Assembly: GCA_043816965.1 (NCBI GenBank)
Contig: JBDRHK010000042.1
Location: forward strand, 1 to 59,317
Source: Candidatus Iainarchaeum sp.
Lineage (GTDB): Archaea > Iainarchaeota > Iainarchaeia > Iainarchaeales > JAFCCJ01
Length of the DNA: 59,317 bases
Direction: 5' to 3'
In this document: positions 1 through 59,317 of the stretch, piece after piece
How positions within the stretch are numbered: the first letter of the stretch is position 1
Layout of the letters: each line of letters starts with the position of its first letter
The notes under the pieces: model-generated
Seen by the model: only the letters and a program-made list of their open reading frames with translations
What the model was told of the DNA's origin: nothing
Database searches by the model: none
Program-made: the position numbers and the translations under genes

Positions 1-26
1 GCCAGCGCCAAAAGTGCTTTTTTCAT
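1..26 (-). CDS. 5' end of a leftward gene running off the window (MKKALLALA..., signal-peptide-like)
   Basis: ATG at 26 on the minus strand followed by KK and hydrophobic residues. Only about 8 codons are visible. Confidence 0.2.
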
Positions 27-75
27 GTAAGTACTATGGTTGACCTGAAATATTAATATTGGCTTTTTGCAAGTT

Positions 76-339
76 ATGGGCCTTGCGAAAAAAATATTAA
101 GCAGAAACAACCTTTCTAATTGCATGAAAATATATGGTTCCTTCCAAAGGCTTAAGGAGCACCATCAGATAATTTTCGCCATAATAATCGGCACTGCGAT
201 AATCATATTCTGGCGCGGGGCATGGGTGCTGGCAGACCATTTTCTTGGTGTTGATGATATTGCAATTACGCTGATTTCAACAATAACTGCACTTGTGGTT
301 CTTGTAGTATCAGGGGAATTAATGGATTTGCTTGGTTAG
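76..339 (+). CDS. small hypothetical membrane protein (2 predicted TM helices)
   Basis: ORF 67..339. ATG at 76 (MGLAKK), with an alternative TTG at 67. Two hydrophobic stretches, IIFAIIIGTAIIIFW and ITLISTITALVVLVV. Confidence 0.4.
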   Translation: MGLAKKILSRNNLSNCMKIYGSFQRLKEHHQIIFAIIIGTAIIIFWRGAWVLADHFLGVDDIAITLISTITALVVLVVSGELMDLLG

Positions 340-358
340 GGGAAAATAAGTTGAGGAA

Positions 359-691
359 TCAGCAGTCCATATACCTTTTCGGGCACTTTTCCTGGGCGCA
401 GAAACCGTAATATTTGCTGCAGAGCGGCTGGCTTCCTGATTTCTTCAGGTTTATGCACTTGTCCCAGCTCAGGTCGCCTGTAGGGGCATTTCTCACTGGA
501 TTCAGTGCCCCAAGTTCCTTTGCAATTGCATTTATTGAGGTGCTTCTTCCCCTTCTCACTGGCTGGAACTGCCCACCCACAGTTGCATCAATAAACTTTT
601 TTGAGCTTTCCATCTGCTGAACCACTTGTTGGGTAATGGGTTTTTTTACGCCATTGGTTCTTGCAGAGTTGACTATGTTGTCGAGAGGCAT
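359..691 (-). CDS. hypothetical protein with Cys-rich C-terminus
   Basis: 110-aa ORF with ordinary composition. C-terminal CINLKK..C..C..C..C pattern. No family recognised. Confidence 0.35.
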   Translation of the reverse strand: MPLDNIVNSARTNGVKKPITQQVVQQMESSKKFIDATVGGQFQPVRRGRSTSINAIAKELGALNPVRNAPTGDLSWDKCINLKKSGSQPLCSKYYGFCAQEKCPKRYMDC

Positions 692-817
692 ATCGAAGAC
701 ACTTCTTAATTAATACCCTAACTCATATATAAAGTTTGCCCGGATTTACGGCAAATCAGCCGGAAATTGCCCAAGCTTTCCAAAACGGAATTTATTTATA
801 CTAGTTTAGACTTACAA

Positions 818-1702
818 ATGAGTATGAATGAAGAAAAATTCATATTAGTTGCGCTGATTTCTTTATCTCTTATTATTAGTGGCTGCTTAAGCTCCATGGA
901 AGATGGTGGCGATTATGGTGGCGGAGATAATTACAGTGGAGATGCACTTTATGCCGCTGAAAAGGCGCCAAGCCCAAATATGTCAATTTCAGACAGGATT
1001 GCCACAGGGGAGAATATTACAATAAAGAGGGGCACTGCCGATATTGAAACCGGATTGGGGAGATTGGATGAGGGGCTGGGAAAACTGAAGGGCCTTATTG
1101 CGCAGAACAACGGAACTATTGAGAATATTAGTTACAGGGAGACCGAGAGCAGGAAAAGCTACAGCATTGAGGTTAAAATCCCGCCCTCAAAATTCGAGGA
1201 GATTGCAAACGGGCTGAAAACAGTGGGAACTTTAAAAAGCCTTTCAACCAATTCTGAGGATGTCACATTTGAGTATATTGATTTGGAGGCGGAAATTAAT
1301 AACCTGAACGCGCAGAAGACAAGGCTATTGGAGATTTATAATAAGGCAAATAGTGTTGAGGACATTATTAAAATAGAGAAGGAAATAAACAGGGTGCAAA
1401 CCCAAATCGATTCCGCAACCGCAAGGATGAAATTTCTTGAACGGCAGGTTGAGAGGGCAACACTTAATATCACACTCTATGAGGAGGCCCCTATAGTAGA
1501 CCAGTCATTAATTGTTCCAATCAACCAGGCAATCAATACTCTAATTGGGGCAATGGGTTTCTCAATACTTTTGATAAGCGGGCTGATAGGGTTCTTTATA
1601 CCGTTTATAGTGATTGTTGCGGCAATAATTCTCGTGCTGGGAATAATAAAAAGAATTTTCTTCAAAAATATGAAGATACCTTTCATAGGGAAAAAGAAAT
1701 AA
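818..1702 (+). CDS. DUF4349-like membrane-anchored coiled-coil protein (lipobox-like N-terminus)
   Basis: ATG at 818 (MSMNEEKF), since the upstream ORF-track start at 767 is TTG. Has signal/lipobox 'LIISGC', a coiled-coil 'EAEINNLNAQKTRLLEIYNKA...IEKEINRVQTQID', 'ATLNITLYE', and a C-terminal TM segment, as is typical of DUF4349. Confidence 0.6.
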   Translation: MSMNEEKFILVALISLSLIISGCLSSMEDGGDYGGGDNYSGDALYAAEKAPSPNMSISDRIATGENITIKRGTADIETGLGRLDEGLGKLKGLIAQNNGTIENISYRETESRKSYSIEVKIPPSKFEEIANGLKTVGTLKSLSTNSEDVTFEYIDLEAEINNLNAQKTRLLEIYNKANSVEDIIKIEKEINRVQTQIDSATARMKFLERQVERATLNITLYEEAPIVDQSLIVPINQAINTLIGAMGFSILLISGLIGFFIPFIVIVAAIILVLGIIKRIFFKNMKIPFIGKKK

Positions 1703-1721
1703 TCTAATTCCAGATTGAATG

Positions 1722-1976
1722 CTATTCAGTCACTTTGAAAACTTCGGAATTCTGTTTCACCGGGCTACTGACTTTCATCCCGATTGCCTGGCCTTTCTTC
1801 GCGGACTTGATTTTCTCGTGCTCTATCTGCATGGAACCCACTGTTTGCTCCAGGGCATCGCCATCCTTCTCAATGCTGATTTTGTCCCCGTCCTTAAGAT
1901 TGCCTGAGAGTTCAATTACAGCCACGCCTATCTTATCATAATAGTGCAAAATTTTACCAACCAAATCTTTCCCCAT
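1722..1976 (-). CDS. small EF-Tu domain-II-like beta-barrel protein ('translation elongation factor-like protein')
   Basis: 84 aa. 'GKILHYYDKIGVAVIELSGNLKDGDKI...G.MQIEHEKI..AKKGQAIGMKV' matches the short stand-alone EF-Tu-D2-like family by recognition. Confidence 0.5.
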   Translation of the reverse strand: MGKDLVGKILHYYDKIGVAVIELSGNLKDGDKISIEKDGDALEQTVGSMQIEHEKIKSAKKGQAIGMKVSSPVKQNSEVFKVTE

Positions 1977-2055
1977 AAGAGAAACACCTCCATTAAATTT
2001 GGGGGCAAACTGAATAAAAATCTAATTTTTATGGCTTTCCCAGCAAAATTCGTTA

Positions 2056-4143
2056 ATGTGCGGAATTGTCGGTGTATTCAAAAACCCTGATTCCAGGGAG
2101 CTGGTGGAAAAGGGCCTGGAAATCCTTAAGGCAAGGGGAATTGATGGAAAGGGCATTGAGGAGTGCGGGAAGGGCTCTTTTATGGGCCACAGGCTGCATT
2201 CTGTTGTGGGAAAAGTGAAACAGCCCCTAAAGGGAAGCGAGAATGGAATTCTCGCCGCAAATTCAGAAATTTACAACTGGAAGGAACTTGCGGTAAAATA
2301 TGGAATCCCTGTGAAAAATGATTCTGAACTGCTTCTGAAATTGATTGAGAAAAAAGGTGCCGGGAATTTTGAGGAAATTTTGAACATGCTTGACGGGGTT
2401 TATGCCTTTGCATACTGCGACGGGAAAAGGGTTTTTGTTGCAAGGGATTTGCTGGGGGTTAAGCCACTATGGATTTCGACAGAAAAGGGCTTTGCCTTTG
2501 CCTCTGAAAGGAAGGCATTGTGGGAAATGGGTTTTCCACAGCCGCTTGAACTTGAGCCAAGGCAGATTGCGGTTTACGATTTGGAAAGTGGCAAAATTAA
2601 ATTCATTGACCGGGAATTCTTTTCAATAACCCCGGAAATTAAGGATAAGAAAGAGAGAATTAAGGAAAATCTGAAAGAACTTATTGCTGATGCGGTGAAA
2701 AAAAGAATTGCTGGCAAGAAGATGGGCCTGCTTTTCTCAGGCGGGGTTGATTCCTCTTTGCTGGCGCTGGTCCTCAAAGAAATGGGCGTGGATTTTACCT
2801 GCTACACTGCCGCACTTGAGGAGAAGGGCCTGAAAATGGCGAAGGATCTTGATTTTGCAGAAAGGGCTGCGAAGGAAATGGGCCTGAAACTAAAAGTTGT
2901 GAAGGTTTCACTTAAGGAAGTTGAAGCACTGCTTCCTGAAATCGTGAATCTTTTGGAGAGCAGCAATGTTGTTACGGTGGGAGTTGGGCTTACAATGTAT
3001 CTTGCCGCAAGGCAGGCGAAGGAAGATGGGGCGAAAGTAATATTTTCCGGGATGGGGAGTGATGATTTGTTTGCCGGTTACAACAGGTTTGTTGAGGGGG
3101 GTGAAATCAACAAGGACTGCCTTTCTTACATGAGAAGAATCCATTCCGTTGATTTGTACAGGGATGATATTGCCACAATGGCGAATTCTGTTGAACTAAG
3201 GCTTCCATATTTGGATAGGGCGTTAGTGGATTATTCCTTGAGAATCCCTGGAAAATTTAAAATGAAGGATGGAAATAGAAAATTGATTCTAAGGGAGCTG
3301 GCAAGTGAGATGGGGATGAAAAATGAGTTTGCTTACAGGAAAAAGACTGCCGCACAGTATGGGAGCAGCATTGATAAGGCGCTGTCAAAACTTGCGAAGA
3401 AGAAGGGCATGAAATCCAAATCATATTATTTGGATTCGCTTTTCAAGAGGAAGATTTTCAGGCTTGGGGCATTGGTAAGTGGAGGAAAGGACAGCATTTA
3501 TGCCATGCAGATTATGCATGAACATAATTACTCAATTGAATGCATTATTTCCGTGAAAAGCAGGAATCCTGATTCATTTATGTTTCACACCCCTGCAATA
3601 GAACTTGTTGAGATGCAGGCAGAGGCTATGGGAATTCCCCTGATTTCAGTTGAAAGTGAGGGGGAGAAGGAAAGGGAGCTTGAAGATTTGAAAAAGGCAG
3701 TGGAGAAGGCAAAGGAAAAATTCAATCTGGATGGGATTGTCACAGGCGCCATTTTCTCCAACTATCAACGAACAAGGATTGAGGAAATAGCAACAAAATC
3801 CGGGCTGAAAATTTACGCCCCGCTCTGGCACATGAACCAGGAAATTCTTATGCGGGAACTCGTAAAAGAGGGTTTTGAATTTGTGATAACTGCTATTGCC
3901 TCAAAAGGTTTGGGTGAGGAATGGCTGGGAAAAAGAATTGGTGGGGGAGAGGTTGATAAAATTTTAGAACTGGCGAAAAAGGAGGGCTTTAATCCTGCAG
4001 GGGAAGGTGGGGAATTTGAGACATTGGTTTTGGATGCGCCTATGTTCAAAAAGAGAATTGAGCTTGTTAATGTTGAAAAGAATATGGGGAATGAATTAAG
4101 CGGAAGATTGGTTGTGAAAAAGGCTAGGCTTGTTGAAAAATAG
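2056..4143 (+). CDS. fusion protein: class-II glutamine amidotransferase/asparagine-synthetase-like (res 1 to ~467) + Dph6/MJ0570-type diphthine-ammonia ligase domain (res ~468-695)
   Basis: N-terminal MCGIVG (Ntn Cys2), 'NSEIYN', 'NDSELLL', and PP-loop 'LLFSGGVDSSLLA'. The second half has PP-loop 'LVSGGKDSIYA' and 'GEGGEFETLVLD', characteristic of the PF01902/Dph6 family. Confidence 0.8.
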   Translation: MCGIVGVFKNPDSRELVEKGLEILKARGIDGKGIEECGKGSFMGHRLHSVVGKVKQPLKGSENGILAANSEIYNWKELAVKYGIPVKNDSELLLKLIEKKGAGNFEEILNMLDGVYAFAYCDGKRVFVARDLLGVKPLWISTEKGFAFASERKALWEMGFPQPLELEPRQIAVYDLESGKIKFIDREFFSITPEIKDKKERIKENLKELIADAVKKRIAGKKMGLLFSGGVDSSLLALVLKEMGVDFTCYTAALEEKGLKMAKDLDFAERAAKEMGLKLKVVKVSLKEVEALLPEIVNLLESSNVVTVGVGLTMYLAARQAKEDGAKVIFSGMGSDDLFAGYNRFVEGGEINKDCLSYMRRIHSVDLYRDDIATMANSVELRLPYLDRALVDYSLRIPGKFKMKDGNRKLILRELASEMGMKNEFAYRKKTAAQYGSSIDKALSKLAKKKGMKSKSYYLDSLFKRKIFRLGALVSGGKDSIYAMQIMHEHNYSIECIISVKSRNPDSFMFHTPAIELVEMQAEAMGIPLISVESEGEKERELEDLKKAVEKAKEKFNLDGIVTGAIFSNYQRTRIEEIATKSGLKIYAPLWHMNQEILMRELVKEGFEFVITAIASKGLGEEWLGKRIGGGEVDKILELAKKEGFNPAGEGGEFETLVLDAPMFKKRIELVNVEKNMGNELSGRLVVKKARLVEK

Positions 4144-4188
4144 GGGTTTTTCGAAACAGATTTAAACAAAACCCACCTTAATTTTGGG

Positions 4189-4368
4189 ATGATAAAGGAA
4201 CTGTTTGTAATTATGGCAGTATTAATGTTGCTTGCTGTTCTTGCAGGGTGTGCTGAGGAAGGTCCTTGCGGAAATGCAAAATGTGAGAGCGGTGAGGAAA
4301 ATCCGGATTCAGCCAATTACTGCCCAGTAGATTGCCTGGAAGAGGAAAATAATGGGGCAGGTCTTTGA
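4189..4368 (+). CDS. 59-aa Cys-rich lipoprotein (below the ORF-track cutoff)
   Basis: Translates as ATG MIKELFVIMAVLMLLAVLAG|CAEEGPCGNAKCESGEENPDSANYCPVDCLEEENNGAGL*. Has a lipobox LAGC, and its stop overlaps the start of the next gene. Confidence 0.45.
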   Translation: MIKELFVIMAVLMLLAVLAGCAEEGPCGNAKCESGEENPDSANYCPVDCLEEENNGAGL

Positions 4369-5059
4369 AATGGAGAAGAAACTTGCAAAATATCTTATGA
4401 TTGCGATGCCATTGTACAGCGCGATTGCAGTTCCCACATTCAACTCATTTATTGTTTCACTGAGCAGCCTGCCGGCAATGGTTGAGAAGATTGGGATTTC
4501 AATGATTGGGGGCAGCTATGTGCACCTGACAAGGAGGGAAATAGCAAAGGACATTCTGGGGAGGGATGAAAAAAGCCCTGTTGATTACATCCTCTGGATT
4601 GACCATGATTCGGTTTTCAGCCCACAAGATATTGCCGGAATGCTGATGACTGCGAATGAAAACAAAACCGACATATTGTCAGGGTTCTATGTTCAGAAGC
4701 ACAGGCCGGAAATTCCACTCATATACCTTAAGAACAAAAAAGGGGATGGTTTTGCAGCTGTTGATGATGTTCCCAAAGATTCCCTCTTCGAGGTTGATTC
4801 TGTCGGCTTTGGCTTTAACCTTATGAGAATGGATGTCCTGAAGAAATTGATTTGGAAATATGGGCTGGAAAAACTGTTCAATGTGAGTGATGAAAAGGGA
4901 AAGGACATTGGCGAGGATTTTCTCTTCTGCTCACTTGCGAAGAAAGAGGGTTTCAAGATTTGGGTAAACTCTGCGATTAAGATAGGGCATTATGGCGGAG
5001 TCATAACCCCGGAAATCCATTACGCGATGAAGGAATTTGGCGAAAAAAAAGGGAAATAA
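4352..5059 (+). CDS. GT2-like glycosyltransferase
   Basis: 'ILWIDHDSVF' (DxD-like) and 'GEDFLFC...GFKIWV' motifs. The start could instead be 4370 (MEKK). Confidence 0.5.
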   Translation: MGQVFEMEKKLAKYLMIAMPLYSAIAVPTFNSFIVSLSSLPAMVEKIGISMIGGSYVHLTRREIAKDILGRDEKSPVDYILWIDHDSVFSPQDIAGMLMTANENKTDILSGFYVQKHRPEIPLIYLKNKKGDGFAAVDDVPKDSLFEVDSVGFGFNLMRMDVLKKLIWKYGLEKLFNVSDEKGKDIGEDFLFCSLAKKEGFKIWVNSAIKIGHYGGVITPEIHYAMKEFGEKKGK

Positions 5060-5068
5060 GGCAAAATA

Positions 5069-6124
5069 TTATTTCTTTGTAATTTCTTCAACAAGTTTTC
5101 CAATTCTAGAAATTACTTTCTTGTTTGATAATGACGGGCCTTTTTCCGCAAGATTTTTTTGGTAGGTTTTCCGGTTGGAGAGGAATTTTCTTACCCCCTT
5201 TACTGTTGCATTCTCTTGCATCATGCCAAACCCGAGCATCTCAATCATTTTTCCGTTATGGTATCTCTCGAACCAGTTTTGCGTTGCAAAAACATAGCAG
5301 GGCTTTTTTAAGATTACTGCCTCACTTAGGGTCAGCATCCCGCCATGGCAGATTAGTGCAGAGCAGTGTGCCATGTCCTTAAGCCATTTCTCCCTTGAGA
5401 ATTCCTTGACCTCGACATTTCCCTCAACCTGCTCATAATTCTGGCCATAAACCTTAAATTTGATTTCAGGAATCTCCTTTAGAATCGGCTTAAACACCTT
5501 GAAGTTCATTGTGGACATGTAAACCACAACAATGTCCTCGTACTTTGTGTCAAGCTTCAGGATTTCCTCATCAACCATCGGGCCAAAGAAATCAACATTC
5601 CTGGCCTCTTTGTCAGGCTTATAAATCGAGATTATAAGTGTGTGGTTTGGGTTTATGAAAAAGTCCAGCATAATCTCATCAGTTAATTTGCAGACAAGAC
5701 CGTCCCACCAGTTGAGTTTTGTTTTCCAGTGGCGGAGCATGTGCATGTTTGTTACCAAAACCACAGGGATTCCAAAAAGTTTTCCGGCATACAGGCTGTT
5801 TACATCAAAATCGGAAATTATTACGTCAGGCTTGAACTCCTTTATGATCTTCCTGAAAAGGAAGAAGTTGTTTATTGCAACAAATGGGAGGTAGAAAAGG
5901 TTGTAAATGAAAGTCAGGGGCTTGTCCACTTTGTTTGCGGCAAAGAAGAGCTTGAACCACTTCATCTCAATTACGTCAGGGAAATTCCTCTCAAGAAAAG
6001 TATGCCCTGCATCGTATGAAACGATTTTTACCTCGTGCTTTTTCTTGAGCTCCTTAATTACAATCGTCGCCCGGCTTCCATGCCCAAAACCGACTCCGCA
6101 CGCAGTGTAAAGTATTCTTGCCAT
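5069..6124 (-). CDS. GT-B glycosyltransferase (MurG/MJ1255-like family)
   Basis: N-terminal 'ILYTACGVGFGHGSRA' glycine-rich motif and C-terminal 'LICHGGMLTLSEAV' motif typical of GT1/GT28-like enzymes. Confidence 0.6.
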   Translation of the reverse strand: MARILYTACGVGFGHGSRATIVIKELKKKHEVKIVSYDAGHTFLERNFPDVIEMKWFKLFFAANKVDKPLTFIYNLFYLPFVAINNFFLFRKIIKEFKPDVIISDFDVNSLYAGKLFGIPVVLVTNMHMLRHWKTKLNWWDGLVCKLTDEIMLDFFINPNHTLIISIYKPDKEARNVDFFGPMVDEEILKLDTKYEDIVVVYMSTMNFKVFKPILKEIPEIKFKVYGQNYEQVEGNVEVKEFSREKWLKDMAHCSALICHGGMLTLSEAVILKKPCYVFATQNWFERYHNGKMIEMLGFGMMQENATVKGVRKFLSNRKTYQKNLAEKGPSLSNKKVISRIGKLVEEITKK

Positions 6125-6178
6125 CTTATCCAGCCACTTATATGTAATTGGCTAAATAATAAAAAGCTGCGCAATCCC

Positions 6179-6583
6179 TTACTTCAGCCTTTTTGCCATC
6201 TTCACAACAGCCTCAACACTTCTTCTCGCATATCCGTCAATGCGGTTTGATGCCTGTAGTCTGGATACACCTGGCCCGGTGATTCCTAAGCCAACCGGCT
6301 TATTGAATTCAACTGCCAAATCCATTATTTTCCTTGCTGCGTGCTGCGCAACCAGTTCATCGTGGCCTGTTTCGCCCTCAATTACGGCTCCCAAAGTGAC
6401 AACACCATCGATTTCCTTTTGGGAAAGCAGGTTCTTCACAGCAAGCGGCATATCAAATGCCCCAGGCACGGAAATGACCTTTGAAACATCTGCCCCCAAA
6501 AAGATGGCGTGTTCCTTTGCCCTTTGCAGCATCATCTGCGTTATATCATAGTTGAATTCACTTACAACAAATCCCAGTTTCAT
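6179..6583 (-). CDS. ribH: 6,7-dimethyl-8-ribityllumazine synthase
   Basis: 134 aa with 'GFVVSEFN', '[10 protein letters not shown]' and '[13 protein letters not shown]'. Lies in an operon with riboflavin synthase and kinase. Confidence 0.85.
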
Positions 6584-6619
6584 CTCATTCCTCCTTTTTA
6601 TTTCATTTATTTAATAATA

Positions 6620-7742
<1,123 letters not shown>

Positions 7743-7808
7743 AATAACTGAGGGATAAGAACTTACTTAAAAATGTTATGATTAACAAAAATGAGTAGCA
7801 AAACAATT

Positions 7809-8885
7809 CTACTTCTGCACATGGATTGTCTGCGTCGGGAATGCGAAATTAATCTTTGCGCCGTCAAATTTCTTCTTTATTTCGGAATTAATTTCGTGCA
7901 TCACGTAAAACTTCCTCTCGTCATCGGTTATGTAATAGGTTACCCACAAATTCAGGGAGAAGTCCTTGAAATCATTGAAAACAGTCCTGGGCTCGTCCTT
8001 GCAATCAGGGTGCTTGTTGACAACTTCCCTGACAATCTTCACGGCCTGCTCAATCTTTTTGGGGTCTGTGTCATAGGTGACGCCGAGGTTCATTGTCACC
8101 CTTCTTGCGGATTCTGAGGAGATGTTCTTTATAACATCCCTTGCAACCTTAGAGTTTGGCATTGTATTTAGGCGACCATCAAAATCTCTGATCCTTGTAA
8201 ACCTTAAGCCAACCTGCTCAACCGTTCCAGTAACTCCTGAAACTTCAACAATATCTCCCACAATAAAGGGCTTGCTTGTGAAAATGCTGATTCCCCCGAA
8301 CATGTCGGCGATAGTTTCCTGCGCGGCAAATGCCAAAGCTAATCCCCCAATCCCCAAACCGGCAATCATTGCCGTGACATCATAGCCGAAATTGCTGAGG
8401 ATGACGATAAATGATATCGCCACAATTGCCGCCTTGCTGAGCTTGCTCACTATGGGAACTATCTGGTCATCCAGCCTTGATTTTGTTTTTGAAATTGCGG
8501 GAATGACAAAGTGGTTAATGATCCCGTCAACAAGCTTGATTAAATACCATGCGATGTCAAGAATTAAAATTGTCCCTATAACATCGAAAATAAAGCTCCT
8601 GATTCCCTCGTCAGTAATTGTCAGGAAATTTGTGCCTATCATCATGCCGACAACCATTGAGAATATTATGAACGGCCCCTCGGTAACCTCCAGCAGCATA
8701 TCATCGAATTCTGACTTGGTCCTTTTGGCGAGCTTGCTGCCCAGCTTCTTTATGAAGAAATATATGATTTTTCCTGCGATTACGAAAGCGATTAATGTAA
8801 TAAAGAAGAGAGCGTATTGCTCAATGCTTGAGCCAAAATAAACCCCTGAGATAAATCCTTCGAGGCCAGGAATCTGCAGAATCAT
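7809..8885 (-). CDS. MscS-family mechanosensitive channel
   Basis: Several N-terminal TM helices followed by 'FGGISIFTSKPFIVGDIVEVSGVTGTVEQVGLRFTRIRDFDGR'. Confidence 0.8.
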   Translation of the reverse strand: MILQIPGLEGFISGVYFGSSIEQYALFFITLIAFVIAGKIIYFFIKKLGSKLAKRTKSEFDDMLLEVTEGPFIIFSMVVGMMIGTNFLTITDEGIRSFIFDVIGTILILDIAWYLIKLVDGIINHFVIPAISKTKSRLDDQIVPIVSKLSKAAIVAISFIVILSNFGYDVTAMIAGLGIGGLALAFAAQETIADMFGGISIFTSKPFIVGDIVEVSGVTGTVEQVGLRFTRIRDFDGRLNTMPNSKVARDVIKNISSESARRVTMNLGVTYDTDPKKIEQAVKIVREVVNKHPDCKDEPRTVFNDFKDFSLNLWVTYYITDDERKFYVMHEINSEIKKKFDGAKINFAFPTQTIHVQK

Positions 8886-9161
8886 TTATATTATGCTAAA
8901 CCGTTCTTAATTTAAGGTTTGATTTGGGATTTTTACACAATTAATGCCAGAAATTCAATTTCGTTGAAATTTGGGGGGGCTTTTAAAGTAATATTTATAT
9001 TCCTTTCTATATCATATTACTTAACAAACGCCTAAGTAGATGTATTTTTGGCGATTTTTCGGGTGGATGGTTAAAAGTTCTTAATTCATTGTGTTTTTTG
9101 CGTGAATTAGATTCCTCCATGTACAAGCCCGATAACCCCCAATTTCGAGGAAAGATCCCCT

Positions 9162-9395
9162 TTGTCCCTAGAAAAAATATCTGATCATGTTTTGGTTCCG
9201 AAGCACGAGATTGTGCCTGAGGAGAGCATCAACGAGGTACTGGAGAGATATGGGGCCAGCAGGGAGCAGATTCCCCAAATTGGCAGGACAGACCCTGTAT
9301 TGGAAGATATTGGGGCAAAGAGAGGGGACATAATTAAAATTTCAAGGGACAGCCCTACCGCAGGGAAAACTGTCTTTTTTAGGATTGTTGTTTAG
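9162..9395 (+). CDS. rpoH: RNA polymerase subunit H (Rpo5)
   Basis: 'HVLVPKHEIVPEE...' motif. TTG start, with no in-frame ATG. Immediately precedes rpoB. Confidence 0.8.
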   Translation: MSLEKISDHVLVPKHEIVPEESINEVLERYGASREQIPQIGRTDPVLEDIGAKRGDIIKISRDSPTAGKTVFFRIVV

Positions 9396-9403
9396 GTGAG
9401 ACA

Positions 9404-10864
9404 TTGGAAGGATGGACGCTGATTAAATCATATTTCCATAACAGGAATTTCGCCCAGATGGAGATTGACTCATTCAACCAGTTTGTGGACAAGAAATTGT
9501 ATGAGATTGTTGATGAGAACAGGACCATTTCCCCAAAAATTGAGGAAGTTAAGATTGAGCTTGATAAAATTGAACTTTTAAAGCCAAGGATTATTGAGGC
9601 TGATGGAAGCCCGAGAACTAATTTTTTCCCGATGGAGGCAAGGATAAGAAACAGGACCTATGCCGCACCAATTTTCCTCACAATGAAACTCCTGAGAAGG
9701 GATGTCGAGCAGGACCTGAAGAAGGCATATATCGGGGATTTGCCAATAATGCTTAAATCCAACAGATGCTGGCTTGAAGGAAAGAACAGTGATGAACTTA
9801 TTGAAATGGGCGAGGATCCAAAGGACTTTGGGGGTTATTTCGTTATCAATGGTTCAGAAAAGGCACTGATGACTCAGGAGGTTCTTGCGTCAGACAGGGT
9901 TTTGGTTTCTGAAATGCAGGACAAGATTATTGCAGAGGTAATTTCAACAAAAGGCGCGTTCAAGGGAAGGGTAAGGATAATGAGAAGCCCTGATGGAACA
10001 TTGAATGTTACATTCCCCTCCTCCCCGAGGAAGCTGAAACTCTTTGTGCTTCTCAAGGCATTGGGCCTGAAAAGCAACAAGGAAATCATGAATGCATTTA
10101 CCGAGGAGCCTGAAATAAAAAACGATATTCTCATTAACCTCGAAAATCTGCTGATAAGGACTGAGGAAGAGGCACTGGATAAAATTGGTAAGTTCGTTGC
10201 GCCAGGGCAGGTCGAGGAGTACAGGCTGAGAAGGGCACAGGAAGTTATTGACGCATTCCTGCTTCCGCACATAGGCCAGGAAAGGAAGGACAGGCTGGCA
10301 AAGGCATACTATTTGGTTATGATGGCAACTAAGGCCATTGAAAGGGCATATGGCCTGAGGGAAGAGGATGACAAGGACCATTATGCAAACAAGAGGCTGG
10401 AGTTAAGCGGAAAGCTTATGGAGCATCTTTTCAGGTACAGTTTCAAATATTTCATTAAGGATTTGAAATTCCAGATTGACAGGACTGTCACAAGGAGAAG
10501 AAAGCTGAATATTTCAACTATTGTGAGGCCAGGGGCAGTTACTGAAAGGATTAGGTTTGCCATGAGCACAGGAAACTGGATAGGAAGAGCAACAGGAGTG
10601 AGCAAGTTTATGGACAGGGTGAACTATTTGAGCCCGCTTACTGATTTGAGGAAAGTTAAAAGCCCTTTGGATAAGAACAGGGAGCTTTATGAGGCAAGGG
10701 ATGTTCATGGAACCCACTGGGGAAGGTTATGCGCTATTGAAACCCCTGACGGGCCACAATGTGGATTGGTGAAAAACCTTGCCCTGCTAGCAGAAGTAAC
10801 TACTGAAGGCGATGACAAGCCGATTGAAAAGGCACTGGAAGAGATGGGAGTGAAACTTAAATAG
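9404..10864 (+). CDS. rpoB2: RNA polymerase subunit B'' (N-terminal half of split RpoB)
   Basis: Strong RpoB N-terminal similarity ('GYFVINGSEKAL', 'LCAIETPDGPQCGLVKNLA'). TTG start at 9404. Confidence 0.95.
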   Translation: MEGWTLIKSYFHNRNFAQMEIDSFNQFVDKKLYEIVDENRTISPKIEEVKIELDKIELLKPRIIEADGSPRTNFFPMEARIRNRTYAAPIFLTMKLLRRDVEQDLKKAYIGDLPIMLKSNRCWLEGKNSDELIEMGEDPKDFGGYFVINGSEKALMTQEVLASDRVLVSEMQDKIIAEVISTKGAFKGRVRIMRSPDGTLNVTFPSSPRKLKLFVLLKALGLKSNKEIMNAFTEEPEIKNDILINLENLLIRTEEEALDKIGKFVAPGQVEEYRLRRAQEVIDAFLLPHIGQERKDRLAKAYYLVMMATKAIERAYGLREEDDKDHYANKRLELSGKLMEHLFRYSFKYFIKDLKFQIDRTVTRRRKLNISTIVRPGAVTERIRFAMSTGNWIGRATGVSKFMDRVNYLSPLTDLRKVKSPLDKNRELYEARDVHGTHWGRLCAIETPDGPQCGLVKNLALLAEVTTEGDDKPIEKALEEMGVKLK

Positions 10865-10872
10865 GTGAAATT

Positions 10873-12687
10873 ATGGTTTCTAAGGCAAAGGTTTACATCA
10901 ACGGAAGATTGATTGGGTTCCATCCCAATCCTGAAAAGCTGACACAGGAGCTTATTGCAAGGAGAAGGCTAAATAAGCTGCAAAAGGAAACAAACATCGC
11001 ATTCCATGCTGACACAAACGAGGTTTACATAAATAGTGATGCGGGAAGGGTCCAGAGGCCGCTTATTGTTGTTGAAAACGGAAAATCAAAGGTAACTGAA
11101 GAGCATGTAAAGGCACTAAAAGAGGGCAGGATTTCCTGGAAGGATTTATTTGACAAGGGAGTTGTTGAATATCTGGATGCCGAGGAAGAGGAAAATGCAT
11201 TTATTGCGCTTGACGAGGGTGAACTCACAAAGGAGCACACCCATTTGGAAATTAACCCAATCGGAATTCTTTCTGTTATTTCCTCAATGATTCCATATCT
11301 CCAGCACAACATGGCGGGAAAGGCCCTTCACGGGGCAAAGATGTTCAAGCAGGCGCAGGGAATTCCTGCTGTAAATTACAATCTGAGAACAGATACCGAA
11401 TCCTATTTGCTTTATTATCCTGAAAAGAACCTCGTGAAAACCAAAACCATGGACATAATTGAGCTTAACAAAAGGCCGCAGAGCCAGAACTTTGTCGTTG
11501 CAATAATGCCTTTCCAGGGCTTCAACATTCTTGATGCCGTGGTGTTCAATGAAGGCGCGGTGCAGAGAGGATTGGGTAAAAGCGCCTATTTCAGGACTTA
11601 TGAAAGTGTGGAAAACCGCTATCCAGGCGGGCAGATGGACAGGTTTGAGATTCCTGAAGAGGACACAGTCGGTCATCTGGGGGCAGAAACTTACAGCAAG
11701 TTAGGCGAAGACGGGCTTATTGGAATTGGGGCACAGGTCAAAGAAAGGGATGTCATTGTAGGGAGAACCTCCCCCCCAAGATTTTTGGAGGAGATCAGCG
11801 AATTTGGCGTGGTTAAGGAGAAGAGAAGGGAAAGCTCGATTACAATTAGAAAAGGCAAAACAGGCACTGTTGACAGGGTTATTATAACAGAATCCGAATC
11901 AGGAAACAAGCTGGTTAAGATTAAGGTAAGGAGTGAAATGACCCCTGCAATCGGGGACAAGTTCAGTTCAAGGCACGGGCAAAAGGGAGTGATTGGGGCA
12001 ATTATCCCTGAGGAAGATATGCCATTTACAGCAGAGGGAATAAAGCCAGACATGCTTCTGAACCCGCACTCCATTCCATCAAGAATGACAATTGGCCATT
12101 TGATTGAGATGCTTGCGGGAAAGGCAGGCTCATTGAAGGGAATGGAAATTGACGGGAGCCCATTTGATGAAATGAGCAAGGAATCTCTGGGGGGAATGCT
12201 CAGGGACAAGGGATTTCGAAGCGACGGCAATGAGACATTTTATGACGGCGTAACCGGGAAAAGAATTGAGGGAGAGATTTTCTCAGGGATTGTTTCATAC
12301 AGGAGGCTTTTCCACATGGTTGCCCACAAAATTCAGGCAAGGAGCAGGGGCCCTGTGCAGATACTTACAAGGCAGCCAACCGAGGGAAAGGAGAAGGAAG
12401 GCGGATTAAGGTTTGGTGAGATGGAAGGCGAGACACTTGTCGGGCATGGTGCGGCAATGCTTCTGCAGGAGAAATTTATCGAGGATTCGGATAAGGTTGT
12501 TGAGCTTGTGTGTGAGAAGTGCGGAGTAATTGCAATTAATGACCAAATAAGGAAAAAGAAATACTGCCAGATTTGTGACGGGGGCAAGGTATATCCTGTC
12601 GAGATGAGTTATGGATTTAAGTTGCTTCTTGATGAATTAAAGGCGCTGGGTGTTTACCCAAAACTGAACATAACGGATAAGGTGTAG
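10873..12687 (+). CDS. rpoB1: RNA polymerase subunit B'
   Basis: 'SSRHGQKGV', 'PSRMTIGHLIE', 'RSRGPVQILTRQPTEG', and a C-terminal Zn motif CEKCG...CQICD. Confidence 0.95.
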   Translation: MVSKAKVYINGRLIGFHPNPEKLTQELIARRRLNKLQKETNIAFHADTNEVYINSDAGRVQRPLIVVENGKSKVTEEHVKALKEGRISWKDLFDKGVVEYLDAEEEENAFIALDEGELTKEHTHLEINPIGILSVISSMIPYLQHNMAGKALHGAKMFKQAQGIPAVNYNLRTDTESYLLYYPEKNLVKTKTMDIIELNKRPQSQNFVVAIMPFQGFNILDAVVFNEGAVQRGLGKSAYFRTYESVENRYPGGQMDRFEIPEEDTVGHLGAETYSKLGEDGLIGIGAQVKERDVIVGRTSPPRFLEEISEFGVVKEKRRESSITIRKGKTGTVDRVIITESESGNKLVKIKVRSEMTPAIGDKFSSRHGQKGVIGAIIPEEDMPFTAEGIKPDMLLNPHSIPSRMTIGHLIEMLAGKAGSLKGMEIDGSPFDEMSKESLGGMLRDKGFRSDGNETFYDGVTGKRIEGEIFSGIVSYRRLFHMVAHKIQARSRGPVQILTRQPTEGKEKEGGLRFGEMEGETLVGHGAAMLLQEKFIEDSDKVVELVCEKCGVIAINDQIRKKKYCQICDGGKVYPVEMSYGFKLLLDELKALGVYPKLNITDKV

Positions 12688-12692
12688 GGAAG

Positions 12693-15308
12693 ATGATGGC
12701 AAAAAGGATAAGCTCAGTTGAATTTCATGTGCTCAGCCCACAGCAGATAAGGAAGATGAGTGCACTGGAGGTCAAGAGTCCGGAAACATACGATAAAGAT
12801 GGTTATCCAATGGAATCAGGGCTTATGGACCCGCACCTTGGCGTAATTAACCCCGGGCTCAGGTGTAAAACCTGCGGCCAGAGGATGAAGCAGTGCCCCG
12901 GCCATTTTGGGCATCTGGAGCTTGTCAGGCCAGTGGTACATTCTGAATTCTCCAAGAGGGTTGAGATTTTGCTCCATGCAAGCTGCCAGGCCTGCGGAAG
13001 GATAGTGATGCCTGATGAAAAGCTCAATGAGATGAGAGGTTTAATGGGCGATGCAACTGTTGATTTAAGCAAGAAGATTCTCGCAAAGGCGAAGAAGGTC
13101 AAAAAGTGCCCGCACTGCAATACAGAAAAGGGAATTATACTGCTGGACAAACCCACAAATTTCTTTTTTAATAAAGAGAGGATTTACCCCACCCAAATAA
13201 GGGACTGGCTGGAGAAAATTCCAAACAGTGACCTTATGCTTTTTGGATACAACACCGATAAATTAAGGCCTGAATGGTTTGTGATAACCGCACTACAGGC
13301 TCCGCCAATTACAATCAGGCCGTCAATAACACTTGAAACCGGAATAAAGTCAGAGGATGATTTGACGCATAAACTGGTTGACATAATCAGGATTAACCTG
13401 AGGTTAAATGACAATATTGATGCCGGCGCCCCGCAATTGATTGTTGAGGACCTGTGGGATTTGCTGCAGTACCATGTGACCACTTATTTCAACAACAATA
13501 CTGCGGGCGTTCCCCCTGCAAAGCACAGGAGCGGAAGGGCGCTGAGAACCCTTGTGCAGAGGCTGCAGGGAAAGAAGGGAAGGTTCAGGTATAACCTCAC
13601 AGGAAAGAGGGTTAACTTTGCGGCAAGGTCAATAATTACGCCTGATGCACATATTTCAATCAATGAATTAGGTGTGCCTGAAGAGATTGCGGAAACACTT
13701 ACTGTTCCGGAATTTGTCACCAAATGGAACCTGAAAGAAATTAAAAACATGATTAATAAAGAGGACAGGGCGATTTACCTCATAAGGCCCAACGGCATGA
13801 GGAAGAAAATAACAGAGCAAAATAAGGAAGAAATACTCAAAGAGATTGATGTTGGTTTTAGAGTGGAAAGGAAACTGAAGAACGGGGATATCTGCATATT
13901 CAATAGGCAGCCGTCTTTGCACAGGCTCTCAATGCTCACCCATAATGTAAAGATTATGCCTGGGAAAACATTCAGGCTTAACCCCACTGTCTGCAAGCCC
14001 TACAACGCAGATTTTGATGGGGATGAGATGAACATGCATGTTCCCCAGACTGAGGAAGGAATCACCGAAGCCAGGGAACTGATGTATGTCCAGAATCAGG
14101 TTATAAGCCCGAGATATGGTGCGCCGGTAATCATTCTTGATGAGGACGGGGTAAGCGGCTGCTACATAATGACACTTAAATCAACCAAATTCTCAAGGGA
14201 TGTGGCAATGAAATATGCGCAGATAATGGGCATGGATGAGTTGCCCAAGCCTGATATGGACAAGGAATATTCCGGAAAATTGCTTTTCTCACTGTTGCTG
14301 CCGAAAGACCTGAACCTTGAGTACAAGACAAAGACCTGCGGAATTCTGCAGAAAACCGGCTTGTGCAACAAATGCACTATGGAAAACTGCGAGCATGACG
14401 CATACCTAAAAATCAAGGACGGAAAACTCATCAGCGGAATAATTGATGAAACCTCATTGGGAGAGGGAAGCGGGCTGATTATTGATGAAATGGCGAGGAA
14501 TTATCCTCCCGAGGTAATCACTGAATTCTACAGCAAGATTTCCAAAATTACCGAGGATATTGTAAGCACAAAAGGATTTACTGTTTCACTGCAGGAATAT
14601 GAGCCCACTGAAGGTGTGAAAAGGGTAAGGGCAAAAGCTATTCAGGAAGAACTTGAGGAAGCAGAAGATTTGGTTAAAAAGTTCAAGAGAGGTAATCTGG
14701 AACACATTCCGGGAAGAACTTTAGGGGAATCATTCGAGATTCAGATGATGCGCCTGGGTGCGAAAACCAAGGACCTGGTTGAGAAGCAGATAATTAGGGA
14801 AAAGGTCAGGGAGATTTTAGGCAAGGATCCTAAATTCAACACCACAGTAATGATTATGTCAGGTTCTAGGGGCTCTGCAACAAACCTCACCAATATCTCA
14901 GGATTTTGGGGGCAGGCATCGGTGAGGGAAGGAAGGCCAAAAAGGGGCTTCAAGGACAGGCTTATCGCACTGAATAAGCCAGGTGATGTTGGGATGCGTG
15001 CCGGAGGGTTTATTGAAAACAATTTCATGGATGGCATGAACGCTTTCGAGTACTTCTACCACTCCATGGGTGGAAGGCAGGGGGAAGTTGACACCGGTGT
15101 TTCAACCAAGGTATCAGGTTACCTTTACAGAAGGCTCGCAAACAGCCTCAAGGATTTGATGGTTAATAACGATGAAACTGTAAGAACCCCAAACAAGAAG
15201 ATTGTCCAGTTCACTTATGGTGAGGATGGCGTGTTCCCCACAAAAACCATCAGGGGAAAGCTTAACATTGTCGAAACAGAGCTTGCCAAATTAAAGGGCA
15301 AAAAATAG
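12693..15308 (+). CDS. rpoA1: RNA polymerase subunit A'
   Basis: Zn motifs '[13 protein letters not shown]', 'NRQPSLHR', and the catalytic '[10 protein letters not shown]'. Confidence 0.95.
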
Positions 15309-15316
15309 GTGGAAAT

Positions 15317-16561
15317 ATGGCTGAGAAAAAAGAAAAGGCAAAGGTTAAAGAGAAGGCAGATGCCAAAGAAAAGGTTACTGTAAAAAAGAAAGCTGCGGCC
15401 AAAGTTAAAGTGGTTTTGGAGGACATAAGGGTTTTTGTGGAGGGAAAGGTCCTGGAAGAGAAGGAACTGCCCACAATTATAACCGGGCAATTTGAGGAAA
15501 TTTCCAAACAGGAAAATCTGAGTGATGGGGACAGGAAGAAATTCCATGAAGGGCTTGTTTCAACTTATAATTCAATCAAGGTTGAGGCAGGGGAAGCTGT
15601 TGGAATAATTGCCGCACAATCACTTGGGGAACCGGGAACTCAGCTTACACTAAGGACAAAGCACTATGCCGGTGCTGCAGAGGTTTCTGTCGGAAGCGGA
15701 ATCCAGAGGGTGGAGGAAATTGTTGATGGAAGGAGCAAGGCAAAGTATCCAACAATGACCATTTACATAGGGGATGAGAAACTTAAAACTGATTTCAAAA
15801 AGGCTGAACTCTTCGCAAAATCACTTATTGACGTTCGGATAGGGGATGTCATAAAGATAAATGAATATCTTTCAGACAAGAGGGTTGTTATCGATCTCCT
15901 GGACGAGGAGATTGAGGAAAGGAATGTTGACCCTGCTCTCCTTGCCGAGAAGATTGAGAAAAACCTGAAAATGAAGGGAACCAAAAAGAAGAATTCCCTT
16001 GAATTCATTTTTAAGAGCGACCCCCTGCTCAAAATAAGAAGGGCGCTGAACAAGGTGAGCGCAACCAGAATCCAGGGAATAAGGGGAATTGAGAAAACCA
16101 TTGTATTTGAGGAAAATGGGGAATTCTTGATAAAAACAAGGGGAACTAACCTCAAAAATGTGTTGAAACTGGAGGAAATTGATGGCACAAGAACCACAAC
16201 CAATGACATTAAGGAAATCAGCAAGGTTTTGGGAATTGAGGCAGGAAGGATTTCAATTGTAAGGGAGCTTAAGAAAGTCCTTGATGACAACAATATCAGG
16301 GTCGATATAAGGCATATCATGCTTCTCGGGGATTTGATGACCTGGGATGGGGAGATTAAGGGCATTGTGAGGACAGGAATCACAAGAGATAAGGCTTCAC
16401 CATTTGCAAGGGCAGCATTTGAGGAAACTGTAAAGCACCTGTTGGATGCCGCATTTGAGGGCCAGAAAGAGGAATTGCAGGGTGTTGTTGAAAATATTAT
16501 TGTCGGCCAGCCGATTAAGGTCGGTACGGGAATTGTGAATCTGGTTATGAAGGGGAAGTGA
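15317..16561 (+). CDS. rpoA2: RNA polymerase subunit A'' with about 33-aa Lys-rich N-terminal extension
   Basis: '[23 protein letters not shown]' trigger-loop region. N-terminus is [32 protein letters not shown]. Confidence 0.95.
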
Positions 16562-16565
16562 TTGA

Positions 16566-16880
16566 ATGGCTAAGATTGATGTTAATAAAGAGTTGCGAAG
16601 GGCGGTTGATACCGGAAAGGTATTTTTCGGGCAGAAGCAGGCCGAGAAAAGTATTTTAAAAGGAAAGGCGCAACTAATTATTATTAGCGGCAACATCCCA
16701 AAACTCGAAAAGGAGAAGATTGTTGCCGATGCGGCAGTTTCTCAGGTGCCATTCATTGAATTTGGTGGAAGTGGCCTTGAAATGGGCTCTGTCTGCGGAA
16801 AGCCATTCGTTGTTTCTGTAATGGTTGTCGTAGAACCGGGCAAAAGCGCCATCCTCAAGGCCGTGGAAAAGGAAAAGTGA
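16566..16880 (+). CDS. rpl30e: ribosomal protein eL30
   Basis: 'LRRAVDTGKVFFGQKQAEKSILKGKAQLIIIS' plus the conserved rpoA''-L30e-nusA synteny. Confidence 0.9.
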   Translation: MAKIDVNKELRRAVDTGKVFFGQKQAEKSILKGKAQLIIISGNIPKLEKEKIVADAAVSQVPFIEFGGSGLEMGSVCGKPFVVSVMVVVEPGKSAILKAVEKEK

Positions 16881-16886
16881 AATTTA

Positions 16887-17303
16887 ATGAAACTCGGCAT
16901 TGAGGAAATCCGCTACATAAACGCATTGCAAAACATTGCCGGTGTGCATGCGAGGGATTGCATTATTTCGGCTGACAGGATAACATTCCTTGTTTCCGAC
17001 CAGCAGATCAGCAAGGCGATAGGGAAAAATGGCGCAACAATAAAGATTGTGAAGAAGAAGATAGGAAAGGAAGTTGAGTTGTTCGAGTACAGCAAGGACG
17101 TTAAGAAATTCATGGAACGGGCAATGAACAGGATTAAGATTGACAATATGGATTTGGTTGAAATGGAAGGGAAGAAGACATTGAAAATTGCGCTTAACTC
17201 CGAGAACAGGAGAAAATTGATGCAGAATTCGGGCAGATTCCGCAAGGTCAAGGAAATTGTGGAGAGGAATTATAATATTCCTGCGATAAAGGTTACTGGG
17301 TGA
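16887..17303 (+). CDS. nusA: archaeal NusA-like KH-domain termination factor
   Basis: Two KH-like segments ('[20 protein letters not shown]') and synteny. Confidence 0.85.
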
Positions 17304-17307
17304 ATTT

Positions 17308-17736
17308 ATGGCAAGCGGTGAATTTGCAGCGGCTTCCCTCAAAAATAAGAGGAAGAAGTGGCGATGGAAAGACAGGCATTACAAGTCCAAGGAACTGGGC
17401 CTGGTAACGAAACATGATTTGCTGGATGGGGCGCCCCAGGGAAGAGGAATTGTCATTGAGAAAAGGGGAGTTACGGCAAAGCAGCCTAACTCAGGAATCA
17501 GGAAATGTGTAAGGGTACAGCTTATCAAGAATGGGAAGCAGTTGACCGCACTTGCCCCTGGAGATGGGGCAATTAAGTTTATCGATGAGCATGATGAGGT
17601 TTTGGTTGAGGGAATTGGCGGAGCTCAAGGGGGGCCTAAGGGCGACCTTTGGGGAGTGAAGTACAGGGTTACACACGTTAATAACCAGAGCCTAGATATG
17701 CTGAGACGCGGGAAAAAGGAGAAGGTTAAGAGGTAA
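17308..17736 (+). CDS. rps12: ribosomal protein uS12
   Basis: '[28 protein letters not shown]'. Confidence 0.95.
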
Positions 17737-17742
17737 TTTTAG

Positions 17743-18342
17743 ATGAAGATTTTCGGAAAATGGGATTCAAGCGAAGTGATAATAACAGATCCAAGCCTTG
17801 CAAACCATATCTCTTTAGGCAGCAGATTAATTCCCCACACTTTCGGAAGGGAGAAGAGAAGGGGCAATGAAAAGCAGAGCATGGATGTTGTTGAAAGGCT
17901 CACAAATAAGGTTATGCGAAGCGGCCAGGGAAAGAGGAAGATGAGCGGAAAATACATCCGCCACAGGCTGAGCTGTGGGAAGAAGCTCCAGGCGATTAAA
18001 ATTGTCGAGGATGCATTTATAATTGTTGAGAATGAAACCAAAAAAAACCCTGTTCAGGTTTTGGTTAATGCCATTGAGAATTCAGGGCCAAGGGAGGACA
18101 TAACTAGGATTAAGAGGGGAGGAGTTTCCTACACTGTTTCTGTTGATGTTTCGCCCATGAAAAAAGTTGATGAGGCGCTGAAGAATATCGCACTTGCCGC
18201 ATTTTCATCCTCATTTAATAAAAAGGTTTCCGCATCAGAGGCGCTTGCAAAAGAACTTATTCTTGCCTCAAAAGAAGACAACGCATCCTTTTCCATAAAG
18301 AGAAGGGATGAAGTTGAAAGGATTGCAAAATCAAGCAGGTAA
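17743..18342 (+). CDS. rps7: ribosomal protein uS7
   Basis: Archaeal S7 pattern ('KIFGKWD', 'NAIENSGPRED..RIKRGG') and synteny. Confidence 0.95.
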   Translation: MKIFGKWDSSEVIITDPSLANHISLGSRLIPHTFGREKRRGNEKQSMDVVERLTNKVMRSGQGKRKMSGKYIRHRLSCGKKLQAIKIVEDAFIIVENETKKNPVQVLVNAIENSGPREDITRIKRGGVSYTVSVDVSPMKKVDEALKNIALAAFSSSFNKKVSASEALAKELILASKEDNASFSIKRRDEVERIAKSSR

Positions 18343-18360
18343 GGCAGTGGTGGCGAAAAC

Positions 18361-21300
18361 ATGGCAAAAAGAGAGGATATTGTTAAACTGGCAGAAACCT
18401 TGATGGGCAACAGGGAAAACATAAGGAATATCGGGATTGTTGCGCATATAGACCATGGGAAATGTGTTTCAGGGAAAACAAACATTGTTTTGGCCAATGG
18501 CACTACTGTAAAAGCTAAGGCGCTCTTTGAATCTGCAGAAACAAACGGGAGAATTGCAGGGAAAACAGGCGATGAGGTTGTTTTTGATATAACTGGCCAG
18601 GGAATTAATGCGGTGAGCTTTAACAAGCAGTCCAAGGACATGGAATTCAGGACAATTTCCCATGCGTGGAAATTGAAAGCGACAGAACCGTTGATTAAAT
18701 TAACGCTTTCAAACGGCCAGGAAATCAGCACAACGCCGGAACACAAATATTTGTGTGCAGGCGATGACGGAACTGTTACTGAAAAGCAGGCAAAGGATGT
18801 GATGGAAAAGGATTTCATTTTATGTCCGAGGCATTTGCCTGCGGAAACACTGGAATTAGAACAGTTCAAAACAGAATTCCTGGATGCCCTTTCAAAAGAC
18901 CCTGGATTTATTGTTAATCTTGATGAACGAAACGCCCTTGAATTGAAGAGGGCCATTCTCTCTTACGGGATGGAAAAACTGAGGAAAGGCATAAGTTCAC
19001 CATATAAAAGCAAATCATTCTACCACTGTGTTTACAACGGGCGATACAGGTTAAATGATTTCAGGAAAATCGCAGGGATTCTAAGATTTAATGCCTTTGA
19101 AAAGATAGCCAAGATAAACTACAGGAAAACATTGAATCAGCACGACCATTCATCGGTCAGTTTAAATCTCCCCAAAACAGAATCTGGGATTATCGAGTTA
19201 TTCTATCTGCTTGGACTTATTTGGGGCGATGGCGGAAAATGTGGAAAGGACATAAGAATAACAAACGAGGACAGGCAAATAATTGAGTCGGTTAAGAGAG
19301 TTTGCAGGGAAGTTTTGGGAACAAAGGCAAAGGAAAGAAAATATGCGGGAAAGGCCACGAGAATAGATTTGAGTGCAGGCATTACTTTTACGAGAATTCT
19401 TGAGCAATTCTTTGAATTTCCATTGAAAAATAAATCCCATTCAATAACCATCCCGAAAATAATCCGGAAAATGCCAAACCATTTCTTAAAAGCGTTCATT
19501 CAGGGTTATTTTGATGCCGATGGTGGCATTGAAATGAGCCGGAGAGCGGCAAGCATTTCAAGCGCATCAAAGCGAATGATTGAAGACCTTTACTCCGCCC
19601 TTTTAAGGTTTGGGTGCATTGCAACAATCTATGGCAAAAAAAACACCCTTTTTGTTTCATCCTCAAACCTAAAACCGTTCAGCGAGAAAGTTGGATTCAG
19701 GCTCGAGAGAAAGCAAATTTCACTGGAAAAAATTCTTTCTCTGTCGGACTCCCCGAACAGAAACACTGATTTGCTTCCGATAAAAAGCATTCTGTTGAAG
19801 CAGACCCGAAAAACCCTGGGGATTCCGCTCAATAAGTTTGCAAAAACACAGGAGGCAATTGAGCTTGGATTGCAGAACATTTATTTGAAAAACTTTTTAG
19901 ATTATGTTAAAACGATTTATTCGTTTATAGGAAATCCAAAAATAAAAAACCAGGAAGCTTGGGATGAACTCCAGGCAATTGAGAAAATATTCTTTAACTG
20001 CTTTACTGCGCGGGTTGAAAAAAAGGGCACCTGCATTGAAGAATTTGTTTACGATTTTACTGTGGAAGGCAACCATAATTTTGTGGGCAATGGGGCGCTT
20101 ATACACAACACCACCCTCACAGACAATCTGGTTGCTGCCGCAGGCCTGATTTCCAAAGAACTGGCAGGAAAGCAGCAGTTCATGGACTATTATGAATTGG
20201 AGCAGGCAAGGGGAATTACCATCAATTCCGCAAATATTTCCCTTGTGCACAAGGTTAAGGGAATTGAATATCTGATTAACATCATCGACACACCAGGCCA
20301 TGTTGATTTTGGCGGGGAAGTTATAAGGGCAATGAGGGCCGTTGACGGGGTTATGCTTGTTGTTGATGCGGTAGAAGGTGTCATGCCTCAGACGGAAACT
20401 GTTGTAAGGCAGGCGCTGAAAGAGAAAGTAAAACCCATGCTTTTCATAAACACGGTTGACAGGCTGGTTAATGAACTGCAGGTTACTGAGAAGGAAATGC
20501 AGGAGAGATTTGTGAAGACCATTGCCCAGGTTAATAATCTGATTAAGAAGAACGTTCCCGAGGAATTTGTTGATGAGTGGAAAGTCAATGCAATGAACGG
20601 AAGCGTTGGATTTGGCTCCGCCTACAATAACTGGGCTGTTTCTGTTCCACAGAAGGAGGAAACAGGCATTGGATTTAAGGAAGTTTACGAATACTGCAAG
20701 CAGGAAAAGCAGAAGGATCTTGCGAAGAAAAGCCCACTGCACGAGACAGTTATCAAAATGATTGTTCAGCACATGCCAAACCCAATGGTCTCCCAGAAAT
20801 ACAGGATTCCCAAAATCTGGAGCGGAGATATGGAAAGTGAAGAGGGAAAGTCTATGGGGAGTTGTGACCCAAATGGCGTGTTTACAATGATGGTCAATGA
20901 TGTTTCTGTCGACGCGCATGCGGGAGATATTGCCACTGGAAGGATTTATTCAGGAACTGTGAAAAAGGGCTCAAAGCTCAGATTAATCGGGAGCCAGAAG
21001 GAGGTCACAATACAGTCTGTTGCGATCTATATGGGCCCTGAAAGGATTACGGTTAGTGAGATCTCTGCAGGAAATATTGGCGCCCTTGTTGGCACAAGGG
21101 ATATTTATGCAGGGGAAACAATTTCCGAAAAAGAGATTAAGGAATTTGAATCATTCTTTTCAACTGCAGAACCTGTTATGACCATCTCTGTTGAGGCAAA
21201 AAGCACCAAGGATTTGCCAAAGCTTATTGAGGTTATAAGGCAGATAACAAAAGAGGATCCCAATATAAAGGCAAGCATTAACCAGGAAACAGGAGAACAT

Positions 21301-22200
21301 TTGTTGAGCGGGATGGGGGAGCTGCATCTTGAGGTCACACAATACCGGATCGAGGTTGACCACAAAATACCAATAACTGTTTCCCCGCCAATTGTTGTTT
21401 ACCATGAGGCAATAAACAAGAGCTCACCTACACTTGAATCCAAGAGCCCAAACAGGCACAACAAGCTTAAGATGCGTGTTGAGCCAATTCCTGCTGAAAC
21501 CCTGAACAACCTTATTGAGTCAAGGCTGAATGTGAAAATCAGGCCTAAGGACAAGGATATTGTTGTGAAATTGCAGGAAATCGGGTTTGACAATGAAAGG
21601 GCAAAAAAAATCTGGTGTGTTCACAATAACAATGTGTTAGTTGACGCCACCAGGGGAATACAGGCGCTGCAGGAAATTAAGGAACTGGTTATACAGGGAT
21701 TTAAGGACGCGATGGATGCTGGTCCGCTGGCAAAGGAGAAGAGCGAAGGGATTCAGGTAATTCTCGAGGATGCAACACTCCATGAGGATGCCATCCACAG
21801 GGGTCCTGCACAACTGCTTCCCACAACAACCAGGGGAATTTATGCCTGCATGCTGAGCGCTGACGCCGTCCTGCATGAGCCAAAGCAGACACTTACAATT
21901 AACGTGCCTGAGGACTTCATGGGTTCGGTTTCAAAGGAATTGGGGTCAAGGAGAACACAGATAAGTGAAATGAGGCAGGAGGGAGATACCTCAATAATTA
22001 TAGGAAGGGCTCCTGTAAAGGAATTGATTGGTTTTAGTGCGGCAATTAGGAGCGCAACTCAAGGTAGGGCAATCTGGACCGCGGAATATGCAGGATATGA
22101 ACTCCTGCCAAGGGAATTGCAGGAGAAGGTCATTAAGGAAGTCAGAACCAGAAAGGGGATGGATCCACAGGTCAAACCTGCGGCATTTTTCCTTGAATAG
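18361..22200 (+). CDS. fusA: elongation factor 2 (aEF-2) precursor containing a 549-aa intein
   Basis: 'NIGIVAHIDHGK' ... 'TTLTDNLVAAAG', 'IDTPGHVDF', and diphthamide-site 'HEDAIHRGPAQ'. The exteins sum to 730 aa. Confidence 0.95.
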   Translation: MAKREDIVKLAETLMGNRENIRNIGIVAHIDHGKCVSGKTNIVLANGTTVKAKALFESAETNGRIAGKTGDEVVFDITGQGINAVSFNKQSKDMEFRTISHAWKLKATEPLIKLTLSNGQEISTTPEHKYLCAGDDGTVTEKQAKDVMEKDFILCPRHLPAETLELEQFKTEFLDALSKDPGFIVNLDERNALELKRAILSYGMEKLRKGISSPYKSKSFYHCVYNGRYRLNDFRKIAGILRFNAFEKIAKINYRKTLNQHDHSSVSLNLPKTESGIIELFYLLGLIWGDGGKCGKDIRITNEDRQIIESVKRVCREVLGTKAKERKYAGKATRIDLSAGITFTRILEQFFEFPLKNKSHSITIPKIIRKMPNHFLKAFIQGYFDADGGIEMSRRAASISSASKRMIEDLYSALLRFGCIATIYGKKNTLFVSSSNLKPFSEKVGFRLERKQISLEKILSLSDSPNRNTDLLPIKSILLKQTRKTLGIPLNKFAKTQEAIELGLQNIYLKNFLDYVKTIYSFIGNPKIKNQEAWDELQAIEKIFFNCFTARVEKKGTCIEEFVYDFTVEGNHNFVGNGALIHNTTLTDNLVAAAGLISKELAGKQQFMDYYELEQARGITINSANISLVHKVKGIEYLINIIDTPGHVDFGGEVIRAMRAVDGVMLVVDAVEGVMPQTETVVRQALKEKVKPMLFINTVDRLVNELQVTEKEMQERFVKTIAQVNNLIKKNVPEEFVDEWKVNAMNGSVGFGSAYNNWAVSVPQKEETGIGFKEVYEYCKQEKQKDLAKKSPLHETVIKMIVQHMPNPMVSQKYRIPKIWSGDMESEEGKSMGSCDPNGVFTMMVNDVSVDAHAGDIATGRIYSGTVKKGSKLRLIGSQKEVTIQSVAIYMGPERITVSEISAGNIGALVGTRDIYAGETISEKEIKEFESFFSTAEPVMTISVEAKSTKDLPKLIEVIRQITKEDPNIKASINQETGEHLLSGMGELHLEVTQYRIEVDHKIPITVSPPIVVYHEAINKSSPTLESKSPNRHNKLKMRVEPIPAETLNNLIESRLNVKIRPKDKDIVVKLQEIGFDNERAKKIWCVHNNNVLVDATRGIQALQEIKELVIQGFKDAMDAGPLAKEKSEGIQVILEDATLHEDAIHRGPAQLLPTTTRGIYACMLSADAVLHEPKQTLTINVPEDFMGSVSKELGSRRTQISEMRQEGDTSIIIGRAPVKELIGFSAAIRSATQGRAIWTAEYAGYELLPRELQEKVIKEVRTRKGMDPQVKPAAFFLE
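18463..20109 (+). mobile_element. intein with LAGLIDADG homing-endonuclease domain inserted in the EF-2 P-loop (GK|C...HN|T)
   Basis: Starts with Cys after AHIDHGK and has block B 'TPEHKYL'. DOD motifs are 'LLGLIWGDGG' and 'FIQGYFDADGG'. It ends 'VGNGALIHN' followed by Thr(+1), which restores GKTTLTD. Confidence 0.9.
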
Positions 22201-22324
22201 GGGAGATATGAGGGGTTTAAGCAAGGATTTTTAAACCTTATCAGGGAGTAATATTAAATCAGAATGCTCGTTTTGCATTAAAATAACGCGTTTTGGCATT
22301 TATTTTATTTGGAGGGATTGAATC

Positions 22325-23590
22325 ATGGCAGAGAAACCACATTTGAACTTGGTTTTCATTGGTCACGTAGATCATGGTAAATCAACACTTGTTGGAAGGT
22401 TGCTTTACGACAGTGGCGCCTTGAGCGAGCAAGAGTACAGGAAACTCAAAGCCGAGGCAGATGAAAGGGGAAAAGGCACCTTTGCATTCGCATATGCGAT
22501 GGATAACCTCAAGGAAGAGAGGGAAAGGGGTGTCACAATTGATGTTTCCTACAAGAAATTCAACGGTAAAAAGAATGTCTTTACCATAATTGACGCTCCT
22601 GGCCACAGGGACTTTGTAAAGAATATGATTACAGGGACCAGCCAGGCAGATGCCGCAGTTTTGGTTGTTGCCGCAAAGGAAGGGGCACAGCCGCAAACAA
22701 AGGAGCATGCATTCCTTGCGCAGGTTATGGGAATTAAGCAGTTGATTATTGCAATCAATAAGATGGACGAAATCAACTATGATGAGAAGAGGTTTAACGA
22801 AATTAAGAAAGATCTGGAAAAGCTCCTGACAGGTGTCGGCTTTAAGTCCGATGCGGTCAGGTATGTTCCTGTCTCAGCATGGGTCGGGGACAATGTTGTA
22901 AAAACATCAGACAAGCTTTCCTGGTATAAGGGAAAATCACTTGTTGATGAACTGGATGAATTTACTCCGCCTCCATCACCAACAGATAAGGCTTTGAGGC
23001 TCCCTATCCAGGATGTCTTCAGCATTAAAGGTGTTGGTGTCGTTCCTACGGGAAGGGTAGAAACAGGCATAATGAAGCCAGGTGACAAGATTATTGTAAT
23101 GCCCTCAGGAAAGACTGGAGAGGTTAAGACAATTGAGGCACACCACGAGCAGTTAGCTCAGGCAAAGCCAGGGGACAATGTAGGTTTCAATGTAAGGGGG
23201 CTGGAGAAGAAGGATGTTGCAAGGGGAGATGTAATTGGCCCTGCCAATGACCCTCCAACAGTTGCAAAAGAATTCATAGCGCAGATTGTTGTCCTAAATC
23301 ATCCTACAGCAATACCTGTGAATTACACTCCGGTATTCCATATTCACACCGCTCAGCTGAGTTGTTCTTTGGTTGAGTTACAGAAAAAACTCGACCCTAA
23401 AACAGGTCAGACAAAGGAGGAAAATCCTAAGTTCCTTAAAACAGGCGATGCTGCAATCGTTAAGATTGTTCCGACAAAACCCGTTGTTATTGAGGAATAC
23501 AAGAAGTTTCCGCAGTTGGGAAGGTTTGCAATCCGGGATATGGGGCAAACTGTTGCTGCAGGAATTGTATTGAGCGTGACAAAGAAGTAA
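22325..23590 (+). CDS. tuf: elongation factor 1-alpha
   Basis: 'GHVDHGKST', 'DAPGHRDF', 'NKMD'. Full length, 421 aa. Confidence 0.97.
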
Positions 23591-23636
23591 TGATGTTATT
23601 ACTTCTTTTTCCCTTCCTTTTTTCATTTATTTTTTA
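23585..23636 (+). terminator. stem-loop (aagtaat/attactt) plus long T-rich tract between tuf and rps10
   Basis: 7-bp perfect inverted repeat at 23585-23591 / 23598-23604 enclosing the tuf stop codon, followed by ctttttcccttccttttttcatttatttttt. Confidence 0.3.
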
Positions 23637-23640
23637 GGTG

Positions 23641-23955
23641 ATGGGATTGCAAAAAGCCAGAATCAGGCTCTCGAGCCCTGATTATACTGAGTTGACAGAG
23701 ATCTGTTCCAGGATCGTCGATGTAGCGAAGAGAACAGGGGTCAAGCATTCCGGCATTATTCCGCTTCCCACAAAAAAAATGATTGTGCCCACTCGTAAGA
23801 GCCCCTGTGGCGGGGGCACCGAATCCTATGAGAAATGGCAGATGAGGATTCACAAAAGGCTTATTGATATTGAGTCAGACGAAAGGACATTGCGAAGGGT
23901 AATGAGGGTTGAAATCCCTGAGAATGTGCATGTTGAGATTGAACTTAAAGAATAG
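23641..23955 (+). CDS. rps10: ribosomal protein uS10
   Basis: 'KARIRLSS.D...L...C..IV..A...G....G.IPLPTK' pattern. ATG at 23641, with an in-frame GTG at 23638 in the ORF track. Confidence 0.95.
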   Translation: MGLQKARIRLSSPDYTELTEICSRIVDVAKRTGVKHSGIIPLPTKKMIVPTRKSPCGGGTESYEKWQMRIHKRLIDIESDERTLRRVMRVEIPENVHVEIELKE

Positions 23956-24050
23956 CTGATTTTTTTTCTTGTTTAATTTAAGATTTTATTTTCTCTTACT
24001 TCTACATAACTAATTAGTAAAAATAACCCATTTTTTGGGTTTAGGCAGGA

Positions 24051-24058
24051 TTATATAT
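24051..24058 (+). promoter_or_regulatory. TATA-box-like element about 27 nt upstream of the 24082 ATG (leaderless arrangement)
   Basis: ttatatat centred about 27 nt before the start codon. No SD-like sequence lies in between. Confidence 0.3.
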
Positions 24059-24081
24059 TTCATTGAACAAAAATATAGTGG

Positions 24082-27000
24082 ATGAAATTTAGAATTATTG
24101 CCCTGTTGTTACTTTTCCTTTTGTCTGCCACAGTGCATGCGCAGGAACGGCAGATTAACTGCGCGGCCGATGACTGGGTTGATGGGGTTGGAAATGGTGA
24201 TTGTGTAAAGTGGGTAAGCGGCCCAGAGGATGTGGCACAGGCAAGCATATCTGTGCTTAACGACCCATCTGATGCAAGGAGGGTTGCTAATGTGCTTAGC
24301 TATGGGCAGGTGAAGTATTATTCAATACCTTTTGGAGGGCTGCAGGCAAGGTATAAATGCCAGGGCTCGGACGATAGAACAACTTTGACTTATGGCGGGC
24401 TTAATGAGACTGTGCTTGACGGAACAATTGATGTATCAACAACAACTCCTGAGAGAAATCCTTCTAGGGATGAATTTGTCTGCACTGTGATTGCAACTTA
24501 CGGCGCCACGAACTATGTCCAGCCGGCCAAACTTTACGAAAAAATATTTACCGATTATTACGTCCTGAACTGCGCAGCGGATTCTGACTGTTTTACAATT
24601 CCGGGGCGGGCCTGTGACAACTCCTACAGGGACCCGGGCAATGAACTTTTGAGCCCTTTGCAATGGCACTGCGTCGATAACGGAACCCCGAGCTTTGTCA
24701 CCCCATTTGTGGAATATCCTGCAGTGGCAAATATCGGGGAAAGTTATGACATAACCGCTTACTACACTGACACTCCTGCACTTGACCCTGTATGGGTGAT
24801 TGTCAATGATTGTGACACTGTTCACTGTATGGAATTTCCCTACTGCGAAAGCGAATACTCTGTCACAAGCCCGGTTAGCTGCCCATTTACCCCCCAGGAT
24901 GGGGAGCAGGGCATAAAAACTTTGTATGTTTTTGTATGTGACGACCAGGATGAATGTTCAGAATATCAGGAAATTTCAATCAGGATAAATTACGTCCCTG
25001 ATGTATCACTCATCGCTTCAGAGGAAACAACCGTCTGGCCTAATTGGGATACCACTTTTACGCCGACTTTTTCTGATATTGACGGGACTATTGCAAATGT
25101 TTCGCTTGATTTTGGTGACGGGGGCCCGCCTGAAATAGGTTTTAATTCTGATGAAGAAATATACCATGCGTATCCACCAAACACTACAGAAACTGCAATC
25201 CCTTATGACGCCATCCTCTCTGTAACCGATAATGATGGTGAAACATCAACATTTACACTACCCATCACCGCAAGCCCTGAGGGGAATTTGCTCCCTGTCC
25301 CGGTATTATCAGTGGCACCTGCTGAAATAACCAGGGAGGGGATTGTCACCTCCACTTACAACTGCACAGACCCTGATGACCCTGACCAGCATTTTGATGA
25401 GGGGATTGATGATTGTTGGATGAATTATGGCTACTGGGACAATATGCCAGATGAGGATGGGGACATCCTTAATGGGATAAGCGGAAGTTTCCCTTACACA
25501 TATATGAATTATACAAATGTACACGCCACAAGAACCAATATTTTAAGGGCATATGACCGTGCAGATGTTATGGTAGAGGTGACAGAAACAATCAATGTAC
25601 TATCAGAGCCGAGATTGAGGATTGTTACTGACACCACGCCATATCGTAGTGAGGATATTTGGGGAAACACCTGGACAGATGGTTTGGGGATTGAGCATGA
25701 AATTCCGACGTTTATCGCTGGAACAACAGTCCATTTTATGGTAGAGGCAATTAATGGGGATTTAAGTAATTACACAAATTTTGATTGGGATTGGGCAAGA
25801 CATGATATTAACCCAAACCCACTTACCGGTTTTTTTGGGGTAGAGGGCAATCCAGAATGCTATTTTTCAGTGGACGATGGAGCCAGCTCAATGGACATTT
25901 ACTGCACCGGAACCTGGTATAAGAGAATAACTTTAAGGGCTCTGGACACCACAAACAATCAGGAAACCCAGACATCATTTATTTTCTACAGTGACACAGG
26001 TCCAGGGCAACATCCATTAACACAGTTCATACCCTATATCCAACAGATTAAGAGCGGATTCAACGGCCCTAACTATGATGCAAGCTGCCAAAGATGGATG
26101 GGAGTAGTTCCTTTAAGTTTAAACTATGATCCTGGGGAAATGCTATTTGAATGCGAGATACACTGGCGTCAGGGACCTAACCATCAACTAACCATTGTTA
26201 ACAACCCCCCGACATATGAATCATTTGCGGAAGCCACATTACTAACTGGGCCTGAAAGCCCATATACAAACTATGGGGACAGAATAAGTTTAGAAAGACC
26301 GTACATAGATGCAGACAATTTCAGCGGCCATGGCAGCAGCCATGGAATTTCGCTCAATATTCTTCCCCAGAATAATCTCCTTCCAAGGGCAAATATCCTT
26401 AGCACTGTTTCCAGCGCACTGCTTATGGAGGATGTGGAAATTATTGGCCAATGCTCTGATTATGATGGGGCTGGAAATGATTTTGATGCCCAGGGAAATA
26501 TGTTTCTCCTGCCCCCTGAATTCTGCCAGATTGATTTTAGGGAGGGAGATGGGTCTGAGAATATGGATCTTGTTATTGAGGACCTTGGATTGGCGGAATG
26601 GATTATTGAATCACCTTGTTCCGATACATACACTATAACTGGGGAGAGAATTGAATTTAATGCAAGCAACAATTGCCTCAGATCTCGTACAGGTAGTGCG
26701 GCAGCTGCCTCAGGGATCCTGACAACCAAGCTTGTAAAAGATGTCAGCCATATTGGAGACAATGATTTCGACATATCTGTTGAGATTATTCCTTCAATAG
26801 ATAATATTCTTAACCACAATTGGTTTCAATATTATCAGGGGATAATACTAGAGGATAATGATAGAAGATTTATTTCGCTGGATGCTTTTCTTTACACCCT
26901 TTCAGCATATGATGATACCTATCGCAGGGACACCTACCATGAAATGGTCTATTATAACCTTTACGAAAACATAACCTATCCAAGAGAGGGACAGGTAAAT

Positions 27001-28572
27001 TCTGAAAGAATAATCCCATATCCAAATAACCGGGGCACTTACTTTAAATTGTCCCGGAGGGGAACTGTTTTGGCCGCATACTATTCCGATGATGGGAGTA
27101 ATTACAAGATACTCGGCTCAAGGGACTTGCGTGATTTAGACGATGCATTGGGCAACCCATTCCAAATCAACCGGGCAGGGATTTTTTTTGGGAACAGTTC
27201 CCCTGCAGGTGGCTTTACCGCAAGCTTTGACAATTTTGAATTCAATGTATACCGATACAGCAAAATCCATCAGTTCAGCAGCGTAGGAAGTTTTGATATT
27301 TTATTAAGTGCAAATGATGGAACAGATATAGCAACAGATACTCTAACAATAGATATTGGTCTTGAAAATAATACTCCCCCTGTGCCAGAAATTATCGAGC
27401 CTGCAGGCCTTGATGCGATAGCTGCATTTAACACCGAAAGTGATACTGAAATTACAATCAGCGGTACTGCTACTGACAGCGGGGCGAATGAAGGAATTGC
27501 AAGAATTTATTGGGAAACTCCGGTAATGCCTGCCGCAGTATGTGATTTGATTACTGATGCACCAACCAATCCAGATTGTATATTGGATGGCGATGCAATT
27601 AATTGTTCTAACTCACAGACAGATGTTCAAATAAATTCAACAATAATCTGCACCTATGCTGACGGCGACCCTGACTTTAGGGAATTTAATGTTATTTTAT
27701 ATGCGACTGATGAAAGGGGGGGAACAATTGCGTCTGCACCTGCAAGGATAAGGCTAGGGCTTGTTAGTGAGGAGAATGTTGTAAGAATAATGCCCAACGG
27801 AATAACCCCTGCCAATCCAAATCAGGTTAGCAGTACTGTTACATTTGAATTCTTCTGTCCCTTGGGGGATTGTATTGTCACCGGTGTTTGCCTTGCCGCT
27901 TGTGATGAACCTGGCAATTTCACTGAAACAATAGGCCAGGGAAACAGGATTATTTCAAAGGATTTTGATTCAATCAACGGCTTTGATTTCCAAATTACTA
28001 TTTCAGGGGAGCAACTTAATACCGACGGGAGTGTCTCAAATGAAAACGACAGCGAGACAATCCATTACTCAGCCAGCAGTTCTGAGGGGGGCGGCTCATC
28101 ATATCCCAATGATATTCTGGAAATTAGCAGCGCAAGGCTCGGGGAAAATGCCTATAGCTTGGATGATGATTTGGAACTTACAATTTATGTCAGGAATTAT
28201 TCGATTACCACTTATGAACAAACATATTCTGTTGAGCTGAAGGATATGGTTACAGGGAGGATTGCATGGTCAAATATTTATGATGCCTACGAATTCTTAG
28301 CGGCGTCAGAAACAGCTGTCCCTGTTACCATTGACCTTAATGATGAAACGAATGGGGTTGAAAAGGGAAATTACAGGATAATAATTGTGGTTACGCCTGT
28401 GACTGATGCAGGCAACACCGAATATTCTGCCAACAACAAATACTCAAAGCTTTCTGTAGCTATCCTTGAGCCCCAAAGGGCCATGTCTGTGCCAGAAATC
28501 CCGCCAATTTTCATACTGCTGGTACTGGTTTCGGTTTTGTTCGTAATTAACCGGTTTAAAAATAAAGGATAA
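24082..28572 (+). CDS. 1496-aa acidic secreted multi-domain surface protein (Cys-rich N-region, PKD/Ig-like repeats, ConA-like lectin domain, CARDB-like domain, PEI-TM-basic C-terminus)
   Basis: Signal peptide MKFRIIALLLLFLLSATVHA. Has PKD signature 'LDFGDGG...YHAY...SVTDNDGE' and C-terminal 'VPEIPPIFILLVLVSVLFVINRFKNKG'. Confidence 0.85.
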   Translation: MKFRIIALLLLFLLSATVHAQERQINCAADDWVDGVGNGDCVKWVSGPEDVAQASISVLNDPSDARRVANVLSYGQVKYYSIPFGGLQARYKCQGSDDRTTLTYGGLNETVLDGTIDVSTTTPERNPSRDEFVCTVIATYGATNYVQPAKLYEKIFTDYYVLNCAADSDCFTIPGRACDNSYRDPGNELLSPLQWHCVDNGTPSFVTPFVEYPAVANIGESYDITAYYTDTPALDPVWVIVNDCDTVHCMEFPYCESEYSVTSPVSCPFTPQDGEQGIKTLYVFVCDDQDECSEYQEISIRINYVPDVSLIASEETTVWPNWDTTFTPTFSDIDGTIANVSLDFGDGGPPEIGFNSDEEIYHAYPPNTTETAIPYDAILSVTDNDGETSTFTLPITASPEGNLLPVPVLSVAPAEITREGIVTSTYNCTDPDDPDQHFDEGIDDCWMNYGYWDNMPDEDGDILNGISGSFPYTYMNYTNVHATRTNILRAYDRADVMVEVTETINVLSEPRLRIVTDTTPYRSEDIWGNTWTDGLGIEHEIPTFIAGTTVHFMVEAINGDLSNYTNFDWDWARHDINPNPLTGFFGVEGNPECYFSVDDGASSMDIYCTGTWYKRITLRALDTTNNQETQTSFIFYSDTGPGQHPLTQFIPYIQQIKSGFNGPNYDASCQRWMGVVPLSLNYDPGEMLFECEIHWRQGPNHQLTIVNNPPTYESFAEATLLTGPESPYTNYGDRISLERPYIDADNFSGHGSSHGISLNILPQNNLLPRANILSTVSSALLMEDVEIIGQCSDYDGAGNDFDAQGNMFLLPPEFCQIDFREGDGSENMDLVIEDLGLAEWIIESPCSDTYTITGERIEFNASNNCLRSRTGSAAAASGILTTKLVKDVSHIGDNDFDISVEIIPSIDNILNHNWFQYYQGIILEDNDRRFISLDAFLYTLSAYDDTYRRDTYHEMVYYNLYENITYPREGQVNSERIIPYPNNRGTYFKLSRRGTVLAAYYSDDGSNYKILGSRDLRDLDDALGNPFQINRAGIFFGNSSPAGGFTASFDNFEFNVYRYSKIHQFSSVGSFDILLSANDGTDIATDTLTIDIGLENNTPPVPEIIEPAGLDAIAAFNTESDTEITISGTATDSGANEGIARIYWETPVMPAAVCDLITDAPTNPDCILDGDAINCSNSQTDVQINSTIICTYADGDPDFREFNVILYATDERGGTIASAPARIRLGLVSEENVVRIMPNGITPANPNQVSSTVTFEFFCPLGDCIVTGVCLAACDEPGNFTETIGQGNRIISKDFDSINGFDFQITISGEQLNTDGSVSNENDSETIHYSASSSEGGGSSYPNDILEISSARLGENAYSLDDDLELTIYVRNYSITTYEQTYSVELKDMVTGRIAWSNIYDAYEFLAASETAVPVTIDLNDETNGVEKGNYRIIIVVTPVTDAGNTEYSANNKYSKLSVAILEPQRAMSVPEIPPIFILLVLVSVLFVINRFKNKG
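24994..25267 (+). other. PKD domain within the 1496-aa protein
   Basis: 'FSDIDGTIANVSLDFGDGGPPE...EIYHAY...YDAILSVTDNDGETSTFTLPI'. Confidence 0.7.
26599..27246 (+). other. concanavalin-A-like (DUF1349/LamG-like) lectin domain within the 1496-aa protein
   Basis: 'W.IESP...' ... 'GTYFKLSRRGTVLAAYYSDDGSNYKILGS' ... 'AGIFFGNSSPAGGFTASFDNFEF' follows the ConA-like/DUF1349 pattern by recognition. Confidence 0.5.
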
Positions 28573-28602
28573 ATTTATTAATTCAAGAACCTATTTGTTT
28601 TT

Positions 28603-30561
28603 ATGCTCAGAAAATTTTTTGTGCTGGTTTTTGTTTTACTCCTAATTGGTTCTGTTTACGCTGCATGGGTTGTGACAACTAATCCCAGCACTGGAGGAGA
28701 TATTCCTTATGCTATCGCTGTAGATGCAACAGGAGTTTATATTACGGGCAGTGATTCAGCATTAGGTGGGGCTAATTCTCAATGGGCGATTGAAAAAAGA
28801 AGTCTGGATGATGGCAGCCCTCTCTGGAGGGATACAAGTGATTCTGGTTCTGGGTTTGATACAAGTTCTGGAATAGATTCTGATGGAACTAATCTCTATG
28901 TGGTTGGTTGGGCTTATTCAGGAGTTTCAAATTACGAATGGAGGATAGAAAAAAGGGGTGCTAGTACTGGTGATTTAGACACTTTAGCTCCCTGGCCTAT
29001 AACAATAGATCCTGATCCTACAGGCAACCAGGATTCTGCTTATGATGTTGCAATTTACGGTTCAGATATTTATGTTGTAGGAAGTGATTTTTCTACTGAT
29101 GATGAGCAGTGGCGAATTGAAAGAAGGGATGCATTGTCGGGAGCCGAGACATGGGTGCCAATCACCAATAATTTTGGAAATAGGGAAGATATTCCGTTTG
29201 ACATATCTGTTGATTTGAGTGGCGCTTATATAGCTGGCAGGCAATATACTGCCGGGAGGATGCGATGGAGAATTGAGAAGAGGCTTTTGGGGAGTGGGAC
29301 TCTTGATTGGTTCGAGGTTGTCAGTCATAGTGCAAATAATGAGGAAGCTCTTGCAATAACTACTGATGATTCTTATGTTTATACTGCAGGTTTTGACCAG
29401 GATGCAGGGGTTGAACACTGGAGAATTGAGAGAAGGAGAAAAACAGATGGCTTCCTTGAATGGGAGCATTGGGGGGCTGGCCCAGTTCCTACTATTACTG
29501 GGCGTGCAAGGGGTATTGCCGTGGATTCAAGCGGCGTTTATGTTGTGGGTTTTGATTCTTCCTTAGGTTTCCCTGACCATCAATGGAGGGTGGAGAAAAG
29601 GAGATTAGATAATGGGAATCTAATCTGGGGAGAGACCAGTAATCTAATCCCTGGAAATGAGGACGCCGCATATGCTATATCTGTTGACTCTAGCGGAATA
29701 TATGTTGCAGGATATGATTTTATTTGCGGGGAGTCCCAATGGAGAATAGCTAAATGCGATTTCGATGGAACTGGGTGTGATGAGGCAACATTGACAAATG
29801 TTGCCTGCGATGGGGCTTATGTGGGCGAAAGCTGCTCAAATGCGCAGCCTGCAACAATAACCGGCCTTTCTTTAAATGACCCTATTCCAGCAATAACCAT
29901 TGAATATAGTGGTTTCACCAGCAGCCCGCCTGATGAGATATCTATTGATAATTGTGCAAGTTCTGGGCCCGGTACCTACACTCGGGCTGCCGGTCAAATA
30001 GATTGTGTTTCTTCTCCAGGCATTTGTGAGATTTCCTCTTGTTTGATTATCCAGGAAGCTGACTATGAAATAAATATTACGGGGGTAAGAAACTCTACTG
30101 GGGAGAGTTCCTCCTGCCCCCCTGATGAAATTAATGTCCAGCCAGCCGCTATTGTGCCAGGCACAGGGAAAATATTCAAAGTTAGGATTTATGGGGACAC
30201 CACTAACATTGACAATATTGTAAACAAGGAATTTGATGCTTCTGCAACCATGGAAGCTATTGTCGATGCGGGATTTACCGGAAACTGCGCATTTAAGATT
30301 ATGGATATGAAGGGATTAGTTACGTTATTACCCAGCACTGTAGGTGCTTGCGCCGGCACCACTATTGATCGTACCGTGTACGCTGATTGGGGCGCGGGGG
30401 TTTACCTTCTCAAGGTTGAAAATTCAGGGGACCCTTCAATTAACGACGATGTGTTTTTTACTTTAACAGACAGGGCCAAAACCGCAGTTCCTGAAATTCC
30501 TTTCTTTCTTGTTTTAATGGTGCTGATTTCGGTTTTGTTCGTAATCCGCAGATTTAATTAA
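28603..30561 (+). CDS. 652-aa secreted 7-repeat beta-propeller-like protein with Cys-rich linker, Ig-like stalk and PEI-TM-basic C-terminus
   Basis: Signal peptide MLRKFFVLVFVLLLIGSVYA. Seven 'D..G.Y(V/I).G ... W(R/A)IEKR....G...W' repeats. C-terminal 'VPEIPFFLVLMVLISVLFVIRRFN'. Confidence 0.85.
   Translation: MLRKFFVLVFVLLLIGSVYAAWVVTTNPSTGGDIPYAIAVDATGVYITGSDSALGGANSQWAIEKRSLDDGSPLWRDTSDSGSGFDTSSGIDSDGTNLYVVGWAYSGVSNYEWRIEKRGASTGDLDTLAPWPITIDPDPTGNQDSAYDVAIYGSDIYVVGSDFSTDDEQWRIERRDALSGAETWVPITNNFGNREDIPFDISVDLSGAYIAGRQYTAGRMRWRIEKRLLGSGTLDWFEVVSHSANNEEALAITTDDSYVYTAGFDQDAGVEHWRIERRRKTDGFLEWEHWGAGPVPTITGRARGIAVDSSGVYVVGFDSSLGFPDHQWRVEKRRLDNGNLIWGETSNLIPGNEDAAYAISVDSSGIYVAGYDFICGESQWRIAKCDFDGTGCDEATLTNVACDGAYVGESCSNAQPATITGLSLNDPIPAITIEYSGFTSSPPDEISIDNCASSGPGTYTRAAGQIDCVSSPGICEISSCLIIQEADYEINITGVRNSTGESSSCPPDEINVQPAAIVPGTGKIFKVRIYGDTTNIDNIVNKEFDASATMEAIVDAGFTGNCAFKIMDMKGLVTLLPSTVGACAGTTIDRTVYADWGAGVYLLKVENSGDPSINDDVFFTLTDRAKTAVPEIPFFLVLMVLISVLFVIRRFN
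28702..29778 (+). repeat. seven tandem ~52-58-aa protein repeats (propeller blades) with a W-R-I-E-K/R-R core
   Basis: The cores read QWAIEKR, EWRIEKR, QWRIERR, RWRIEKR, HWRIERR, QWRVEKR and QWRIAKC. Each lies about 15 residues after a 'G.Y(V/I).G' strand. Confidence 0.75.
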
Positions 30562-30590
30562 ATTTCCGGATATAATTTCTTGTTGATAAA

Positions 30591-31010
30591 ATGCATGAAA
30601 CTTTTAAACATCAGGCTGATGTAGGGGTAAGGGGAAGGGGGAAAACGCTGGAAGATGCATTTGAGGGTGCCGCAAAGGCGATGTTTTCGGTTATGGTTGA
30701 ATTGCAGGAGGTAAATCCGGAAATTGAGGTTAAATTTGCCGCTGTGGGGGAAGATAGGGAATCACTTTTAATCAATTTCCTTAATGAGCTTTTATTCCAG
30801 ATTGATGTAAATCATATGCTTTTTTCCGAGTTTGGGGTTAAATCCATTGAGAAGAAAAATGGGGAATTTTACCTTAAAGGGAGTGCAAAGGGGGAAAAGA
30901 TTTCTGAAAGGCACAATATTAGGACAGGGGTAAAGGCCGCGAGTTACTCACAGGTTTTTGTCGGGGAAAAGGATGGGGAATTTGTTGCGCAGTGCATTGT
31001 TGATGTTTAG
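30591..31010 (+). CDS. archease (RtcB activator)
   Basis: 'FKHQADVGVRGRGKTLEDAFEGAAKAMF', 139 aa, directly upstream of rtcB. Confidence 0.9.
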   Translation: MHETFKHQADVGVRGRGKTLEDAFEGAAKAMFSVMVELQEVNPEIEVKFAAVGEDRESLLINFLNELLFQIDVNHMLFSEFGVKSIEKKNGEFYLKGSAKGEKISERHNIRTGVKAASYSQVFVGEKDGEFVAQCIVDV

Positions 31011-31029
31011 GTTTTTTTAGGGTGGAATT

Positions 31030-33975
31030 ATGGAATTCAAAAAAGTTGAGGAGGGTATTTTTGAAACCCCAAAAACAGGGAAAATGAAAGTTCCGGGGAG
31101 GATTTTCGCATCTGATGGAATTTTCAGGGATATTGAGCAGGGCGCGAAACAGCAATTGCTGAATGTTGCCGAGCTCCCTGGAATTCAGAAGGCTTCATTG
31201 GGAATGCCGGATATGCACTGGGGATATGGCTTCCCTATTGGAGGGGTTGCTGCATTTGATCTGGAGAAGGGAGTGGTTTCCCCTGGCGGAATTGGTTTCG
31301 ATATCAACTGCCTTAAGGGGGATTCCAGGGTTCTCCACGAACTAGGATATACTAAACCAATTGCTGACTTTGAAAAAACCTGGTTTGATGAATCTATTAA
31401 ATGCGTGAACCCAACGAGCAAAGTTATTGATACTGGACTAAATGCCTTTATGGAATTCAAACCTAGAGGCAAGGTTTTTAATGTAAAAACCGAATCAGGA
31501 AAAGAAATTACTGCAACAGAAGAGCATCCTTTTTTTACAAAAAAAGGGATGGTTAAATTGGGTGGATTGAAAGAAGGGCAGGAAGTTTCTGTTTACTCAT
31601 TCGAAGGCGTTGAATTTACCGAACCCTCAAATAAAATTTTAGTGAGTGAAAATGATGTTAGAAAAAAATATCCTGGAAACGAAAACGGCTTAAGGCAGGT
31701 TCTCAGAAAACTTGAAAATATGAAAATAATGCCCTTAAGGGAAAACAACAAAGAGACGCCATATCTGGTAAAATTGCTGGGATTTATTCAGGGTGACGGA
31801 AATTTGGGTTTTTTGAAAAATGGAGCAGGGCAAATGAGTTTTTACGGGGATAAAGAAGATTTAGAGAAAATACGGGAAGACATTGAAAAGATTGGTTTCA
31901 GAGCTTCGCGAGTTTATCAAAGAAGGAGAAAACACTCCATTAGGACACAGTATGATTTGGTTGAATTCGAAAGAACTGAGTTTTCCATTAGAAGTGGTTC
32001 AAGTGCTTTGGCAACTCTCTTGCTTTGTTTAGGTGCCACTGCAGGAAATAAAACTATAGAAAACTGTGGAATCCCTAACTGGCTTTTTAGGGCACCACTA
32101 TGGATTAAACGGCTTTATCTGGCAAGCTTTTTTGGTGCAGAGCTAAGCAGCCCTTCAAGCGTTACCGGCCATGGATTCAATTTTTATGGGCCGGTTCTTT
32201 CGGTTAACAAAAAGAAACCCAATTTGGCCAATGGGCGTAAATTTGTGAAACAGATAAAAAGATTGCTGGAAGACTTTGGCATAAAGAACAATATAATCAA
32301 CGAACGCGATGACTTTGTAAATAAATCAGGGGAAAAATCCATAAGGTTGAGACTCCAGATTTCCTCAGGCCCAAGCAATCTGATTAAGTTTTACGAAAAG
32401 ATTGGCTTTGAATACAATTCCAAAAAACAGTTTCTTGGCCTTTTAGCTGCCCAGTATTCGATAGAGAAACAGGAGATAATCAAAAGTAGAAAAGAGTGTG
32501 AAATTGAATCAATAAAATTACACAAGAAAGGTTTCGGTGCGAAATCAATCTACTCTAAGCTTAAAGATAAGTATCCTTTTTGCAATCTTAGGTTTATTCA
32601 GAGATCAATTTATGAAAACAGGAAGACCGGCCCAAGGATTGCTTATGATTTTTCCAAATTTGAGGAATTTATCGCGCAAAAAACAGAAGGTTTGGGTAAA
32701 ACCGGCCAGGTCTGGGATAAAATAATTTCTAAGGAGGAAGTAATTCTTAATGAGCCAGTGTATGATTTTAATGTTGCGAACAAGCACCATAATTTTATTG
32801 CAAACTGTTTTGTTGTTTCTAATTGCGGAATCAGGCTGGTGAAAACAAATCTTGAGGAAAAGGACATAAGGCCTAAGTTAAAGGAACTGATTGATGTTTT
32901 GTTTAATTTAATTCCTGCGGGCATTGGGGGGAAAGGAAAGATAAGGATTGGTGAAAATGAATTGAAGGAATTGCTTAACAATGGTGCAAAATGGGCTGTT
33001 GAAAATGGCTATGGATGGGAAAAGGATCTGGATTTCATTGAGGAAAATGGCAGGATGGAAAAGGCAGATGCCGAAAAGGTTTCGAAAAAGGCTTTGCAGA
33101 GGGGAATGCCCCAGACAGGCACTCTTGGGAGCGGGAACCATTTTGTTGAGGTCCAGAAAGTTGAGAATGTTTTTGATGAAGGGGTTGCGAAAAAGTTTGG
33201 TTTGAGTGAAGGGCAGATTGTCGTAATGCTGCACTCCGGGAGCAGGGGATGCGGACATCAGATTGCATCAGATTATATTGAGGTAATGCTGCGCGCGATG
33301 AAAAAATATAATATTTCGGTTCCTGACAGGCAGCTTGCATGCGCACCGATAAATTCTTCCGAAGGGCAGGATTATCTGGCGGCAATGTCTGCTGGCGTTA
33401 ATTATGCATTTGCAAACAGGCAGGCAATGATGCACTGGGTGAGGGAGGGCTTTGCAAAGGTTTTTGGGCAGAGTGCCGAATCTTTGGGAATGGATTTGTT
33501 GTATGATATTGCGCACAATGTGGCGAAGTATGAGAAGCATGAAATTGACGGGAAAGGGAAGGAGGTTTTGATTCACAGAAAAGGTGCTACAAGGGCAATG
33601 GCTGCAGGGAGAAAGGAAAACCCCCCTGAGTATTCTGAAACAGGCCATCCTGCGATAATCCCTGGCTCTATGGGAACCGCATCCTATGTTCTTGTGGGAA
33701 CTGAAAAATGTTTGAATGAGAGTTTTGCTTCAGTTTGCCATGGTGCAGGAAGGGTTATGAGCAGGCATGAGGCAATGAGAAGGAAAAGTGGGGAGCAGGT
33801 AAAGAAGGAACTGGAGGCAAAAGGCGAAGTGATTAGGGGGGCATCCTTTGCTGGTTTGGCTGAGGAGATGCCTGAGGCATATAAGGACATTGATGAGGTG
33901 ATTCGTTCAGTTGAAATCTCAGGAATCGGGAAAAAAGTTGCGAAAATGACTCCTTTAGGGGTTATGAAGGGCTGA
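31030..33975 (+). CDS. rtcB: RtcB RNA 3'-phosphate ligase (tRNA-splicing ligase) precursor containing a 505-aa intein
   Basis: 'MPDMHWGYGFPIGGV', 'GGIGFDIN|C', 'GSGNHF', 'HSGSRG.GHQ', 'HNVAK', 'CHGAGR'. The exteins sum to 476 aa. Confidence 0.95.
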   Translation: MEFKKVEEGIFETPKTGKMKVPGRIFASDGIFRDIEQGAKQQLLNVAELPGIQKASLGMPDMHWGYGFPIGGVAAFDLEKGVVSPGGIGFDINCLKGDSRVLHELGYTKPIADFEKTWFDESIKCVNPTSKVIDTGLNAFMEFKPRGKVFNVKTESGKEITATEEHPFFTKKGMVKLGGLKEGQEVSVYSFEGVEFTEPSNKILVSENDVRKKYPGNENGLRQVLRKLENMKIMPLRENNKETPYLVKLLGFIQGDGNLGFLKNGAGQMSFYGDKEDLEKIREDIEKIGFRASRVYQRRRKHSIRTQYDLVEFERTEFSIRSGSSALATLLLCLGATAGNKTIENCGIPNWLFRAPLWIKRLYLASFFGAELSSPSSVTGHGFNFYGPVLSVNKKKPNLANGRKFVKQIKRLLEDFGIKNNIINERDDFVNKSGEKSIRLRLQISSGPSNLIKFYEKIGFEYNSKKQFLGLLAAQYSIEKQEIIKSRKECEIESIKLHKKGFGAKSIYSKLKDKYPFCNLRFIQRSIYENRKTGPRIAYDFSKFEEFIAQKTEGLGKTGQVWDKIISKEEVILNEPVYDFNVANKHHNFIANCFVVSNCGIRLVKTNLEEKDIRPKLKELIDVLFNLIPAGIGGKGKIRIGENELKELLNNGAKWAVENGYGWEKDLDFIEENGRMEKADAEKVSKKALQRGMPQTGTLGSGNHFVEVQKVENVFDEGVAKKFGLSEGQIVVMLHSGSRGCGHQIASDYIEVMLRAMKKYNISVPDRQLACAPINSSEGQDYLAAMSAGVNYAFANRQAMMHWVREGFAKVFGQSAESLGMDLLYDIAHNVAKYEKHEIDGKGKEVLIHRKGATRAMAAGRKENPPEYSETGHPAIIPGSMGTASYVLVGTEKCLNESFASVCHGAGRVMSRHEAMRRKSGEQVKKELEAKGEVIRGASFAGLAEEMPEAYKDIDEVIRSVEISGIGKKVAKMTPLGVMKG
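31309..32823 (+). mobile_element. intein with LAGLIDADG-type endonuclease domain inserted before the catalytic Cys of RtcB (DIN|C...SN|CGIRL)
   Basis: Starts 'CLKGDSRV' and has block B 'TEEHPFF'. DOD-like motifs are 'LLGFIQGDGNL' and 'YLASFFGAELS'. It ends 'NCFVVSN' followed by Cys(+1). Confidence 0.9.
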
Positions 33976-33995
33976 TTCCCCTCAATTTGCATAAA

Positions 33996-34006
33996 TTTAA
34001 TATATA
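33996..34006 (+). promoter_or_regulatory. TATA-box-like element about 24 nt upstream of the 34025 ATG
   Basis: tttaatatata with no SD-like element before the ATG. Confidence 0.3.
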
Positions 34007-34024
34007 GAAATGCCTTATTCTTAA

Positions 34025-34483
34025 ATGAAAAAATTCTTTGCGGTTTTTATTTTTATTATTTTGGCCTGCTCATTTGTATTTGCCGGAATTGGCTCGCCCA
34101 AAATCTGGGGCGACGGGAAAAATAAGGAAGGGATTATTTATATCGGGACTGATAATTTTGCAAGCATGGCGGCAAAGGGTTCTGATGTTGTTGGGGGGTG
34201 TGGCTTTAAGATTTATGCTGCAGAGGGAACAACACCGTTAATTCCTACCGCAACAGGAATTGTTTCAGGGGATGTTTGTACTGCGGCAGCTGTTGATGTC
34301 AGTTCGCTTGATGAGGGGGTTTACAGGCTGGAGGTTGAGGCAGGGTCGCCAACAGTTGCAGAGGACAGCTATTTTGCAGTGGTTAAAATCATGACCCAGC
34401 CAATTCCTGAAATACTGCCGGTTTTCATTATTCTGATTGTTGTTGTGGTTGCCTTCATAGTGGTCAGGAAAGGCAAAAAATAG
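34025..34483 (+). CDS. 152-aa secreted Ig-like stalk protein with PEI-TM-basic C-terminus
   Basis: Signal peptide MKKFFAVFIFIILACSFVFA. The body aligns with the C-terminal about 100 aa of the 652-aa protein. It ends 'PIPEILPVFIILIVVVVAFIVVRKGKK'. Confidence 0.7.
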   Translation: MKKFFAVFIFIILACSFVFAGIGSPKIWGDGKNKEGIIYIGTDNFASMAAKGSDVVGGCGFKIYAAEGTTPLIPTATGIVSGDVCTAAAVDVSSLDEGVYRLEVEAGSPTVAEDSYFAVVKIMTQPIPEILPVFIILIVVVVAFIVVRKGKK

Positions 34484-34602
34484 GGTTTTATAGGGGGCAA
34501 ATTCTGAACTTATTCACTGATTCCCGTTAAACAGATACATTTAAATACAACCTTCACTGCAATTAATATAGCCTTTCTGCAAAGGGGGCTGGGGGCATAA
34601 CA

Positions 34603-36735
34603 GTGAAAAAACTCATCTTAATTCTTGCAGTATTATTTGGAATGATTTTTCTAACCAGTTCAGTTTCCGCATGGTTTGTGGGAGTTGGCTGGGACGGGGG
34701 ATATCTGGAAGTTTACAGGGACGGCTATTGGGCAAATTCCCCTGACCCTTATGATTATTATTATGACAACTGGTATTACTATCAGGAACCTTACCGCTAC
34801 AATTATGGCGGGGATTACTACTACTATGAGCCTGGTTGGTATAACTATGATTACTCATGGTATTCAAATCCTTACTCCTATTCCTATTACAACTCCAACT
34901 ATTATTACTATGACAATTATTGGAGTTACTATCCTGGATGGTATAACTATCCATCAATCTACGGCTATTATGGGGGATCTAATTCTCTTGTAGGAAGCTC
35001 CTACCAGTATCCAAAACTTGCGGACTGTTCGGAAATTGAGCTTAATGTTTACGACAAATCAATCCGCGCAGGGGATATGAAGGAGGTTACTGTTTGGGTT
35101 AACAACTACTCAATAAAGAACTTCCAAATCAATTCTGTCAGCGTTTATTTGGACAGTTTTGACCTGGATAAGGGAAGGGAGAACTATGATTCAACAGTTG
35201 CTGCAGGAAAAAGCGGGCAAATTACATTTGAGATTGAGGCAGACAATGATGCCAAAAGCAATACAGTTAATGGAAATGTGAAAATCACCGGCCAGTTTAC
35301 TGACGGGACCGTGTGCAGTGGCGGGGATATTGACAGCGAGAAATTCAGGATTTCGATCAGCGGGGCAACTAAAACCACCCCTGCTCCGGCAACTAATGCC
35401 GCCCCTGCATTTGCCTACAGCACATCAACCATTGTAGAAAGGAGTGGGGAAGGCGGCTGGGTTGATGTTTCTCCGGAAAGAGAGGCAATGGTCGAGGGAG
35501 TCACTTTCGAGGAGCTTGAATCAGGGGATTATATAAGATTTGTTGAAGAGGACAATTACATTGAAGGAAGCTGTGACGGCTTGGGCTTTGTGCCACTTTC
35601 AATCAATCTCCAGGGAGGGGAAGGCAAAACAGAATACCTTTACCTTAGAAACTACACTTATCAGAATTTCTACATTGATTCAGTGGATGTTTATGATTAT
35701 TCGCCTTCATTTGCATCATCCCCTGGGCCAAAGGATTCAATGGTTTACAGCGATTCAAGGGGCAAGATAGGGATTAGCATAGATGCCTATTCCAGCTATG
35801 AGGACGATTACGGAACACTTTATGTTAAGGCAAGGGGGCATTTCCCAAGCGGGAAAACATGTTCCCTTTCACCCCAAAAAGTGGATGTTTACGTAAACAA
35901 CAATTTGGAGAAACTTGGTTGTGATGCCTTTAATTTCAGCGTTCCGGATGTTTTGAGGATTGAAAGCAACGGGGAAATTGATTTGGTTATTGATAACCCT
36001 TCAGATAAGGGGGCGACAATAACCCTTGTTGCCGATGATTTGGACTTGAGTTCAAAATCCATTTACCTTGGCCCTGAAAGCCTGCTTGAGAAAACAATTT
36101 ATGTTTCAAATTTTTCAGGGGAGAGGAGTTTTATCTTTTACAATATTGATATTGAAGGCTGCAGCTTCTCCCAGAGGGTTACTGTGGTCAAGAGGCCTGT
36201 TGCAGATGAGGAACCAACGGGTGAGGGGGTTGAACTGCTTAATGTTGCCTCGAAAATAAATATCGGCGATTCGGCGATGGTTCCTGTCAGCATAAGGAAC
36301 AATCTTGATGAAGACATGTTTGTTGAACTGAAAATTATTGATCTTCCTGATGGGTTCTATGCAAGGCAGATTATTGAGAAAATGCCTGCAAAAAGTTCAA
36401 AAAACTTCAATCTCGAGGTTTTTTCAGGGGATGCTGAGGCAGGCACTTATTCAGGAAAACTCGTTGTTTCTGCAGGTAATAAGGCAATTATCAGGAATAT
36501 TGAATTCAATGTTGTCAAAAGCCCTGAAAGCGGGGAAAGTGTTGAGCAGGAAGAAGGGATAGTTTCCGCAGGAATGGTATCAACTGCACTCGCCATTCTG
36601 GGCGGGGGAACCTTGATTGCGGGAGTAATTATAATCGGCCTGCTTATAGTGCTTTTCATAATTGGGGCAGTAAGTGGGCCAAGCAAGAGAATGAAAAAGA
36701 ATGCAAAAGCGCCTGAAAGCCCTAAAAAGGCTTAG
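34603..36735 (+). CDS. 710-aa secreted protein: extreme Tyr/Trp/Asn-rich N-region + four CARDB/Ig-like repeats + C-terminal TM anchor
   Basis: GTG start preceded by gggggctggggg. Signal peptide MKKLILILAVLFGMIFLTSSVSA. C-terminal TM 'LIAGVIIIGLLIVLFIIGAV' plus a basic tail. Confidence 0.8.
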   Translation: MKKLILILAVLFGMIFLTSSVSAWFVGVGWDGGYLEVYRDGYWANSPDPYDYYYDNWYYYQEPYRYNYGGDYYYYEPGWYNYDYSWYSNPYSYSYYNSNYYYYDNYWSYYPGWYNYPSIYGYYGGSNSLVGSSYQYPKLADCSEIELNVYDKSIRAGDMKEVTVWVNNYSIKNFQINSVSVYLDSFDLDKGRENYDSTVAAGKSGQITFEIEADNDAKSNTVNGNVKITGQFTDGTVCSGGDIDSEKFRISISGATKTTPAPATNAAPAFAYSTSTIVERSGEGGWVDVSPEREAMVEGVTFEELESGDYIRFVEEDNYIEGSCDGLGFVPLSINLQGGEGKTEYLYLRNYTYQNFYIDSVDVYDYSPSFASSPGPKDSMVYSDSRGKIGISIDAYSSYEDDYGTLYVKARGHFPSGKTCSLSPQKVDVYVNNNLEKLGCDAFNFSVPDVLRIESNGEIDLVIDNPSDKGATITLVADDLDLSSKSIYLGPESLLEKTIYVSNFSGERSFIFYNIDIEGCSFSQRVTVVKRPVADEEPTGEGVELLNVASKINIGDSAMVPVSIRNNLDEDMFVELKIIDLPDGFYARQIIEKMPAKSSKNFNLEVFSGDAEAGTYSGKLVVSAGNKAIIRNIEFNVVKSPESGESVEQEEGIVSAGMVSTALAILGGGTLIAGVIIIGLLIVLFIIGAVSGPSKRMKKNAKAPESPKKA
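34699..34980 (+). repeat. low-complexity aromatic region (37 Tyr + 6 Trp in 93 residues by my count)
   Basis: GYLEVYRDGYWANSPDPYDYYYDNWYYYQEPYRYNYGGDYYYYEPGWYNYDYSWYSNPYSYSYYNSNYYYYDNYWSYYPGWYNYPSIYGYYGG. Confidence 0.85.
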
Positions 36736-36917
36736 ATAGCTTTAAATACTTTCTTTTATAGTATTTATATTATATAGGGCAGACTGTATCCATTGTAAAT
36801 CTTCAACGGATATAAATGCTAAAAAAACGGTTAAAACCCGACTTTTTTTAGTTAAAAAACCCCAGTTGCAGCATTGCGTCTGCATTGTACGCCCGGAAGG
36901 ATTGGAGAAATTCCTAA

Positions 36918-38198
36918 ATGACGAAAAAGCATAAGCCACATTCAGGAAGCAAGGCATACTACCCCAGAAAGAGGGCCGCAAAGGAAACACCTAGTTTTAG
37001 CACATTCCCTAATGTTAAGGATAAAGATGCCAGGCCCATGAATTTTCTAGGATATAAGGCGGGAATGGTCCATCTTCTTGCCAAGGATTTGCATGAGAAA
37101 TCCACAAGTTACAATCAGGAGATTATTGTTCCATCCACGGCAATTGAATGCCCCCCAATGAAAGTTTTCGGAATCAGGGCATATGCGAAAACCCCCTATG
37201 GCCTTAAAACAATCGGTGATGTTATTGCCGATAAAACCGATAAAAGCCTGATGAGAAAAATTAATTCCTTTAAGAAGAAATCCAAAAAGAAGGGGAAGAA
37301 AGAGGGAAAGGATTCAAAACAGGGGGAAAAAGAAGAAAAGATTGCTGAGAATGCCGTTAAGAAATTTTCTATTTCTGATTTGGAAAATAAAAAGGAATCC
37401 ATTTATGAGTTAAAGCTGCTTGTCCACACACAGCCAGGGCTTACAGGAATTGGGAAGAAAAGGCCTGATTTGATTGAACTTGCCCTTAGCGGCAGTTTTG
37501 ATTCGCAACTGGAGTTTGCAAAACAGAAACTGGGAAATGAGATAAGGGTTTCCGAGATTTTTGAGAGGGCTAATTTTGTTGATGTAAGGGCCGTTGATAA
37601 GGGAAAAGGTTTTCAGGGAGTTATAAAAAGGTTTGGCGTAAAGATGCAGAGGCCAAAGGCAAAAAAGAGAAGGATTGTTGGAAGCATTGGCCCATGGAAC
37701 CCCTCAACTGTAATGTGGCAAGTTGCAAGGGCAGGGCAAATGGGTTATCAGTCAAGGACCGAGTACAACAAAAGGGTTGTTGAAATCGGGGAGGATGCTT
37801 CTAATGTTAACCCTTCCGGAGGATTTAAGAATTATGGCGAAATAAAGAATGAGTTTATTCTGCTTGCAGGTTCTGTTCCAGGGCCGGTTAAAAGGGCAAT
37901 TGCACTGAGGATTCCCATAAGGCCTGAGCCACACGAAAGGTTCCATTTGGGGGAAATCAGCTATTATTCCTCTTCTCAGAAAGGAAAGAAGAAAGAAGTT
38001 AAGGGAGAGGTTAAAGGGGAAAAAGCCCATGAAAAAAAGGAAGATAAAAAACATGAGGCTAAAAAGGGCGATAAGAAAGAAGTGAAGAAGGAAGCGCCTA
38101 AAACGGAAGCAAAGGAAGAAGTGAAAAAGGAAGGCAAGAAAGAAAAGGCGGAGAAAGTCGAAAAGGGCGATAAGAAGGCGGAGAAGAAAAAGAAGTGA
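36918..38198 (+). CDS. rpl3: ribosomal protein uL3 with Lys-rich internal insertion and about 70-aa K/E-rich C-terminal tail
   Basis: 'HKPHSGSKAYYPRKRA', 'FLGYKAGM', 'GKGFQGVIKRFG', 'GPWNPS'. The tail is KGKKKEVKGEVKGEK...KKAEKKKK. Confidence 0.93.
   Translation: MTKKHKPHSGSKAYYPRKRAAKETPSFSTFPNVKDKDARPMNFLGYKAGMVHLLAKDLHEKSTSYNQEIIVPSTAIECPPMKVFGIRAYAKTPYGLKTIGDVIADKTDKSLMRKINSFKKKSKKKGKKEGKDSKQGEKEEKIAENAVKKFSISDLENKKESIYELKLLVHTQPGLTGIGKKRPDLIELALSGSFDSQLEFAKQKLGNEIRVSEIFERANFVDVRAVDKGKGFQGVIKRFGVKMQRPKAKKRRIVGSIGPWNPSTVMWQVARAGQMGYQSRTEYNKRVVEIGEDASNVNPSGGFKNYGEIKNEFILLAGSVPGPVKRAIALRIPIRPEPHERFHLGEISYYSSSQKGKKKEVKGEVKGEKAHEKKEDKKHEAKKGDKKEVKKEAPKTEAKEEVKKEGKKEKAEKVEKGDKKAEKKKK
38097..38157 (+). 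repeat. 61-nt segment near-identical (2 mismatches) to 41888..41948 in rps3
   Basis: cctaaaacGgaagcaaaggaagaagtgaaaaaggaaggcaagaaagaaaaggCggagaaag compared with the rps3 copy. There is a 43-nt exact core. Confidence 0.9.
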
Positions 38199-38203
38199 TT
38201 TTT

Positions 38204-38998
38204 ATGAAGGCAAATATTCTTTCCATTGAGGGCAAAAAGATGAGGGAGATTCAGCTTCCGGATGTTTTTGACACTGTGGTTGATGCCAAACTCATAAAGA
38301 GGGCGGTGCTTTCAATCCAGAGCGCAAGGCTGCAAGCCACAGGGCATAAACCCAGGGCAGGAAGGCAGAATACTGCGGTTTATATTGGTTACAGGGGAAA
38401 GCCCCAGATGCACAGGACAATTAATGTAGGCCGGGCTAGATTGCCTAGGTTGAGGAACAGGAGATTCCTGCTTTCAGGGAGAGTTGCATCAGTAACTCAG
38501 GCAGTTGGCGGAACAAATCCCCATGCCCCCAAAAGTGAGAAGGACCCGAAAGAGAGGATTAACAAAAAGGAAAAAAAGAAGGCAGTTTTATCCGCAATTG
38601 CGGCATCGACAAAAATTGAACTTGTGAAGGAGAGGGGCCACAGAATAAAGGATGATGCAAAGTTGCCATTTATTTTTGAGAAAAAAATTGAAGAGCTTGA
38701 GAAAACCAAGGATGTAAGGGATCTTCTTGTAAATGTTGATTTGCTGGAAGATATTGAGAGGGCAAAAGATAAGAAAAAGATTAGGTCAGGGAAGGGAAAG
38801 AAAAGGGGAAGGAAATACAAAAGGGCAAAAAGTATCCTTATAGTTGTTGGCGATTCCTCAAAGATTTACAAGGCCGCGAGAAATCTTGAGGGTGTTGATG
38901 TGGTCAATGTAAAGAACCTGAACGCCGAACTGCTCGCACCAGGGGCAAAGCCAGGAAGGCTTACCATCTGGAGTGAGACGGCAATAGAGGCATTGTGA
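38204..38998 (+). CDS. rpl4: ribosomal protein uL4
   Basis: ATG at 38204 (MKANILS); the ORF-track start at 38195 is GTG. Has an archaeal L4 pattern and synteny. Confidence 0.92.
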   Translation: MKANILSIEGKKMREIQLPDVFDTVVDAKLIKRAVLSIQSARLQATGHKPRAGRQNTAVYIGYRGKPQMHRTINVGRARLPRLRNRRFLLSGRVASVTQAVGGTNPHAPKSEKDPKERINKKEKKKAVLSAIAASTKIELVKERGHRIKDDAKLPFIFEKKIEELEKTKDVRDLLVNVDLLEDIERAKDKKKIRSGKGKKRGRKYKRAKSILIVVGDSSKIYKAARNLEGVDVVNVKNLNAELLAPGAKPGRLTIWSETAIEAL

Positions 38999-38999
38999 G

Positions 39000-39479
39000 A
39001 TGGTTATTATGGCTGATAAGAAAGTGGAAAAAGGAAATAAGGCCAGGAAGGCGGAGAAGGGCGGCGCCAAAAAGATTAAGAAACCTGAAGTTAAAAAGGA
39101 AAAAAGAAGGGATGCCGTAAAGAAGAAGATTGGGGAAGTAAAGAAGGTTGAGAAGAAAGGGCAGCAAGCGAGTGAAGTGAAGGTTGAAAAGCCTGCAGCT
39201 GTTAGCAAGGAGCAGCAGTTGAAGGGCTTGGAGATTATAAAGTACCCGCTTATTACAGAGAAGGCAGTGAATATGATTGAGACCGAAAATAAGATGGTTT
39301 TTATTGTTGCGAAATCCGCCAACAAACAGATGGTTAAGGAAGCTGTTGAGTCCCTTTACGGCATAAAGGTGGATAGCGTGAATATTATGAAGGATACTAA
39401 ATCCCGGAAAAAGGCATTGGTCAAGATTAACACTAAGTTCAAGGCCGAGGATTTGGCGACTAAACTGGGGGTACTCTAA
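39000..39479 (+). CDS. rpl23: ribosomal protein uL23 with about 70-aa K-rich N-terminal extension
   Basis: C-terminal 85 aa 'IIKYPLITEKAVNMIE..NKMVFIV...ANK..VKEAVE.LY..KV..VN' is canonical L23. Confidence 0.92.
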   Translation: MVIMADKKVEKGNKARKAEKGGAKKIKKPEVKKEKRRDAVKKKIGEVKKVEKKGQQASEVKVEKPAAVSKEQQLKGLEIIKYPLITEKAVNMIETENKMVFIVAKSANKQMVKEAVESLYGIKVDSVNIMKDTKSRKKALVKINTKFKAEDLATKLGVL

Positions 39480-40204
39480 TGCCTAAAAGAACAATTGCGC
39501 AGAAGAGAGGAAGGGGAATGGGAAGATATACCGCAACCAAACATGCGGTGGCCAATTCCCAATATATTAATTATGATGACAAGCAAAGGAACAGCGTACT
39601 CAGGGGGGAAGTGATTGATCTCGTTAATGACGCGGGAAGGACAGCTGTTTTGGCAAATATTACCTTTGAGACCGGGGAAAGCAGCTGGGTTGTTGCAACA
39701 GAAAGCATGTATATCGGGCAGCAGCTGCAGTATGGAAAAGATTCTGAACTCAGTATCGGAAATGTCATCCCCTTAAAATATATTGTTGAGGGATGCCCGA
39801 TCTGCAATATTGAGAAAAATTCCGGTGATGGGGGAACCTTCATAAGGGCAAGCGGAATGTATGGTCTTATAGTTACAAAAGATGCTAATCTTGTTTATGT
39901 CAAACTCCCTTCCGGAAAAACAGTTTCATTAAGGGGGGACTGCAGGGCGATGGTAGGCTGCATTGCAACAGGCGGAAGGGGAGAAAAGCCCTTTGTAAAG
40001 GCAGGCAATAAATATTACGCAATGAAGGCAAGAAAGCATAGATGGCCAAAAAGCAGGGGCGTAAAGATGAACGCAGTGGACCATCCGTTTGGTGGGGCCG
40101 CACACAAGCCTGGAAAGTCTAAATCAACTGCAAGAAGGGCAGCTCCGGGAAGAAAAGTGGGTTCAATAGCCTCGAAAAGAACAGGGAGAAGGAAGAAAAA
40201 CTAA
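39479..40204 (+). CDS. rpl2: ribosomal protein uL2
   Basis: 'GRG...Y...', 'CRAMVG', 'VKMNAVDHPFGGA.HK'. Confidence 0.96.
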   Translation: MPKRTIAQKRGRGMGRYTATKHAVANSQYINYDDKQRNSVLRGEVIDLVNDAGRTAVLANITFETGESSWVVATESMYIGQQLQYGKDSELSIGNVIPLKYIVEGCPICNIEKNSGDGGTFIRASGMYGLIVTKDANLVYVKLPSGKTVSLRGDCRAMVGCIATGGRGEKPFVKAGNKYYAMKARKHRWPKSRGVKMNAVDHPFGGAAHKPGKSKSTARRAAPGRKVGSIASKRTGRRKKN

Positions 40205-40213
40205 GGTGATTAA

Positions 40214-40621
40214 ATGGCAAAAGCGGAATTTACTTTCAAGGGAAAAACAATGTCTGAATTAAACTCAATGGAATTGGCGGATTTTGCCAATCTCCTGGAT
40301 ACGCGGCACAAAAGAAGTTTGTTGAGGGGAATTGACAAGCCATTTATGAAGAGGATTGAAAAGGCAATAAAAAACAAGGAAGTTGTTGGGCACCAGAAAA
40401 AGCCGGTGAAAACCCATGGAAGGGATGCTATAATAGTGCCAAAAATGGTTGGCCTGCTCCTTGGCGTTTACAATGGAAAGGAATTTGTGATTGTTCAGGT
40501 TAGCGAGAAAATGCTCGGGCATTATCTCGGGGAAATGGCACTTACTAGAAAGAGGCTGGTGCATGGAAAGGCAGGAATTGGTGCGACAAGGTCAAGTACG
40601 GCAATAACGGCAAGAGGATGA
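40214..40621 (+). CDS. rps19: ribosomal protein uS19
   Basis: 'VKTHGRDAIIVPKMVGLLLGVYNGKEF..V.V...M.GHYLGE'. Confidence 0.95.
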   Translation: MAKAEFTFKGKTMSELNSMELADFANLLDTRHKRSLLRGIDKPFMKRIEKAIKNKEVVGHQKKPVKTHGRDAIIVPKMVGLLLGVYNGKEFVIVQVSEKMLGHYLGEMALTRKRLVHGKAGIGATRSSTAITARG

Positions 40622-40625
40622 TGAA

Positions 40626-41096
40626 ATGGTTAAGAAGAGCTATCAAGCAGGGGTTCGGGATGAAAAGAATGTTGCAAAAGCCATTCTTAAGAATCAGCGC
40701 GCATCACTGAAATTTAGCTCAGAAATTGCAAGGGAGATAAAGGGAAAGAGGCTTGACAAGTCGGTGAAGTTTATGGAAGATATTGTAGCAAAGAAAAGGC
40801 ATCTGCCAATCAGGGTTTTTAAGAAAGGGGTGCCGCACAGGAAGGGGGATGCAAAGAGCTACACCCCCGCAGGGAGATATCCTGTTGGTGCAGCAAATGT
40901 TTTCCTCAAACTCCTGGAGACTGTGAAAGCAAACGCAGATTACAAAGGCCTGGATGCCGAGAATTTGATTATAACCCATATTCTCGCCTCACAGGGATTC
41001 CAGAGGATTTCCTTCCAGTCACAGGGGAAGATTTCCGGGAAAAGGAGAAAAAGGAAATCAGTACATCTTGAAATAATTGTAAGGGAGGCAAAATAA
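40626..41096 (+). CDS. rpl22: ribosomal protein uL22
   Basis: Archaeal L22 pattern ('SLKFSSEIAREIKGK', 'GRYP') and synteny. Confidence 0.93.
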   Translation: MVKKSYQAGVRDEKNVAKAILKNQRASLKFSSEIAREIKGKRLDKSVKFMEDIVAKKRHLPIRVFKKGVPHRKGDAKSYTPAGRYPVGAANVFLKLLETVKANADYKGLDAENLIITHILASQGFQRISFQSQGKISGKRRKRKSVHLEIIVREAK

Positions 41097-42061
41097 TGAT
41101 TGAAAGAACCTTCATCCATCAGGGAATCAAGAGGATTGAGCTGGAAGAATATCTGAGAGGGGAGCTGGAGAAGGCAGGGTTCACAAAATCATCTGTTGTG
41201 AAGACCCCGATGGTTACAAGAATTGTGGTTAATGTTACAAGGCCTGGCTTGGCAATTGGCAAGAGCGGCCAGAACATAAGGCATCTTACTGAAACTATTG
41301 AAAAAAGGTTTGGCATTGACAATCCGCAACTGGAAATTAAGGAAATAACTTCCCCTGAGCTTGATGCGGCAGCTGTCGCAAATAAGATGAAGGCACTTAT
41401 TGAAAGGGGCTTCTCATGGAGAAGTGTTACCTACAGGACTTTGAGAGATGTTGTGAATGCAAATGCCCAGGGAGTTGAAATATTGCTTTCCGGAAAACTC
41501 GCGGGAAAGGGCGGCAGGAAAAGAAAGCAAAGGGTCTCACAGGGATATATGAAAAAGGTGGGGGACCAGGTAAAGCTTGTTGATTTCGCCAAGAAGACGG
41601 CCTATCCAAAAGCAGGCGCAATTGGAATTAAGGTTAGAATTGTTAGGCCAGGGACAGTGTTCCCGGATAAGGTTGATATTGCAGATTACTTCAAGAAGGA
41701 CAAGGCTGAAGAAAAGACTGAAGTAGCCGAAGTGAAGAAGGAAGTTAGCAAAGAAGTTAAAGGGAAAAAGGCTCCTGCAAAGATTGAAGAAAAGGCAGGG
41801 GTAAAAAAAGAAGATGTGAGAAAGGAAAAGGCTCCTGAGAAGAAAGGTGAGAAAGTAGAGAAGAAAGCCGCTGAAAAGAAGACTGAGCCTAAAACAGAAG
41901 CAAAGGAAGAAGTGAAAAAGGAAGGCAAGAAAGAAAAGGTGGAGAAAGGGGAAAAGAAAAAATCTGGAGAAACAGAATCCGGAAAAGAAAGCAAAAAAAC
42001 CGAGAAGAAGAACGATGTAAAGAAGGACGAGAAGAAGGGCAGCGAAAAGAAGGTTAAATGA
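41096..42061 (+). CDS. rps3: ribosomal protein uS3 with about 120-aa K/E-rich C-terminal tail
   Basis: KH domain 'PGLAIGKSGQNIRHLTE' and 'GKLAGKGGRKRK'. The tail runs from 'KKDKAEEKTE' to the end. Confidence 0.95.
   Translation: MIERTFIHQGIKRIELEEYLRGELEKAGFTKSSVVKTPMVTRIVVNVTRPGLAIGKSGQNIRHLTETIEKRFGIDNPQLEIKEITSPELDAAAVANKMKALIERGFSWRSVTYRTLRDVVNANAQGVEILLSGKLAGKGGRKRKQRVSQGYMKKVGDQVKLVDFAKKTAYPKAGAIGIKVRIVRPGTVFPDKVDIADYFKKDKAEEKTEVAEVKKEVSKEVKGKKAPAKIEEKAGVKKEDVRKEKAPEKKGEKVEKKAAEKKTEPKTEAKEEVKKEGKKEKVEKGEKKKSGETESGKESKKTEKKNDVKKDEKKGSEKKVK
41888..41948 (+). repeat. second copy of the 61-nt K/E-tail segment shared with rpl3
   Basis: Both copies encode PKTEAKEEVKKEGKKEK(A/V)EK. Confidence 0.9.
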
Positions 42062-42071
42062 GGTCTTGATT

Positions 42072-42338
42072 ATGTCATCTAAGAAAGTGGTTTCGGAACT
42101 GAGGGAAAGCGGTGTTGAAGAGCTTGAGGACATGCTTTTAGGGCTGAAGACCAGCCTTGCAAAGGAAAAGGCATTGGTAGCTTCAGGAACAAGGCCTGAA
42201 AAGCCGGCAACCATAAGGGGCCTAAGAAGGAAGATTGCGAGAATTATTACAATTGCCGGCGAAAAGAAAAAAGGCGCGGTAGATGGGAAGAAAGCCGCAA
42301 AAGTTAAGCCTGCAAAAACCAAAGGAGAGGAAAAATAG
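42072..42338 (+). CDS. rpl29: ribosomal protein uL29 (K-rich C-terminal tail)
   Basis: ATG at 42072 (MSSKK). 'LRESGVEELEDMLLGLKTSL' fits the L29 pattern. Confidence 0.88.
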   Translation: MSSKKVVSELRESGVEELEDMLLGLKTSLAKEKALVASGTRPEKPATIRGLRRKIARIITIAGEKKKGAVDGKKAAKVKPAKTKGEEK

Positions 42339-42340
42339 AA

Positions 42341-42643
42341 ATGGAAGGAATATGTGAAACCTGCGGCCTTCCTAAAAACCTCTGTGTTTGCGGGGAAATT
42401 GCAAAGGAAACTGAGAAAATTAAGATTAGGACAATAAGAAGGAGATTTCGAAAAGTGGTGACTATTGTGAGTGGTTTTGAGGATGGTTCTGAAGCCAAAG
42501 AATTGGGGAAAACCCTGAAAAGGAAACTAGCCTGCGGTGGAACCACCAAGAACAAGGAGATTGAGTTGCAGGGAGACCACACAAAAAAGGTTAAGGAACT
42601 CCTTCTCAAGGAAGGTTATAAGGAGGAATTGATAGATGCTTAA
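42341..42643 (+). CDS. translation initiation factor aIF1/SUI1
   Basis: N-terminal Zn-ribbon-like 'CETCGLPKNLCVCG' and the SUI1 core 'VTIVSGFE......LGK.LK.KLACGGT.K...IELQGDH'. Confidence 0.9.
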   Translation: MEGICETCGLPKNLCVCGEIAKETEKIKIRTIRRRFRKVVTIVSGFEDGSEAKELGKTLKRKLACGGTTKNKEIELQGDHTKKVKELLLKEGYKEELIDA

Positions 42644-42947
42644 GACTTCCCACTATCTGATAAGTGCCGATAACATTATGGGGCATGAAATTATAGGCCT
42701 CAGTGCTGTGGTCAGGGATGGCAGTGACAAATCAAGAAATGGGATAAGGGGAAGAATTGTCAATGAGACCATGAACACGTTTATTATTGAAACCAAAAAT
42801 GCGGAAAAGAGTCTGCCAAAGAAAGAGGTTTCATTGGAGATTGATTTGGGAAATGAGAAAGTCGAGATTGACGGGAAATTGCTTGTGGCAAGGCCTGAGG
42901 AGAGAACGAAATTATTCTGGAGGAAATACCATGGTAGAATGCAATGA
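42636..42947 (+). CDS. rnp1: RNase P protein component 1 (Rpp29/Pop4)
   Basis: 'GHEIIGL...V..S.......G..G.IVNET.NTF.IE' and the conserved L29-SUI1-Rnp1-S17 synteny. Confidence 0.85.
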   Translation: MLKTSHYLISADNIMGHEIIGLSAVVRDGSDKSRNGIRGRIVNETMNTFIIETKNAEKSLPKKEVSLEIDLGNEKVEIDGKLLVARPEERTKLFWRKYHGRMQ

Positions 42948-43227
42948 TGCCAAGTGTGCAATCCACGGAAATCTGAAAGTCCGGGGAAACATCTTTACCG
43001 GCAGGGTAAAGAGCGCAAAGGCCGAGAAGACAGTTGTGGTGGAGAGGAAACTCACGCATTACCTCCCAAAATACGAAAGATACCAAAAGGGAAGATCAAG
43101 AATTTACGCTTACAACCCCAAATGCATTGACGCTAAAGAAGGGGAAATTGTAAAAGTCGGAGAGACAAGAAAGCTGAGCAAAACCAAGAGCTTTGTTGTG
43201 CTTGAAAAAAGCGGTGAAAAGGAATAA
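42931..43227 (+). CDS. rps17: ribosomal protein uS17
   Basis: Starts MVECNDAKCAIHGNLKVRG..FTGRV.S. The ORF-track start at 42787 lies inside rnp1 in another frame's gene. Confidence 0.92.
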   Translation: MVECNDAKCAIHGNLKVRGNIFTGRVKSAKAEKTVVVERKLTHYLPKYERYQKGRSRIYAYNPKCIDAKEGEIVKVGETRKLSKTKSFVVLEKSGEKE

Positions 43228-43239
43228 GGGTGAATTCGA

Positions 43240-43638
43240 GTGAAAGCGATATCCAGCAATGTGGTCAAGAGTTTAAGCCAGAAAAGCCAGTGTACCTGCA
43301 CAGACAACTCAGGCGCAAAGATAGTGGAAATTATCAGTGTTTTTGGCCACAAGGGAAAGAAAAGGCAGCACCCCTGTGCAGGAATCGCAGATTTGGTGAA
43401 CATAGTTGTCAAGAAGGGGAAACCAGATATTAAGAGCAAGGTTGAAAGGGCAGTTATTGTGAGGGTGAAGAAAGAATACAGGAGAATTGACGGAACAAGG
43501 GTTAAGTTTGATGACAATGCAGTTGTCCTTGTTGATGAGAAAGGGCAGCCAAAAGGCTCAGAAGTAAAGGGCGTTGTTGCAAAAGAAGTGGGGGAAAGGT
43601 GGCCAAAAATTGCGGGCCTGGCCTCGTCAGTTGTTTAG
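43240..43638 (+). CDS. rpl14: ribosomal protein uL14
   Basis: GTG start. 'L.C.DNSGAK...I' and 'F.DNA.VLV...G.PKG' patterns. Confidence 0.95.
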   Translation: MKAISSNVVKSLSQKSQCTCTDNSGAKIVEIISVFGHKGKKRQHPCAGIADLVNIVVKKGKPDIKSKVERAVIVRVKKEYRRIDGTRVKFDDNAVVLVDEKGQPKGSEVKGVVAKEVGERWPKIAGLASSVV

Positions 43639-43646
43639 GTGAGAAA

Positions 43647-44126
43647 ATGGTGAAAAGCAAGAAACCAAAAAAGCAGAGAAAGGCCCATTACAATGCCAAG
43701 CTCCATGTGAAACGAAAACAATTTTCGGCACATCTGAGTACGGAGTTGAGAAAGGCATTGGGAAAAAGGTCTTTACCTGTAAGAACAGGAGATAAGGTTA
43801 AGGTTATGAGAGGAAAGAACAAAAAATTCTCCGGAAAAATCTTAAGGCTGAACAGGGCTAAGAACCAGGTTTTTATAGAGAAACTCAACAGAAAGAAATC
43901 CGATGGGACTGAAATTCTGATTCCGATAAGGCCCTCAAATTTGATGCTTGTTGAACTGGACAGAAGCGATGAAAAGAGAATGAAAGTAAAAATCCCTGAG
44001 TTAAAGGCCAAGAAAGAAGAAACTAAGGCTGAAAAGGCAAAAGGGACTAGTGAAGAGAAACCGAAAAATGTTGAGAAAGATAAAAAACAGGCGAAGAAAA
44101 AGGAAGTGGTGAAAAGTGGCAAATAG
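43647..44126 (+). CDS. rpl24: ribosomal protein uL24 with K/E-rich C-terminal tail
   Basis: ATG at 43647 after taggtgagaaa. 'KQRKAHYNAKLH', KOW 'GDKVKVMRGKNKKFSGKI'. Confidence 0.92.
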   Translation: MVKSKKPKKQRKAHYNAKLHVKRKQFSAHLSTELRKALGKRSLPVRTGDKVKVMRGKNKKFSGKILRLNRAKNQVFIEKLNRKKSDGTEILIPIRPSNLMLVELDRSDEKRMKVKIPELKAKKEETKAEKAKGTSEEKPKNVEKDKKQAKKKEVVKSGK

Positions 44127-44832
44127 GGGCGAAACAAAGAGTCAGAAAAGCCTTTCCGTGGCAAACCTAAGGATAATTAGGAGAAAGGAAAATAAATGGA
44201 CTGTGAAGAGCATGACCGGTGCCCACACCAAGGAGTCGTCTGTGCCGATTTCATTTATCTTGAGGGATTTGCTGAAACTGGCGAAAACCATGAAAGAGGC
44301 CAAGGGAATGCTTAATGAAGGCCTTGTGAAGGTCAATGGAAAAGTCAGAAAAAGTTATAGGCACCCGGTTGGGCTGTTTGATGTTGTTGATTTGGAAAAG
44401 ATCGGCATGAGATTAAGGGTTGTGCTGGATTCCAAGGGAAGAATTGCAACGAAAGAGATTTCGGCAAAAGAAAAGATGGTCAAAATAAACAAGATTGCCG
44501 GAAAGATGGTTGTGAAAGGGGGCCTTATCCAGCTGGCCGCAAATGACGGGAGCACTTTCCTTGAGAAAAAAACAGACATTAATGTCGGGGACAGTGTATT
44601 GGTCGAACTTCCGGGGGGGAAAGTTGGCAAAAGGATTGAGATGAAGGAGGGAAACCTCGCATATATTATTGGCGGAAAGCATTCCGGAACAGTTGGAAAG
44701 ATAAAATCAATAATTGAGGGCGGAATGAATAAGGACATGCTGCTTACGCTGGAAGGGGATAGGGGAGATTTCCAAACAGTTGAAAAGAATGTTTTGATTG
44801 TTGGGGAGAAAAAAACAGAGATTGAAATTTAA
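44116..44832 (+). CDS. rps4e: ribosomal protein eS4
   Basis: GTG start. 'VKVNGKVRKSYRHPVGLFDVV' and KOW 'GKHSGTVGKI'. Confidence 0.9.
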   Translation: MANRGETKSQKSLSVANLRIIRRKENKWTVKSMTGAHTKESSVPISFILRDLLKLAKTMKEAKGMLNEGLVKVNGKVRKSYRHPVGLFDVVDLEKIGMRLRVVLDSKGRIATKEISAKEKMVKINKIAGKMVVKGGLIQLAANDGSTFLEKKTDINVGDSVLVELPGGKVGKRIEMKEGNLAYIIGGKHSGTVGKIKSIIEGGMNKDMLLTLEGDRGDFQTVEKNVLIVGEKKTEIEI

Positions 44833-44843
44833 CAGGGGATAAA

Positions 44844-45356
44844 ATGGCTGAAAACATAATGAAAGAAATCAGGATTGAGAAGGTCATCGTTAACATGGGT
44901 GTCGGCCAGACAGGCGAGGCCCTTGACAAAGGCAAGACCATACTAAACATTGTTACAGGCTCAAAGCCTATGCAGACAGTTGCAAAGGTGAAGATTCCGA
45001 CCTGGGGAATAAGGGAAGGATTGCCTATAGGCGCAAAGGTTACACTTAGGGGCATGAAGGCCTCGGAATTCCTGAAAAGGGCCCTTTCTGCGAAGGATAA
45101 TGTCCTTAGCGGCAAGAATTTTGACAGAAGCGGAAATTTTGGTTTTGGAATAAAGGAGTACATTGATTTGCCAGGAACAAAATATGACCCCAAATTGGGA
45201 ATCAGGGGGTTTGATGTGCTTGTCAGCCTTAAGAGGCCTGGCTACAGGATAAAAAGGAGAAAGATTGGCAAGAAGAAGGTGCCAATAAAGCATTCAGTAT
45301 CAAAAGAATCCGCAATTACATTTGTAAAGGAAAAATTCGGGGTTGAAATAGAATGA
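44844..45356 (+). CDS. rpl5: ribosomal protein uL5
   Basis: 'IEKVIVNMGVG', 'FGFGIKEYIDLPG.KYDP..GI.G.DV'. Confidence 0.95.
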   Translation: MAENIMKEIRIEKVIVNMGVGQTGEALDKGKTILNIVTGSKPMQTVAKVKIPTWGIREGLPIGAKVTLRGMKASEFLKRALSAKDNVLSGKNFDRSGNFGFGIKEYIDLPGTKYDPKLGIRGFDVLVSLKRPGYRIKRRKIGKKKVPIKHSVSKESAITFVKEKFGVEIE

Positions 45357-45517
45357 GTGAAGTAGACAAACATAAGAAAAAGGTCAGGAAAACCTACAAA
45401 AAGCAGTGCAAGAGATGCGGCTCCTACAAGGGAGTGATAAGCAAGTATTCAATAAAACTTTGCAGGAGATGCTTCAAGGAACTTGCCGCGCAGATAGGTT
45501 TTGAGAAATATGGATAG
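45353..45517 (+). CDS. rps14: ribosomal protein uS14 (Zn-ribbon type, 54 aa; below the ORF-track cutoff)
   Basis: Translates as MSEVDKHKKKVRKTYKKQCKRCGSYKGVISKYSIKLCRRCFKELAAQIGFEKYG*, with CxxC...CxxC. It occupies the L5/S8 gap as expected. Confidence 0.9.
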   Translation: MSEVDKHKKKVRKTYKKQCKRCGSYKGVISKYSIKLCRRCFKELAAQIGFEKYG

Positions 45518-45554
45518 GTGATTATGATGGATGAAAAAAGGAGGTGCAGAGTAT

Positions 45555-45947
45555 ATGAGTAGAGTTGACCCATTGTCTGATGCACTGACAAACATAAAGA
45601 ACCATGAAACTGCATCAAAAAAGGTCTGTTTAATCAGGCCTGCGTCAAAACTCCTTGGGGAGGTTTTGAGGGTAATGCAGGAAAAGGAATACATCAGCAC
45701 CTATGAATTCATAGATGACGGCAGGGACGGAATGTACAAGATTCATTTGCTTGGGAAGATAAACTCCTGCCAGGCAATAAAGCCCCGCTATGCCGTTAGA
45801 AAGAATGAGTTTGAGAAATATGAGAAAAGGTATCTTCCATCAAAAGATGTTGGGACCTTGATTGTTACAACGCCTAACGGGGTTATTACCCACAGGGACG
45901 CAAAGAAGAACCTGAGTGGAGGAAGGCTTATAGCTTTTGTTTTTTAG
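45555..45947 (+). CDS. rps8: ribosomal protein uS8
   Basis: ATG at 45555 (MSRVDPLSDALTNIKNHE), preceded by aggaggtg. Confidence 0.93.
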   Translation: MSRVDPLSDALTNIKNHETASKKVCLIRPASKLLGEVLRVMQEKEYISTYEFIDDGRDGMYKIHLLGKINSCQAIKPRYAVRKNEFEKYEKRYLPSKDVGTLIVTTPNGVITHRDAKKNLSGGRLIAFVF

Positions 45948-45955
45948 GTGAGAAA

Positions 45956-46507
45956 ATGAATAAACCAAGTGAATTGAGAGTTGAGATTCCGGAAGATGTC
46001 CAGATAGAGATTAGTGGCAAAAAGCTTACTGTAAGCTTCCAGGGAAAGCAACTTTCAAGGGAATTCAAGTCCAATGTTATAGATTTTGCTAATGAGGGGA
46101 ATGTCCTTGTGCTTAAATCAAAGAACAGCAGGAGGAAAACCTCTGCAACCATGAATTCCATGGCTTCCCATGTAAGAAATATGGTTAGGGGCATTAAGCA
46201 TGGTTTTCAATACACCTTGGAAGCTGTATATTCCCACTTTCCTATGAATTTGACCGTTAAGAATGGTTTTGTGGAAATAAACAACCTTGCAGGCGCAAAA
46301 GCACCGCGAAGATCGAATATTGTGGGAAACACAAGTGTTGAGATTAAGGGAAACAGCATAGTGGTTAAGGGAATCGGCAAGGAAGATACAGGGCAAACAG
46401 CCGCAAACCTTGAAACAGCCACAAAGATTAGGGGAAAAGATTCGAGAATATTTCAGGACGGAATTTATATTGTTACAAAACCTACCAAGGGCCCAGGTGA
46501 GGAATAA
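45956..46507 (+). CDS. rpl6: ribosomal protein uL6
   Basis: Archaeal L6 pattern and synteny. Confidence 0.92.
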   Translation: MNKPSELRVEIPEDVQIEISGKKLTVSFQGKQLSREFKSNVIDFANEGNVLVLKSKNSRRKTSATMNSMASHVRNMVRGIKHGFQYTLEAVYSHFPMNLTVKNGFVEINNLAGAKAPRRSNIVGNTSVEIKGNSIVVKGIGKEDTGQTAANLETATKIRGKDSRIFQDGIYIVTKPTKGPGEE

Positions 46508-47097
46508 TGGCTAAGGATAAGAAACAGAGCACAGGAAAGAAAGCGCCTGTGAAGGCCATAAAAAAGGCAAATAAGGGAGTGAAGCAAAAGCCTAAGGGAA
46601 AGAAGGCTGAAAATCTTGCTGATAAGGCTGTTAAAAAGGAAATTAAAACAGAAAATAAAGAGATTAAAAAATCCGGGAAAGAGGCTTTGGCAAAAGAGAA
46701 ACCAGCCAAGAAAACTGGCGGGGAAAAAAGCAAGGATATTTTGAAGCTTCAGAGCATGATCAAGAAAAAGGTCTCTGTAAATTTCAAAGGAAGGTTTGGC
46801 CAGAGGCATACGAGAAAGAACAGGGCAAAGTGGAAAAAGTGGAGGAAGTCACGCGGAATAGACATCCAAAGGCAGCAGGAAGACGGCAAAATTCCCAGCA
46901 CAGGATATGGGGCGAGAAAAGAGATTAGGGGAATCCACCCAAGCGGCTTTAAAGAGGTTTATGTGAGAACGATTAATGACCTTTCAGGGATTAACGGCGC
47001 TTCTGCGGCAAGGCTGCAGTCAACATTGGGCGCAAGGAAAAGAAAGGAAATTATTGCAGAAGCAAGAAAGAGAAATATTAAGGTGCTTAATCGATAG
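46507..47097 (+). CDS. rpl32e: ribosomal protein eL32 with about 75-aa K-rich N-terminal extension
   Basis: Core 'W.KWRK.RG.D...........P..GYG..K..RG.HPSGF.EV.V'. Confidence 0.9.
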   Translation: MAKDKKQSTGKKAPVKAIKKANKGVKQKPKGKKAENLADKAVKKEIKTENKEIKKSGKEALAKEKPAKKTGGEKSKDILKLQSMIKKKVSVNFKGRFGQRHTRKNRAKWKKWRKSRGIDIQRQQEDGKIPSTGYGARKEIRGIHPSGFKEVYVRTINDLSGINGASAARLQSTLGARKRKEIIAEARKRNIKVLNR

Positions 47098-47102
47098 GTG
47101 AG

Positions 47103-47546
47103 ATGAAAATGGATCTGGGCAAAATCAGGAGATTGTCAGCAAGGCTGCTAAAAGTCGGCGAGAATAAGATATGGCTAAATCCGGCTGAGTCTGAGAAAAT
47201 CAAAGAGGCCCTTACAAAAGAGGACGTAAGGGGCCTTATCGCGGACAAGCTTATTAAGGCAAGGAAAGTGGCAGGCACAAGCAGGTCAAGGGCAAAGAAG
47301 CTTCAGGAAAAGAAGAAAAAGGGGCTTAAAAAAGGCCAGGGCAAAAGAACCGGGACAAAAAAAGCGCGCGTGAATAAGAAAAAGGCATGGATAAGAAATG
47401 TGAGGGCCCAAAGGGCAACACTTAAGAATATGAAAAAGAAGGAAGTTAATCTCAAGAAGAGTTACAGCAAGATTTACAAGATGATTAAGGGCGGTTATTT
47501 TAAAGGAAAAAAATACCTTGAAACCATGGCGGAGGAGAAGAAATGA
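47103..47546 (+). CDS. rpl19e: ribosomal protein eL19
   Basis: 'LSARLLKVGENKIWLNP' and a K/R-rich middle region. Confidence 0.93.
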   Translation: MKMDLGKIRRLSARLLKVGENKIWLNPAESEKIKEALTKEDVRGLIADKLIKARKVAGTSRSRAKKLQEKKKKGLKKGQGKRTGTKKARVNKKKAWIRNVRAQRATLKNMKKKEVNLKKSYSKIYKMIKGGYFKGKKYLETMAEEKK

Positions 47547-48061
47547 GCCATAAGTCAACATATGCGACTCCATTCAGGAGGAGAAAAGAACAGAAAACCA
47601 ACTACAAGAAAAGGTTAGCTCTCTTAAAATCCAAGCAGCTCAGGCTGGTGGTGAGGAAATCAAACAACAATTTAATTGCGGAGGTTGTTGAATATTTCAA
47701 GGCAGGAGACAAGACAAGGGTGTTTGTTCATTCCAATGAACTTAAGGACTTTGGCTGGACCAGGCATGCGGGAAACATACCTGCGGCATATCTAACAGGC
47801 TACCTTTGCGGGAAAAAAGCGGTTAAGGAAAAAATTGAATCAGCAATACTTGACATGGGCCTCAATACACCAGTACATGGCTCAAGAATTTTTGCCGGCC
47901 TAAAGGGCGCCATTGACGGAGGGCTTAAGATTAAGGCTGACGAGAAGGTATTCCCTTCTGGGGAAAGAATCAGGGGAGGGCATATAAGCCCGGAATCTGA
48001 GAAGAATTTCCAGGAAACACTTGAAAACATTAACAAAAAATTTGGTGAGAAAAATGAGTGA
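47543..48061 (+). CDS. rpl18: ribosomal protein uL18
   Basis: 'RRRKEQKTNYKKRL.LL.S...RLVVRKSN'. Confidence 0.93.
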   Translation: MSHKSTYATPFRRRKEQKTNYKKRLALLKSKQLRLVVRKSNNNLIAEVVEYFKAGDKTRVFVHSNELKDFGWTRHAGNIPAAYLTGYLCGKKAVKEKIESAILDMGLNTPVHGSRIFAGLKGAIDGGLKIKADEKVFPSGERIRGGHISPESEKNFQETLENINKKFGEKNE

Positions 48062-48764
48062 TCAGATGAAACAACGAGGCAGGCAGAAAAGGGAAGTTGA
48101 GCCAGACACAATAACTGACAGGGCAGAAAAGGAAAAACAGATTTTGGGATGGGTTCCCATAACTGAACTCGGGAAAAAGGTTAAAAACGGGGAACTTTTA
48201 TCGATGGAGGAATTGTTCGAAAAGAACTTCGTAATAATGGAGCCCGAAATAGTCGATATCCTTATTCCTGATCTTTTGGAAAAGCTTGTGGCATTCAAGA
48301 AAACCTCCAAAGTAAGGAGGGCAGGGAGAATGTTCGGATTCAGGGCAAGTGTGCTGGTTGGAGATGGCAACCAGTTTATTGGGCTTGGAACGGCAAGCGA
48401 CAAGGAAAGGTGGCCCGCAATAAGGAAAGCCGCCAAAAAGGCAAAACTTAGCCTTGTTAAGGTCAGGAAAGGCTGCGGAAGCTGGCAATGCACCTGCGGA
48501 ACAGGGCACAGCGTTCCTTTCAAGACTGAGGGGAAATCCTCCTCAATAAGGATAGAATTGCTTCCTGCGCCGAAAGGAACCGGCCTGGTTGTCGGGGACC
48601 ACATAAAGGATGTGCTTAGATATGTCGGGATACAGGATGTATGGAGCAAATCAAGAGGGTCAACTTCAACAACCCTTGACTTTGTTTCGGCGACTGTTGA
48701 TGCCCTTTCCAACACGGTTAAGATGCGCATTTCAGAAGATATAAAAAAGAAGGCTGTGAAGTGA
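48054..48764 (+). CDS. rps5: ribosomal protein uS5
   Basis: ATG at 48054 (MSDQMKQ). 'W.P.T.LGK.V..G', 'VLVGDGNQFIGLG', 'GTGLV'. Confidence 0.93.
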   Translation: MSDQMKQRGRQKREVEPDTITDRAEKEKQILGWVPITELGKKVKNGELLSMEELFEKNFVIMEPEIVDILIPDLLEKLVAFKKTSKVRRAGRMFGFRASVLVGDGNQFIGLGTASDKERWPAIRKAAKKAKLSLVKVRKGCGSWQCTCGTGHSVPFKTEGKSSSIRIELLPAPKGTGLVVGDHIKDVLRYVGIQDVWSKSRGSTSTTLDFVSATVDALSNTVKMRISEDIKKKAVK

Positions 48765-48769
48765 TAACA

Positions 48770-49225
48770 ATGTTTGCCGTCATAAGAATCAGGGGAAGCA
48801 TAAAGGTCCAGAAAAAGATAAATGATGCGCTGGAAATTATACGCCTTCATCGCGTAAACCATATGGTATTGATTGATGAAAAGAGCAGGAAAATGATTGA
48901 AAGGGGCAAGGATTACATAACCTTTGGGGAGATTGATGAAGGGGTATTGGCCAAGGTCCTTGAGAAATGGGGCAGGCTTCCAGGGAGAAAAAGGCTGGAC
49001 GCAGAATTCCTAAAGGAGAAGGGATTCAAGGATTTCGCTGAAATGGCAAATGCAATTATTGAAGGCAAGAAAAAAATTAAGGATTTGGAAATCAAGCCTG
49101 TTTTCAGGCTGCACCCCCCAAGAAAGGGCTTTGAAAGAAAGGGAATAAAGAAGAGCTATTCTATCGGCGGGGTTCTTGGCTATAGGGGCAAGGAAATCAA
49201 CAAGCTGATATTGAAAATGATTTAG
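48770..49225 (+). CDS. rpl30: ribosomal protein uL30
   Basis: MFAVIRIRGS... L30 pattern. ATG at 48770. Confidence 0.9.
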   Translation: MFAVIRIRGSIKVQKKINDALEIIRLHRVNHMVLIDEKSRKMIERGKDYITFGEIDEGVLAKVLEKWGRLPGRKRLDAEFLKEKGFKDFAEMANAIIEGKKKIKDLEIKPVFRLHPPRKGFERKGIKKSYSIGGVLGYRGKEINKLILKMI

Positions 49226-49235
49226 GTGTTGGAAA

Positions 49236-49691
49236 ATGGTTGAAAGGAAAAGAAAAAAGAAAAATCGCCTTTTAGGCAACAGAAGCCATGGTGCAGGCAA
49301 CACCAAAAACAGGAGAGGCGCCGGGTGCAGAGGCGGAAGGGGAAGAGCCGGAAGCCATAAGCACAAGTTCAACACACTCCACGCTACCTTTGGAATAAAG
49401 AGGAAGCTAAAGAAACAGGAGACCTTGAGGGCGGTAAACCTTGAGGAATTGGGAAAGGAAATTGAAAAACTTTCCGATGACAAGAAGATTGAAAAGAAAG
49501 GTGATTTGTTTATTGTTGACGGGAAGATTCTTAAAATCGGGAAAATTTTGGGACGGGGCAATATTTCACAAAAGATAATGGTGAAAAATTTGGCCGTTAG
49601 CAAATCCGCCGAGGATAAAATTGTTGACGCAGGCGGAGAAGTGGAGAAAGAAACAATTGAAGAAGAAACTAAGGAAGAGGACAAAGAATGA
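49236..49691 (+). CDS. rpl15: ribosomal protein uL15
   Basis: 'RGAGCRGGRGRAGSHKHK'. Confidence 0.92.
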   Translation: MVERKRKKKNRLLGNRSHGAGNTKNRRGAGCRGGRGRAGSHKHKFNTLHATFGIKRKLKKQETLRAVNLEELGKEIEKLSDDKKIEKKGDLFIVDGKILKIGKILGRGNISQKIMVKNLAVSKSAEDKIVDAGGEVEKETIEEETKEEDKE

Positions 49692-51133
49692 GTTTTATAG
49701 ATATGCTTGATCCGCTTTACGGACTTCTGCCCGAGGTAAAAAGCCCTGAGGTAAAGCCAGTTCTCAACAAAAGGCTGCTTTGGACAGGCATTGCACTTGT
49801 GCTATACTTCGTCCTCGGAAATATAATGGTTGTTGGTGTGTCGGAGGCCTCAAAGGCGCAGCTTGGCGTATTTGAATTCATTCTCGCAAGCAATATTGGA
49901 ACATTGCTTACTGTTGGAATTGGGCCTATTGTACTGGCATCAATTATCCTGCAATTGCTTGTGGGGGCAAAAATAATTGACATTGATATGTCAGATCCTG
50001 CACAAAAATCTAAATTCACTTCTCTCCAAAAACTGTTTGCAATAGTGCTTTGCCTTGTGGAGGCGGTTGTTTATTCAATGAGCGGGTTTTTGTTTCCTGC
50101 TGAAGGAATGTTTTGGATTGTGGTTGCCCAGATTGCAATAGGTGCGATTATCCTTTTGTATCTTGATGAGGTTGTATCAAAGTACGGGATAGGCTCGGGA
50201 ATCGGCCTTTTCATCGCCGCAAATGTTTCCCACATGGTATTCTGGAGGATATTCAATCCATTTGGCGCGGATGTTTTGGCAGGCGGGACAGGAGCACTTA
50301 CACTTGGTTTTGATGTTGCTCAAGGGTTCCTCTTCCTTTTCATAAGGGAACTTTCAACCACCGGCCTGTTCCAGGCATCGGTAAATTACATGTTCCCCAT
50401 ACTGGCAGCTGTAGTTGTTTTCATGGTTGTGGTATTTGCGGAAGGAATTCATGTAAACATACCAATAACCATGGGCAGGAGAGGGACTGGGGGAAGATTC
50501 CCGGTAAAATTCCTTTATGTTTCAAATATTCCTGTTATTCTGGCGATTGCGCTTTTTGCAAATGTGCAGCTTATGGCGCAGGTGGTTACAAATGCTAAGA
50601 TACCTTATCTGGATGTGGCACTTAACATTATCAGCCAATTTGTGACGCCTCCCTCCCAATTGCTGCAGACAATATTTTTAGAGGGGATTCCGGCAACAAT
50701 TTTTAATGATGTGCTTGCCACCATAGTGACCTTAAATGTTTCAGGCAGTGTTGGTTCCATGGTTGTTCAGGCATTTGTTTACCTTATCATACTTACAATC
50801 GCATGCATTATTTTCGGGAAGTTCTGGGTTGATATGGCTGGGCAGGGGCCATCCAATGTTGCTGAGCAGCTGCAAAATGCAGGAATGTCAATTCCCGGCT
50901 TCAGGCGGGACCCAAGAATAATTCAAAAGGTCCTTGAACGTTATATCCCCCCAATCACAATAATGGGCTCTGCATTTGTGGGTTTATTGGCTGGATTTGC
51001 GGATTTAACAGGTGCTTTGGGCTCTGGCACAGGAATTTTGCTTACAGTAGGAATAATTTACAGGCTTTATGAAGAACTGGCAAAGATGCAATTGATGGAG
51101 ATGCATCCACTTCTCGGGAAGCTTCTGGGGTGA
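49688..51133 (+). CDS. secY: preprotein translocase subunit SecY
   Basis: 10-TM profile, 'GIGPIVLASIILQLL', and synteny after L15. Confidence 0.95.
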   Translation: MSFIDMLDPLYGLLPEVKSPEVKPVLNKRLLWTGIALVLYFVLGNIMVVGVSEASKAQLGVFEFILASNIGTLLTVGIGPIVLASIILQLLVGAKIIDIDMSDPAQKSKFTSLQKLFAIVLCLVEAVVYSMSGFLFPAEGMFWIVVAQIAIGAIILLYLDEVVSKYGIGSGIGLFIAANVSHMVFWRIFNPFGADVLAGGTGALTLGFDVAQGFLFLFIRELSTTGLFQASVNYMFPILAAVVVFMVVVFAEGIHVNIPITMGRRGTGGRFPVKFLYVSNIPVILAIALFANVQLMAQVVTNAKIPYLDVALNIISQFVTPPSQLLQTIFLEGIPATIFNDVLATIVTLNVSGSVGSMVVQAFVYLIILTIACIIFGKFWVDMAGQGPSNVAEQLQNAGMSIPGFRRDPRIIQKVLERYIPPITIMGSAFVGLLAGFADLTGALGSGTGILLTVGIIYRLYEELAKMQLMEMHPLLGKLLG

Positions 51134-51236
51134 GGATTATGGGGAAATTGCAAAAGAACAAATATTTTAATAGTATCGGAAGGCAATTAGATACATTCCC
51201 CCTAAACTATTTGCTCAGTTTTTCGGAGGTTTTTTG

Positions 51237-51737
51237 ATGGTATTCCTTAGTCCGCAGTTTGACATTGCCGTTATTACATTTGTGCTGGCAATTGTCTCCC
51301 AAATACTGCGTAGGGTTCTAATGAATCCGTCAGAAATGAAGGTGCAGCAGGCGGCAATGAAGGAAAAACAGGGGAAGATGAAGGAACTTATGAACAAAAA
51401 TGACCATAAATCAGCAAAGGAGCTGGAGAAAATGCAGAAAGAGATGATGGAATCCATGGGCGCAATGATGTCAGGATCAATGAAACTCATGTTTGTTTCA
51501 ATGCTTATCTTCCTGCCAATTTTTTGGTTTTTGGGATCAACATATGCTGATGTTACAATTTCATTGCCAATACCAATTCCATGGTTTGGCGGGGATTTAT
51601 TGATTATGCTTTACAATGAGACCAACTTTTACGGATGGTATATACTGACTTCGCTGTTCTTCAGTATTATTCTTAATGTGGTAATTGGACAGGTTGAAAA
51701 AATGCTTAAAGGTGAGGTAAATGCCAGCGCCCAGTGA
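51237..51737 (+). CDS. DUF106 (EMC3/TMCO1/archaeal YidC-Oxa1-like) membrane protein
   Basis: TM1, then a Met/Lys-rich coiled coil 'KVQQAAMKEKQGKMKELM..KELEKMQKEMMESMGAMM', then two TMs. This is the usual position downstream of secY. Confidence 0.75.
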   Translation: MVFLSPQFDIAVITFVLAIVSQILRRVLMNPSEMKVQQAAMKEKQGKMKELMNKNDHKSAKELEKMQKEMMESMGAMMSGSMKLMFVSMLIFLPIFWFLGSTYADVTISLPIPIPWFGGDLLIMLYNETNFYGWYILTSLFFSIILNVVIGQVEKMLKGEVNASAQ

Positions 51738-52062
51738 AAAGAGCATGAAGAGAAAATTCAGGAAGACTCCTGGCGGGAGAAACGTTAGGCATAACATCAG
51801 GGGCAAGAGTTCAAAACTCACCTGCGGAAGCTGTGGAAATAACCTTCACGGGGTCCCACATGCAAAGACATCTGCAAAGGTTAAGAAGCTTGCAAAGAGC
51901 AAGAGAAGGCCAAGCGGTGCCTTTGGGGGGGTGCTTTGCGGAGGGTGCAGGGAAAGAATTGTGATTAAGGCTGCAAAGGTCAAGAACGAGGGGAAGGAAA
52001 TAACTGATATTGGAATGGGGGACAAGAAATACATCGAGCAAGCGATGAAGATTGTGGAGTGA
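51721..52062 (+). CDS. rpl34e: ribosomal protein eL34
   Basis: 'RKTPGGRNV', 'CGSCGNNLHG', 'RPSGAFGGVLCGGC'. Confidence 0.9.
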   Translation: MPAPSEKSMKRKFRKTPGGRNVRHNIRGKSSKLTCGSCGNNLHGVPHAKTSAKVKKLAKSKRRPSGAFGGVLCGGCRERIVIKAAKVKNEGKEITDIGMGDKKYIEQAMKIVE

Positions 52063-52067
52063 TTATT

Positions 52068-52307
52068 ATGGCTGGCATTGAAATAGGACAGGTTTGCATT
52101 AAAACAAGGGGAAGGGAAGCTGGAAAGAAGGCTGTTGTTATTCAGGTTAAGAGTGACAATGCTGTCCTGATTGACGGCCCATCCATTAGGAAAAGGAGAT
52201 GCAATATTATGCACCTTTATTTTACAAAAGAAAAGTTGAATCTTAAGGAGAACGCCCCACATGCAGAAGTGCTTAAACAATTTGAGACGGTGACCAAGAA
52301 TGAGTGA
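52068..52307 (+). CDS. rpl14e: ribosomal protein eL14
   Basis: MAGIEIGQVCIKTRGREAGKKAVV (KOW), 79 aa. Confidence 0.85.
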   Translation: MAGIEIGQVCIKTRGREAGKKAVVIQVKSDNAVLIDGPSIRKRRCNIMHLYFTKEKLNLKENAPHAEVLKQFETVTKNE

Positions 52308-52902
52308 TGAAGAAAAGAAATCAGGAAAAGAAATCAGGTATATTGTGAGGATTGCAAACAAGGATCTTAACGGGAACCTTCCCATATGCCAGGCAATCAT
52401 CGGGCTAAGGGGCATAGGCCATAGGACAGGGAGGATAATTGCCGCGGCATTCGAAGACAAGTCAGGGATAAAATACAACATAAAACTCGGAGATATTCCT
52501 GAGGAAAAGGACAAAGAATTGGAGGATATTGTGATTAACCCGCAAAATTACGGGATTCCATCATGGACTTTCAATAAGCAGAAAGAATATGAGTCTGGAG
52601 AGAATATCCATTTGGTTATGGGGGATCTTGAATTCTCCCTGAGAAAGGATTTGCAGAGGCTTAAGGAGATAAAATCATACAGGGGTTTCAGGCATACCTG
52701 GGGCCTGCCTTTGAGAGGCCAGAAAACCAAAAGCACCCATAGGGGCAAGGGCGGAACTGTCGGGGTTATCAAGAAGGACGCCAAGGGCGGGAAATCTGCG
52801 GCTTCCGGAGCCGCAGGGGTCAAAGCTGGCGGCAGCGCCAAAACTGGCGATAGTGGCAAGGCTGGCGGCGGTGCCAAAACTGGGGGAAATAAGAAAAAAT
52901 AG
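52300..52902 (+). CDS. rps13: ribosomal protein uS13 with Gly/Ala/Lys-rich C-terminal tail
   Basis: 'IVRIANKDLNG', 'YRGFRH.WGLPLRGQKTKST'. The tail is GGKSAASGAAGVKAGGSAKTGDSGKAGGGAKTGGNKKK. Confidence 0.93.
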   Translation: MSDEEKKSGKEIRYIVRIANKDLNGNLPICQAIIGLRGIGHRTGRIIAAAFEDKSGIKYNIKLGDIPEEKDKELEDIVINPQNYGIPSWTFNKQKEYESGENIHLVMGDLEFSLRKDLQRLKEIKSYRGFRHTWGLPLRGQKTKSTHRGKGGTVGVIKKDAKGGKSAASGAAGVKAGGSAKTGDSGKAGGGAKTGGNKKK

Positions 52903-52912
52903 GTGAACTAAA

Positions 52913-53650
52913 ATGGGCGATACAAGGAAAACCAAAAAACATTATGCTTCCCCTAAAAAAAGGTGGGATAAAACCAGAATAGAGTCTGAAAAGAGCGTTA
53001 TAGAAATCTATGGCCTGAAAAACAAGAGAGAATTGAGGAGAATTGAAACAATCCTCAGGGCGAAAAGGGATAATGGAAGAAAACTTCTTGCCTTTGATGC
53101 TGAGGAGAGGCAAAAAAGAGAGAATGAGCTTATGCAGAGCCTTAACAGGATCGGCATATTTAAGGGCCCTGCTTCATTAGATGATGTCCTCAGCCTGAAT
53201 GTGCAGGAGTTTCTGGAGAGGAGATTGCAAACCATTGTTTGGAGGAAAAACCTCGCAAAAACAATCAAGCAGGCAAGGCAGTTTATTGTCCACGGGCATA
53301 TCGCAATCAATGGAAAGAAGCTTGACTGCCCAAGTTATTTAGTGCCAATTGATGAGGAAAGCAAGATTGCCTATTTCAAACGGCCTATCGAGATGGAACC
53401 TGAAAAGGCCGAGGATAAAAAAGAGGAACTTAAAAAGAAATTCGGGGAAATGAAGAAAGAGAAAAATATGGAAGAGATTTTTGAGGAAGAAAGGGGAAAA
53501 CAAGTTGAGGAAAAGAAGGGAGAAAAAGTTGAAGAGAAAAAGGAATTCAAAGTGGAAGTAAAAGAAACTAAGGCTGATGAGCCAGAAGTGGAAAAATCTG
53601 AAAAGGATTCCAAGGAAGAAAAGAAAGATGATATTATGGAGGGGAAATGA
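52913..53650 (+). CDS. rps4: ribosomal protein uS4 with about 80-aa K/E-rich C-terminal tail
   Basis: '[12 protein letters not shown]', 'LERRLQTIV', '[16 protein letters not shown]'. Confidence 0.93.
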
Positions 53651-53651
53651 T

Positions 53652-54041
53652 ATGTCTAAAAGAGGCGTGATTCATATTTATGCTTCCCGCAACAATACTA
53701 ATATTGTGCTTACTGATTCAACCGGCGCAGAAACCATTGCCAAATGCTCGGGCGGAATGGTTGTCAAGGCACAGCACAAGGAAGGTTCGCCCTATGCGGC
53801 AATGAAGGTTGCCGAGATTATAGCTGAAAAGGCAAGGGAAAAGGAAATTCGCGAGGTTAATGTAAGGGTTCGGGGCCAGGGAGGAATCCGTTCAAAATCC
53901 CCTGGGCAGGGAGCAGAGGCTGCAATACTTTCACTTACAAGAAACGGCCTTAGGATAAGGATGATTGAAAATGTTACCCCTGTTCCACACGATGGGTGCA
54001 GGAAAAAGAAAAGATTCAGAAGCAAAAAGGACGGAAGGTGA
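53652..54041 (+). CDS. rps11: ribosomal protein uS11
   Basis: ATG at 53652 ([16 protein letters not shown]). '[13 protein letters not shown]'. Confidence 0.93.
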
Positions 54042-54045
54042 ATGA

Positions 54046-54798
54046 ATGCTGAGTGTCAAGAAAATATATGAAAAGGACAATGTGGCGAGAATCCTCATTA
54101 AGGGGGCAGATACCGCATTTGTAAACGGCATAAGAAGAACAGTAATGAACGCCGTCCCTACCCTTGCAGTGGAAGATGTTTCAGTCTATGAGAATTCGTC
54201 AATACTCTTCGATGAATTCATTGCACAGAGAATTGGCTTTCTCCCGATAAGAACTGACCCCAAAAGATACAAAGCAGGGGAAAAAGTGACATTTATGCTG
54301 GAAAAGGAAGGCCCTGGAACTGTATACAGCAGGGACATAAAAAGCACCGACCCCAAAATCGAGATTGAACTGAAAAAAGTACCTATTCTGAAGATTAAGA
54401 AAGGGCAGAAAATCAAAATGGAGATGAAGGCCGCTGTCGGAACAGGCAGGGAACATGTAAAATGGCAGCCGGCGGTAATTTCCTATCAGGAATTGCCGAT
54501 AATTACCCTTGAGAAGGGCTGCAACCTCTGCGATAAGTGTGTGAAGGAATGCCCAAAGGGAGTGCTGGAGGTTAAGGGAAAGAAAGTTACTCTCAAGGAC
54601 CCTTACATGTGCAACCTCTGCGGGAATTGCAGAGATGTTTGCGATAAGCATGCGATAAATATTGATTACGAGAAAAATTCATTCATAATAAACATAGAGA
54701 ACCATGGCAACCTGAAAAACGCCCAGATATTTTCACTGGCGGCAGAGATATTGGATGAAAAAAACAAGGAGTTCAGGAAGATACTAAAAAGCATCTGA
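54046..54798 (+). CDS. rpoD: RNA polymerase subunit D (Rpo3) with two ferredoxin-type Cys motifs
   Basis: 'FVNGIRRTVMNAVPTLAVEDV', 'CNLCDKCVKECP' and 'CNLCGNCRDVCD'. Confidence 0.9.
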   Translation: MLSVKKIYEKDNVARILIKGADTAFVNGIRRTVMNAVPTLAVEDVSVYENSSILFDEFIAQRIGFLPIRTDPKRYKAGEKVTFMLEKEGPGTVYSRDIKSTDPKIEIELKKVPILKIKKGQKIKMEMKAAVGTGREHVKWQPAVISYQELPIITLEKGCNLCDKCVKECPKGVLEVKGKKVTLKDPYMCNLCGNCRDVCDKHAINIDYEKNSFIINIENHGNLKNAQIFSLAAEILDEKNKEFRKILKSI

Positions 54799-54865
54799 AG
54801 GAGCATATATGGGAAAGAATTCATTTTCAAAGGAAAGCCTGAGGGTCCTGTTCTCTTAAGGGGAT

Positions 54866-54949
54866 GCAGGGGTACCCAAGCGGCCAACGGGGCGGGACTT
54901 AAGATCCCGTGGCTTAGTGCCTTCGGGGGTTCGAATCCTCCTCCCTGCA
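54866..54949 (+). tRNA. tRNA-Leu (anticodon UAA), class II with long variable arm; no encoded CCA
   Basis: Acceptor GCAGGGG/TCCCTGC. Anticodon stem CGGGA/TCCCG with loop CTTAAGA. T-arm GGGGG-TTCGAAT-CCTCC, and a 15-nt variable arm. Confidence 0.9.
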
Positions 54950-54985
54950 TGATGGCTGTCCTTTGATTTTAGAAAAGTGATTTTT

Positions 54986-55354
54986 ATGAAAAAAGCATTA
55001 CGAACAAAAAAATCTTCCAGGGAACTGGTGGTAAACCTTGAAAAAAGGAGCAAGCATGATAAAACAGACTTTTGGCTAGATATCGCAAAGAGGATTTCAA
55101 AGCCCGCAAGAAACGAGCCAAAGGTCAACTTATGGAAGCTTTCAAAGATTTCGGCGAAGAACAAGGGAAAAACACTGGTTGTTGCAGGAAAAGTCCTGGG
55201 AACCGGAGATATTGAAAATGGCATATCTATTGCCGCACTTTCATTTTCAGAAACCGCGAGGAAAAAGATTAAAGAATCCAAGGGAACTGTTCTTTCATTG
55301 GCAGAGCTTGCAGATTCCAAAATTAATGTATCGGAGATAGTAATTGTAGCTTAG
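54986..55354 (+). CDS. rpl18e: ribosomal protein eL18
   Basis: ATG at 54986 (MKKALRTKK). 'VVAGKVLGTG' and synteny before L13. Confidence 0.88.
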   Translation: MKKALRTKKSSRELVVNLEKRSKHDKTDFWLDIAKRISKPARNEPKVNLWKLSKISAKNKGKTLVVAGKVLGTGDIENGISIAALSFSETARKKIKESKGTVLSLAELADSKINVSEIVIVA

Positions 55355-55363
55355 GTGGTATGA

Positions 55364-55783
55364 ATGACATTGATTGATGGAACAGGGATGATATTGGGAA
55401 GGCTTTCCTCAAATATTGCGAAGAGGATTCTTGGTGGAGAACGCATCAATCTTGTGAACGCTGAGAAGATTATTATCAGCGGGAATAAAAATGCGGCGAT
55501 TGCAAAATACAAGGTGAGGTTCAATATCCACGGAAAAGGAAACCCGCGCAAGGGGCCAAAATTCTCAAGGATGCCGGATAGGATAGTGAAGTATGCTGTG
55601 CATGGCATGCTTCCAAATAAGAGTTCTAGGGAGAAAATTGCACTTAAAAATTTGAAGGTTTTTATTGGCATGCCTGAGGAATTTAAGGAAATGAAACCAG
55701 AGCCTGTTGAAGGGGCAAAAAAGGATGTTGACACTTTTATTACTATTGAGGAATTGAGCAAACATTTCGGAGTGGACTGGTGA
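55364..55783 (+). CDS. rpl13: ribosomal protein uL13
   Basis: 'IDGTGMILGRLSSNIAKR', 'V.GMLP'. Confidence 0.93.
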   Translation: MTLIDGTGMILGRLSSNIAKRILGGERINLVNAEKIIISGNKNAAIAKYKVRFNIHGKGNPRKGPKFSRMPDRIVKYAVHGMLPNKSSREKIALKNLKVFIGMPEEFKEMKPEPVEGAKKDVDTFITIEELSKHFGVDW

Positions 55784-55787
55784 GATA

Positions 55788-56357
55788 ATGAGTGAGGAAG
55801 AGAAAGTAGAGGTTAAAGTGGAAGAAAAGAAGGCAGAGGTAAAATTAGAGGAGAAGGCAGAGGTAACGCAAGTAGAGAAGAAAGTTGAGAATACGGTAGA
55901 AGAAATGCCTGTAGAGAAGAAGATAGAGGAAAAAAAGGCCAAGAAGAAGAAATCAAGGAAGAAAGGGATTACGACAAAGGCCAAGAAGAAGAGGGCTGTT
56001 GCAAGGGCAGTAATAAAAAGGGGCAATGGTGCTATTAGAATAAACCGCAGAAAACTTGATGTTGTCAGCCCGCGCTATGTGAGGGAGCTCATTCAGGAGC
56101 CTATGACTCTGGCAGGGGACCTCGCAAATGAGGTTGATATTTCCGTCAATGTGAGGGGCGGGGGATTTATGGGCCAGGCAGTTGCCGCAAGGGGCGCAAT
56201 AGCAAAGGCCCTTCTTGAGTTCAAGAGTGATGAGAAACTCAGGGAAAAGTTTATCGCATATGACAGGCTATTGCTTGTCGATGATGTCAGGAGGGTTGAA
56301 CCCAAAAAACCTCTTGGTCCAAAAGCCAGGAAAAAGAAGCAGCAGAGTAAAAGGTAA
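55788..56357 (+). CDS. rps9: ribosomal protein uS9 with about 55-aa E/K-rich N-terminal extension
   Basis: Core '[16 protein letters not shown]', 'V.GGG..GQA.A.R.AIAKAL', 'D.R..E.KK.G..KARKK.Q.SKR'. Confidence 0.93.
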
Positions 56358-56371
56358 GGAGGCGTGTAGAT

Positions 56372-56566
56372 ATGATTGTTCCGGTGAGATGCTTCAGTTG
56401 CGGCAAGGTAATAGCGCAGCAATATGAGGAATATGTTGAAAGAACGGGAAAAAAGGAAAATGCAGAAAAAGTCCTCGATGAATTGGGAATTGAAAGATAT
56501 TGCTGCAGAAGAACAATATTCACACACGTTGATTTGCTTGACGACATAATGAAGTATAATGTATAG
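56372..56566 (+). CDS. rpoN: RNA polymerase subunit N (Rpo10)
   Basis: [14 protein letters not shown]...YCCRR. Confidence 0.92.
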
Positions 56567-56570
56567 GTGA

Positions 56571-57290
56571 ATGAAAATGGCAGAAAAAACATTGATTGAC
56601 GTTGAGAGCTACCTCAAAACCGGCTCCCACATAGGCACTAAATTTAAGTCAGGGGAGATGAGGAGATATATCCTTAAGGTGAGAAAGGATGGCTTGAATG
56701 TCTTGGATATCCAAAAGATTGATGAAAGGATAAAACTTGCTGCCAAGTTCATTGCACGCTATGCGCCTGAGGACCTGGTCGTGGTTTCAAGGAAACTCTA
56801 TGGGCAGACCCCTGCGAAAGAATTTGCAAATGCCATAGGTGCCAAAGAAATGGTCGGGAGGTTTATTCCCGGCACATTTACAAATCCCGCGGCAAAAAAG
56901 TTTGTTGAGCCAAAAGTCCTGCTTGTGACTGAGGCAGAGCCTGACTCACAGGCCATTACAGAGGCCAAAAAAATAGGGGTTCCGGTAATCGCACTGAGCA
57001 GCACAAACAATTCACTGAAAAATATTGATTTCATTATTCCTGTGAACAATAAGGGAAGGAAAAGCCTTGCCCTTGTTTACTGGCTTCTTGCAAGAGAGTA
57101 TTTGAAGGAGAAGGGGGAAATAAAATCCGATGAGGGCTTTACCAAATCCCTGGAAGATTTTGAATACAAGATGAAAGAGGGGGAAAGGGACTCCACAATT
57201 GAGGAAAGGCCCAGGCGCTTCCAGGACAGAAGGGATGATAGAAGGGGCGACAGGCAAGATGATAGAAGGGGCGGCAGAGGGAGAAGGTAA
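56571..57290 (+). CDS. rps2: ribosomal protein uS2 with Arg/Asp/Gly-rich C-terminal tail
   Basis: 'LKTGSHIGT', 'DP..D.QAI.EA..IGVPVIAL..TN'. The tail is RPRRFQDRRDDRRGDRQDDRRGGRGRR. Confidence 0.93.
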   Translation: MKMAEKTLIDVESYLKTGSHIGTKFKSGEMRRYILKVRKDGLNVLDIQKIDERIKLAAKFIARYAPEDLVVVSRKLYGQTPAKEFANAIGAKEMVGRFIPGTFTNPAAKKFVEPKVLLVTEAEPDSQAITEAKKIGVPVIALSSTNNSLKNIDFIIPVNNKGRKSLALVYWLLAREYLKEKGEIKSDEGFTKSLEDFEYKMKEGERDSTIEERPRRFQDRRDDRRGDRQDDRRGGRGRR

Positions 57291-57325
57291 TATCGGTTTT
57301 TATTCATTTAATTTCTAATTTATAC

Positions 57326-58123
57326 ATGATAAGGGAAACGGCAGTTGCAGGGCAGTTCTATCCGCTTGCGGCAGATGAATTGAAAGCAACAATTGAGCAG
57401 TTCTTTTCCGGTCTGGAAAAAGAATCCAATTCTTTGGCAGTTATTGCCCCGCATGCAGGCTATGTTTATTCAGGGCAGATTGCCGCAAAATCATTTGCCG
57501 CACTGAAAAAGGCTGGGACATATGTTATCATCGGGCCAAACCATACCGGTTTCGGTGAGGGGGTAAGCATTTATCCCCCGGGAAAATGGAGAACGCCTTT
57601 GGGGGAGGTGGAAATTGACAATGAGTTAAGCTCAGCTCTGGCCGAAAGCATTGGTGTTGAAAGGGATGAGTCTGCCCACATCTCCGAGCATTCGCTTGAG
57701 GTGCAGCTGCCTTTTCTCCAGTTCCTTTATGGGAATTCATTTAAAATCGTTCCAATTTGTGTGGCTGAGCACAGCTATTCCGCACTTGTGAAACTTGGAA
57801 AAAAATTGGCCGGAGTTTCAAGAGAACTGGATGTTGCGGTGATTGCCTCAAGTGATTTTTCGCATTTCATTCCTGAGGCCGCTGCCAGGGAAAAGGATTT
57901 GGGTGCGATTGAGATGATTAAAAACATGGATATAGAAGGATTTTACAACAAAGTGGGGGATGAAAATCTTTCAATCTGCGGTTTTGCGCCGATAACCGCA
58001 ACAATGGCATTTTGCCTTGAAAATGGGCTCAAAAAGGCCCAAATTCTGGAATATGGCTCCTCAGCTGACACAATAGGCGATAAAACCAGCGTTGTGGGCT
58101 ATGCAGCCCTAAAATTCGGCTAG
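57326..58123 (+). CDS. Memo-like protein (AmmeMemoRadiSam system protein B family)
   Basis: 'AVAGQFYP', 'APHAGYVYSG', 'GPNHTG', 'EHSLEVQLPFLQ', 'SSDFSH'. Confidence 0.85.
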   Translation: MIRETAVAGQFYPLAADELKATIEQFFSGLEKESNSLAVIAPHAGYVYSGQIAAKSFAALKKAGTYVIIGPNHTGFGEGVSIYPPGKWRTPLGEVEIDNELSSALAESIGVERDESAHISEHSLEVQLPFLQFLYGNSFKIVPICVAEHSYSALVKLGKKLAGVSRELDVAVIASSDFSHFIPEAAAREKDLGAIEMIKNMDIEGFYNKVGDENLSICGFAPITATMAFCLENGLKKAQILEYGSSADTIGDKTSVVGYAALKFG

Positions 58124-58189
58124 TTTAATTTAATAACAGTAAGCAGTAAATTTTATATACAACAGGCATATTATATTATAGGGGATTAC

Positions 58190-58942
58190 TTGACAAACGG
58201 GGAAATTATCAAGGTATTGGAACAGCTTGGCTTAACCGAGTATGAAGCCAAGACCATGAATGCCCTTTTCAAGCTAAAGGAGGCCGAAGCTCCTGAGGTT
58301 AGCAGGTCTGCCCAGGTCCCAAAAACAAGGGTTTATGATGTGCTGGACAGGCTGACAAAGAGGGGGCTTATTATAGAGATTTATGGCAGACCTAAAAAAT
58401 ACAGGACTGTTGAGGCTGAGGGAGTTTTTAATGAGCTTATTTCCCAGAAGAAAAAGGAACTTGAGGAATTGGAATCAAGGGCAAGCCAGATAAAAACCTC
58501 CATGGATTCCCCAAAAAAGGGCGATACTGCGGAGAAGGTTATGAAGGTTAAGGATAAATTTGATTTTATGAGAATTCTTGCGCAGGAAATTGATTCCGCA
58601 AATGAGTCTGTTGTTGCATTTTCAGGCGCCGGAGATGCGCACAAATTCCTTAAATCACCAATTATGAATGCTGCGGGGAAGAATGTTGATGTCAAATTAA
58701 TGTCCAAGATGTCCAAGGAAGAGGTAAAGCTCGCAAAGGAATATTCCGAATCAGGAATTTCCATGAAGGATTTTGAGCACGGCATGCATGCATATGTTAT
58801 TGACGGGAAGAAAGTGATTATGGCATTGAGTGACTTTTCCCAGGAAAAGCCCGAGTACCACTTTACAATCTGGCCGGACAACAGGCCGATGGCGAAAATC
58901 CTGTCCAACCACTTTGACCAGTGCTGGAAGAAGGCGAAGTAA
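58190..58942 (+). CDS. TrmB-family transcriptional regulator
   Basis: TTG start. N-terminal wHTH 'LGLTEYEAKTMNALFKL.EA.A.EVSR.AQVPKTRVYDVLDRLTKRGLI' followed by a coiled coil. Confidence 0.8.
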   Translation: MTNGEIIKVLEQLGLTEYEAKTMNALFKLKEAEAPEVSRSAQVPKTRVYDVLDRLTKRGLIIEIYGRPKKYRTVEAEGVFNELISQKKKELEELESRASQIKTSMDSPKKGDTAEKVMKVKDKFDFMRILAQEIDSANESVVAFSGAGDAHKFLKSPIMNAAGKNVDVKLMSKMSKEEVKLAKEYSESGISMKDFEHGMHAYVIDGKKVIMALSDFSQEKPEYHFTIWPDNRPMAKILSNHFDQCWKKAK

Positions 58943-58951
58943 GGCTGTTTT

Positions 58952-59317
58952 TCAGAAGAAATGATTAGGTTTTATAATATCATCAGGGATAACTCTGCAA
59001 ATTTCATCAAAAACCATTTTATTACTCTCATGCTCAGACATCTCGCTTAATATTGGACGGAATCGATCGGGGGCAATTTTATAGCATAAACCAACCGCAG
59101 ATGTTCTTACTTCTGGCTCAATATGATCTAATGCCTTCTCAAATGCATTAAGAATTGGCGAAGCTCTCGGAAAAATCTTTTTTTTAATTAGATTATTCAT
59201 TCTATTCATAGCATTAATGCAAACCTCCGGTTCACATTCATTTTCTATACGGTCAGTTAAAGACTCCCCAATTTTGATGCGCCAAAAATTAAAAAGTTTT
59301 TTATCCGGATCTGGGCC
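58952..59317 (-). CDS. 3' portion of a leftward-read gene that is open to the right window edge (HEAT-like helical repeat protein?)
   Basis: The reading frame stays open upstream of the ORF-track Met (59209) all the way to 59317 (GPDPDKKLFNFWRIKIGESLTDRIENECEPEVCINAMNRMNN...). Contains 'EVRTSAVGLCYKIAP'. Confidence 0.45.
   Translation of the reverse strand, partial: GPDPDKKLFNFWRIKIGESLTDRIENECEPEVCINAMNRMNNLIKKKIFPRASPILNAFEKALDHIEPEVRTSAVGLCYKIAPDRFRPILSEMSEHESNKMVFDEICRVIPDDIIKPNHFF

Follow-up and report, generated by a model that had tools for sequence, protein, structure and literature searches.

A single 695-aa archaeal protein joins a class-II (Ntn) glutaminase, an AsnB-like PP-loop domain and a Dph6 domain in one chain, and the most likely reading of its sequence, with a probability of about 0.5, is that it acts as a glutamine-dependent diphthamide synthetase. 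All eukaryotes and most archaea carry diphthamide on EF-2; this modification is the target of diphtheria toxin, and for the last step of its synthesis only free ammonium has been shown as the nitrogen source. The gene lies in the window (the whole stretch of DNA analysed, 59,317 nucleotides of a contig from Candidatus Iainarchaeum sp.). The architecture has been known since 2012, and the window protein is a further member; what is new here is that the N-terminal two-thirds is, as its residues indicate, not a canonical asparagine synthetase.

Fusions of GAT-II, an Asn_synthase PP-loop and DUF71 were reported by de Crecy-Lagard et al. (2012, Biol Direct 7:32; PMC3541065) in Methanohalophilus mahii, Methanosalsum zhilinae and Cand. 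Nanosalinarum. Glutamine was already proposed there as the NH3 source for DUF71/Dph6, in the wording that the glutaminase supplies ammonia to both sites, and a reviewer asked whether the two enzymes work independently (PMC3541065). Hundreds of fused proteins also carry the NCBI/JGI label "diphthine--ammonia ligase". The initial annotation, which knew of no described GATase-AsnB-Dph6 architecture, was therefore mistaken on this point. We found no later literature on a glutamine-dependent Dph6.

Domain organization and spread of the fusion

The gene is a single open reading frame on the + strand (2056..4143, stop codon at 4141-4143), with the N-terminus MCGIVG, as given by the ORF list and the translation. 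Its three-part layout was drawn from Pfam/NCBIfam matches, full-length orthologues and an AF2 model. The class-II glutaminase occupies residues 1-195 (2056..2640, +), as supported by GATase_6/7 matches and alignment to E. coli AsnB and human ASNS. The AsnB-like, putatively adenylating PP-loop domain follows at residues 196-467 (2641..3456, +), and the Dph6 (diphthine--ammonia ligase) domain covers residues 468-695 (3457..4140, +). In Pfam searches, GATase_7 matched residues 55-155 (1.4e-18), Asn_synthase (PF00733) matched from residue 206 (4.5e-49), and PF01902 matched residues 471-691 (7.7e-69, 232 bits against a threshold of 23.2). Among NCBIfam models, TIGR01536 (asn_synth_AEB) was only narrowly over its cut-off (285.5 against 267.1 bits), and TIGR03679 (Dph6_archaeal) reached 282.3 bits against 197.3.

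The AF2 model of the 695-aa protein (pLDDT 86.3, pTM 0.72) agreed in Foldseek comparisons with both known folds, the AsnB type and Dph6. Residues 431-470 form a lower-confidence tether ahead of Dph6 (pLDDT 62-75 by block), and both pLDDT and the ends of standalone relatives place the linker, together with the final helices of the AsnB-like domain, at about residues 431-467 (3346..3456, +). Taken together, these matches make the identity of the three modules highly probable. The reading of the initial annotation as a class-II GATase, a PP-loop domain and Dph6 was thus borne out, with all modules above curated thresholds and the C-terminal domain scoring as PF01902, and its module boundary near residue 468 (nt ~3457) agrees with the PF01902 match. 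Translation likewise verified Cys2 in MCGIVG and the NSE, SGGVDS, SGGKDS and EGGEFE motifs, and gave their coordinates.

The same arrangement was found widely. More than 120 full-length relatives from independent assemblies share 49-84% identity over 99-100% of the query with an identical Pfam set, and at least 590 GTDB species genomes contain a match to the fused protein. The fusion recurs with unchanged module order in DPANN archaea and Methanosarcinaceae, and the full-length orthologues of the latter (Methanolobus, Methanomethylovorans) are 45-47% identical. Both halves lay in one ORF at all 80 genome loci fetched, cultured Methanolobus included, and an independent Logan contig from a groundwater run covers 3321-3513 across the junction with 0 differences. 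A chimeric assembly or frameshift, for which the initial annotation had proposed a check, is excluded by the hundreds of independent assemblies, the 80 one-ORF loci and the junction-spanning contig, and the fusion is genuine.

The glutaminase domain

At the N-terminus lies an Ntn glutaminase that has the full catalytic set and is predicted to be competent. Its residues C2 (2059-2061), R46 (2191-2193), N69, S70 and E71 (the NSE motif, 2260-2268) and D89 (2320-2322), all on the + strand, were compared with the human glutamine-site residues Arg-48, Asn-74, Gly-75, Glu-76, as well as Asp-96; Arg27 is a further key residue of the domain. Cys2, R27, N69, E71 and D89 do not vary among 120 relatives. 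The position equivalent to human Arg-48, which binds the glutamine carboxylate, is Arg (R46) in the window protein and Cys in 64 of the 120 relatives, and the position of human Gly75 is Ser70 in the window protein and Cys in 110 of them. The interface Glu, Glu-414 in the human enzyme, corresponds to E380 (3193-3195, +) in the AsnB-like domain and is invariant in the family.

The AsnB-like middle domain

The middle domain matched 1ct9 with a TM of 0.81 in Foldseek, within a range of 0.75-0.81 for AsnB/ASNS structures (1CT9, 6GQ3). The ATP/PPi-binding set is retained, comprising the first PP-loop SGGVDS (2737-2754, +), S331-G332 and D336 in the SGMGSDD stretch (3046-3066, +), D366 and R369 (3151-3162, +) and K430 (3343-3345, +); equivalents of D351/D367, D384, R387 and K449 are present. 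The catalytic Glu (human Glu-364, E. coli E348) aligns to Met333 (3052-3054, +) in the window protein. At this position the 120 relatives have Leu (117), Met (1), Ile (1) or Val (1) and in no case an acidic residue, and the Glu occurs in none of the best 150 clusters. Human ASNS variants E364A and E364Q are inactive (PMC6748925). Since the Glu needed by asparagine synthetases is absent, the middle domain is not a canonical asparagine synthetase, and canonical AsnB is excluded by its replacement with Met or Leu. Acceptor-pocket residues are changed consistently across the family (E to L, the Arg of the E. coli "TTIR" loop to Gly in the window protein and the family, and T to K), canonical AsnB extends for about 90-100 further residues at the C-terminus, and the AsnB equivalog model NF006949 scored 241, below its cut-off of 499. 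Of the "AsnB-type" assignment made initially, the AsnB-like PP-loop fold therefore stood, but the catalytic Glu is Met333 (Leu in the family) and the domain can be placed in a separate AsnB-like clade, which also occurs without Dph6.

Even so, of the three domains the middle one shows the highest conservation, with 80 positions at 95% or more in the 120 relatives. On a codon alignment of two 695-aa proteins that differ by indels, dN/dS was 0.13-0.14 in all three domains, 0.13 in the AsnB-like domain and 0.09 in its deviant stretch. A decaying scaffold is excluded by this highest conservation and these dN/dS values; the conservation, together with the intact PP-loop, S/G, D366, R369 and K430, looks more like that of an enzyme with its own substrate than that of a conduit.

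Compared with AsnB and human ASNS (1CT9, 6GQ3), the fusion shares the two-domain fold, the Cys1 nucleophile, the Asn74/Glu76/Asp98 equivalents, SGGxDS, the D384/R387/K449 equivalents and the interface Glu-414 equivalent. It differs in the Met or Leu for E348/E364, the Gly for the "TTIR" Arg, the lost C-terminal residues and an Arg-48/49 that is mostly lost. Beta-lactam and carbapenam synthetases (1JGT, 1Q15), which descend from AsnB and catalyse a different reaction, were matched by sequence and fold; the Glu-348 position is Tyr in both. These enzymes lack the Cys1 glutaminase and carry out intramolecular amide closure, whereas the fusion family keeps an intact glutaminase.

The Dph6 domain and its presumed substrate

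The C-terminal domain, on the evidence of family models and the predicted structure, is an archaeal Dph6. It matched 2d13 at 1.7e-54 and 3rjz at 5e-49, shares 38-39% identity with PF0828 and PH1257, and superposed on them with TM 0.94-0.96 and rmsd 1.4-1.7 A (Foldseek). The second PP-loop SGGKDS (3478-3495, +) and the EGGE(F/Y)E motif (EGGEFE at 4003-4020, +) are invariant in the 120 relatives. The ortholog signature and EF-2-facing residues of Dph6 described in PF0828 (S44, Y45, E78, Y103, Q104, A149, E183, E186 and E188; PMC3541065) map in the 3rjz alignment to S507, F508, E541, Y570, Q571, S616, E650, E653 and E655, the sole changes being Y to F at 508 and A to S at 616. These residues, the TIGR03679 score and the fold upheld the initial assignment of the domain to Dph6.

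Standalone archaeal Dph6 of the MJ0570 family (PF0828, with structures 3RJZ/3RK0/3RK1, and PH1257, with 2D13) shares the fold, PP-loop, EGGExE and proposed EF-2-contact residues, but has about 225 aa, lacks an amidotransferase and presumably uses free ammonia. Yeast and eukaryotic Dph6 (YLR143W) has the same catalytic PF01902 domain and reaction, but carries two C-terminal RidA/YjgF-like domains and not an N-terminal AsnB-like module (PMC3541065).

The presumed substrate is encoded in the window by an intein-containing aEF-2 gene (18361..22200, +), recognised by Pfam EF-2 domains, Intein_splicing and LAGLIDADG. As the initial annotation had claimed, the translated EF-2 keeps the predicted diphthamide His in HEDAIHRGPAQ (codon 21796-21798, +). 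Neither dph2 nor dph5 lies within the 59-kb window, and published surveys record dph2/dph5 in DPANN archaea (PMC6143161). In the complete genomes of M. mahii and M. zhilinae, both with the fusion, only one DUF71 gene is listed.

Standalone forms and gene neighbourhoods

As a gene of its own, the AsnB-like module is also found in several Woesearchaeota/Nanoarchaeota lineages that lie at different points of the tree, and in one case it occupies the syntenic slot of the fused gene. These standalone proteins stop at an "...EYL..L" stretch equivalent to the linker region of the window protein, and source databases name them "asparagine synthetase B", a name assigned automatically. Dph6 genes on their own are likewise frequent in these lineages and unlinked, and adjacent split AsnB-like and dph6 genes were not seen in the contexts inspected. 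When the neighbours at 80 loci were clustered, neither dph2, dph5 nor any other informative gene shared a conserved operon with the fusion. Among these neighbours, a DRG-type GTPase recurred at 18 of the 80 loci and a cytidylyltransferase-like gene at 16, with MscS, prefoldin/UPF0147 and, in Methanosarcinales, PurQ/PurS besides. Gene context was likewise uninformative, whether for the fusion, for standalone AsnB-like genes or for standalone Dph6.

Possible roles of the fused protein

Glutamine-derived ammonia feeding Dph6 is a plausible mechanism and the leading one. Glutamine would be hydrolysed at Cys2, and the ammonia would be shielded from solvent by the AsnB-like body. The Dph6 PP-loop would adenylate the diphthine carboxylate on the EF-2 His and use this ammonia to amidate it to diphthamide, making the last step glutamine-dependent; standalone archaeal and yeast Dph6 presumably depend on free ammonium instead. 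The other, strongly conserved adenylation site, in the AsnB-like domain, may couple ATP binding to glutaminase activity and ammonia delivery, or may amidate a further carboxylate. We put the coupling of glutamine to Dph6 at nearly even odds. In its favour are the recurrence of the fused chain, with its order unchanged, in at least 590 species, the comparable purifying selection on all three domains and the earlier proposal of the idea (PMC3541065). Observations that point away from coupling are that standalone AsnB-like modules and standalone Dph6 both persist, unlinked when split; that the human Arg-48 equivalent is Cys in most family members; that the middle domain combines an intact PP-loop set with the top conservation; and that the linker is of lower model confidence.

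A possible though less probable explanation is that one chain carries two independent enzymes, the AsnB-like part amidating a non-aspartate carboxylate at its own PP-loop site with its own glutamine-derived ammonia and Dph6 using free ammonium, and that the two were joined through co-expression or by a common pathway or partner rather than for ammonia transfer. The question was raised by the 2012 reviewer, and such an arrangement fits the complete ATP/PPi-binding set of the most conserved domain, the consistent acceptor-pocket changes, the survival of the AsnB-like part on its own, once in the same syntenic slot, and the common, unlinked standalone Dph6. However, no candidate acceptor is evident among the neighbours, where only the DRG-type GTPase and the cytidylyltransferase-like gene recur, and a fusion retained in so many species usually means a functional link. 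We offer only tentatively that the N-terminal two-thirds belongs to an AsnB-like clade (Leu/Met for Glu, a "TTIR" Lys/Gly swap, usually no Arg-48/49) that may adenylate and amidate a non-aspartate carboxylate. If so, candidates for the acceptor would be diphthine or some other carboxylate connected with translation, and the fusion would indicate either that DPANN archaea and Methanosarcinaceae have a second amidation reaction or that diphthamide forms by a two-site mechanism.

A true bifunctional asparagine synthetase and Dph6, with the glutaminase feeding both sites and Asn made despite the odd active site, seems improbable. The narrow pass of TIGR01536, the AsnB fold match, the D351/D367, D384, R387 and K449 equivalents and the database names of the standalone forms are in line with it, but those names are automatic, the Glu conserved in known asparagine synthetases is Met or Leu at a position where human Ala and Gln variants are inactive, the "TTIR" Arg is Gly, NF006949 is far from its cut-off and the C-terminal residues are missing. 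Still further from likely is that the C-terminal domain belongs to a non-Dph6 subfamily or that the ORF is an artefact. PF01902 is not monofunctional, and a non-Dph6 DUF71 branch has a proposed role in B12 salvage (PMC3541065); against this, TIGR03679 was well over its cut-off, the other archaeal PP-loop models PAB0415_fam (87.6 against 250) and TTX_0299 (69.3 against 250) were far under theirs, and the Dph6 signature residues are kept. An artefact conflicts with the one ORF that hundreds of independent assemblies contain and with the separately assembled contig over the junction, and both versions are close to refuted.

The glutamine-dependent reading matters for several reasons. The fusion is the apparent sole Dph6 of hundreds of small-genome DPANN archaea and of cultivable Methanosarcinaceae, and it offers a direct test of whether the diphthamide step is glutamine-dependent via ammonia channelling in some organisms. 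With an AsnB-like part that appears not to be an ordinary asparagine synthetase, the 2012 question is sharpened to which PP-loop site uses the ammonia and what the other does. In metabolic reconstructions of DPANN archaea, the fused genes and their standalone relatives should not be annotated as asparagine synthetase.

Relative to the 2012 fusions, the three modules, their order and the proposed glutamine/NH3 role are identical, but the window protein belongs to a lineage of DPANN archaea (Woesearchaeota/Nanoarchaeota-like) and, together with an 84%-identical relative, deviates at 13-14 of 86 near-invariant AsnB-like positions.

The fusion gene and its distribution

The initial annotation described a 695-aa ORF of three modules at 2056-4143 (+), beginning MCGIVG, and translation reproduced this placement exactly, with every quoted motif at its coordinates. 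Each module was matched by Pfam and NCBIfam models: GATase_7/GATase_6 at residues 32-155, Asn_synthase from residue 206 onward (4.5e-49), and PF01902 ("Diphthamide synthase"), the family proposed for the C-terminus, at residues 471-691 (7.7e-69). On the N-terminal part, TIGR01536 scored 285.5 bits, barely over its cut-off of 267.1, and on the C-terminal part the archaeal Dph6 equivalog TIGR03679 lay clearly above its own (282.3 vs 197.3). The fusion ORF is thus confirmed. Translation also verified that the EF-2 of the window retains the diphthamide His (HEDAIHRGPAQ, His codon 21796-21798).

When a collection of 5.8 billion proteins was searched, more than 120 relatives of 669-723 aa were found, with 96-100% query coverage, 49-84% identity and the identical three Pfam families; they derive from independent NCBI, JGI, ENA and Logan assemblies, and the nearest (P0002, 84% identity) lies on a contig syntenic with the window. 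With one genome scanned per GTDB species, at least 590 matches were confirmed. The best 80 of these are all full length and span Woesearchaeota/Nanoarchaeota, Iainarchaeota, one Altiarchaeota bin, cultured Methanosarcinaceae (Methanolobus bombayensis DSM 7082, M. psychrotolerans), Methanomethylovorans and an ANME-3 bin. A chimeric assembly or frameshift at the module junction (about nt 3457) had been raised as a concern. A Logan contig from an independent groundwater metagenome run spans 3321-3513, junction included, with zero differences, and our own ORF calling with HMMs placed both halves in a single ORF at 80 of 80 loci, so the fusion is a real gene. By the same ORF calling and HMMs, no second Dph6 was present within 6 kb of the fusion gene at these 80 loci.

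The claim that this architecture was new did not survive. A COG0367/AsnB domain ahead of DUF71 was reported in "a few Archaea" (M. mahii, M. zhilinae and Cand. Nanosalinarum) by de Crecy-Lagard et al. 2012 (Biol Direct 7:32, PMC3541065), who divided it into a GAT-II subdomain and an Asn_Synthase_B_C PP-loop subdomain; a reviewer of that paper queried which PP-loop domain takes the ammonia, and what role the AsnB-like PP-loop has. No later paper on this two-PP-loop question was found in the literature after 2012. Hundreds of the fusion proteins are already labelled diphthine--ammonia ligase by NCBI and JGI. Since 2012 the known spread has grown from "a few" archaea to no fewer than 590 species genomes, and the window gene belongs to a known, widespread and biochemically uncharacterised architecture.

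The glutaminase and AsnB-like domains

The glutaminase domain was mapped by alignment with E. coli AsnB and human ASNS and with the residue list of Zhu et al. 2019 (PMC6748925). Cys1 corresponds to C2, E. coli Arg30 to R27, Arg-48/49 to R46, Asn74-Gly75-Glu76 to N69-S70-E71 and Asp96/98 to D89, and C2, R27, N69, E71 and D89 are invariant in 120 of 120 full-length relatives. The domain-interface Glu-414, "absolutely conserved" according to Zhu et al. 2019 (PMC6748925), is E380 in the window protein and is likewise invariant in the family. Given these invariant residues, an active Ntn glutaminase is expected. Two further positions are unusual: the glutamine-contacting Arg (human Arg-48, query position 46) is Cys in 64 of the 120 relatives and Arg in only 9, the window protein keeping Arg, and the oxyanion-hole Gly75 (query position 70) is Cys in 110 ("NCEIYN"). 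These cysteines suggest an altered glutamine-site chemistry in the clade.

In the AlphaFold2 model of the window protein (pLDDT 86.3, pTM 0.72), the first two domains together have the AsnB fold (TM 0.81, rmsd 3.1 A to 1CT9). The SGGVDS PP-loop, S331-G332 and D336 are kept and essentially invariant in the family, as are D366, R369 and K430, the equivalents of E. coli D384, R387 and K449. Met333 takes the place of the Glu in "SGEGSDE" (E. coli E348, human Glu-364); among the 120 relatives this position is Leu in 117 and Met, Ile and Val in one each, and is never acidic. Formation of beta-aspartyl-AMP is said, from work of Meyer et al. in 2010, to need a carboxylate at E. coli Glu-348. Furthermore, Gly stands where the E. 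coli "TTIR" loop has its Arg in 113/120, and Lys where it has the preceding Thr in 118/120; the ~90-100 C-terminal residues of canonical AsnB are missing, and NF006949, the strict AsnB model, falls short of its cut-off (241 vs 499). Known asparagine synthetases conserve Glu-364 and Asp-367, and the human ASNS variants E364A, E364Q and D367A are inactive (Zhu et al. 2019, PMC6748925). The label "AsnB-type" is therefore imprecise: it holds for the fold, and a canonical asparagine synthetase is rejected on the missing Glu-364 equivalent. The middle domain is best described as a putative ATP-binding, AsnB-like module lacking the residue needed for beta-aspartyl-AMP, and members of this clade should not be annotated as asparagine synthetase. 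Nor is it a dead spacer, since it is the best conserved module (mean column identity 0.72, vs 0.64 for the glutaminase and 0.71 for Dph6), with 80 positions conserved at >=95%.

When residues 1-467 were compared exhaustively by HMMER with 1.84 billion cluster representatives, 1073 clusters matched at E <= 1e-30. The canonical Glu occurs in none of the best 150, 77 of which carry SGLG(S/A)EE and 21 SGQGADE; the N-terminal two-thirds therefore belongs to a distinct AsnB-like clade.

The window lineage stands apart within the family. At 86 near-invariant AsnB-like positions the window protein deviates at 13 and P0002 at 14 (family median 1, 95th percentile ~5), and in the glutaminase and Dph6 the same two proteins deviate at only 1 of 47 and 4 of 61 positions, respectively. 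The deviations are P298N, I300L, K307T, L333M, E336D, E337D, H345F, E354D, G358Y, Y363H, E364S, R365V and N467I; all except N467I surround the acceptor pocket (residues 298-365), and the two proteins have nearly all of them in common. This stretch (window 2974-3150, given as residues 298-365) has its counterpart in the relative's ORF on contig L088 (6550-8637), the pair being marked by K307T, L333M/I, G358Y and YER363-365HSV. Codon-based dN/dS between the two genes was 0.13 for both the AsnB-like domain and Dph6, 0.14 for the glutaminase and 0.09 within residues 290-370. The low ratio at 290-370 means that the altered pocket is maintained by purifying selection and is not decaying.

The Dph6 domain

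Residues 471-692 align with PH1257 (2D13, 1.7e-54) and PF0828 (3RJZ, 5e-49), and the modelled domain superimposes on these structures with TM 0.94-0.96 and rmsd ~1.4 A. The EF-2-facing PF0828 residues conserved in Dph6 orthologs (S44, Y45, E78, Y103, Q104, A149, E183, E186 and E188; PMC3541065) align with S507, F508, E541, Y570, Q571, S616, E650, E653 and E655, and the majority of these nine positions are invariant across the family. From alignment and model, the C-terminal domain is predicted to be a bona fide Dph6. A supplementary table lists one DUF71 homologue each for M. mahii and M. zhilinae (PMC3541065), and the fused protein is therefore the sole Dph6 candidate in these complete genomes. 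DPANN archaea have dph1/2 (often split), dph5 and dph6 (Narrowe et al. 2018, PMC6143161). No dph2, dph5, second Dph6 or second AsnB-like gene lies in the window, an absence that has little weight over 59 kb.

Gene context and split forms

When neighbouring genes were clustered over the 80 genome loci, four groups recurred. A DRG-type GTPase (MMR_HSR1 + TGS) precedes the fusion gene in the same orientation in 18/80, a 138-aa cytidylyltransferase-like gene (PF01467) directly adjoins it in 16/80 (e.g. 2776-3189 of locus L046), and the other two groups are MscS with prefoldin/UPF0147, and PurQ/PurS in Methanosarcinales. Neither dph2 or dph5 nor an obvious substrate pathway was seen among these neighbours. 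In the window, the rpoH-rpoB-rpoA/EF-2/EF-1alpha and ribosomal-protein clusters follow downstream of the fusion gene, which adjoins glycosyltransferase and riboflavin genes. The latter, ~2 kb downstream at 6179-7742 (-), encode lumazine synthase, archaeal riboflavin synthase and a CTP-dependent riboflavin kinase with HTH. An 84-aa ORF (1722-1976, -), divergent upstream of the fusion, has weak similarity to the beta-barrels of EF-Tu domain 2 and Peptidase_U32_C, and its position is kept in the closest relative (L088 6217-6471, -).

Some short matches (P0121, P0122, P0128) are fusions interrupted at contig ends. Genuine standalone AsnB-like genes with proper stops were found in seven cases (P0124, P0132, P0138 on a 1.07-Mb contig, P0154, P0178, P0273 and P0274), none of which has a dph6 neighbour. 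P0178, from a Woesearchaeota genome, lies in the MscS-UPF0147-prefoldin-L37ae neighbourhood that holds the fused gene elsewhere. Over the AsnB-like region the closest relatives of the standalone proteins are mostly fused, in a sample biased towards fusions, which suggests, as an indication only, several independent separations of the module. Dph6 is also commonly a separate protein of 226-232 aa in Woesearchaeota/Nanoarchaeota, and in both cases examined no AsnB-like gene stood beside it.

Possible coupling of the two activities

The Dph6 domain replaces the canonical AsnB C-terminal segment, beginning ~37 residues past the K449-equivalent loop (K430) of the AsnB-like active site, and would therefore be held close to where the AsnB ammonia path ends. 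The recurrent covalent link points to a coupling in which glutamine-derived ammonia would serve diphthine amidation by Dph6. We put this reading at about 45-50%, with channelling, as proposed in the initial annotation, plausible; confidence in the AlphaFold2 model is lower at 431-470, and with pTM 0.72 it does not fix the domain arrangement. The main rival, in which the AsnB-like module would serve an acceptor of its own and Dph6 would work independently of it, seems to us less likely; it draws on how strongly the second adenylation site is conserved, on the survival of standalone forms, and on the AsnB-like and Dph6 genes being unlinked in split genomes. A true Asn synthetase joined to Dph6, the wording of 2012 (PMC3541065), is quite improbable for a family with no acidic residue at position 333, and an artefact or a non-Dph6 DUF71 can be practically discounted. 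The useful outcome is a sharper, testable form of the question on the two PP-loop sites.

Other features of the window

The aEF-2 gene (18361-22200, +) encodes 1279 aa owing to a ~540-aa intein (Intein_splicing over residues 44-583, LAGLIDADG_3 endonuclease domain at 376-445) within the GTP-binding domain, which restarts at residue 584. The RtcB tRNA-splicing ligase gene (31030-33975, +; 981 aa) also carries an intein (Intein_splicing 109-598, RtcB restarting at ~593), giving two intein-bearing housekeeping genes within 13 kb. Three large ORFs, 24082-28572 (1496 aa), 28603-30561 (652 aa) and 34603-36735 (710 aa), all (+), lie between the EF-1alpha region and the ribosomal-protein cluster; none has a significant Pfam family, with sub-threshold PKD and RIP only. 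RNA polymerase subunit B is encoded by two genes, 9404-10864 (+), which carries Rpb2 domains 1-3, and 10873-12687 (+), whose counterpart in the syntenic L088 carries Rpb2 domains 4-7.

Follow-up and report, generated by a model that had tools for sequence, protein, structure and literature searches.

A conserved motif, helix, and basic-cluster module at the C-termini of surface proteins in Iainarchaeum-like DPANN archaea: a candidate sorting signal

Three of the four proteins encoded by a gene island in a contig from a Candidatus Iainarchaeum-like DPANN archaeon (59,317 nucleotides, the whole of which is referred to here as the window) have closely similar C-termini, which raises the question of whether these tails are sorting signals read by an enzyme or ordinary membrane anchors. 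Translation of the genes for proteins A, B, and C bears out the first-pass annotation of this DNA, which had described a common tripartite module: the motif [V/I]-P-E-I-(x)-P is followed by approximately 15 hydrophobic residues and then by arginine and lysine residues (Table 1). The PEI signature named in that annotation is present, but the true signature is longer, P-E-[I/L]-x(0,1)-P. Only A, B, and C among 333 stop-to-stop ORFs (at least 60 aa, both strands) fit the pattern of P-[ED]-[IVLFM], a transmembrane helix, basic residues, and the end of the protein, and the remaining island protein, D, has a C-terminal helix and lacks the P-E-[I/L]-x(0,1)-P motif. The caveat that VPEI can also be a linker stands: PPVPEIIEP is indeed found internally in protein A. 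PE[IL] occurs approximately once per 1,000 residues in the proteins of the window.

Table 1. Positions in the window of the genes, tails, and related sequence features
Feature	Position	Strand	Description
Gene A	24082..28572	+	1496 aa; signal-peptide-like N-terminus, weak PKD match, PEI tail; orphan protein
Internal PPVPEIIEP, protein A	27376..27402	+	VPEI as inter-domain linker; no hydrophobic helix after it
Tail A	28489..28572	+	Translation VPEIPPIFILLVLVSVLFVINRFKNKG, then stop; V-P-E-I-P-P, hydrophobic helix IFILLVLVSVLFVI, then NRFKNKG and stop
19-nt stretch, copy 1	28529..28547	+	In the part of tail A that codes for the helix; same sequence as 30527..30545
Gene B	28603..30561	+	652 aa; signal peptide, beta-propeller-like repeats (WRIEKR) in the N-terminal part, beta domain in the C-terminal part, PEI tail
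Pre-tail domain of B (approximate bounds)	30160..30486	+	Homologous to the body of C; includes a G-V-Y-x-L-x-V-E strand
Tail B	30487..30561	+	Translation VPEIPFFLVLMVLISVLFVIRRFN, then stop; V-P-E-I-P-F, helix FLVLMVLISVLFVI, then RRFN and stop
19-nt stretch, copy 2	30527..30545	+	In tail B; L112 differs by one mismatch
Gene C	34025..34483	+	152 aa; signal peptide, a single copy of the pre-tail beta domain, and PEI tail; the module in minimal form
Tail C	34403..34483	+	Translation IPEILPVFIILIVVVVAFIVVRKGKK, then stop; I-P-E-I-L-P, helix VFIILIVVVVAFIVV, then RKGKK and stop
Protein D	34603..36735		C-terminal helix without the motif

The match of protein A to the Pfam PKD model scores 20.3 bits, which is under the cutoff; A has no homolog besides itself at E<=0.001 among 5.8 billion proteins, and no loci related to it were found in the genome contig collection. 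Protein B has 143 homologs, most of which match approximately half of B, the N-terminal propeller part. The C-termini of these homologs vary, with PEF-like tails, T9SS-type C-terminal domains (PF18962), other anchors, or nothing following the propeller; some homologs from other organisms end in [I/T]IPEF[P/L] tails, and other archaeal lineages have conserved juxtamembrane motifs of their own on propeller homologs, e.g., LPFYxQTWF. The earlier statement that the proteins are otherwise unrelated holds for A, which has no detectable relation to B or C outside the tail, but not for B and C, which are homologous over the last approximately 100 residues ahead of the tail (blastp: 30% identity over 99 aa, E 1.5e-10). 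An AF2 model of C, which is of low confidence (mean pLDDT 60), consists of a helix at residues 2–22, seven strands, a low-confidence stretch at residues 122–126, and a helix at residues 130–150 that begins at the Ile of PEI. The N-termini of A, B, and C all appear signal-peptide-like by eye, and the carriers of the tail are Sec-exported, fast-evolving surface proteins.

The tail also occurs outside the window. Eight further tails, seven with P-E-[I/L]-x0-1-P and one with P-G-I-P, were found in six other MAGs, four of which are labelled Iainarchaeum and two only "archaeon". The 11 tails in seven MAGs (A, B, and C in the window, one each at the loci L112, L012, L115, and L143, and two each at L123 and L128) conserve the first proline (11/11), the glutamate (10/11), the following isoleucine or leucine (11/11), and a second proline one or two residues further on (11/11). 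The glutamate is replaced by glycine (VPGIP) in L112, the closest relative of the window, and is therefore not indispensable. In the 110,950 aa encoded by 436 genes at 25 DPANN loci, the motif was seen 16 times, where 4.8 occurrences are expected; ten of the 16 lie 23–36 residues from the C-terminus and adjoin a membrane helix, a position for which chance predicts approximately 0.3, and the remaining six are scattered. The regions ahead of the tails form at least five groups with no mutual similarity detectable by blastp (A; B and C; L112; L012; and L115, L123, and L128). When only the window tails were used to build a profile, its best non-self matches among 1,562 ORFs were the tails of L112, L128, and L012; the reciprocal tail profile placed A and B of the window first. 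In part, conservation extends into the helix, where distant groups share V-L-x-[S/A]-V-L-F-V-[I/M]-x-R (A, B, L112, L115, and L128); beyond the motif positions, the helices otherwise share only hydrophobicity. The module, composed of P-E-[I/L]-x(0,1)-P adjoining a hydrophobic helix of approximately 15–17 residues and closing with a short cluster of Lys/Arg at the very C-terminus, is real. It occurs repeatedly within genomes and persists in divergent genomes in which the protein bodies have been replaced, and its anatomy is that of exosortase and archaeosortase signals.

A HMMER scan of 1.84 billion representatives with a 34-position tail profile recovered only A and B themselves; so short a profile has no power at that scale, and the scan is therefore silent on absence elsewhere. 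A word-indexed protein search with the tail alignment gave three candidates, none of which scored, and two metagenome scans, one with the tail alignment and one with an alignment of the C/B domain, confirmed nothing. A degenerate DNA pattern (RTN-CCN-GAR-ATH plus runs of T at second codon positions), which is too strict for diverged helices, had 104 matches in genome contigs, one of them a true C-terminal tail (L012), and returned only noise on viral contigs.

Tripartite C-terminal sorting signals are recognized by eight published attributes (Haft), and all eight are found in the PEI tail, in line with the exosortase/archaeosortase-type architecture first claimed for it. The motif is located at the extreme C-terminus, 23–36 residues before the stop in all 11 tails; copies are multiple (a 10.4-kb stretch of the window carries three, and L123 and L128 carry two each); and four motif positions are kept in 10 or 11 of the 11 tails. 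The motif is followed by a hydrophobic helix (best 15-residue Kyte–Doolittle window of 2.65–3.91 in the ten tails scored) and then by a terminal cluster of 2–5 Arg/Lys residues, in which lysine is commoner than the arginine that typifies described signals. All nine members with a complete N-terminus have the basic-then-hydrophobic start of a signal peptide (by eye). Pairs of proteins dissimilar outside the signal are represented by A as compared with B/C, L112, L012, and the L115 group, for which blastp gives no significant match in the pre-tail regions, and homologs without the signal or with another one are represented by the relatives of the B propeller. The PEI motif adjoins the helix with no spacer, a junction that has been described for signals cut by membrane-embedded enzymes, and in the literature conserved helix residues are taken to indicate that the helix touches an intramembrane enzyme.

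The 19-nt DNA identity reported between the anchors of A and B is exact: TTTCGGTTTTGTTCGTAAT occurs exactly twice, with 0 occurrences expected in shuffled sequence. This identity is consistent with A and B having recently exchanged the anchor, as envisaged in the original proposal of recent duplication or gene conversion. When the window is compared with L112, DNA homology begins at position 30484, 3 nt upstream of tail B. We propose that the tail-coding DNA may act as a conserved 3' boundary across which the bodies of surface-protein genes would be exchanged between close relatives; homology that starts at the tail suggests how such relatives may diversify their surface proteins.

Based on these features, we hypothesize, with a confidence that we would put at about an even chance, that the PEI tail is a lineage-specific C-terminal module of the sorting-signal type that is processed by an enzyme in Iainarchaeum-like DPANN MAGs; judged by its sequence, it is a candidate new orphan flavor of tripartite sorting signals. 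Once the protein has been translocated by Sec, its helix would serve as a type I membrane anchor whose basic end stays cytoplasmic. A membrane-embedded peptidase would then recognize the motif on the outer side of the membrane and remove the helix. By analogy with PEF-CTERM/ArtC and PGF-CTERM/ArtA, this peptidase would most likely belong to the archaeosortase family, and the helix would probably be replaced by a lipid anchor, as is the case with ArtA. Neither cleavage nor the nature of the peptidase is an observation; we infer both.

In agreement with the first-pass annotation, there is no archaeosortase gene in the window, which encodes no archaeosortase- or rhomboid-like multi-pass membrane protein and has no exosortase or CPBP-type candidate either. 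No archaeosortase was seen in approximately 0.3 Mb of related loci, whose membrane ORFs (10, then 60) match Pfam models of rhomboid, A24 peptidase, M48, M50, PMT_2, and UbiA; Exosortase_EpsH is absent from the 25 strongest of the 42 Pfam families matched by the 60 membrane ORFs, which come from DPANN and other archaeal loci. One Iainarchaeum MAG (L004) encodes a rhomboid approximately 7 kb from SecY (Pfam Rhomboid, E 1.6e-14), and the syntenic stretch in the window contains no rhomboid. The contigs of three PEF-tailed homologs (P0103, P0022, and P0108) have no sortase nearby. In the literature, we found no link between Iainarchaeota/Diapherotrites and archaeosortases or exosortases; the papers found to name both "archaeosortase" and "DPANN" draw no connection between them, and neither "archaeosortase" nor "exosortase" appears among the entries in the supplements of two DPANN genomics papers.

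The serious rival to a sorting signal is a plain, unprocessed type I anchor whose helix stays in the membrane and in which P-E-[I/L]-x-P serves as an N-cap or hinge at the membrane surface, the module being shuffled and inherited under structural constraint; we consider this quite possible, if somewhat short of an even chance. It is consistent with the lack of an enzyme in the window and the related loci, the change of Glu to Gly in L112, the second use of VPEI as an internal linker in A, and the failure of any curated sorting-signal model to match. A classic N-cap is formed by S/T/N-P-E where a helix begins, and the tails of L115, L123, and L128 match this pattern, so that purely structural conservation is possible; the start of the helix at the Ile of PEI in the low-confidence model of C points the same way. 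The juxtamembrane motifs of other lineages, such as LPFYxQTWF, occur on homologous proteins with no known sortase attached, and such conservation alone is no proof of processing. We also count against a sorting signal that the motif is not preceded by a Thr/Ser-rich stretch, unlike in many ArtA substrates, and that the searches of the 1.84 billion representatives and of metagenomes yielded no further tails, the spread of the module being seen in this lineage only. A plain anchor does not, however, readily account for the presence of all eight attributes of true sorting signals, for four motif positions kept across unrelated bodies whose helices are alike only in hydrophobicity, for a motif excess restricted to C-termini, or for the partial conservation of helix residues between distant groups.

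If the tail is a sorting signal, it may be a true signal that is read by an intramembrane protease other than an archaeosortase, either a rhomboid or a CPBP/Rce1-type glutamic peptidase, which we regard as an unlikely variant contained within our preferred reading. Rhombosortase, a rhomboid, reads GlyGly-CTERM, and the myxosortases, of the CPBP/Rce1 type, read MYXO-CTERM; according to the literature, orphan signals have repeatedly proved to be paired with such enzymes. The rhomboid near SecY in L004 and the lack of an archaeosortase in the approximately 0.3 Mb examined favor this variant, but the syntenic stretch of the window has no rhomboid, the signals of CPBP-type enzymes are described as having an invariant cysteine whereas the PEI tails have no cysteine, and the motif letters resemble those of PEP, PEF, PGF, and VPXXXP, each of them linked to an exosortase or archaeosortase. 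Slightly less probable still, in our view, is a hitherto undescribed DPANN sorting system in which an orphan "PEIxP-CTERM" is read by an enzyme outside the archaeosortase family, with its coding DNA doubling as a conserved recombination handle for body swapping; if this is true, the handle would constitute a cassette mechanism of surface variation in host-dependent nano-archaea, in which whole bodies are swapped before a fixed anchor. That three hydrophobic C-termini have PEI ahead of them by accident of composition is an idea to which the shortness of the motif and its background frequency lend some color, but we give it hardly any credence: only three of the 333 ORFs fit the pattern, A and B have identical DNA in common, and the C-terminal excess of the motif and the reciprocal recognition of the profiles between groups refute it.

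There has been essentially no study of how DPANN archaea attach proteins to the cell surface, where they meet their hosts and environment. With a C-terminal tag conserved throughout the lineage, the surface proteome could be listed from sequence alone, and the enzyme reading the tag could be sought by phylogenetic profiling. If this enzyme is an archaeosortase, the known range of the family would reach DPANN with a new flavor of signal; if it is not, there would be a new sorting enzyme to be found.

Comparison with curated models places the tails in neither PEF-CTERM nor PGF-CTERM nor any other curated CTERM family. Membership in PEF-, PGF-, Loki-, Heimdall-, or GGIII-CTERM is rejected because every score is under the cutoff (23 bits for PEF-CTERM, TIGR03024; 24.5 bits for PGF-CTERM, TIGR04126; and 19.9 bits for Loki-CTERM, NF033507). 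With the Loki-CTERM model, an L123 tail scores 18.7 bits and the window tails have no match; with Heimdall-CTERM (NF045529), tail C scores 13.6 bits. These matches are mainly over the helix, and the families are named for Asgard archaea, not DPANN. PGF-CTERM does not match the tails in a search in which a synthetic PGF tail scores 55.6 bits. The PGF-CTERM/ArtA system resembles the PEI tail in its tripartite form, its motif adjoining the helix, and its occurrence on secreted surface proteins, and the P-G-I of L112 is one letter off P-G-F; unlike its signals, the PEI tails have no Thr-rich stretch before the motif, and their helix is rich in Ile, Leu, and Val, not in Gly and Ala. PGF-CTERM/ArtA is, to our knowledge, the one system in archaea for which experiments have proven that the helix is removed and a lipid attached.

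VPXXXP-CTERM is paired with archaeosortase B (ArtB). The V-P-x-x-x-P pattern is present in A, L012, and L112, and P-x-x-x-P alone in C (Ile), L115, both L128 tails, and L143 (Ser/Asn); in contrast, the tails of B (VPEIPF) and L123 (TPEIPA) fit neither. VPEIPP (A), VPEIIP (L012), VPGIPP (L112), and IPEILP (C) fit [V/I]-P-x-x-x-P. Similarly, VPEIP equals VPEP with one inserted residue, and it has four of five letters in common with VPEID, motifs of the bacterial PEP-CTERM and VPEID-CTERM signals of exosortases. The VPXXXP-, PEP-, and VPEID-CTERM models (NCBIfam), which were run with no positive control, gave no match to the tails at E<=10.

The first-pass annotation had judged the tails closest, though not identical, to PEF-CTERM, and this holds among the archaeosortase-linked signal models. 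PEF-CTERM does not match the native tails A, B, and C at E<=10; its best score among their relatives is 16.2 bits (L128 tail), which is below the cutoff of 23, and it is the sole match of a version of tail A in which Ile was changed to Phe in silico (13.5 bits). Its defining Phe is replaced in the PEI tails by Ile or Leu (11/11), to which a second Pro is added. Like the PEI tail, PEF-CTERM is archaeal, is located at the extreme C-terminus, and has [I/V]-P-E-hydrophobic adjoining a helix that is followed by basic residues; propeller homologs of B in other organisms end in IPEFP or IPEFL. PEF-CTERM, which has been reported as the signal of archaeosortase C (ArtC), is the nearest archaeosortase-linked model to the PEI tail.

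Translation of the window reproduces the tripartite C-termini that the first-pass annotation had described on the surface proteins A, B, and C, together with the internal PPVPEIIEP of A. The pattern P-[E/D]-hydrophobic, helix, basic residues, end occurs in 3/333 ORFs (stop to stop, at least 60 aa, both strands of the window), which are A, B, and C only. Judged by eye, the N-termini of all three are basic and then hydrophobic, as is typical of Sec signal peptides, from which we predict a topology with the body outside, the helix in the membrane, and the basic end in the cytoplasm. Archease-centred loci, a DNA scan with a degenerate pattern, and one further scan yielded eight more tails in six MAGs. 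All 11 tails have the first Pro, the Ile/Leu, and a second Pro zero or one residue later, and 10 have the Glu; the signature is thus P-E-[I/L]-x(0,1)-P, and it sits directly against the helix. The Glu codon, GAA in the window, is GGA (Gly) in L112, the locus of the closest relative. The helix pattern V-L-x-[S/A]-V-L-F-V-[I/M]-x-R is common to A, B, L112, L115, and L128, and conserved residues within the helix are, according to Haft, a hint of contact with an intramembrane enzyme.

Tails and other features of the window and of related loci (L-numbers) from other MAGs
Feature	Position	Sequence or remark
Tail A	28489-28572	VPEIPPIFILLVLVSVLFVINRFKNKG-stop
Tail B	30487-30561	VPEIPFFLVLMVLISVLFVIRRFN-stop
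Tail C	34403-34483	IPEILPVFIILIVVVVAFIVVRKGKK-stop
Internal PPVPEIIEP of A	27376-27402	
L112 (JAFCCJ01) tail		...AVPGIPPIFVLLVLISVLFIIHRFN-stop
L012 (JBDRIL01) tail		...PVPEIIPLIFFLIIVIIMLILNKKK...-stop
L115 tail		...ESPELHPLLVLGVLAAALFVMRGRKKQTI-stop
L123 tails, two proteins		...QTPEIPAILT[A/T][V/I]IALAVIVITNRKKK-stop
L128 tails, two proteins		...ESPELHPLLVLVVLAAVLFVMRNRKKQII-stop; ...ENPEIHPLLAIALIVGVFAIIKSKAKKS-stop
L143 tail		identical to that of first L128 protein
Protein A	24082-28572	1496 aa; orphan giant surface protein
B, N-terminal half	28603-29700	repeated Y-V-V-G ... W-R-I-E-K-R units; propeller-like
Protein D	34603-36735	secreted; extreme Tyr/Asn/Trp-rich low-complexity stretch (YYYDNWYYYQEPYRYNYGGDYYYY...)
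EF-2	18361-22200	1279 aa vs 729-730 aa in L121 and L138; intein-like insertion, junctions HGK/C and HN/T
RtcB	31030-33975	981 aa vs 476 aa in L112; intein-like insertion
RtcB inserted block	~31311-32821	missing from L112
Ribosomal protein L3	36918-38198	~70-residue Lys/Glu-rich C-terminal extension; similar Lys-rich tails on several adjoining ribosomal proteins
S-T-G-F-V tail carriers	L113 4923-6590; L114 5243-6937; L126 6360-8042; L138 12134-13789	551-564 aa; downstream of archease (in L138 after RtcB)
PMT_2-type genes	L123 14926-16395; L128 2192-3877; L121 6939-8486	
Rhomboid-family protease gene	L004 18321-19106	Pfam E 1.6e-14; Iainarchaeum MAG, ~7 kb downstream of SecY

The 436 putative genes of 25 DPANN loci (110,950 residues) contain 16 copies of the motif, where composition predicts 4.8. 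Six occurrences are scattered, in line with chance; the other 10 precede a hydrophobic helix 23-36 residues from the C-terminus, where our own arithmetic from these counts predicts about 0.3 chance matches, and we regard a chance origin of the tails as excluded for practical purposes. Among 1,562 ORFs, the best non-self matches of a profile built from the three window tails are L112 (E 3e-7), L128 (0.013), and L012 (0.015), and a profile from the L115/L123/L128 tails only ranks A (0.045) and B (0.091) of the window first. This reciprocal recognition weakly suggests a single family of tails. In a search of billions of proteins the tail profile is without power, and two metagenome scans were empty.

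Blastn aligns 30484-34034 of the window with 3187-5212 of L112; the homology starts three bases ahead of the VPEI codons of B, extends across archease and RtcB, and stops where C begins. The large surface proteins encoded upstream of the tail are entirely different in the two genomes, and the bodies on both sides of the homologous stretch are completely different. Tail and housekeeping genes are thus kept and the bodies replaced, a pattern that resembles the swapping of cassettes between conserved housekeeping genes. With the tail removed, the preceding 110 residues fall into groups (A; B and C; L112; L012; the PKD-containing L115/L123/L128) with no significant similarity between them, and a loose pattern ahead of all tails in the tail alignment (A3), ...P...G-x-Y-x-h-x-h..., is without statistical support between groups. 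Ahead of the tail, B and C share homology (30% identity over 99 aa, E 1.5e-10, alignment A7), and C amounts in essence to a signal peptide, a single copy of the last domain of B, and the tail; the earlier description of the bodies as otherwise unrelated therefore holds for A but not for B and C. For protein A, 5.8 billion proteins include no homologue at E<=0.001, and none of 185,579 species genomes has a related locus. The 19-nt identity between the anchors of A and B is exact (28529-28547 = 30527-30545), with two occurrences only and none in shuffles; of the recent duplication or gene conversion proposed from it, what stands is that it is compatible with exchange or recent duplication of the anchor. 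Protein D, the fourth of the island, has a C-terminal helix of another sort, Gly/Ala-rich with a long Lys/Pro tail, and lacks a PEI-type motif.

According to Haft, tripartite C-terminal sorting signals have eight attributes, among them a position near the C-terminus, several copies per genome, a hydrophobic helix, a terminal basic cluster, N-terminal signal peptides, member pairs unrelated outside the signal, and homologues elsewhere without the signal or with another. All eight are found in the PEI-type tails, the last because the C-termini of the 143 homologues of the B propeller include IPEFP-type tails, domains of the T9SS type, and other anchors, while some have no anchor. This propeller-like domain occurs with many different C-terminal anchors in bacteria and archaea and has weak SBBP/LipL53-like matches; the precomputed Pfam label "RIP" on many homologues appears spurious.

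In NCBIfam, tails A and B have no CTERM-type match at E<=10, and tail C has only 13.6-bit matches to GGIII-CTERM and Heimdall-CTERM (cutoffs 22 and 24). The same kind of search scores a synthetic PGF tail at 55.6 bits on PGF-CTERM and is thus able to detect such domains. When Ile of tail A is changed in silico to Phe, PEF-CTERM is the sole match (13.5 bits, cutoff 23). Given these missing or sub-cutoff scores, the tails are not assigned to any curated CTERM family, PEF-CTERM and PGF-CTERM included; PEF-CTERM is, as first proposed, the nearest archaeosortase-linked model, yet under cutoff. Judged by these sequences, the tail is absent from NCBIfam release 20. A second conserved tail in other DPANN MAGs, ...S-T-G-F-V-[A/V]-L-G-Q-A-G-A... 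helix ...F-R-P, likewise has no curated CTERM match.

The island is flanked by the EF-2/EF-1alpha/S10 genes on one side and L3 on the other, with archease and RtcB interspersed, and the remainder of the window encodes RNA polymerase, ribosomal proteins, SecY, and housekeeping genes; SecY and archease are 94% and 88% identical to those of MAG JAFCCJ01, labelled Candidatus Iainarchaeum. Multi-pass membrane proteins encoded in the window are limited to SecY, an MscS-type channel, and an EMC3/YidC-like protein, which resemble neither an archaeosortase nor a rhomboid, in agreement with the earlier statement that no archaeosortase gene is present there. In ~0.3 Mb of related loci around the ribosomal gene cluster, Exosortase_EpsH is not among the best 25 of 42 families, and peptidases present include a rhomboid (L004), A24 (L115), M48, and M50; the position of these loci makes them a poor guide to whole genomes. 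The syntenic stretch of the window has no counterpart of this rhomboid. Our literature search found no paper tying archaeosortases or exosortases to Iainarchaeota or Diapherotrites. In three Iainarchaeum MAGs, the archease/RtcB surface-protein islands encode PMT_2-type (dolichyl-phosphate-mannose protein mannosyltransferase-like) 9-helix proteins, a hint that the surface proteins are glycosylated; the gene adjoins a tail-bearing gene in L128 and lies <1.5 kb from one in L123, and none was seen in L121.

The best-supported reading, to which we give an even chance, is a sorting-signal-type module read by a membrane-embedded peptidase. The helix would act as stop-transfer after Sec export, and P-E-[I/L]-x-P at the outer membrane face would be recognised by the peptidase, which would remove the helix and probably exchange it for lipid, as ArtA does with PGF-CTERM (Haft). 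By analogy with PEP, PEF, PGF, and VPXXXP signals, all of which are linked to the archaeosortase family, the cognate enzyme most likely belongs to that family as well; a rhomboid or other protease as reader takes a minor share of that chance. The main rival is an anchor that stays unprocessed, in which descent and structural constraint would maintain the motif as a helix N-cap or hinge; it is a serious possibility that falls somewhat short of even. It draws on the Glu to Gly change in L112, VPEI as an internal linker in A, the capping pattern S/T/N-P-E, the lack of an enzyme so far, and juxtamembrane motifs peculiar to other lineages. Six B homologues (P0012, P0017, P0018, P0019, P0026, P0047) carry one such motif, L-P-F-Y-x-Q-T-W-F, followed by helix and basic residues, which shows that uncultured archaea commonly carry conserved motifs before C-terminal helices. 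In a low-confidence AF2 model of C (mean pLDDT 60), residues 122-126 have pLDDT <50 and the helix that follows them begins at the Ile of PEI, which fits sorting signal and plain anchor alike.

Read as a sorting signal, the tail is an orphan new flavour of a known kind, in a lineage without such a system described, and its novelty is incremental unless the enzyme proves new. According to Haft, signals cut by membrane-embedded enzymes have a motif abutting the helix with no spacer, and the PEI-type tails, with their motif directly on the helix, are in this respect like PEP-, PGF-, and GlyGly-CTERM.

Follow-up and report, generated by a model that had tools for sequence, protein, structure and literature searches.

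In the genome of a tiny, uncultured archaeon of the order Iainarchaeales, about 22 ribosomal proteins, roughly one third of the set, carry charged terminal tails. The best overall explanation is that these tails are genuine, translated, disordered extensions forming a functional coat, and we consider this explanation probable as a whole. Its structural and evolutionary part is held with good confidence, while its functional part, a charged and flexible coat, is put forward tentatively. Read from the predicted proteins, the tails gather on components of RNA and DNA machines: besides these ribosomal proteins, they occur on topoisomerase I and on the A'' and E subunits of RNA polymerase.

Extent of the tails in the window, the genome and the lineage

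The window, that is the whole stretch of DNA analysed (59,317 nucleotides), is one contig of a 1.34 Mb assembly (109 contigs, 86% complete) from a member of the Iainarchaeales. This order belongs to the Iainarchaeota (Diapherotrites), a lineage of DPANN whose genomes measure 0.5–1.5 Mb. Between 36.9 and 57.3 kb it holds a long archaeal ribosomal-protein gene cluster, with RNA polymerase and elongation-factor genes upstream. Tail limits were set by comparing open reading frame lengths with Pfam core limits and, for seven proteins, also with the chains of solved archaeal ribosomes; those of uS13, uS2, uL29, uL15 and RpoA'' come from Pfam alone. A PDB search for uS13 with a cut-off of 1e-32 yielded no chain, an effect of the cut-off chosen. 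When genome contigs were searched with a uL2 alignment, the best 80 loci were all from Iainarchaeota, and baselines for other archaea were therefore taken from solved structures and sister orders. A first-pass annotation of the window had listed twelve extended proteins, and each extension was found at its place when the open reading frames were set against Pfam cores and solved chains. The features are as follows.

15317–15421 (+): RpoA'' N-terminal K/A/V/E-rich tail, about 35 aa (Pfam limit, composition, upstream Shine-Dalgarno-like motif)
15329–15374 (+): RpoA'' tail, 18-nt in-frame tandem repeat
37242–37376 (+): uL3 internal K-rich loop, residues 109–153 (composition; length varies among relatives)
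37953–38195 (+): uL3 C-terminal K/E tail, 81 aa, net charge +12 (Pfam core, solved chain, relatives)
38059–38133 (+): uL3 tail, 39-nt tandem repeat
38096–38157 (+): 62-nt module in the uL3 tail, 96.8% identical to 41887–41948 in the uS3 tail
39000–39212 (+): uL23 N-terminal K-rich tail, about 68–71 aa, net charge +15 (start probably 39009)
41696–42058 (+): uS3 C-terminal K/E tail, 121 aa, net charge +14 (Pfam core, solved chains, relatives, AlphaFold)
41887–41948 (+): 62-nt module in the uS3 tail, common to the uL3 tail
42270–42335 (+): uL29 C-terminal K/A/G tail, 22 aa, net charge +5 (Pfam core, composition, relatives)
43989–44123 (+): uL24 C-terminal K/E tail, 45 aa, net charge +8 (Pfam core, solved chains, relatives)
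46507–46731 (+): eL32 N-terminal K-rich tail, about 75 aa, net charge +21 over residues 1–87 (Pfam core, solved chains)
49647–49688 (+): uL15 short acidic C-terminal tail, 14 aa, net charge −5 (Pfam limit, composition, relatives)
52750–52899 (+): uS13 C-terminal G/A/K-rich tail, 50 aa, net charge +9 (Pfam core, 18-nt tandem repeat)
53408–53647 (+): uS4 C-terminal E/K tail, 80 aa, net charge −6 (Pfam core, solved chains)
55788–55970 (+): uS9 N-terminal E/K/V tail, 61 aa, net charge +2 (Pfam core, solved chains, start motif)
57171–57287 (+): uS2 C-terminal R/D/G-rich tail, 39 aa (Pfam limit, 24-nt tandem repeat)

The longest tail, that of uS3, had been placed at 41690–42058 with about 120 aa and corresponds to residues 201–321, K/E-rich, following a core (residues 1–200) that terminates in FPDKV at about 41692. 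The whole protein thus measures 321 aa, compared with 209–229 aa in solved archaeal chains. The same comparison gave 159 aa for uL23 (156 from 39009, core from about residue 72–78) against 81–86, 196 aa for eL32 (core from about residue 76) against 123–130, 245 aa for uS4 against 166–181, 189 aa for uS9 against 132–142, 159 aa for uL24 against 119–128, and 426 aa for uL3 against 346 in the solved archaeal chain. The full lengths of uS13, uS2 and RpoA'' are 200, 239 and 414 aa, the Pfam domain of the last beginning at residue 56. Two of the announced tails, those of uL15 and uL29, are present but short or weak here (14 aa, acidic, and 22 aa), and the internal insertion reported for uL3 exists as a K-rich segment but is a variable loop, from 0 to about 45 aa long across relatives. 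In the K/E tails the fraction of K is 0.29–0.40 and that of E 0.08–0.31, and aromatic residues are absent or nearly so; the uS13 tail has 0.32 G, and the uS2 tail 0.36 R and 0.18 D. As terminal extensions, the tails attach at the termini of conserved ribosomal-protein cores (Pfam, solved chains), and as disordered low-complexity extensions they combine biased composition with predicted disorder.

We then looked at the rest of the genome. With a crude whole-genome gene call, 61 of 1548 open reading frames contained a 30-residue window with at least 50% K+E. About ten more Pfam-identified ribosomal proteins with K/E tails were found outside the window, at the N-terminus of uS15 and at the C-termini of eL43, eL31, eL39, eS19, eS6, uL16, uL1, uL11 (net charge −15 in this genome), eS8 and uL10. 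Non-ribosomal frames with a terminal K/E segment, identified by Pfam in the same genome-wide check, were RpoE, topoisomerase I, a LeuA-like enzyme, AlaRS and FtsY. Ribosomal proteins account for 18 of the 37 frames bearing such a terminal segment, an enrichment of about 30-fold (Fisher odds ratio about 28–38, p about 1e-16 to 1e-18, the total of ribosomal proteins being assumed as 55–68 among 1548 frames rather than counted). Summed over the tail tables, the ribosomal-protein tails amount to about 1,250 further residues for each ribosome, and their net charges to roughly +125.

The first-pass annotation took the tails for a lineage trait and not a one-off event. This stands, since they recur across operons and genomes of the Iainarchaeales. 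Its wording that the trait is lineage-wide holds for uS3 and uS4 and mostly for eL32 and uL23, but the tails of uL3, uL24, uL29 and uS9 are patchy. A uS3 tail of at least 73 aa and a uS4 tail of at least 29 aa occur in all 19–20 operons of the order, and an eL32 tail in 18 of 20. In a broader set of Iainarchaeota genomes, which are related and so do not count as independent samples, 99% of 67 had a uS3 tail of 30 aa or more (median 92 aa) and 81% of 78 a uL23 tail of that length; the cores of the uS3-tailed genomes are only 40–60% identical. At the same threshold, tails occur on uL4 in 29%, uL3 in 26%, uL24 in 25% and uL29 in 6% of about 62–78 Iainarchaeota genomes, and across the phylum (148 genomes) the uS3 open frames measure 230–596 aa. 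Across 20 operons the tailed proteins vary widely in length (uL23 88–203, eL32 115–264, uS3 273–363, uS4 190–286 and uS9 135–204 aa), whereas tailless neighbours in the same operons vary little (SUI1 99–104, uL30 142–164 and eL19 144–156 aa). The solved archaeal chains are shorter, and the lengths in one sister order are canonical (uL23 83–84, eL32 111–114, uS3 221–238, uS4 173–186, uS9 135–139). In a concatenated-core tree the window fell in a clade of seven (98% SH-aLRT), all with uL3, uL23, uS3, eL32 and uS4 tails. Outside this clade the tails come and go, as in two genomes nested among tail-bearers that are without uL23 tails.

The sign of the net charge was kept for several proteins across the 20 operons: those of eL32 are basic throughout (+11 to +29), uL15 tails always acidic (−2 to −13), and uL24, uL29 and uS13 tails basic. 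Those of uS4 are near neutral to acidic and those of uS3 mixed, so that these two proteins show no single charge sign across relatives.

Growth and divergence of the tails

Divergence was measured against a same-genus genome at 83–88% DNA identity. Protein identity to this genome was 0.61–0.79 in tails and 0.83–0.96 in cores, and dN was higher in the tails (compare 0.10–0.29 with 0.02–0.10). The dN/dS ratio was 0.2–0.5 in tails against 0.06–0.16 in cores, values that are rough on low-complexity alignments, and dS was saturated for the uS3 tail. All tail indels in this comparison were in frame. In alignments of 20 orthologues there were no conserved tail columns, whereas the cores were well conserved. 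The tails are thus fast-evolving, lineage-specific and length-variable, yet to all appearances translated.

Between 15000 and 57400 we found 15 tandem repeats. Eight of them fall in tails, each with a period that is a multiple of 3 (18, 39, 12, 15, 18, 24, 24 and 24 nt). Coding-strand purine content reaches 75–83% in most tails (67% in that of uS13) against 58–66% in cores. The 62-nt module common to the uL3 and uS3 tails has two copies genome-wide and no others; we considered it as a mobile dispersed repeat and rejected this because of the low copy number. The same-genus relative also possesses the uL3/uS3 pair. In a 60-nt comparison, the two copies of one genome agree at 85% and those of the other at 95%, but copies from different genomes agree at only 60–73%, and this greater closeness within than between genomes argues for continuing gene conversion or repeated copying. 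As far as genome comparison can tell, these data show that the tails grow via in-frame tandem repeats of purine-rich (AAG/GAA) DNA and by copying between genes, that the module is a case of concerted evolution between the unrelated uL3 and uS3 genes, and that tail sequence drifts 3–6 times faster than core sequence.

Such a mode of growth could be non-adaptive, with low-complexity sequence produced by slippage and ectopic copying, tolerated in small-population DPANN and devoid of any function of its own. This is the main rival to a functional coat. The in-frame repeats and the shared module are what one would see of a mutational engine at work, tail sequence is conserved nowhere, dN/dS lies 2–6-fold above that of the cores, and the wide lengths (88–203 aa for uL23, 115–264 aa for eL32), the patchy presence and the gains and losses on the tree all fit. 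Several observations nevertheless make it unlikely as the full account. Ribosomal proteins are generally among the most abundant proteins of the cell, so that about 1,250 extra residues per ribosome should be costly, and these genomes are reduced (0.5–1.5 Mb). The uS3 tail has been kept in 99% of genomes in spite of a core identity of 40–60%, dN/dS remains below 1, and the charge sign is kept for eL32, uL15, uL24 and uS13. Finally, the roughly 30-fold enrichment in ribosomal proteins differs from a proteome-wide spread. Since the reading frame, the K/E/A/G composition and some charge signs are kept across the order, we favour weak purifying selection acting on bulk properties of the tails and not on their sequence.

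Predicted conformation, reading frames and rRNA

The tails had been likened to ER/K-type single alpha-helices, which would make them rigid spacers or arms. Their high K+E content invites this comparison, and the uS9 N-tail, the best case, runs for 40 residues without Pro or Gly, with a charged fraction of 0.61. In no tail, however, did we find 28 consecutive residues that are free of Pro and Gly and at least 75% charged. Pro or Gly recurs every 10–16 residues in most tails, and E-to-K (i+4) pairs number 0.00–0.07 per residue. We also ran AlphaFold2 with 20-sequence alignments, in which the cores were confident. Residues 219–321 of uS3 (pLDDT about 30) and residues 1–59 of eL32 (pLDDT below 50) were predicted with almost no secondary structure. 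Helices were drawn at uS3 195–221, with pLDDT dropping from 72 to 54, and, at low confidence, at eL32 39–56; the confident helix at eL32 76–89 is the beginning of canonical eL32, as in the solved chains. The single-helix model is thus very improbable for these tails, which fail the sequence tests and are predicted to be disordered.

A second likeness, to histone-H1 tails, is apt only in part. It suits the basic tails of eL32, uL23 and eL39, but most tails contain 15–30% Glu and little Ala or Pro. In the H1-type test, which looks for abundant Lys, Ala and Pro, few acidic residues and a strongly positive net charge, K was 0.3–0.46 throughout, Glu 0.13–0.31 in most tails, and Ala 0.03–0.18 and Pro 0.00–0.05 in the ribosomal-protein tails; the nearest to an H1-type composition were the eL32, uL23, eL39 and eS8 tails and that of the LeuA-like enzyme. 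These compositions and models characterise the tails best as polyampholyte or polycationic regions predicted to be disordered.

Another possibility is that the tails are artefacts of annotation and that the true starts or stops leave them out. Two genes lend themselves to it: the public uS9 call begins at an internal ATG (55905), giving 150 aa and omitting 39 tail residues, and for uL23 the start may lie at 39000 or at 39009, the latter being the public call. Several observations speak for the inclusion of the tails. The sole stop codon available to the C-terminal tails lies at the tail end, abutting or overlapping the next gene. A GGTGA-type motif stands about 8–12 nt before the start of most cluster genes; it precedes the long-form starts of eL32 (46507), uS9 (55788) and RpoA'' (15317; here GGTGG, 9–10 nt upstream, Shine-Dalgarno-like), and none was found before the core-nearest in-frame alternative starts of these three genes. 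Public gene calls include the tails of uS3, uL3, eL32, uS4 and uS13 and give the same 414 aa for RpoA''. In a related uS9 (83% identical, 192 aa) the N-tail is in frame with single-codon indels and the internal ATG is missing, which favours the long form. The frames stay open, with in-frame indels, in up to 78 genomes, and the genes are so tightly packed that shorter forms would open coding-like gaps of 120–220 nt. Lysine codon choice is also alike in tails and cores (AAG 0.54 and 0.52). Altogether, the starts preceded by Shine-Dalgarno motifs, the in-frame indels and the dN/dS values point to translated tails under weak selection, and the chance that the tails are artefacts is minimal.

It had also been suggested that the tails compensate for reduced rRNA. 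In mitochondrial or microsporidian ribosomes extra protein makes up for lost rRNA segments, and what speaks for the idea here is this analogy, with a small genome and a DPANN lifestyle. It is most improbable: in four relatives, from which the sizes are taken as the source assembly is without rRNA, the 16S (1484–1495 nt) and 23S (2970–3061 nt) are full-length and cover the archaeal Rfam models from end to end, whether the genome is tail-rich (G017, G016) or tail-poor (G003), and the tails are predicted to be disordered. Separately, a role of the tails as tethered polyamine substitutes was considered and rejected. In five genomes no pyruvoyl arginine decarboxylase family member was found and spermidine synthase was above the cut-off in G016 only. 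Tail-rich and tail-poor genomes are alike in this respect and give no discriminating signal.

Comparison with known systems and a possible charged coat

Low-complexity tails on ribosomal proteins are known as a kind, and the habit at this scale looks undescribed; in a literature search of incomplete coverage we found no description of systematic ribosomal-protein tails in DPANN or Iainarchaeota. A survey of low-complexity regions in 102 archaeal proteomes (UniProt, one per genus) names archaeal uS3 among the proteins that bear them in 10 or more genera, and takes lysine-rich regions to bind nucleic acids (Ntountoumi et al. 2019, PMC6821194). Both data sets contain A/E/K-rich stretches on ribosomal proteins, but the surveyed regions are mostly single, about 36 aa long and on S3, S24, L10 and L12, compared with about 22 proteins in a single genome and 14–121 aa here. 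In genome-reduced Mycoplasma pneumoniae, according to excerpts of Xue et al. 2022 (PMC9534751), 11 of 52 ribosomal proteins have extensions of more than 20 aa, mostly C-terminal and mostly predicted disordered, whose disruption alters fitness. The likeness lies in genome reduction and disordered terminal extensions. The differences are that the mycoplasma is a bacterium, that other proteins are extended and that three of its extensions fold and are resolved in the map; an origin by tandem repeats or gene conversion is not described in those excerpts. A study of snoRNP proteins (PMC11528048) likewise describes abundant lysine-rich disordered domains on ribosome-related proteins for which electrostatics matter, but these are eukaryotic nucleolar assembly factors and we claim no homology with the tails of the window. 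According to a 2026 preprint whose scope does not extend to archaea, the ribosomes of bacteria, eukaryotes and mitochondria bear a flexible coat of protein. Two other reports were examined and set aside: the NLS-type motifs of archaeal uL3 and uL15 (bioRxiv 10.1101/671966), short and conserved at the N-terminus, bear no relation to the tails, and the insertions in universal proteins of DPANN (bioRxiv 10.64898/2026.06.17.729505) are inserts in uS5, uS7 and uL16, not tails.

Two individual proteins have extended counterparts elsewhere. The eL32 chains of Haloarcula marismortui (240–241 aa, core about 103–231) are extended by about 100 aa at the N-terminus, the end that bears the tail in the window too. 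The window tail is strongly basic, whereas haloarchaeal extensions are in general acidic, a salt adaptation. Eukaryotic uL23 (L23a/L25) also has a Lys-rich N-terminal extension ahead of its core, for a total of about 150–156 aa, and the window uL23 aligns with eukaryotic chains over almost its whole length (phmmer). Since the Pfam model of the eukaryotic uL23 N-terminal domain did not match the window uL23 at E up to 0.01, and since the tail is missing from sister orders and some relatives, this likeness is probably compositional and convergent.

If the tails do form a charged, disordered coat, they would project as polyelectrolytes from termini that we take, from archaeal ribosome structures, to be solvent-exposed. 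The basic tails (eL32, uL23, uL24, uL29, eL31, eL39, eS8, eS19 and uS3) may then touch RNA or other anionic surfaces through fuzzy electrostatic contacts, and tails without a positive net charge or close to neutral (uS4, uS9, uS15, uL15 and uL11) may serve as bristles for solubility or spacing. A bolder version, which we regard as rather doubtful, is that the tails are a required coat, charged, disordered and position-specific, carried by ribosomes, RNA polymerase and topoisomerase in nanosized DPANN archaea. Such a coat would organise the ribosomes of a tiny cell, for instance by tethering them to RNA or membrane, by spacing them or by helping their assembly. Ribosomal proteins would here have been enlarged convergently, in a 'eukaryote-like' way, through tandem duplication and gene conversion. 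The basic tails of eL32, uL23, uL24, uL29, eL31 and eL39, most of which ring the nascent-chain exit, would contrast with the acidic tail of uL11 at the stalk base.

At a practical level, the tails inflate and misalign ribosomal-protein markers used for DPANN phylogeny, and they mislead start-codon calling, the public uS9 call being probably 39 residues short. The uL3/uS3 module offers a clean natural case of concerted evolution between unrelated genes. For the organism, the expense of about 1,250 residues per ribosome on fast-evolving tails in a genome-reduced lineage poses a puzzle of cost versus benefit. If the tails are functional, a disordered surface coat would be a tunable feature of archaeal ribosomes too, beyond the eukaryotic and organellar ones.

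Start of uS9 and resemblance of uL23 to eukaryotic proteins

Two of the N-terminal tails call for closer description:

55788-55905, + strand, disputed N-terminal segment of uS9 (public gene call versus long form)
39000-39212, + strand, N-terminal tail of uL23 (phmmer, Pfam)

The public gene call starts uS9 at the internal ATG at 55905, giving a protein of 150 aa. Since a Shine-Dalgarno motif accompanies the long-form start at 55788 and the internal ATG is missing in a relative, the sequence leads us to favour the 189-aa form over the 150-aa one; the deposited annotation is probably 39 residues too short. As for uL23, phmmer aligned full-length eukaryotic uL23 (L23a/L25, about 150-156 aa) with both the N-terminal tail and the core of the window protein, and the Pfam model of the eukaryotic N-terminal domain gave no match to it at E values up to 0.01. 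The resemblance to L23a/L25 is probably compositional.

Unusual tails and rRNA genes in the source assembly

Two proteins encoded on other contigs of the same assembly carry unusual tails:

contig C17, 1892-3520, LeuA/homocitrate-synthase-like enzyme with a K/P/A-rich end
contig C76, 5788-6429, uL11 with an acidic tail

The K/P/A-rich tail occupies the last 37 aa of the metabolic enzyme (lysine fraction 0.46, net charge +16), and this most histone-H1-like tail of the genome is found on an enzyme that does not bind nucleic acid. The 69-aa tail of uL11, a protein located at the ribosomal stalk base, is strongly acidic (net charge -15), in contrast to the basic tails elsewhere. The whole assembly, which is 86% complete, yielded neither a 16S nor a 23S rRNA gene; four relatives have both at full length, in one copy each.

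Inteins and a weak RIP-family match in the window

18361-22197, + strand, elongation factor 2 gene with intein (Pfam)
31030-33972, + strand, RtcB (tRNA ligase) gene with intein (Pfam)
28603-30558, + strand, 652-aa ORF with sub-threshold Pfam RIP match

The length of elongation factor 2, 1279 aa, is due to an intein that interrupts its GTPase domain and contains a LAGLIDADG endonuclease domain (Intein_splicing match, residues 44-583). RtcB, of 981 aa, carries an intein as well (Intein_splicing match, residues 109-598). The 652-aa ORF partially matches the RIP (ribosome-inactivating protein) family over only 45 residues; with an E value of 4.8e-4 and a score of 20.2 bits the match stays below the cut-off of 21, and it may well be chance.

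A solved ribosome with long uS3 and uS4

An archaeal-type ribosome structure (PDB 9o17, 9znf, 9zng, 9zni) contains a uS3 chain of 318 aa, with which the window uS3 aligns through residue 274, and a uS4 of 218 aa. These entries may offer a structural view of long tails on uS3 and uS4.
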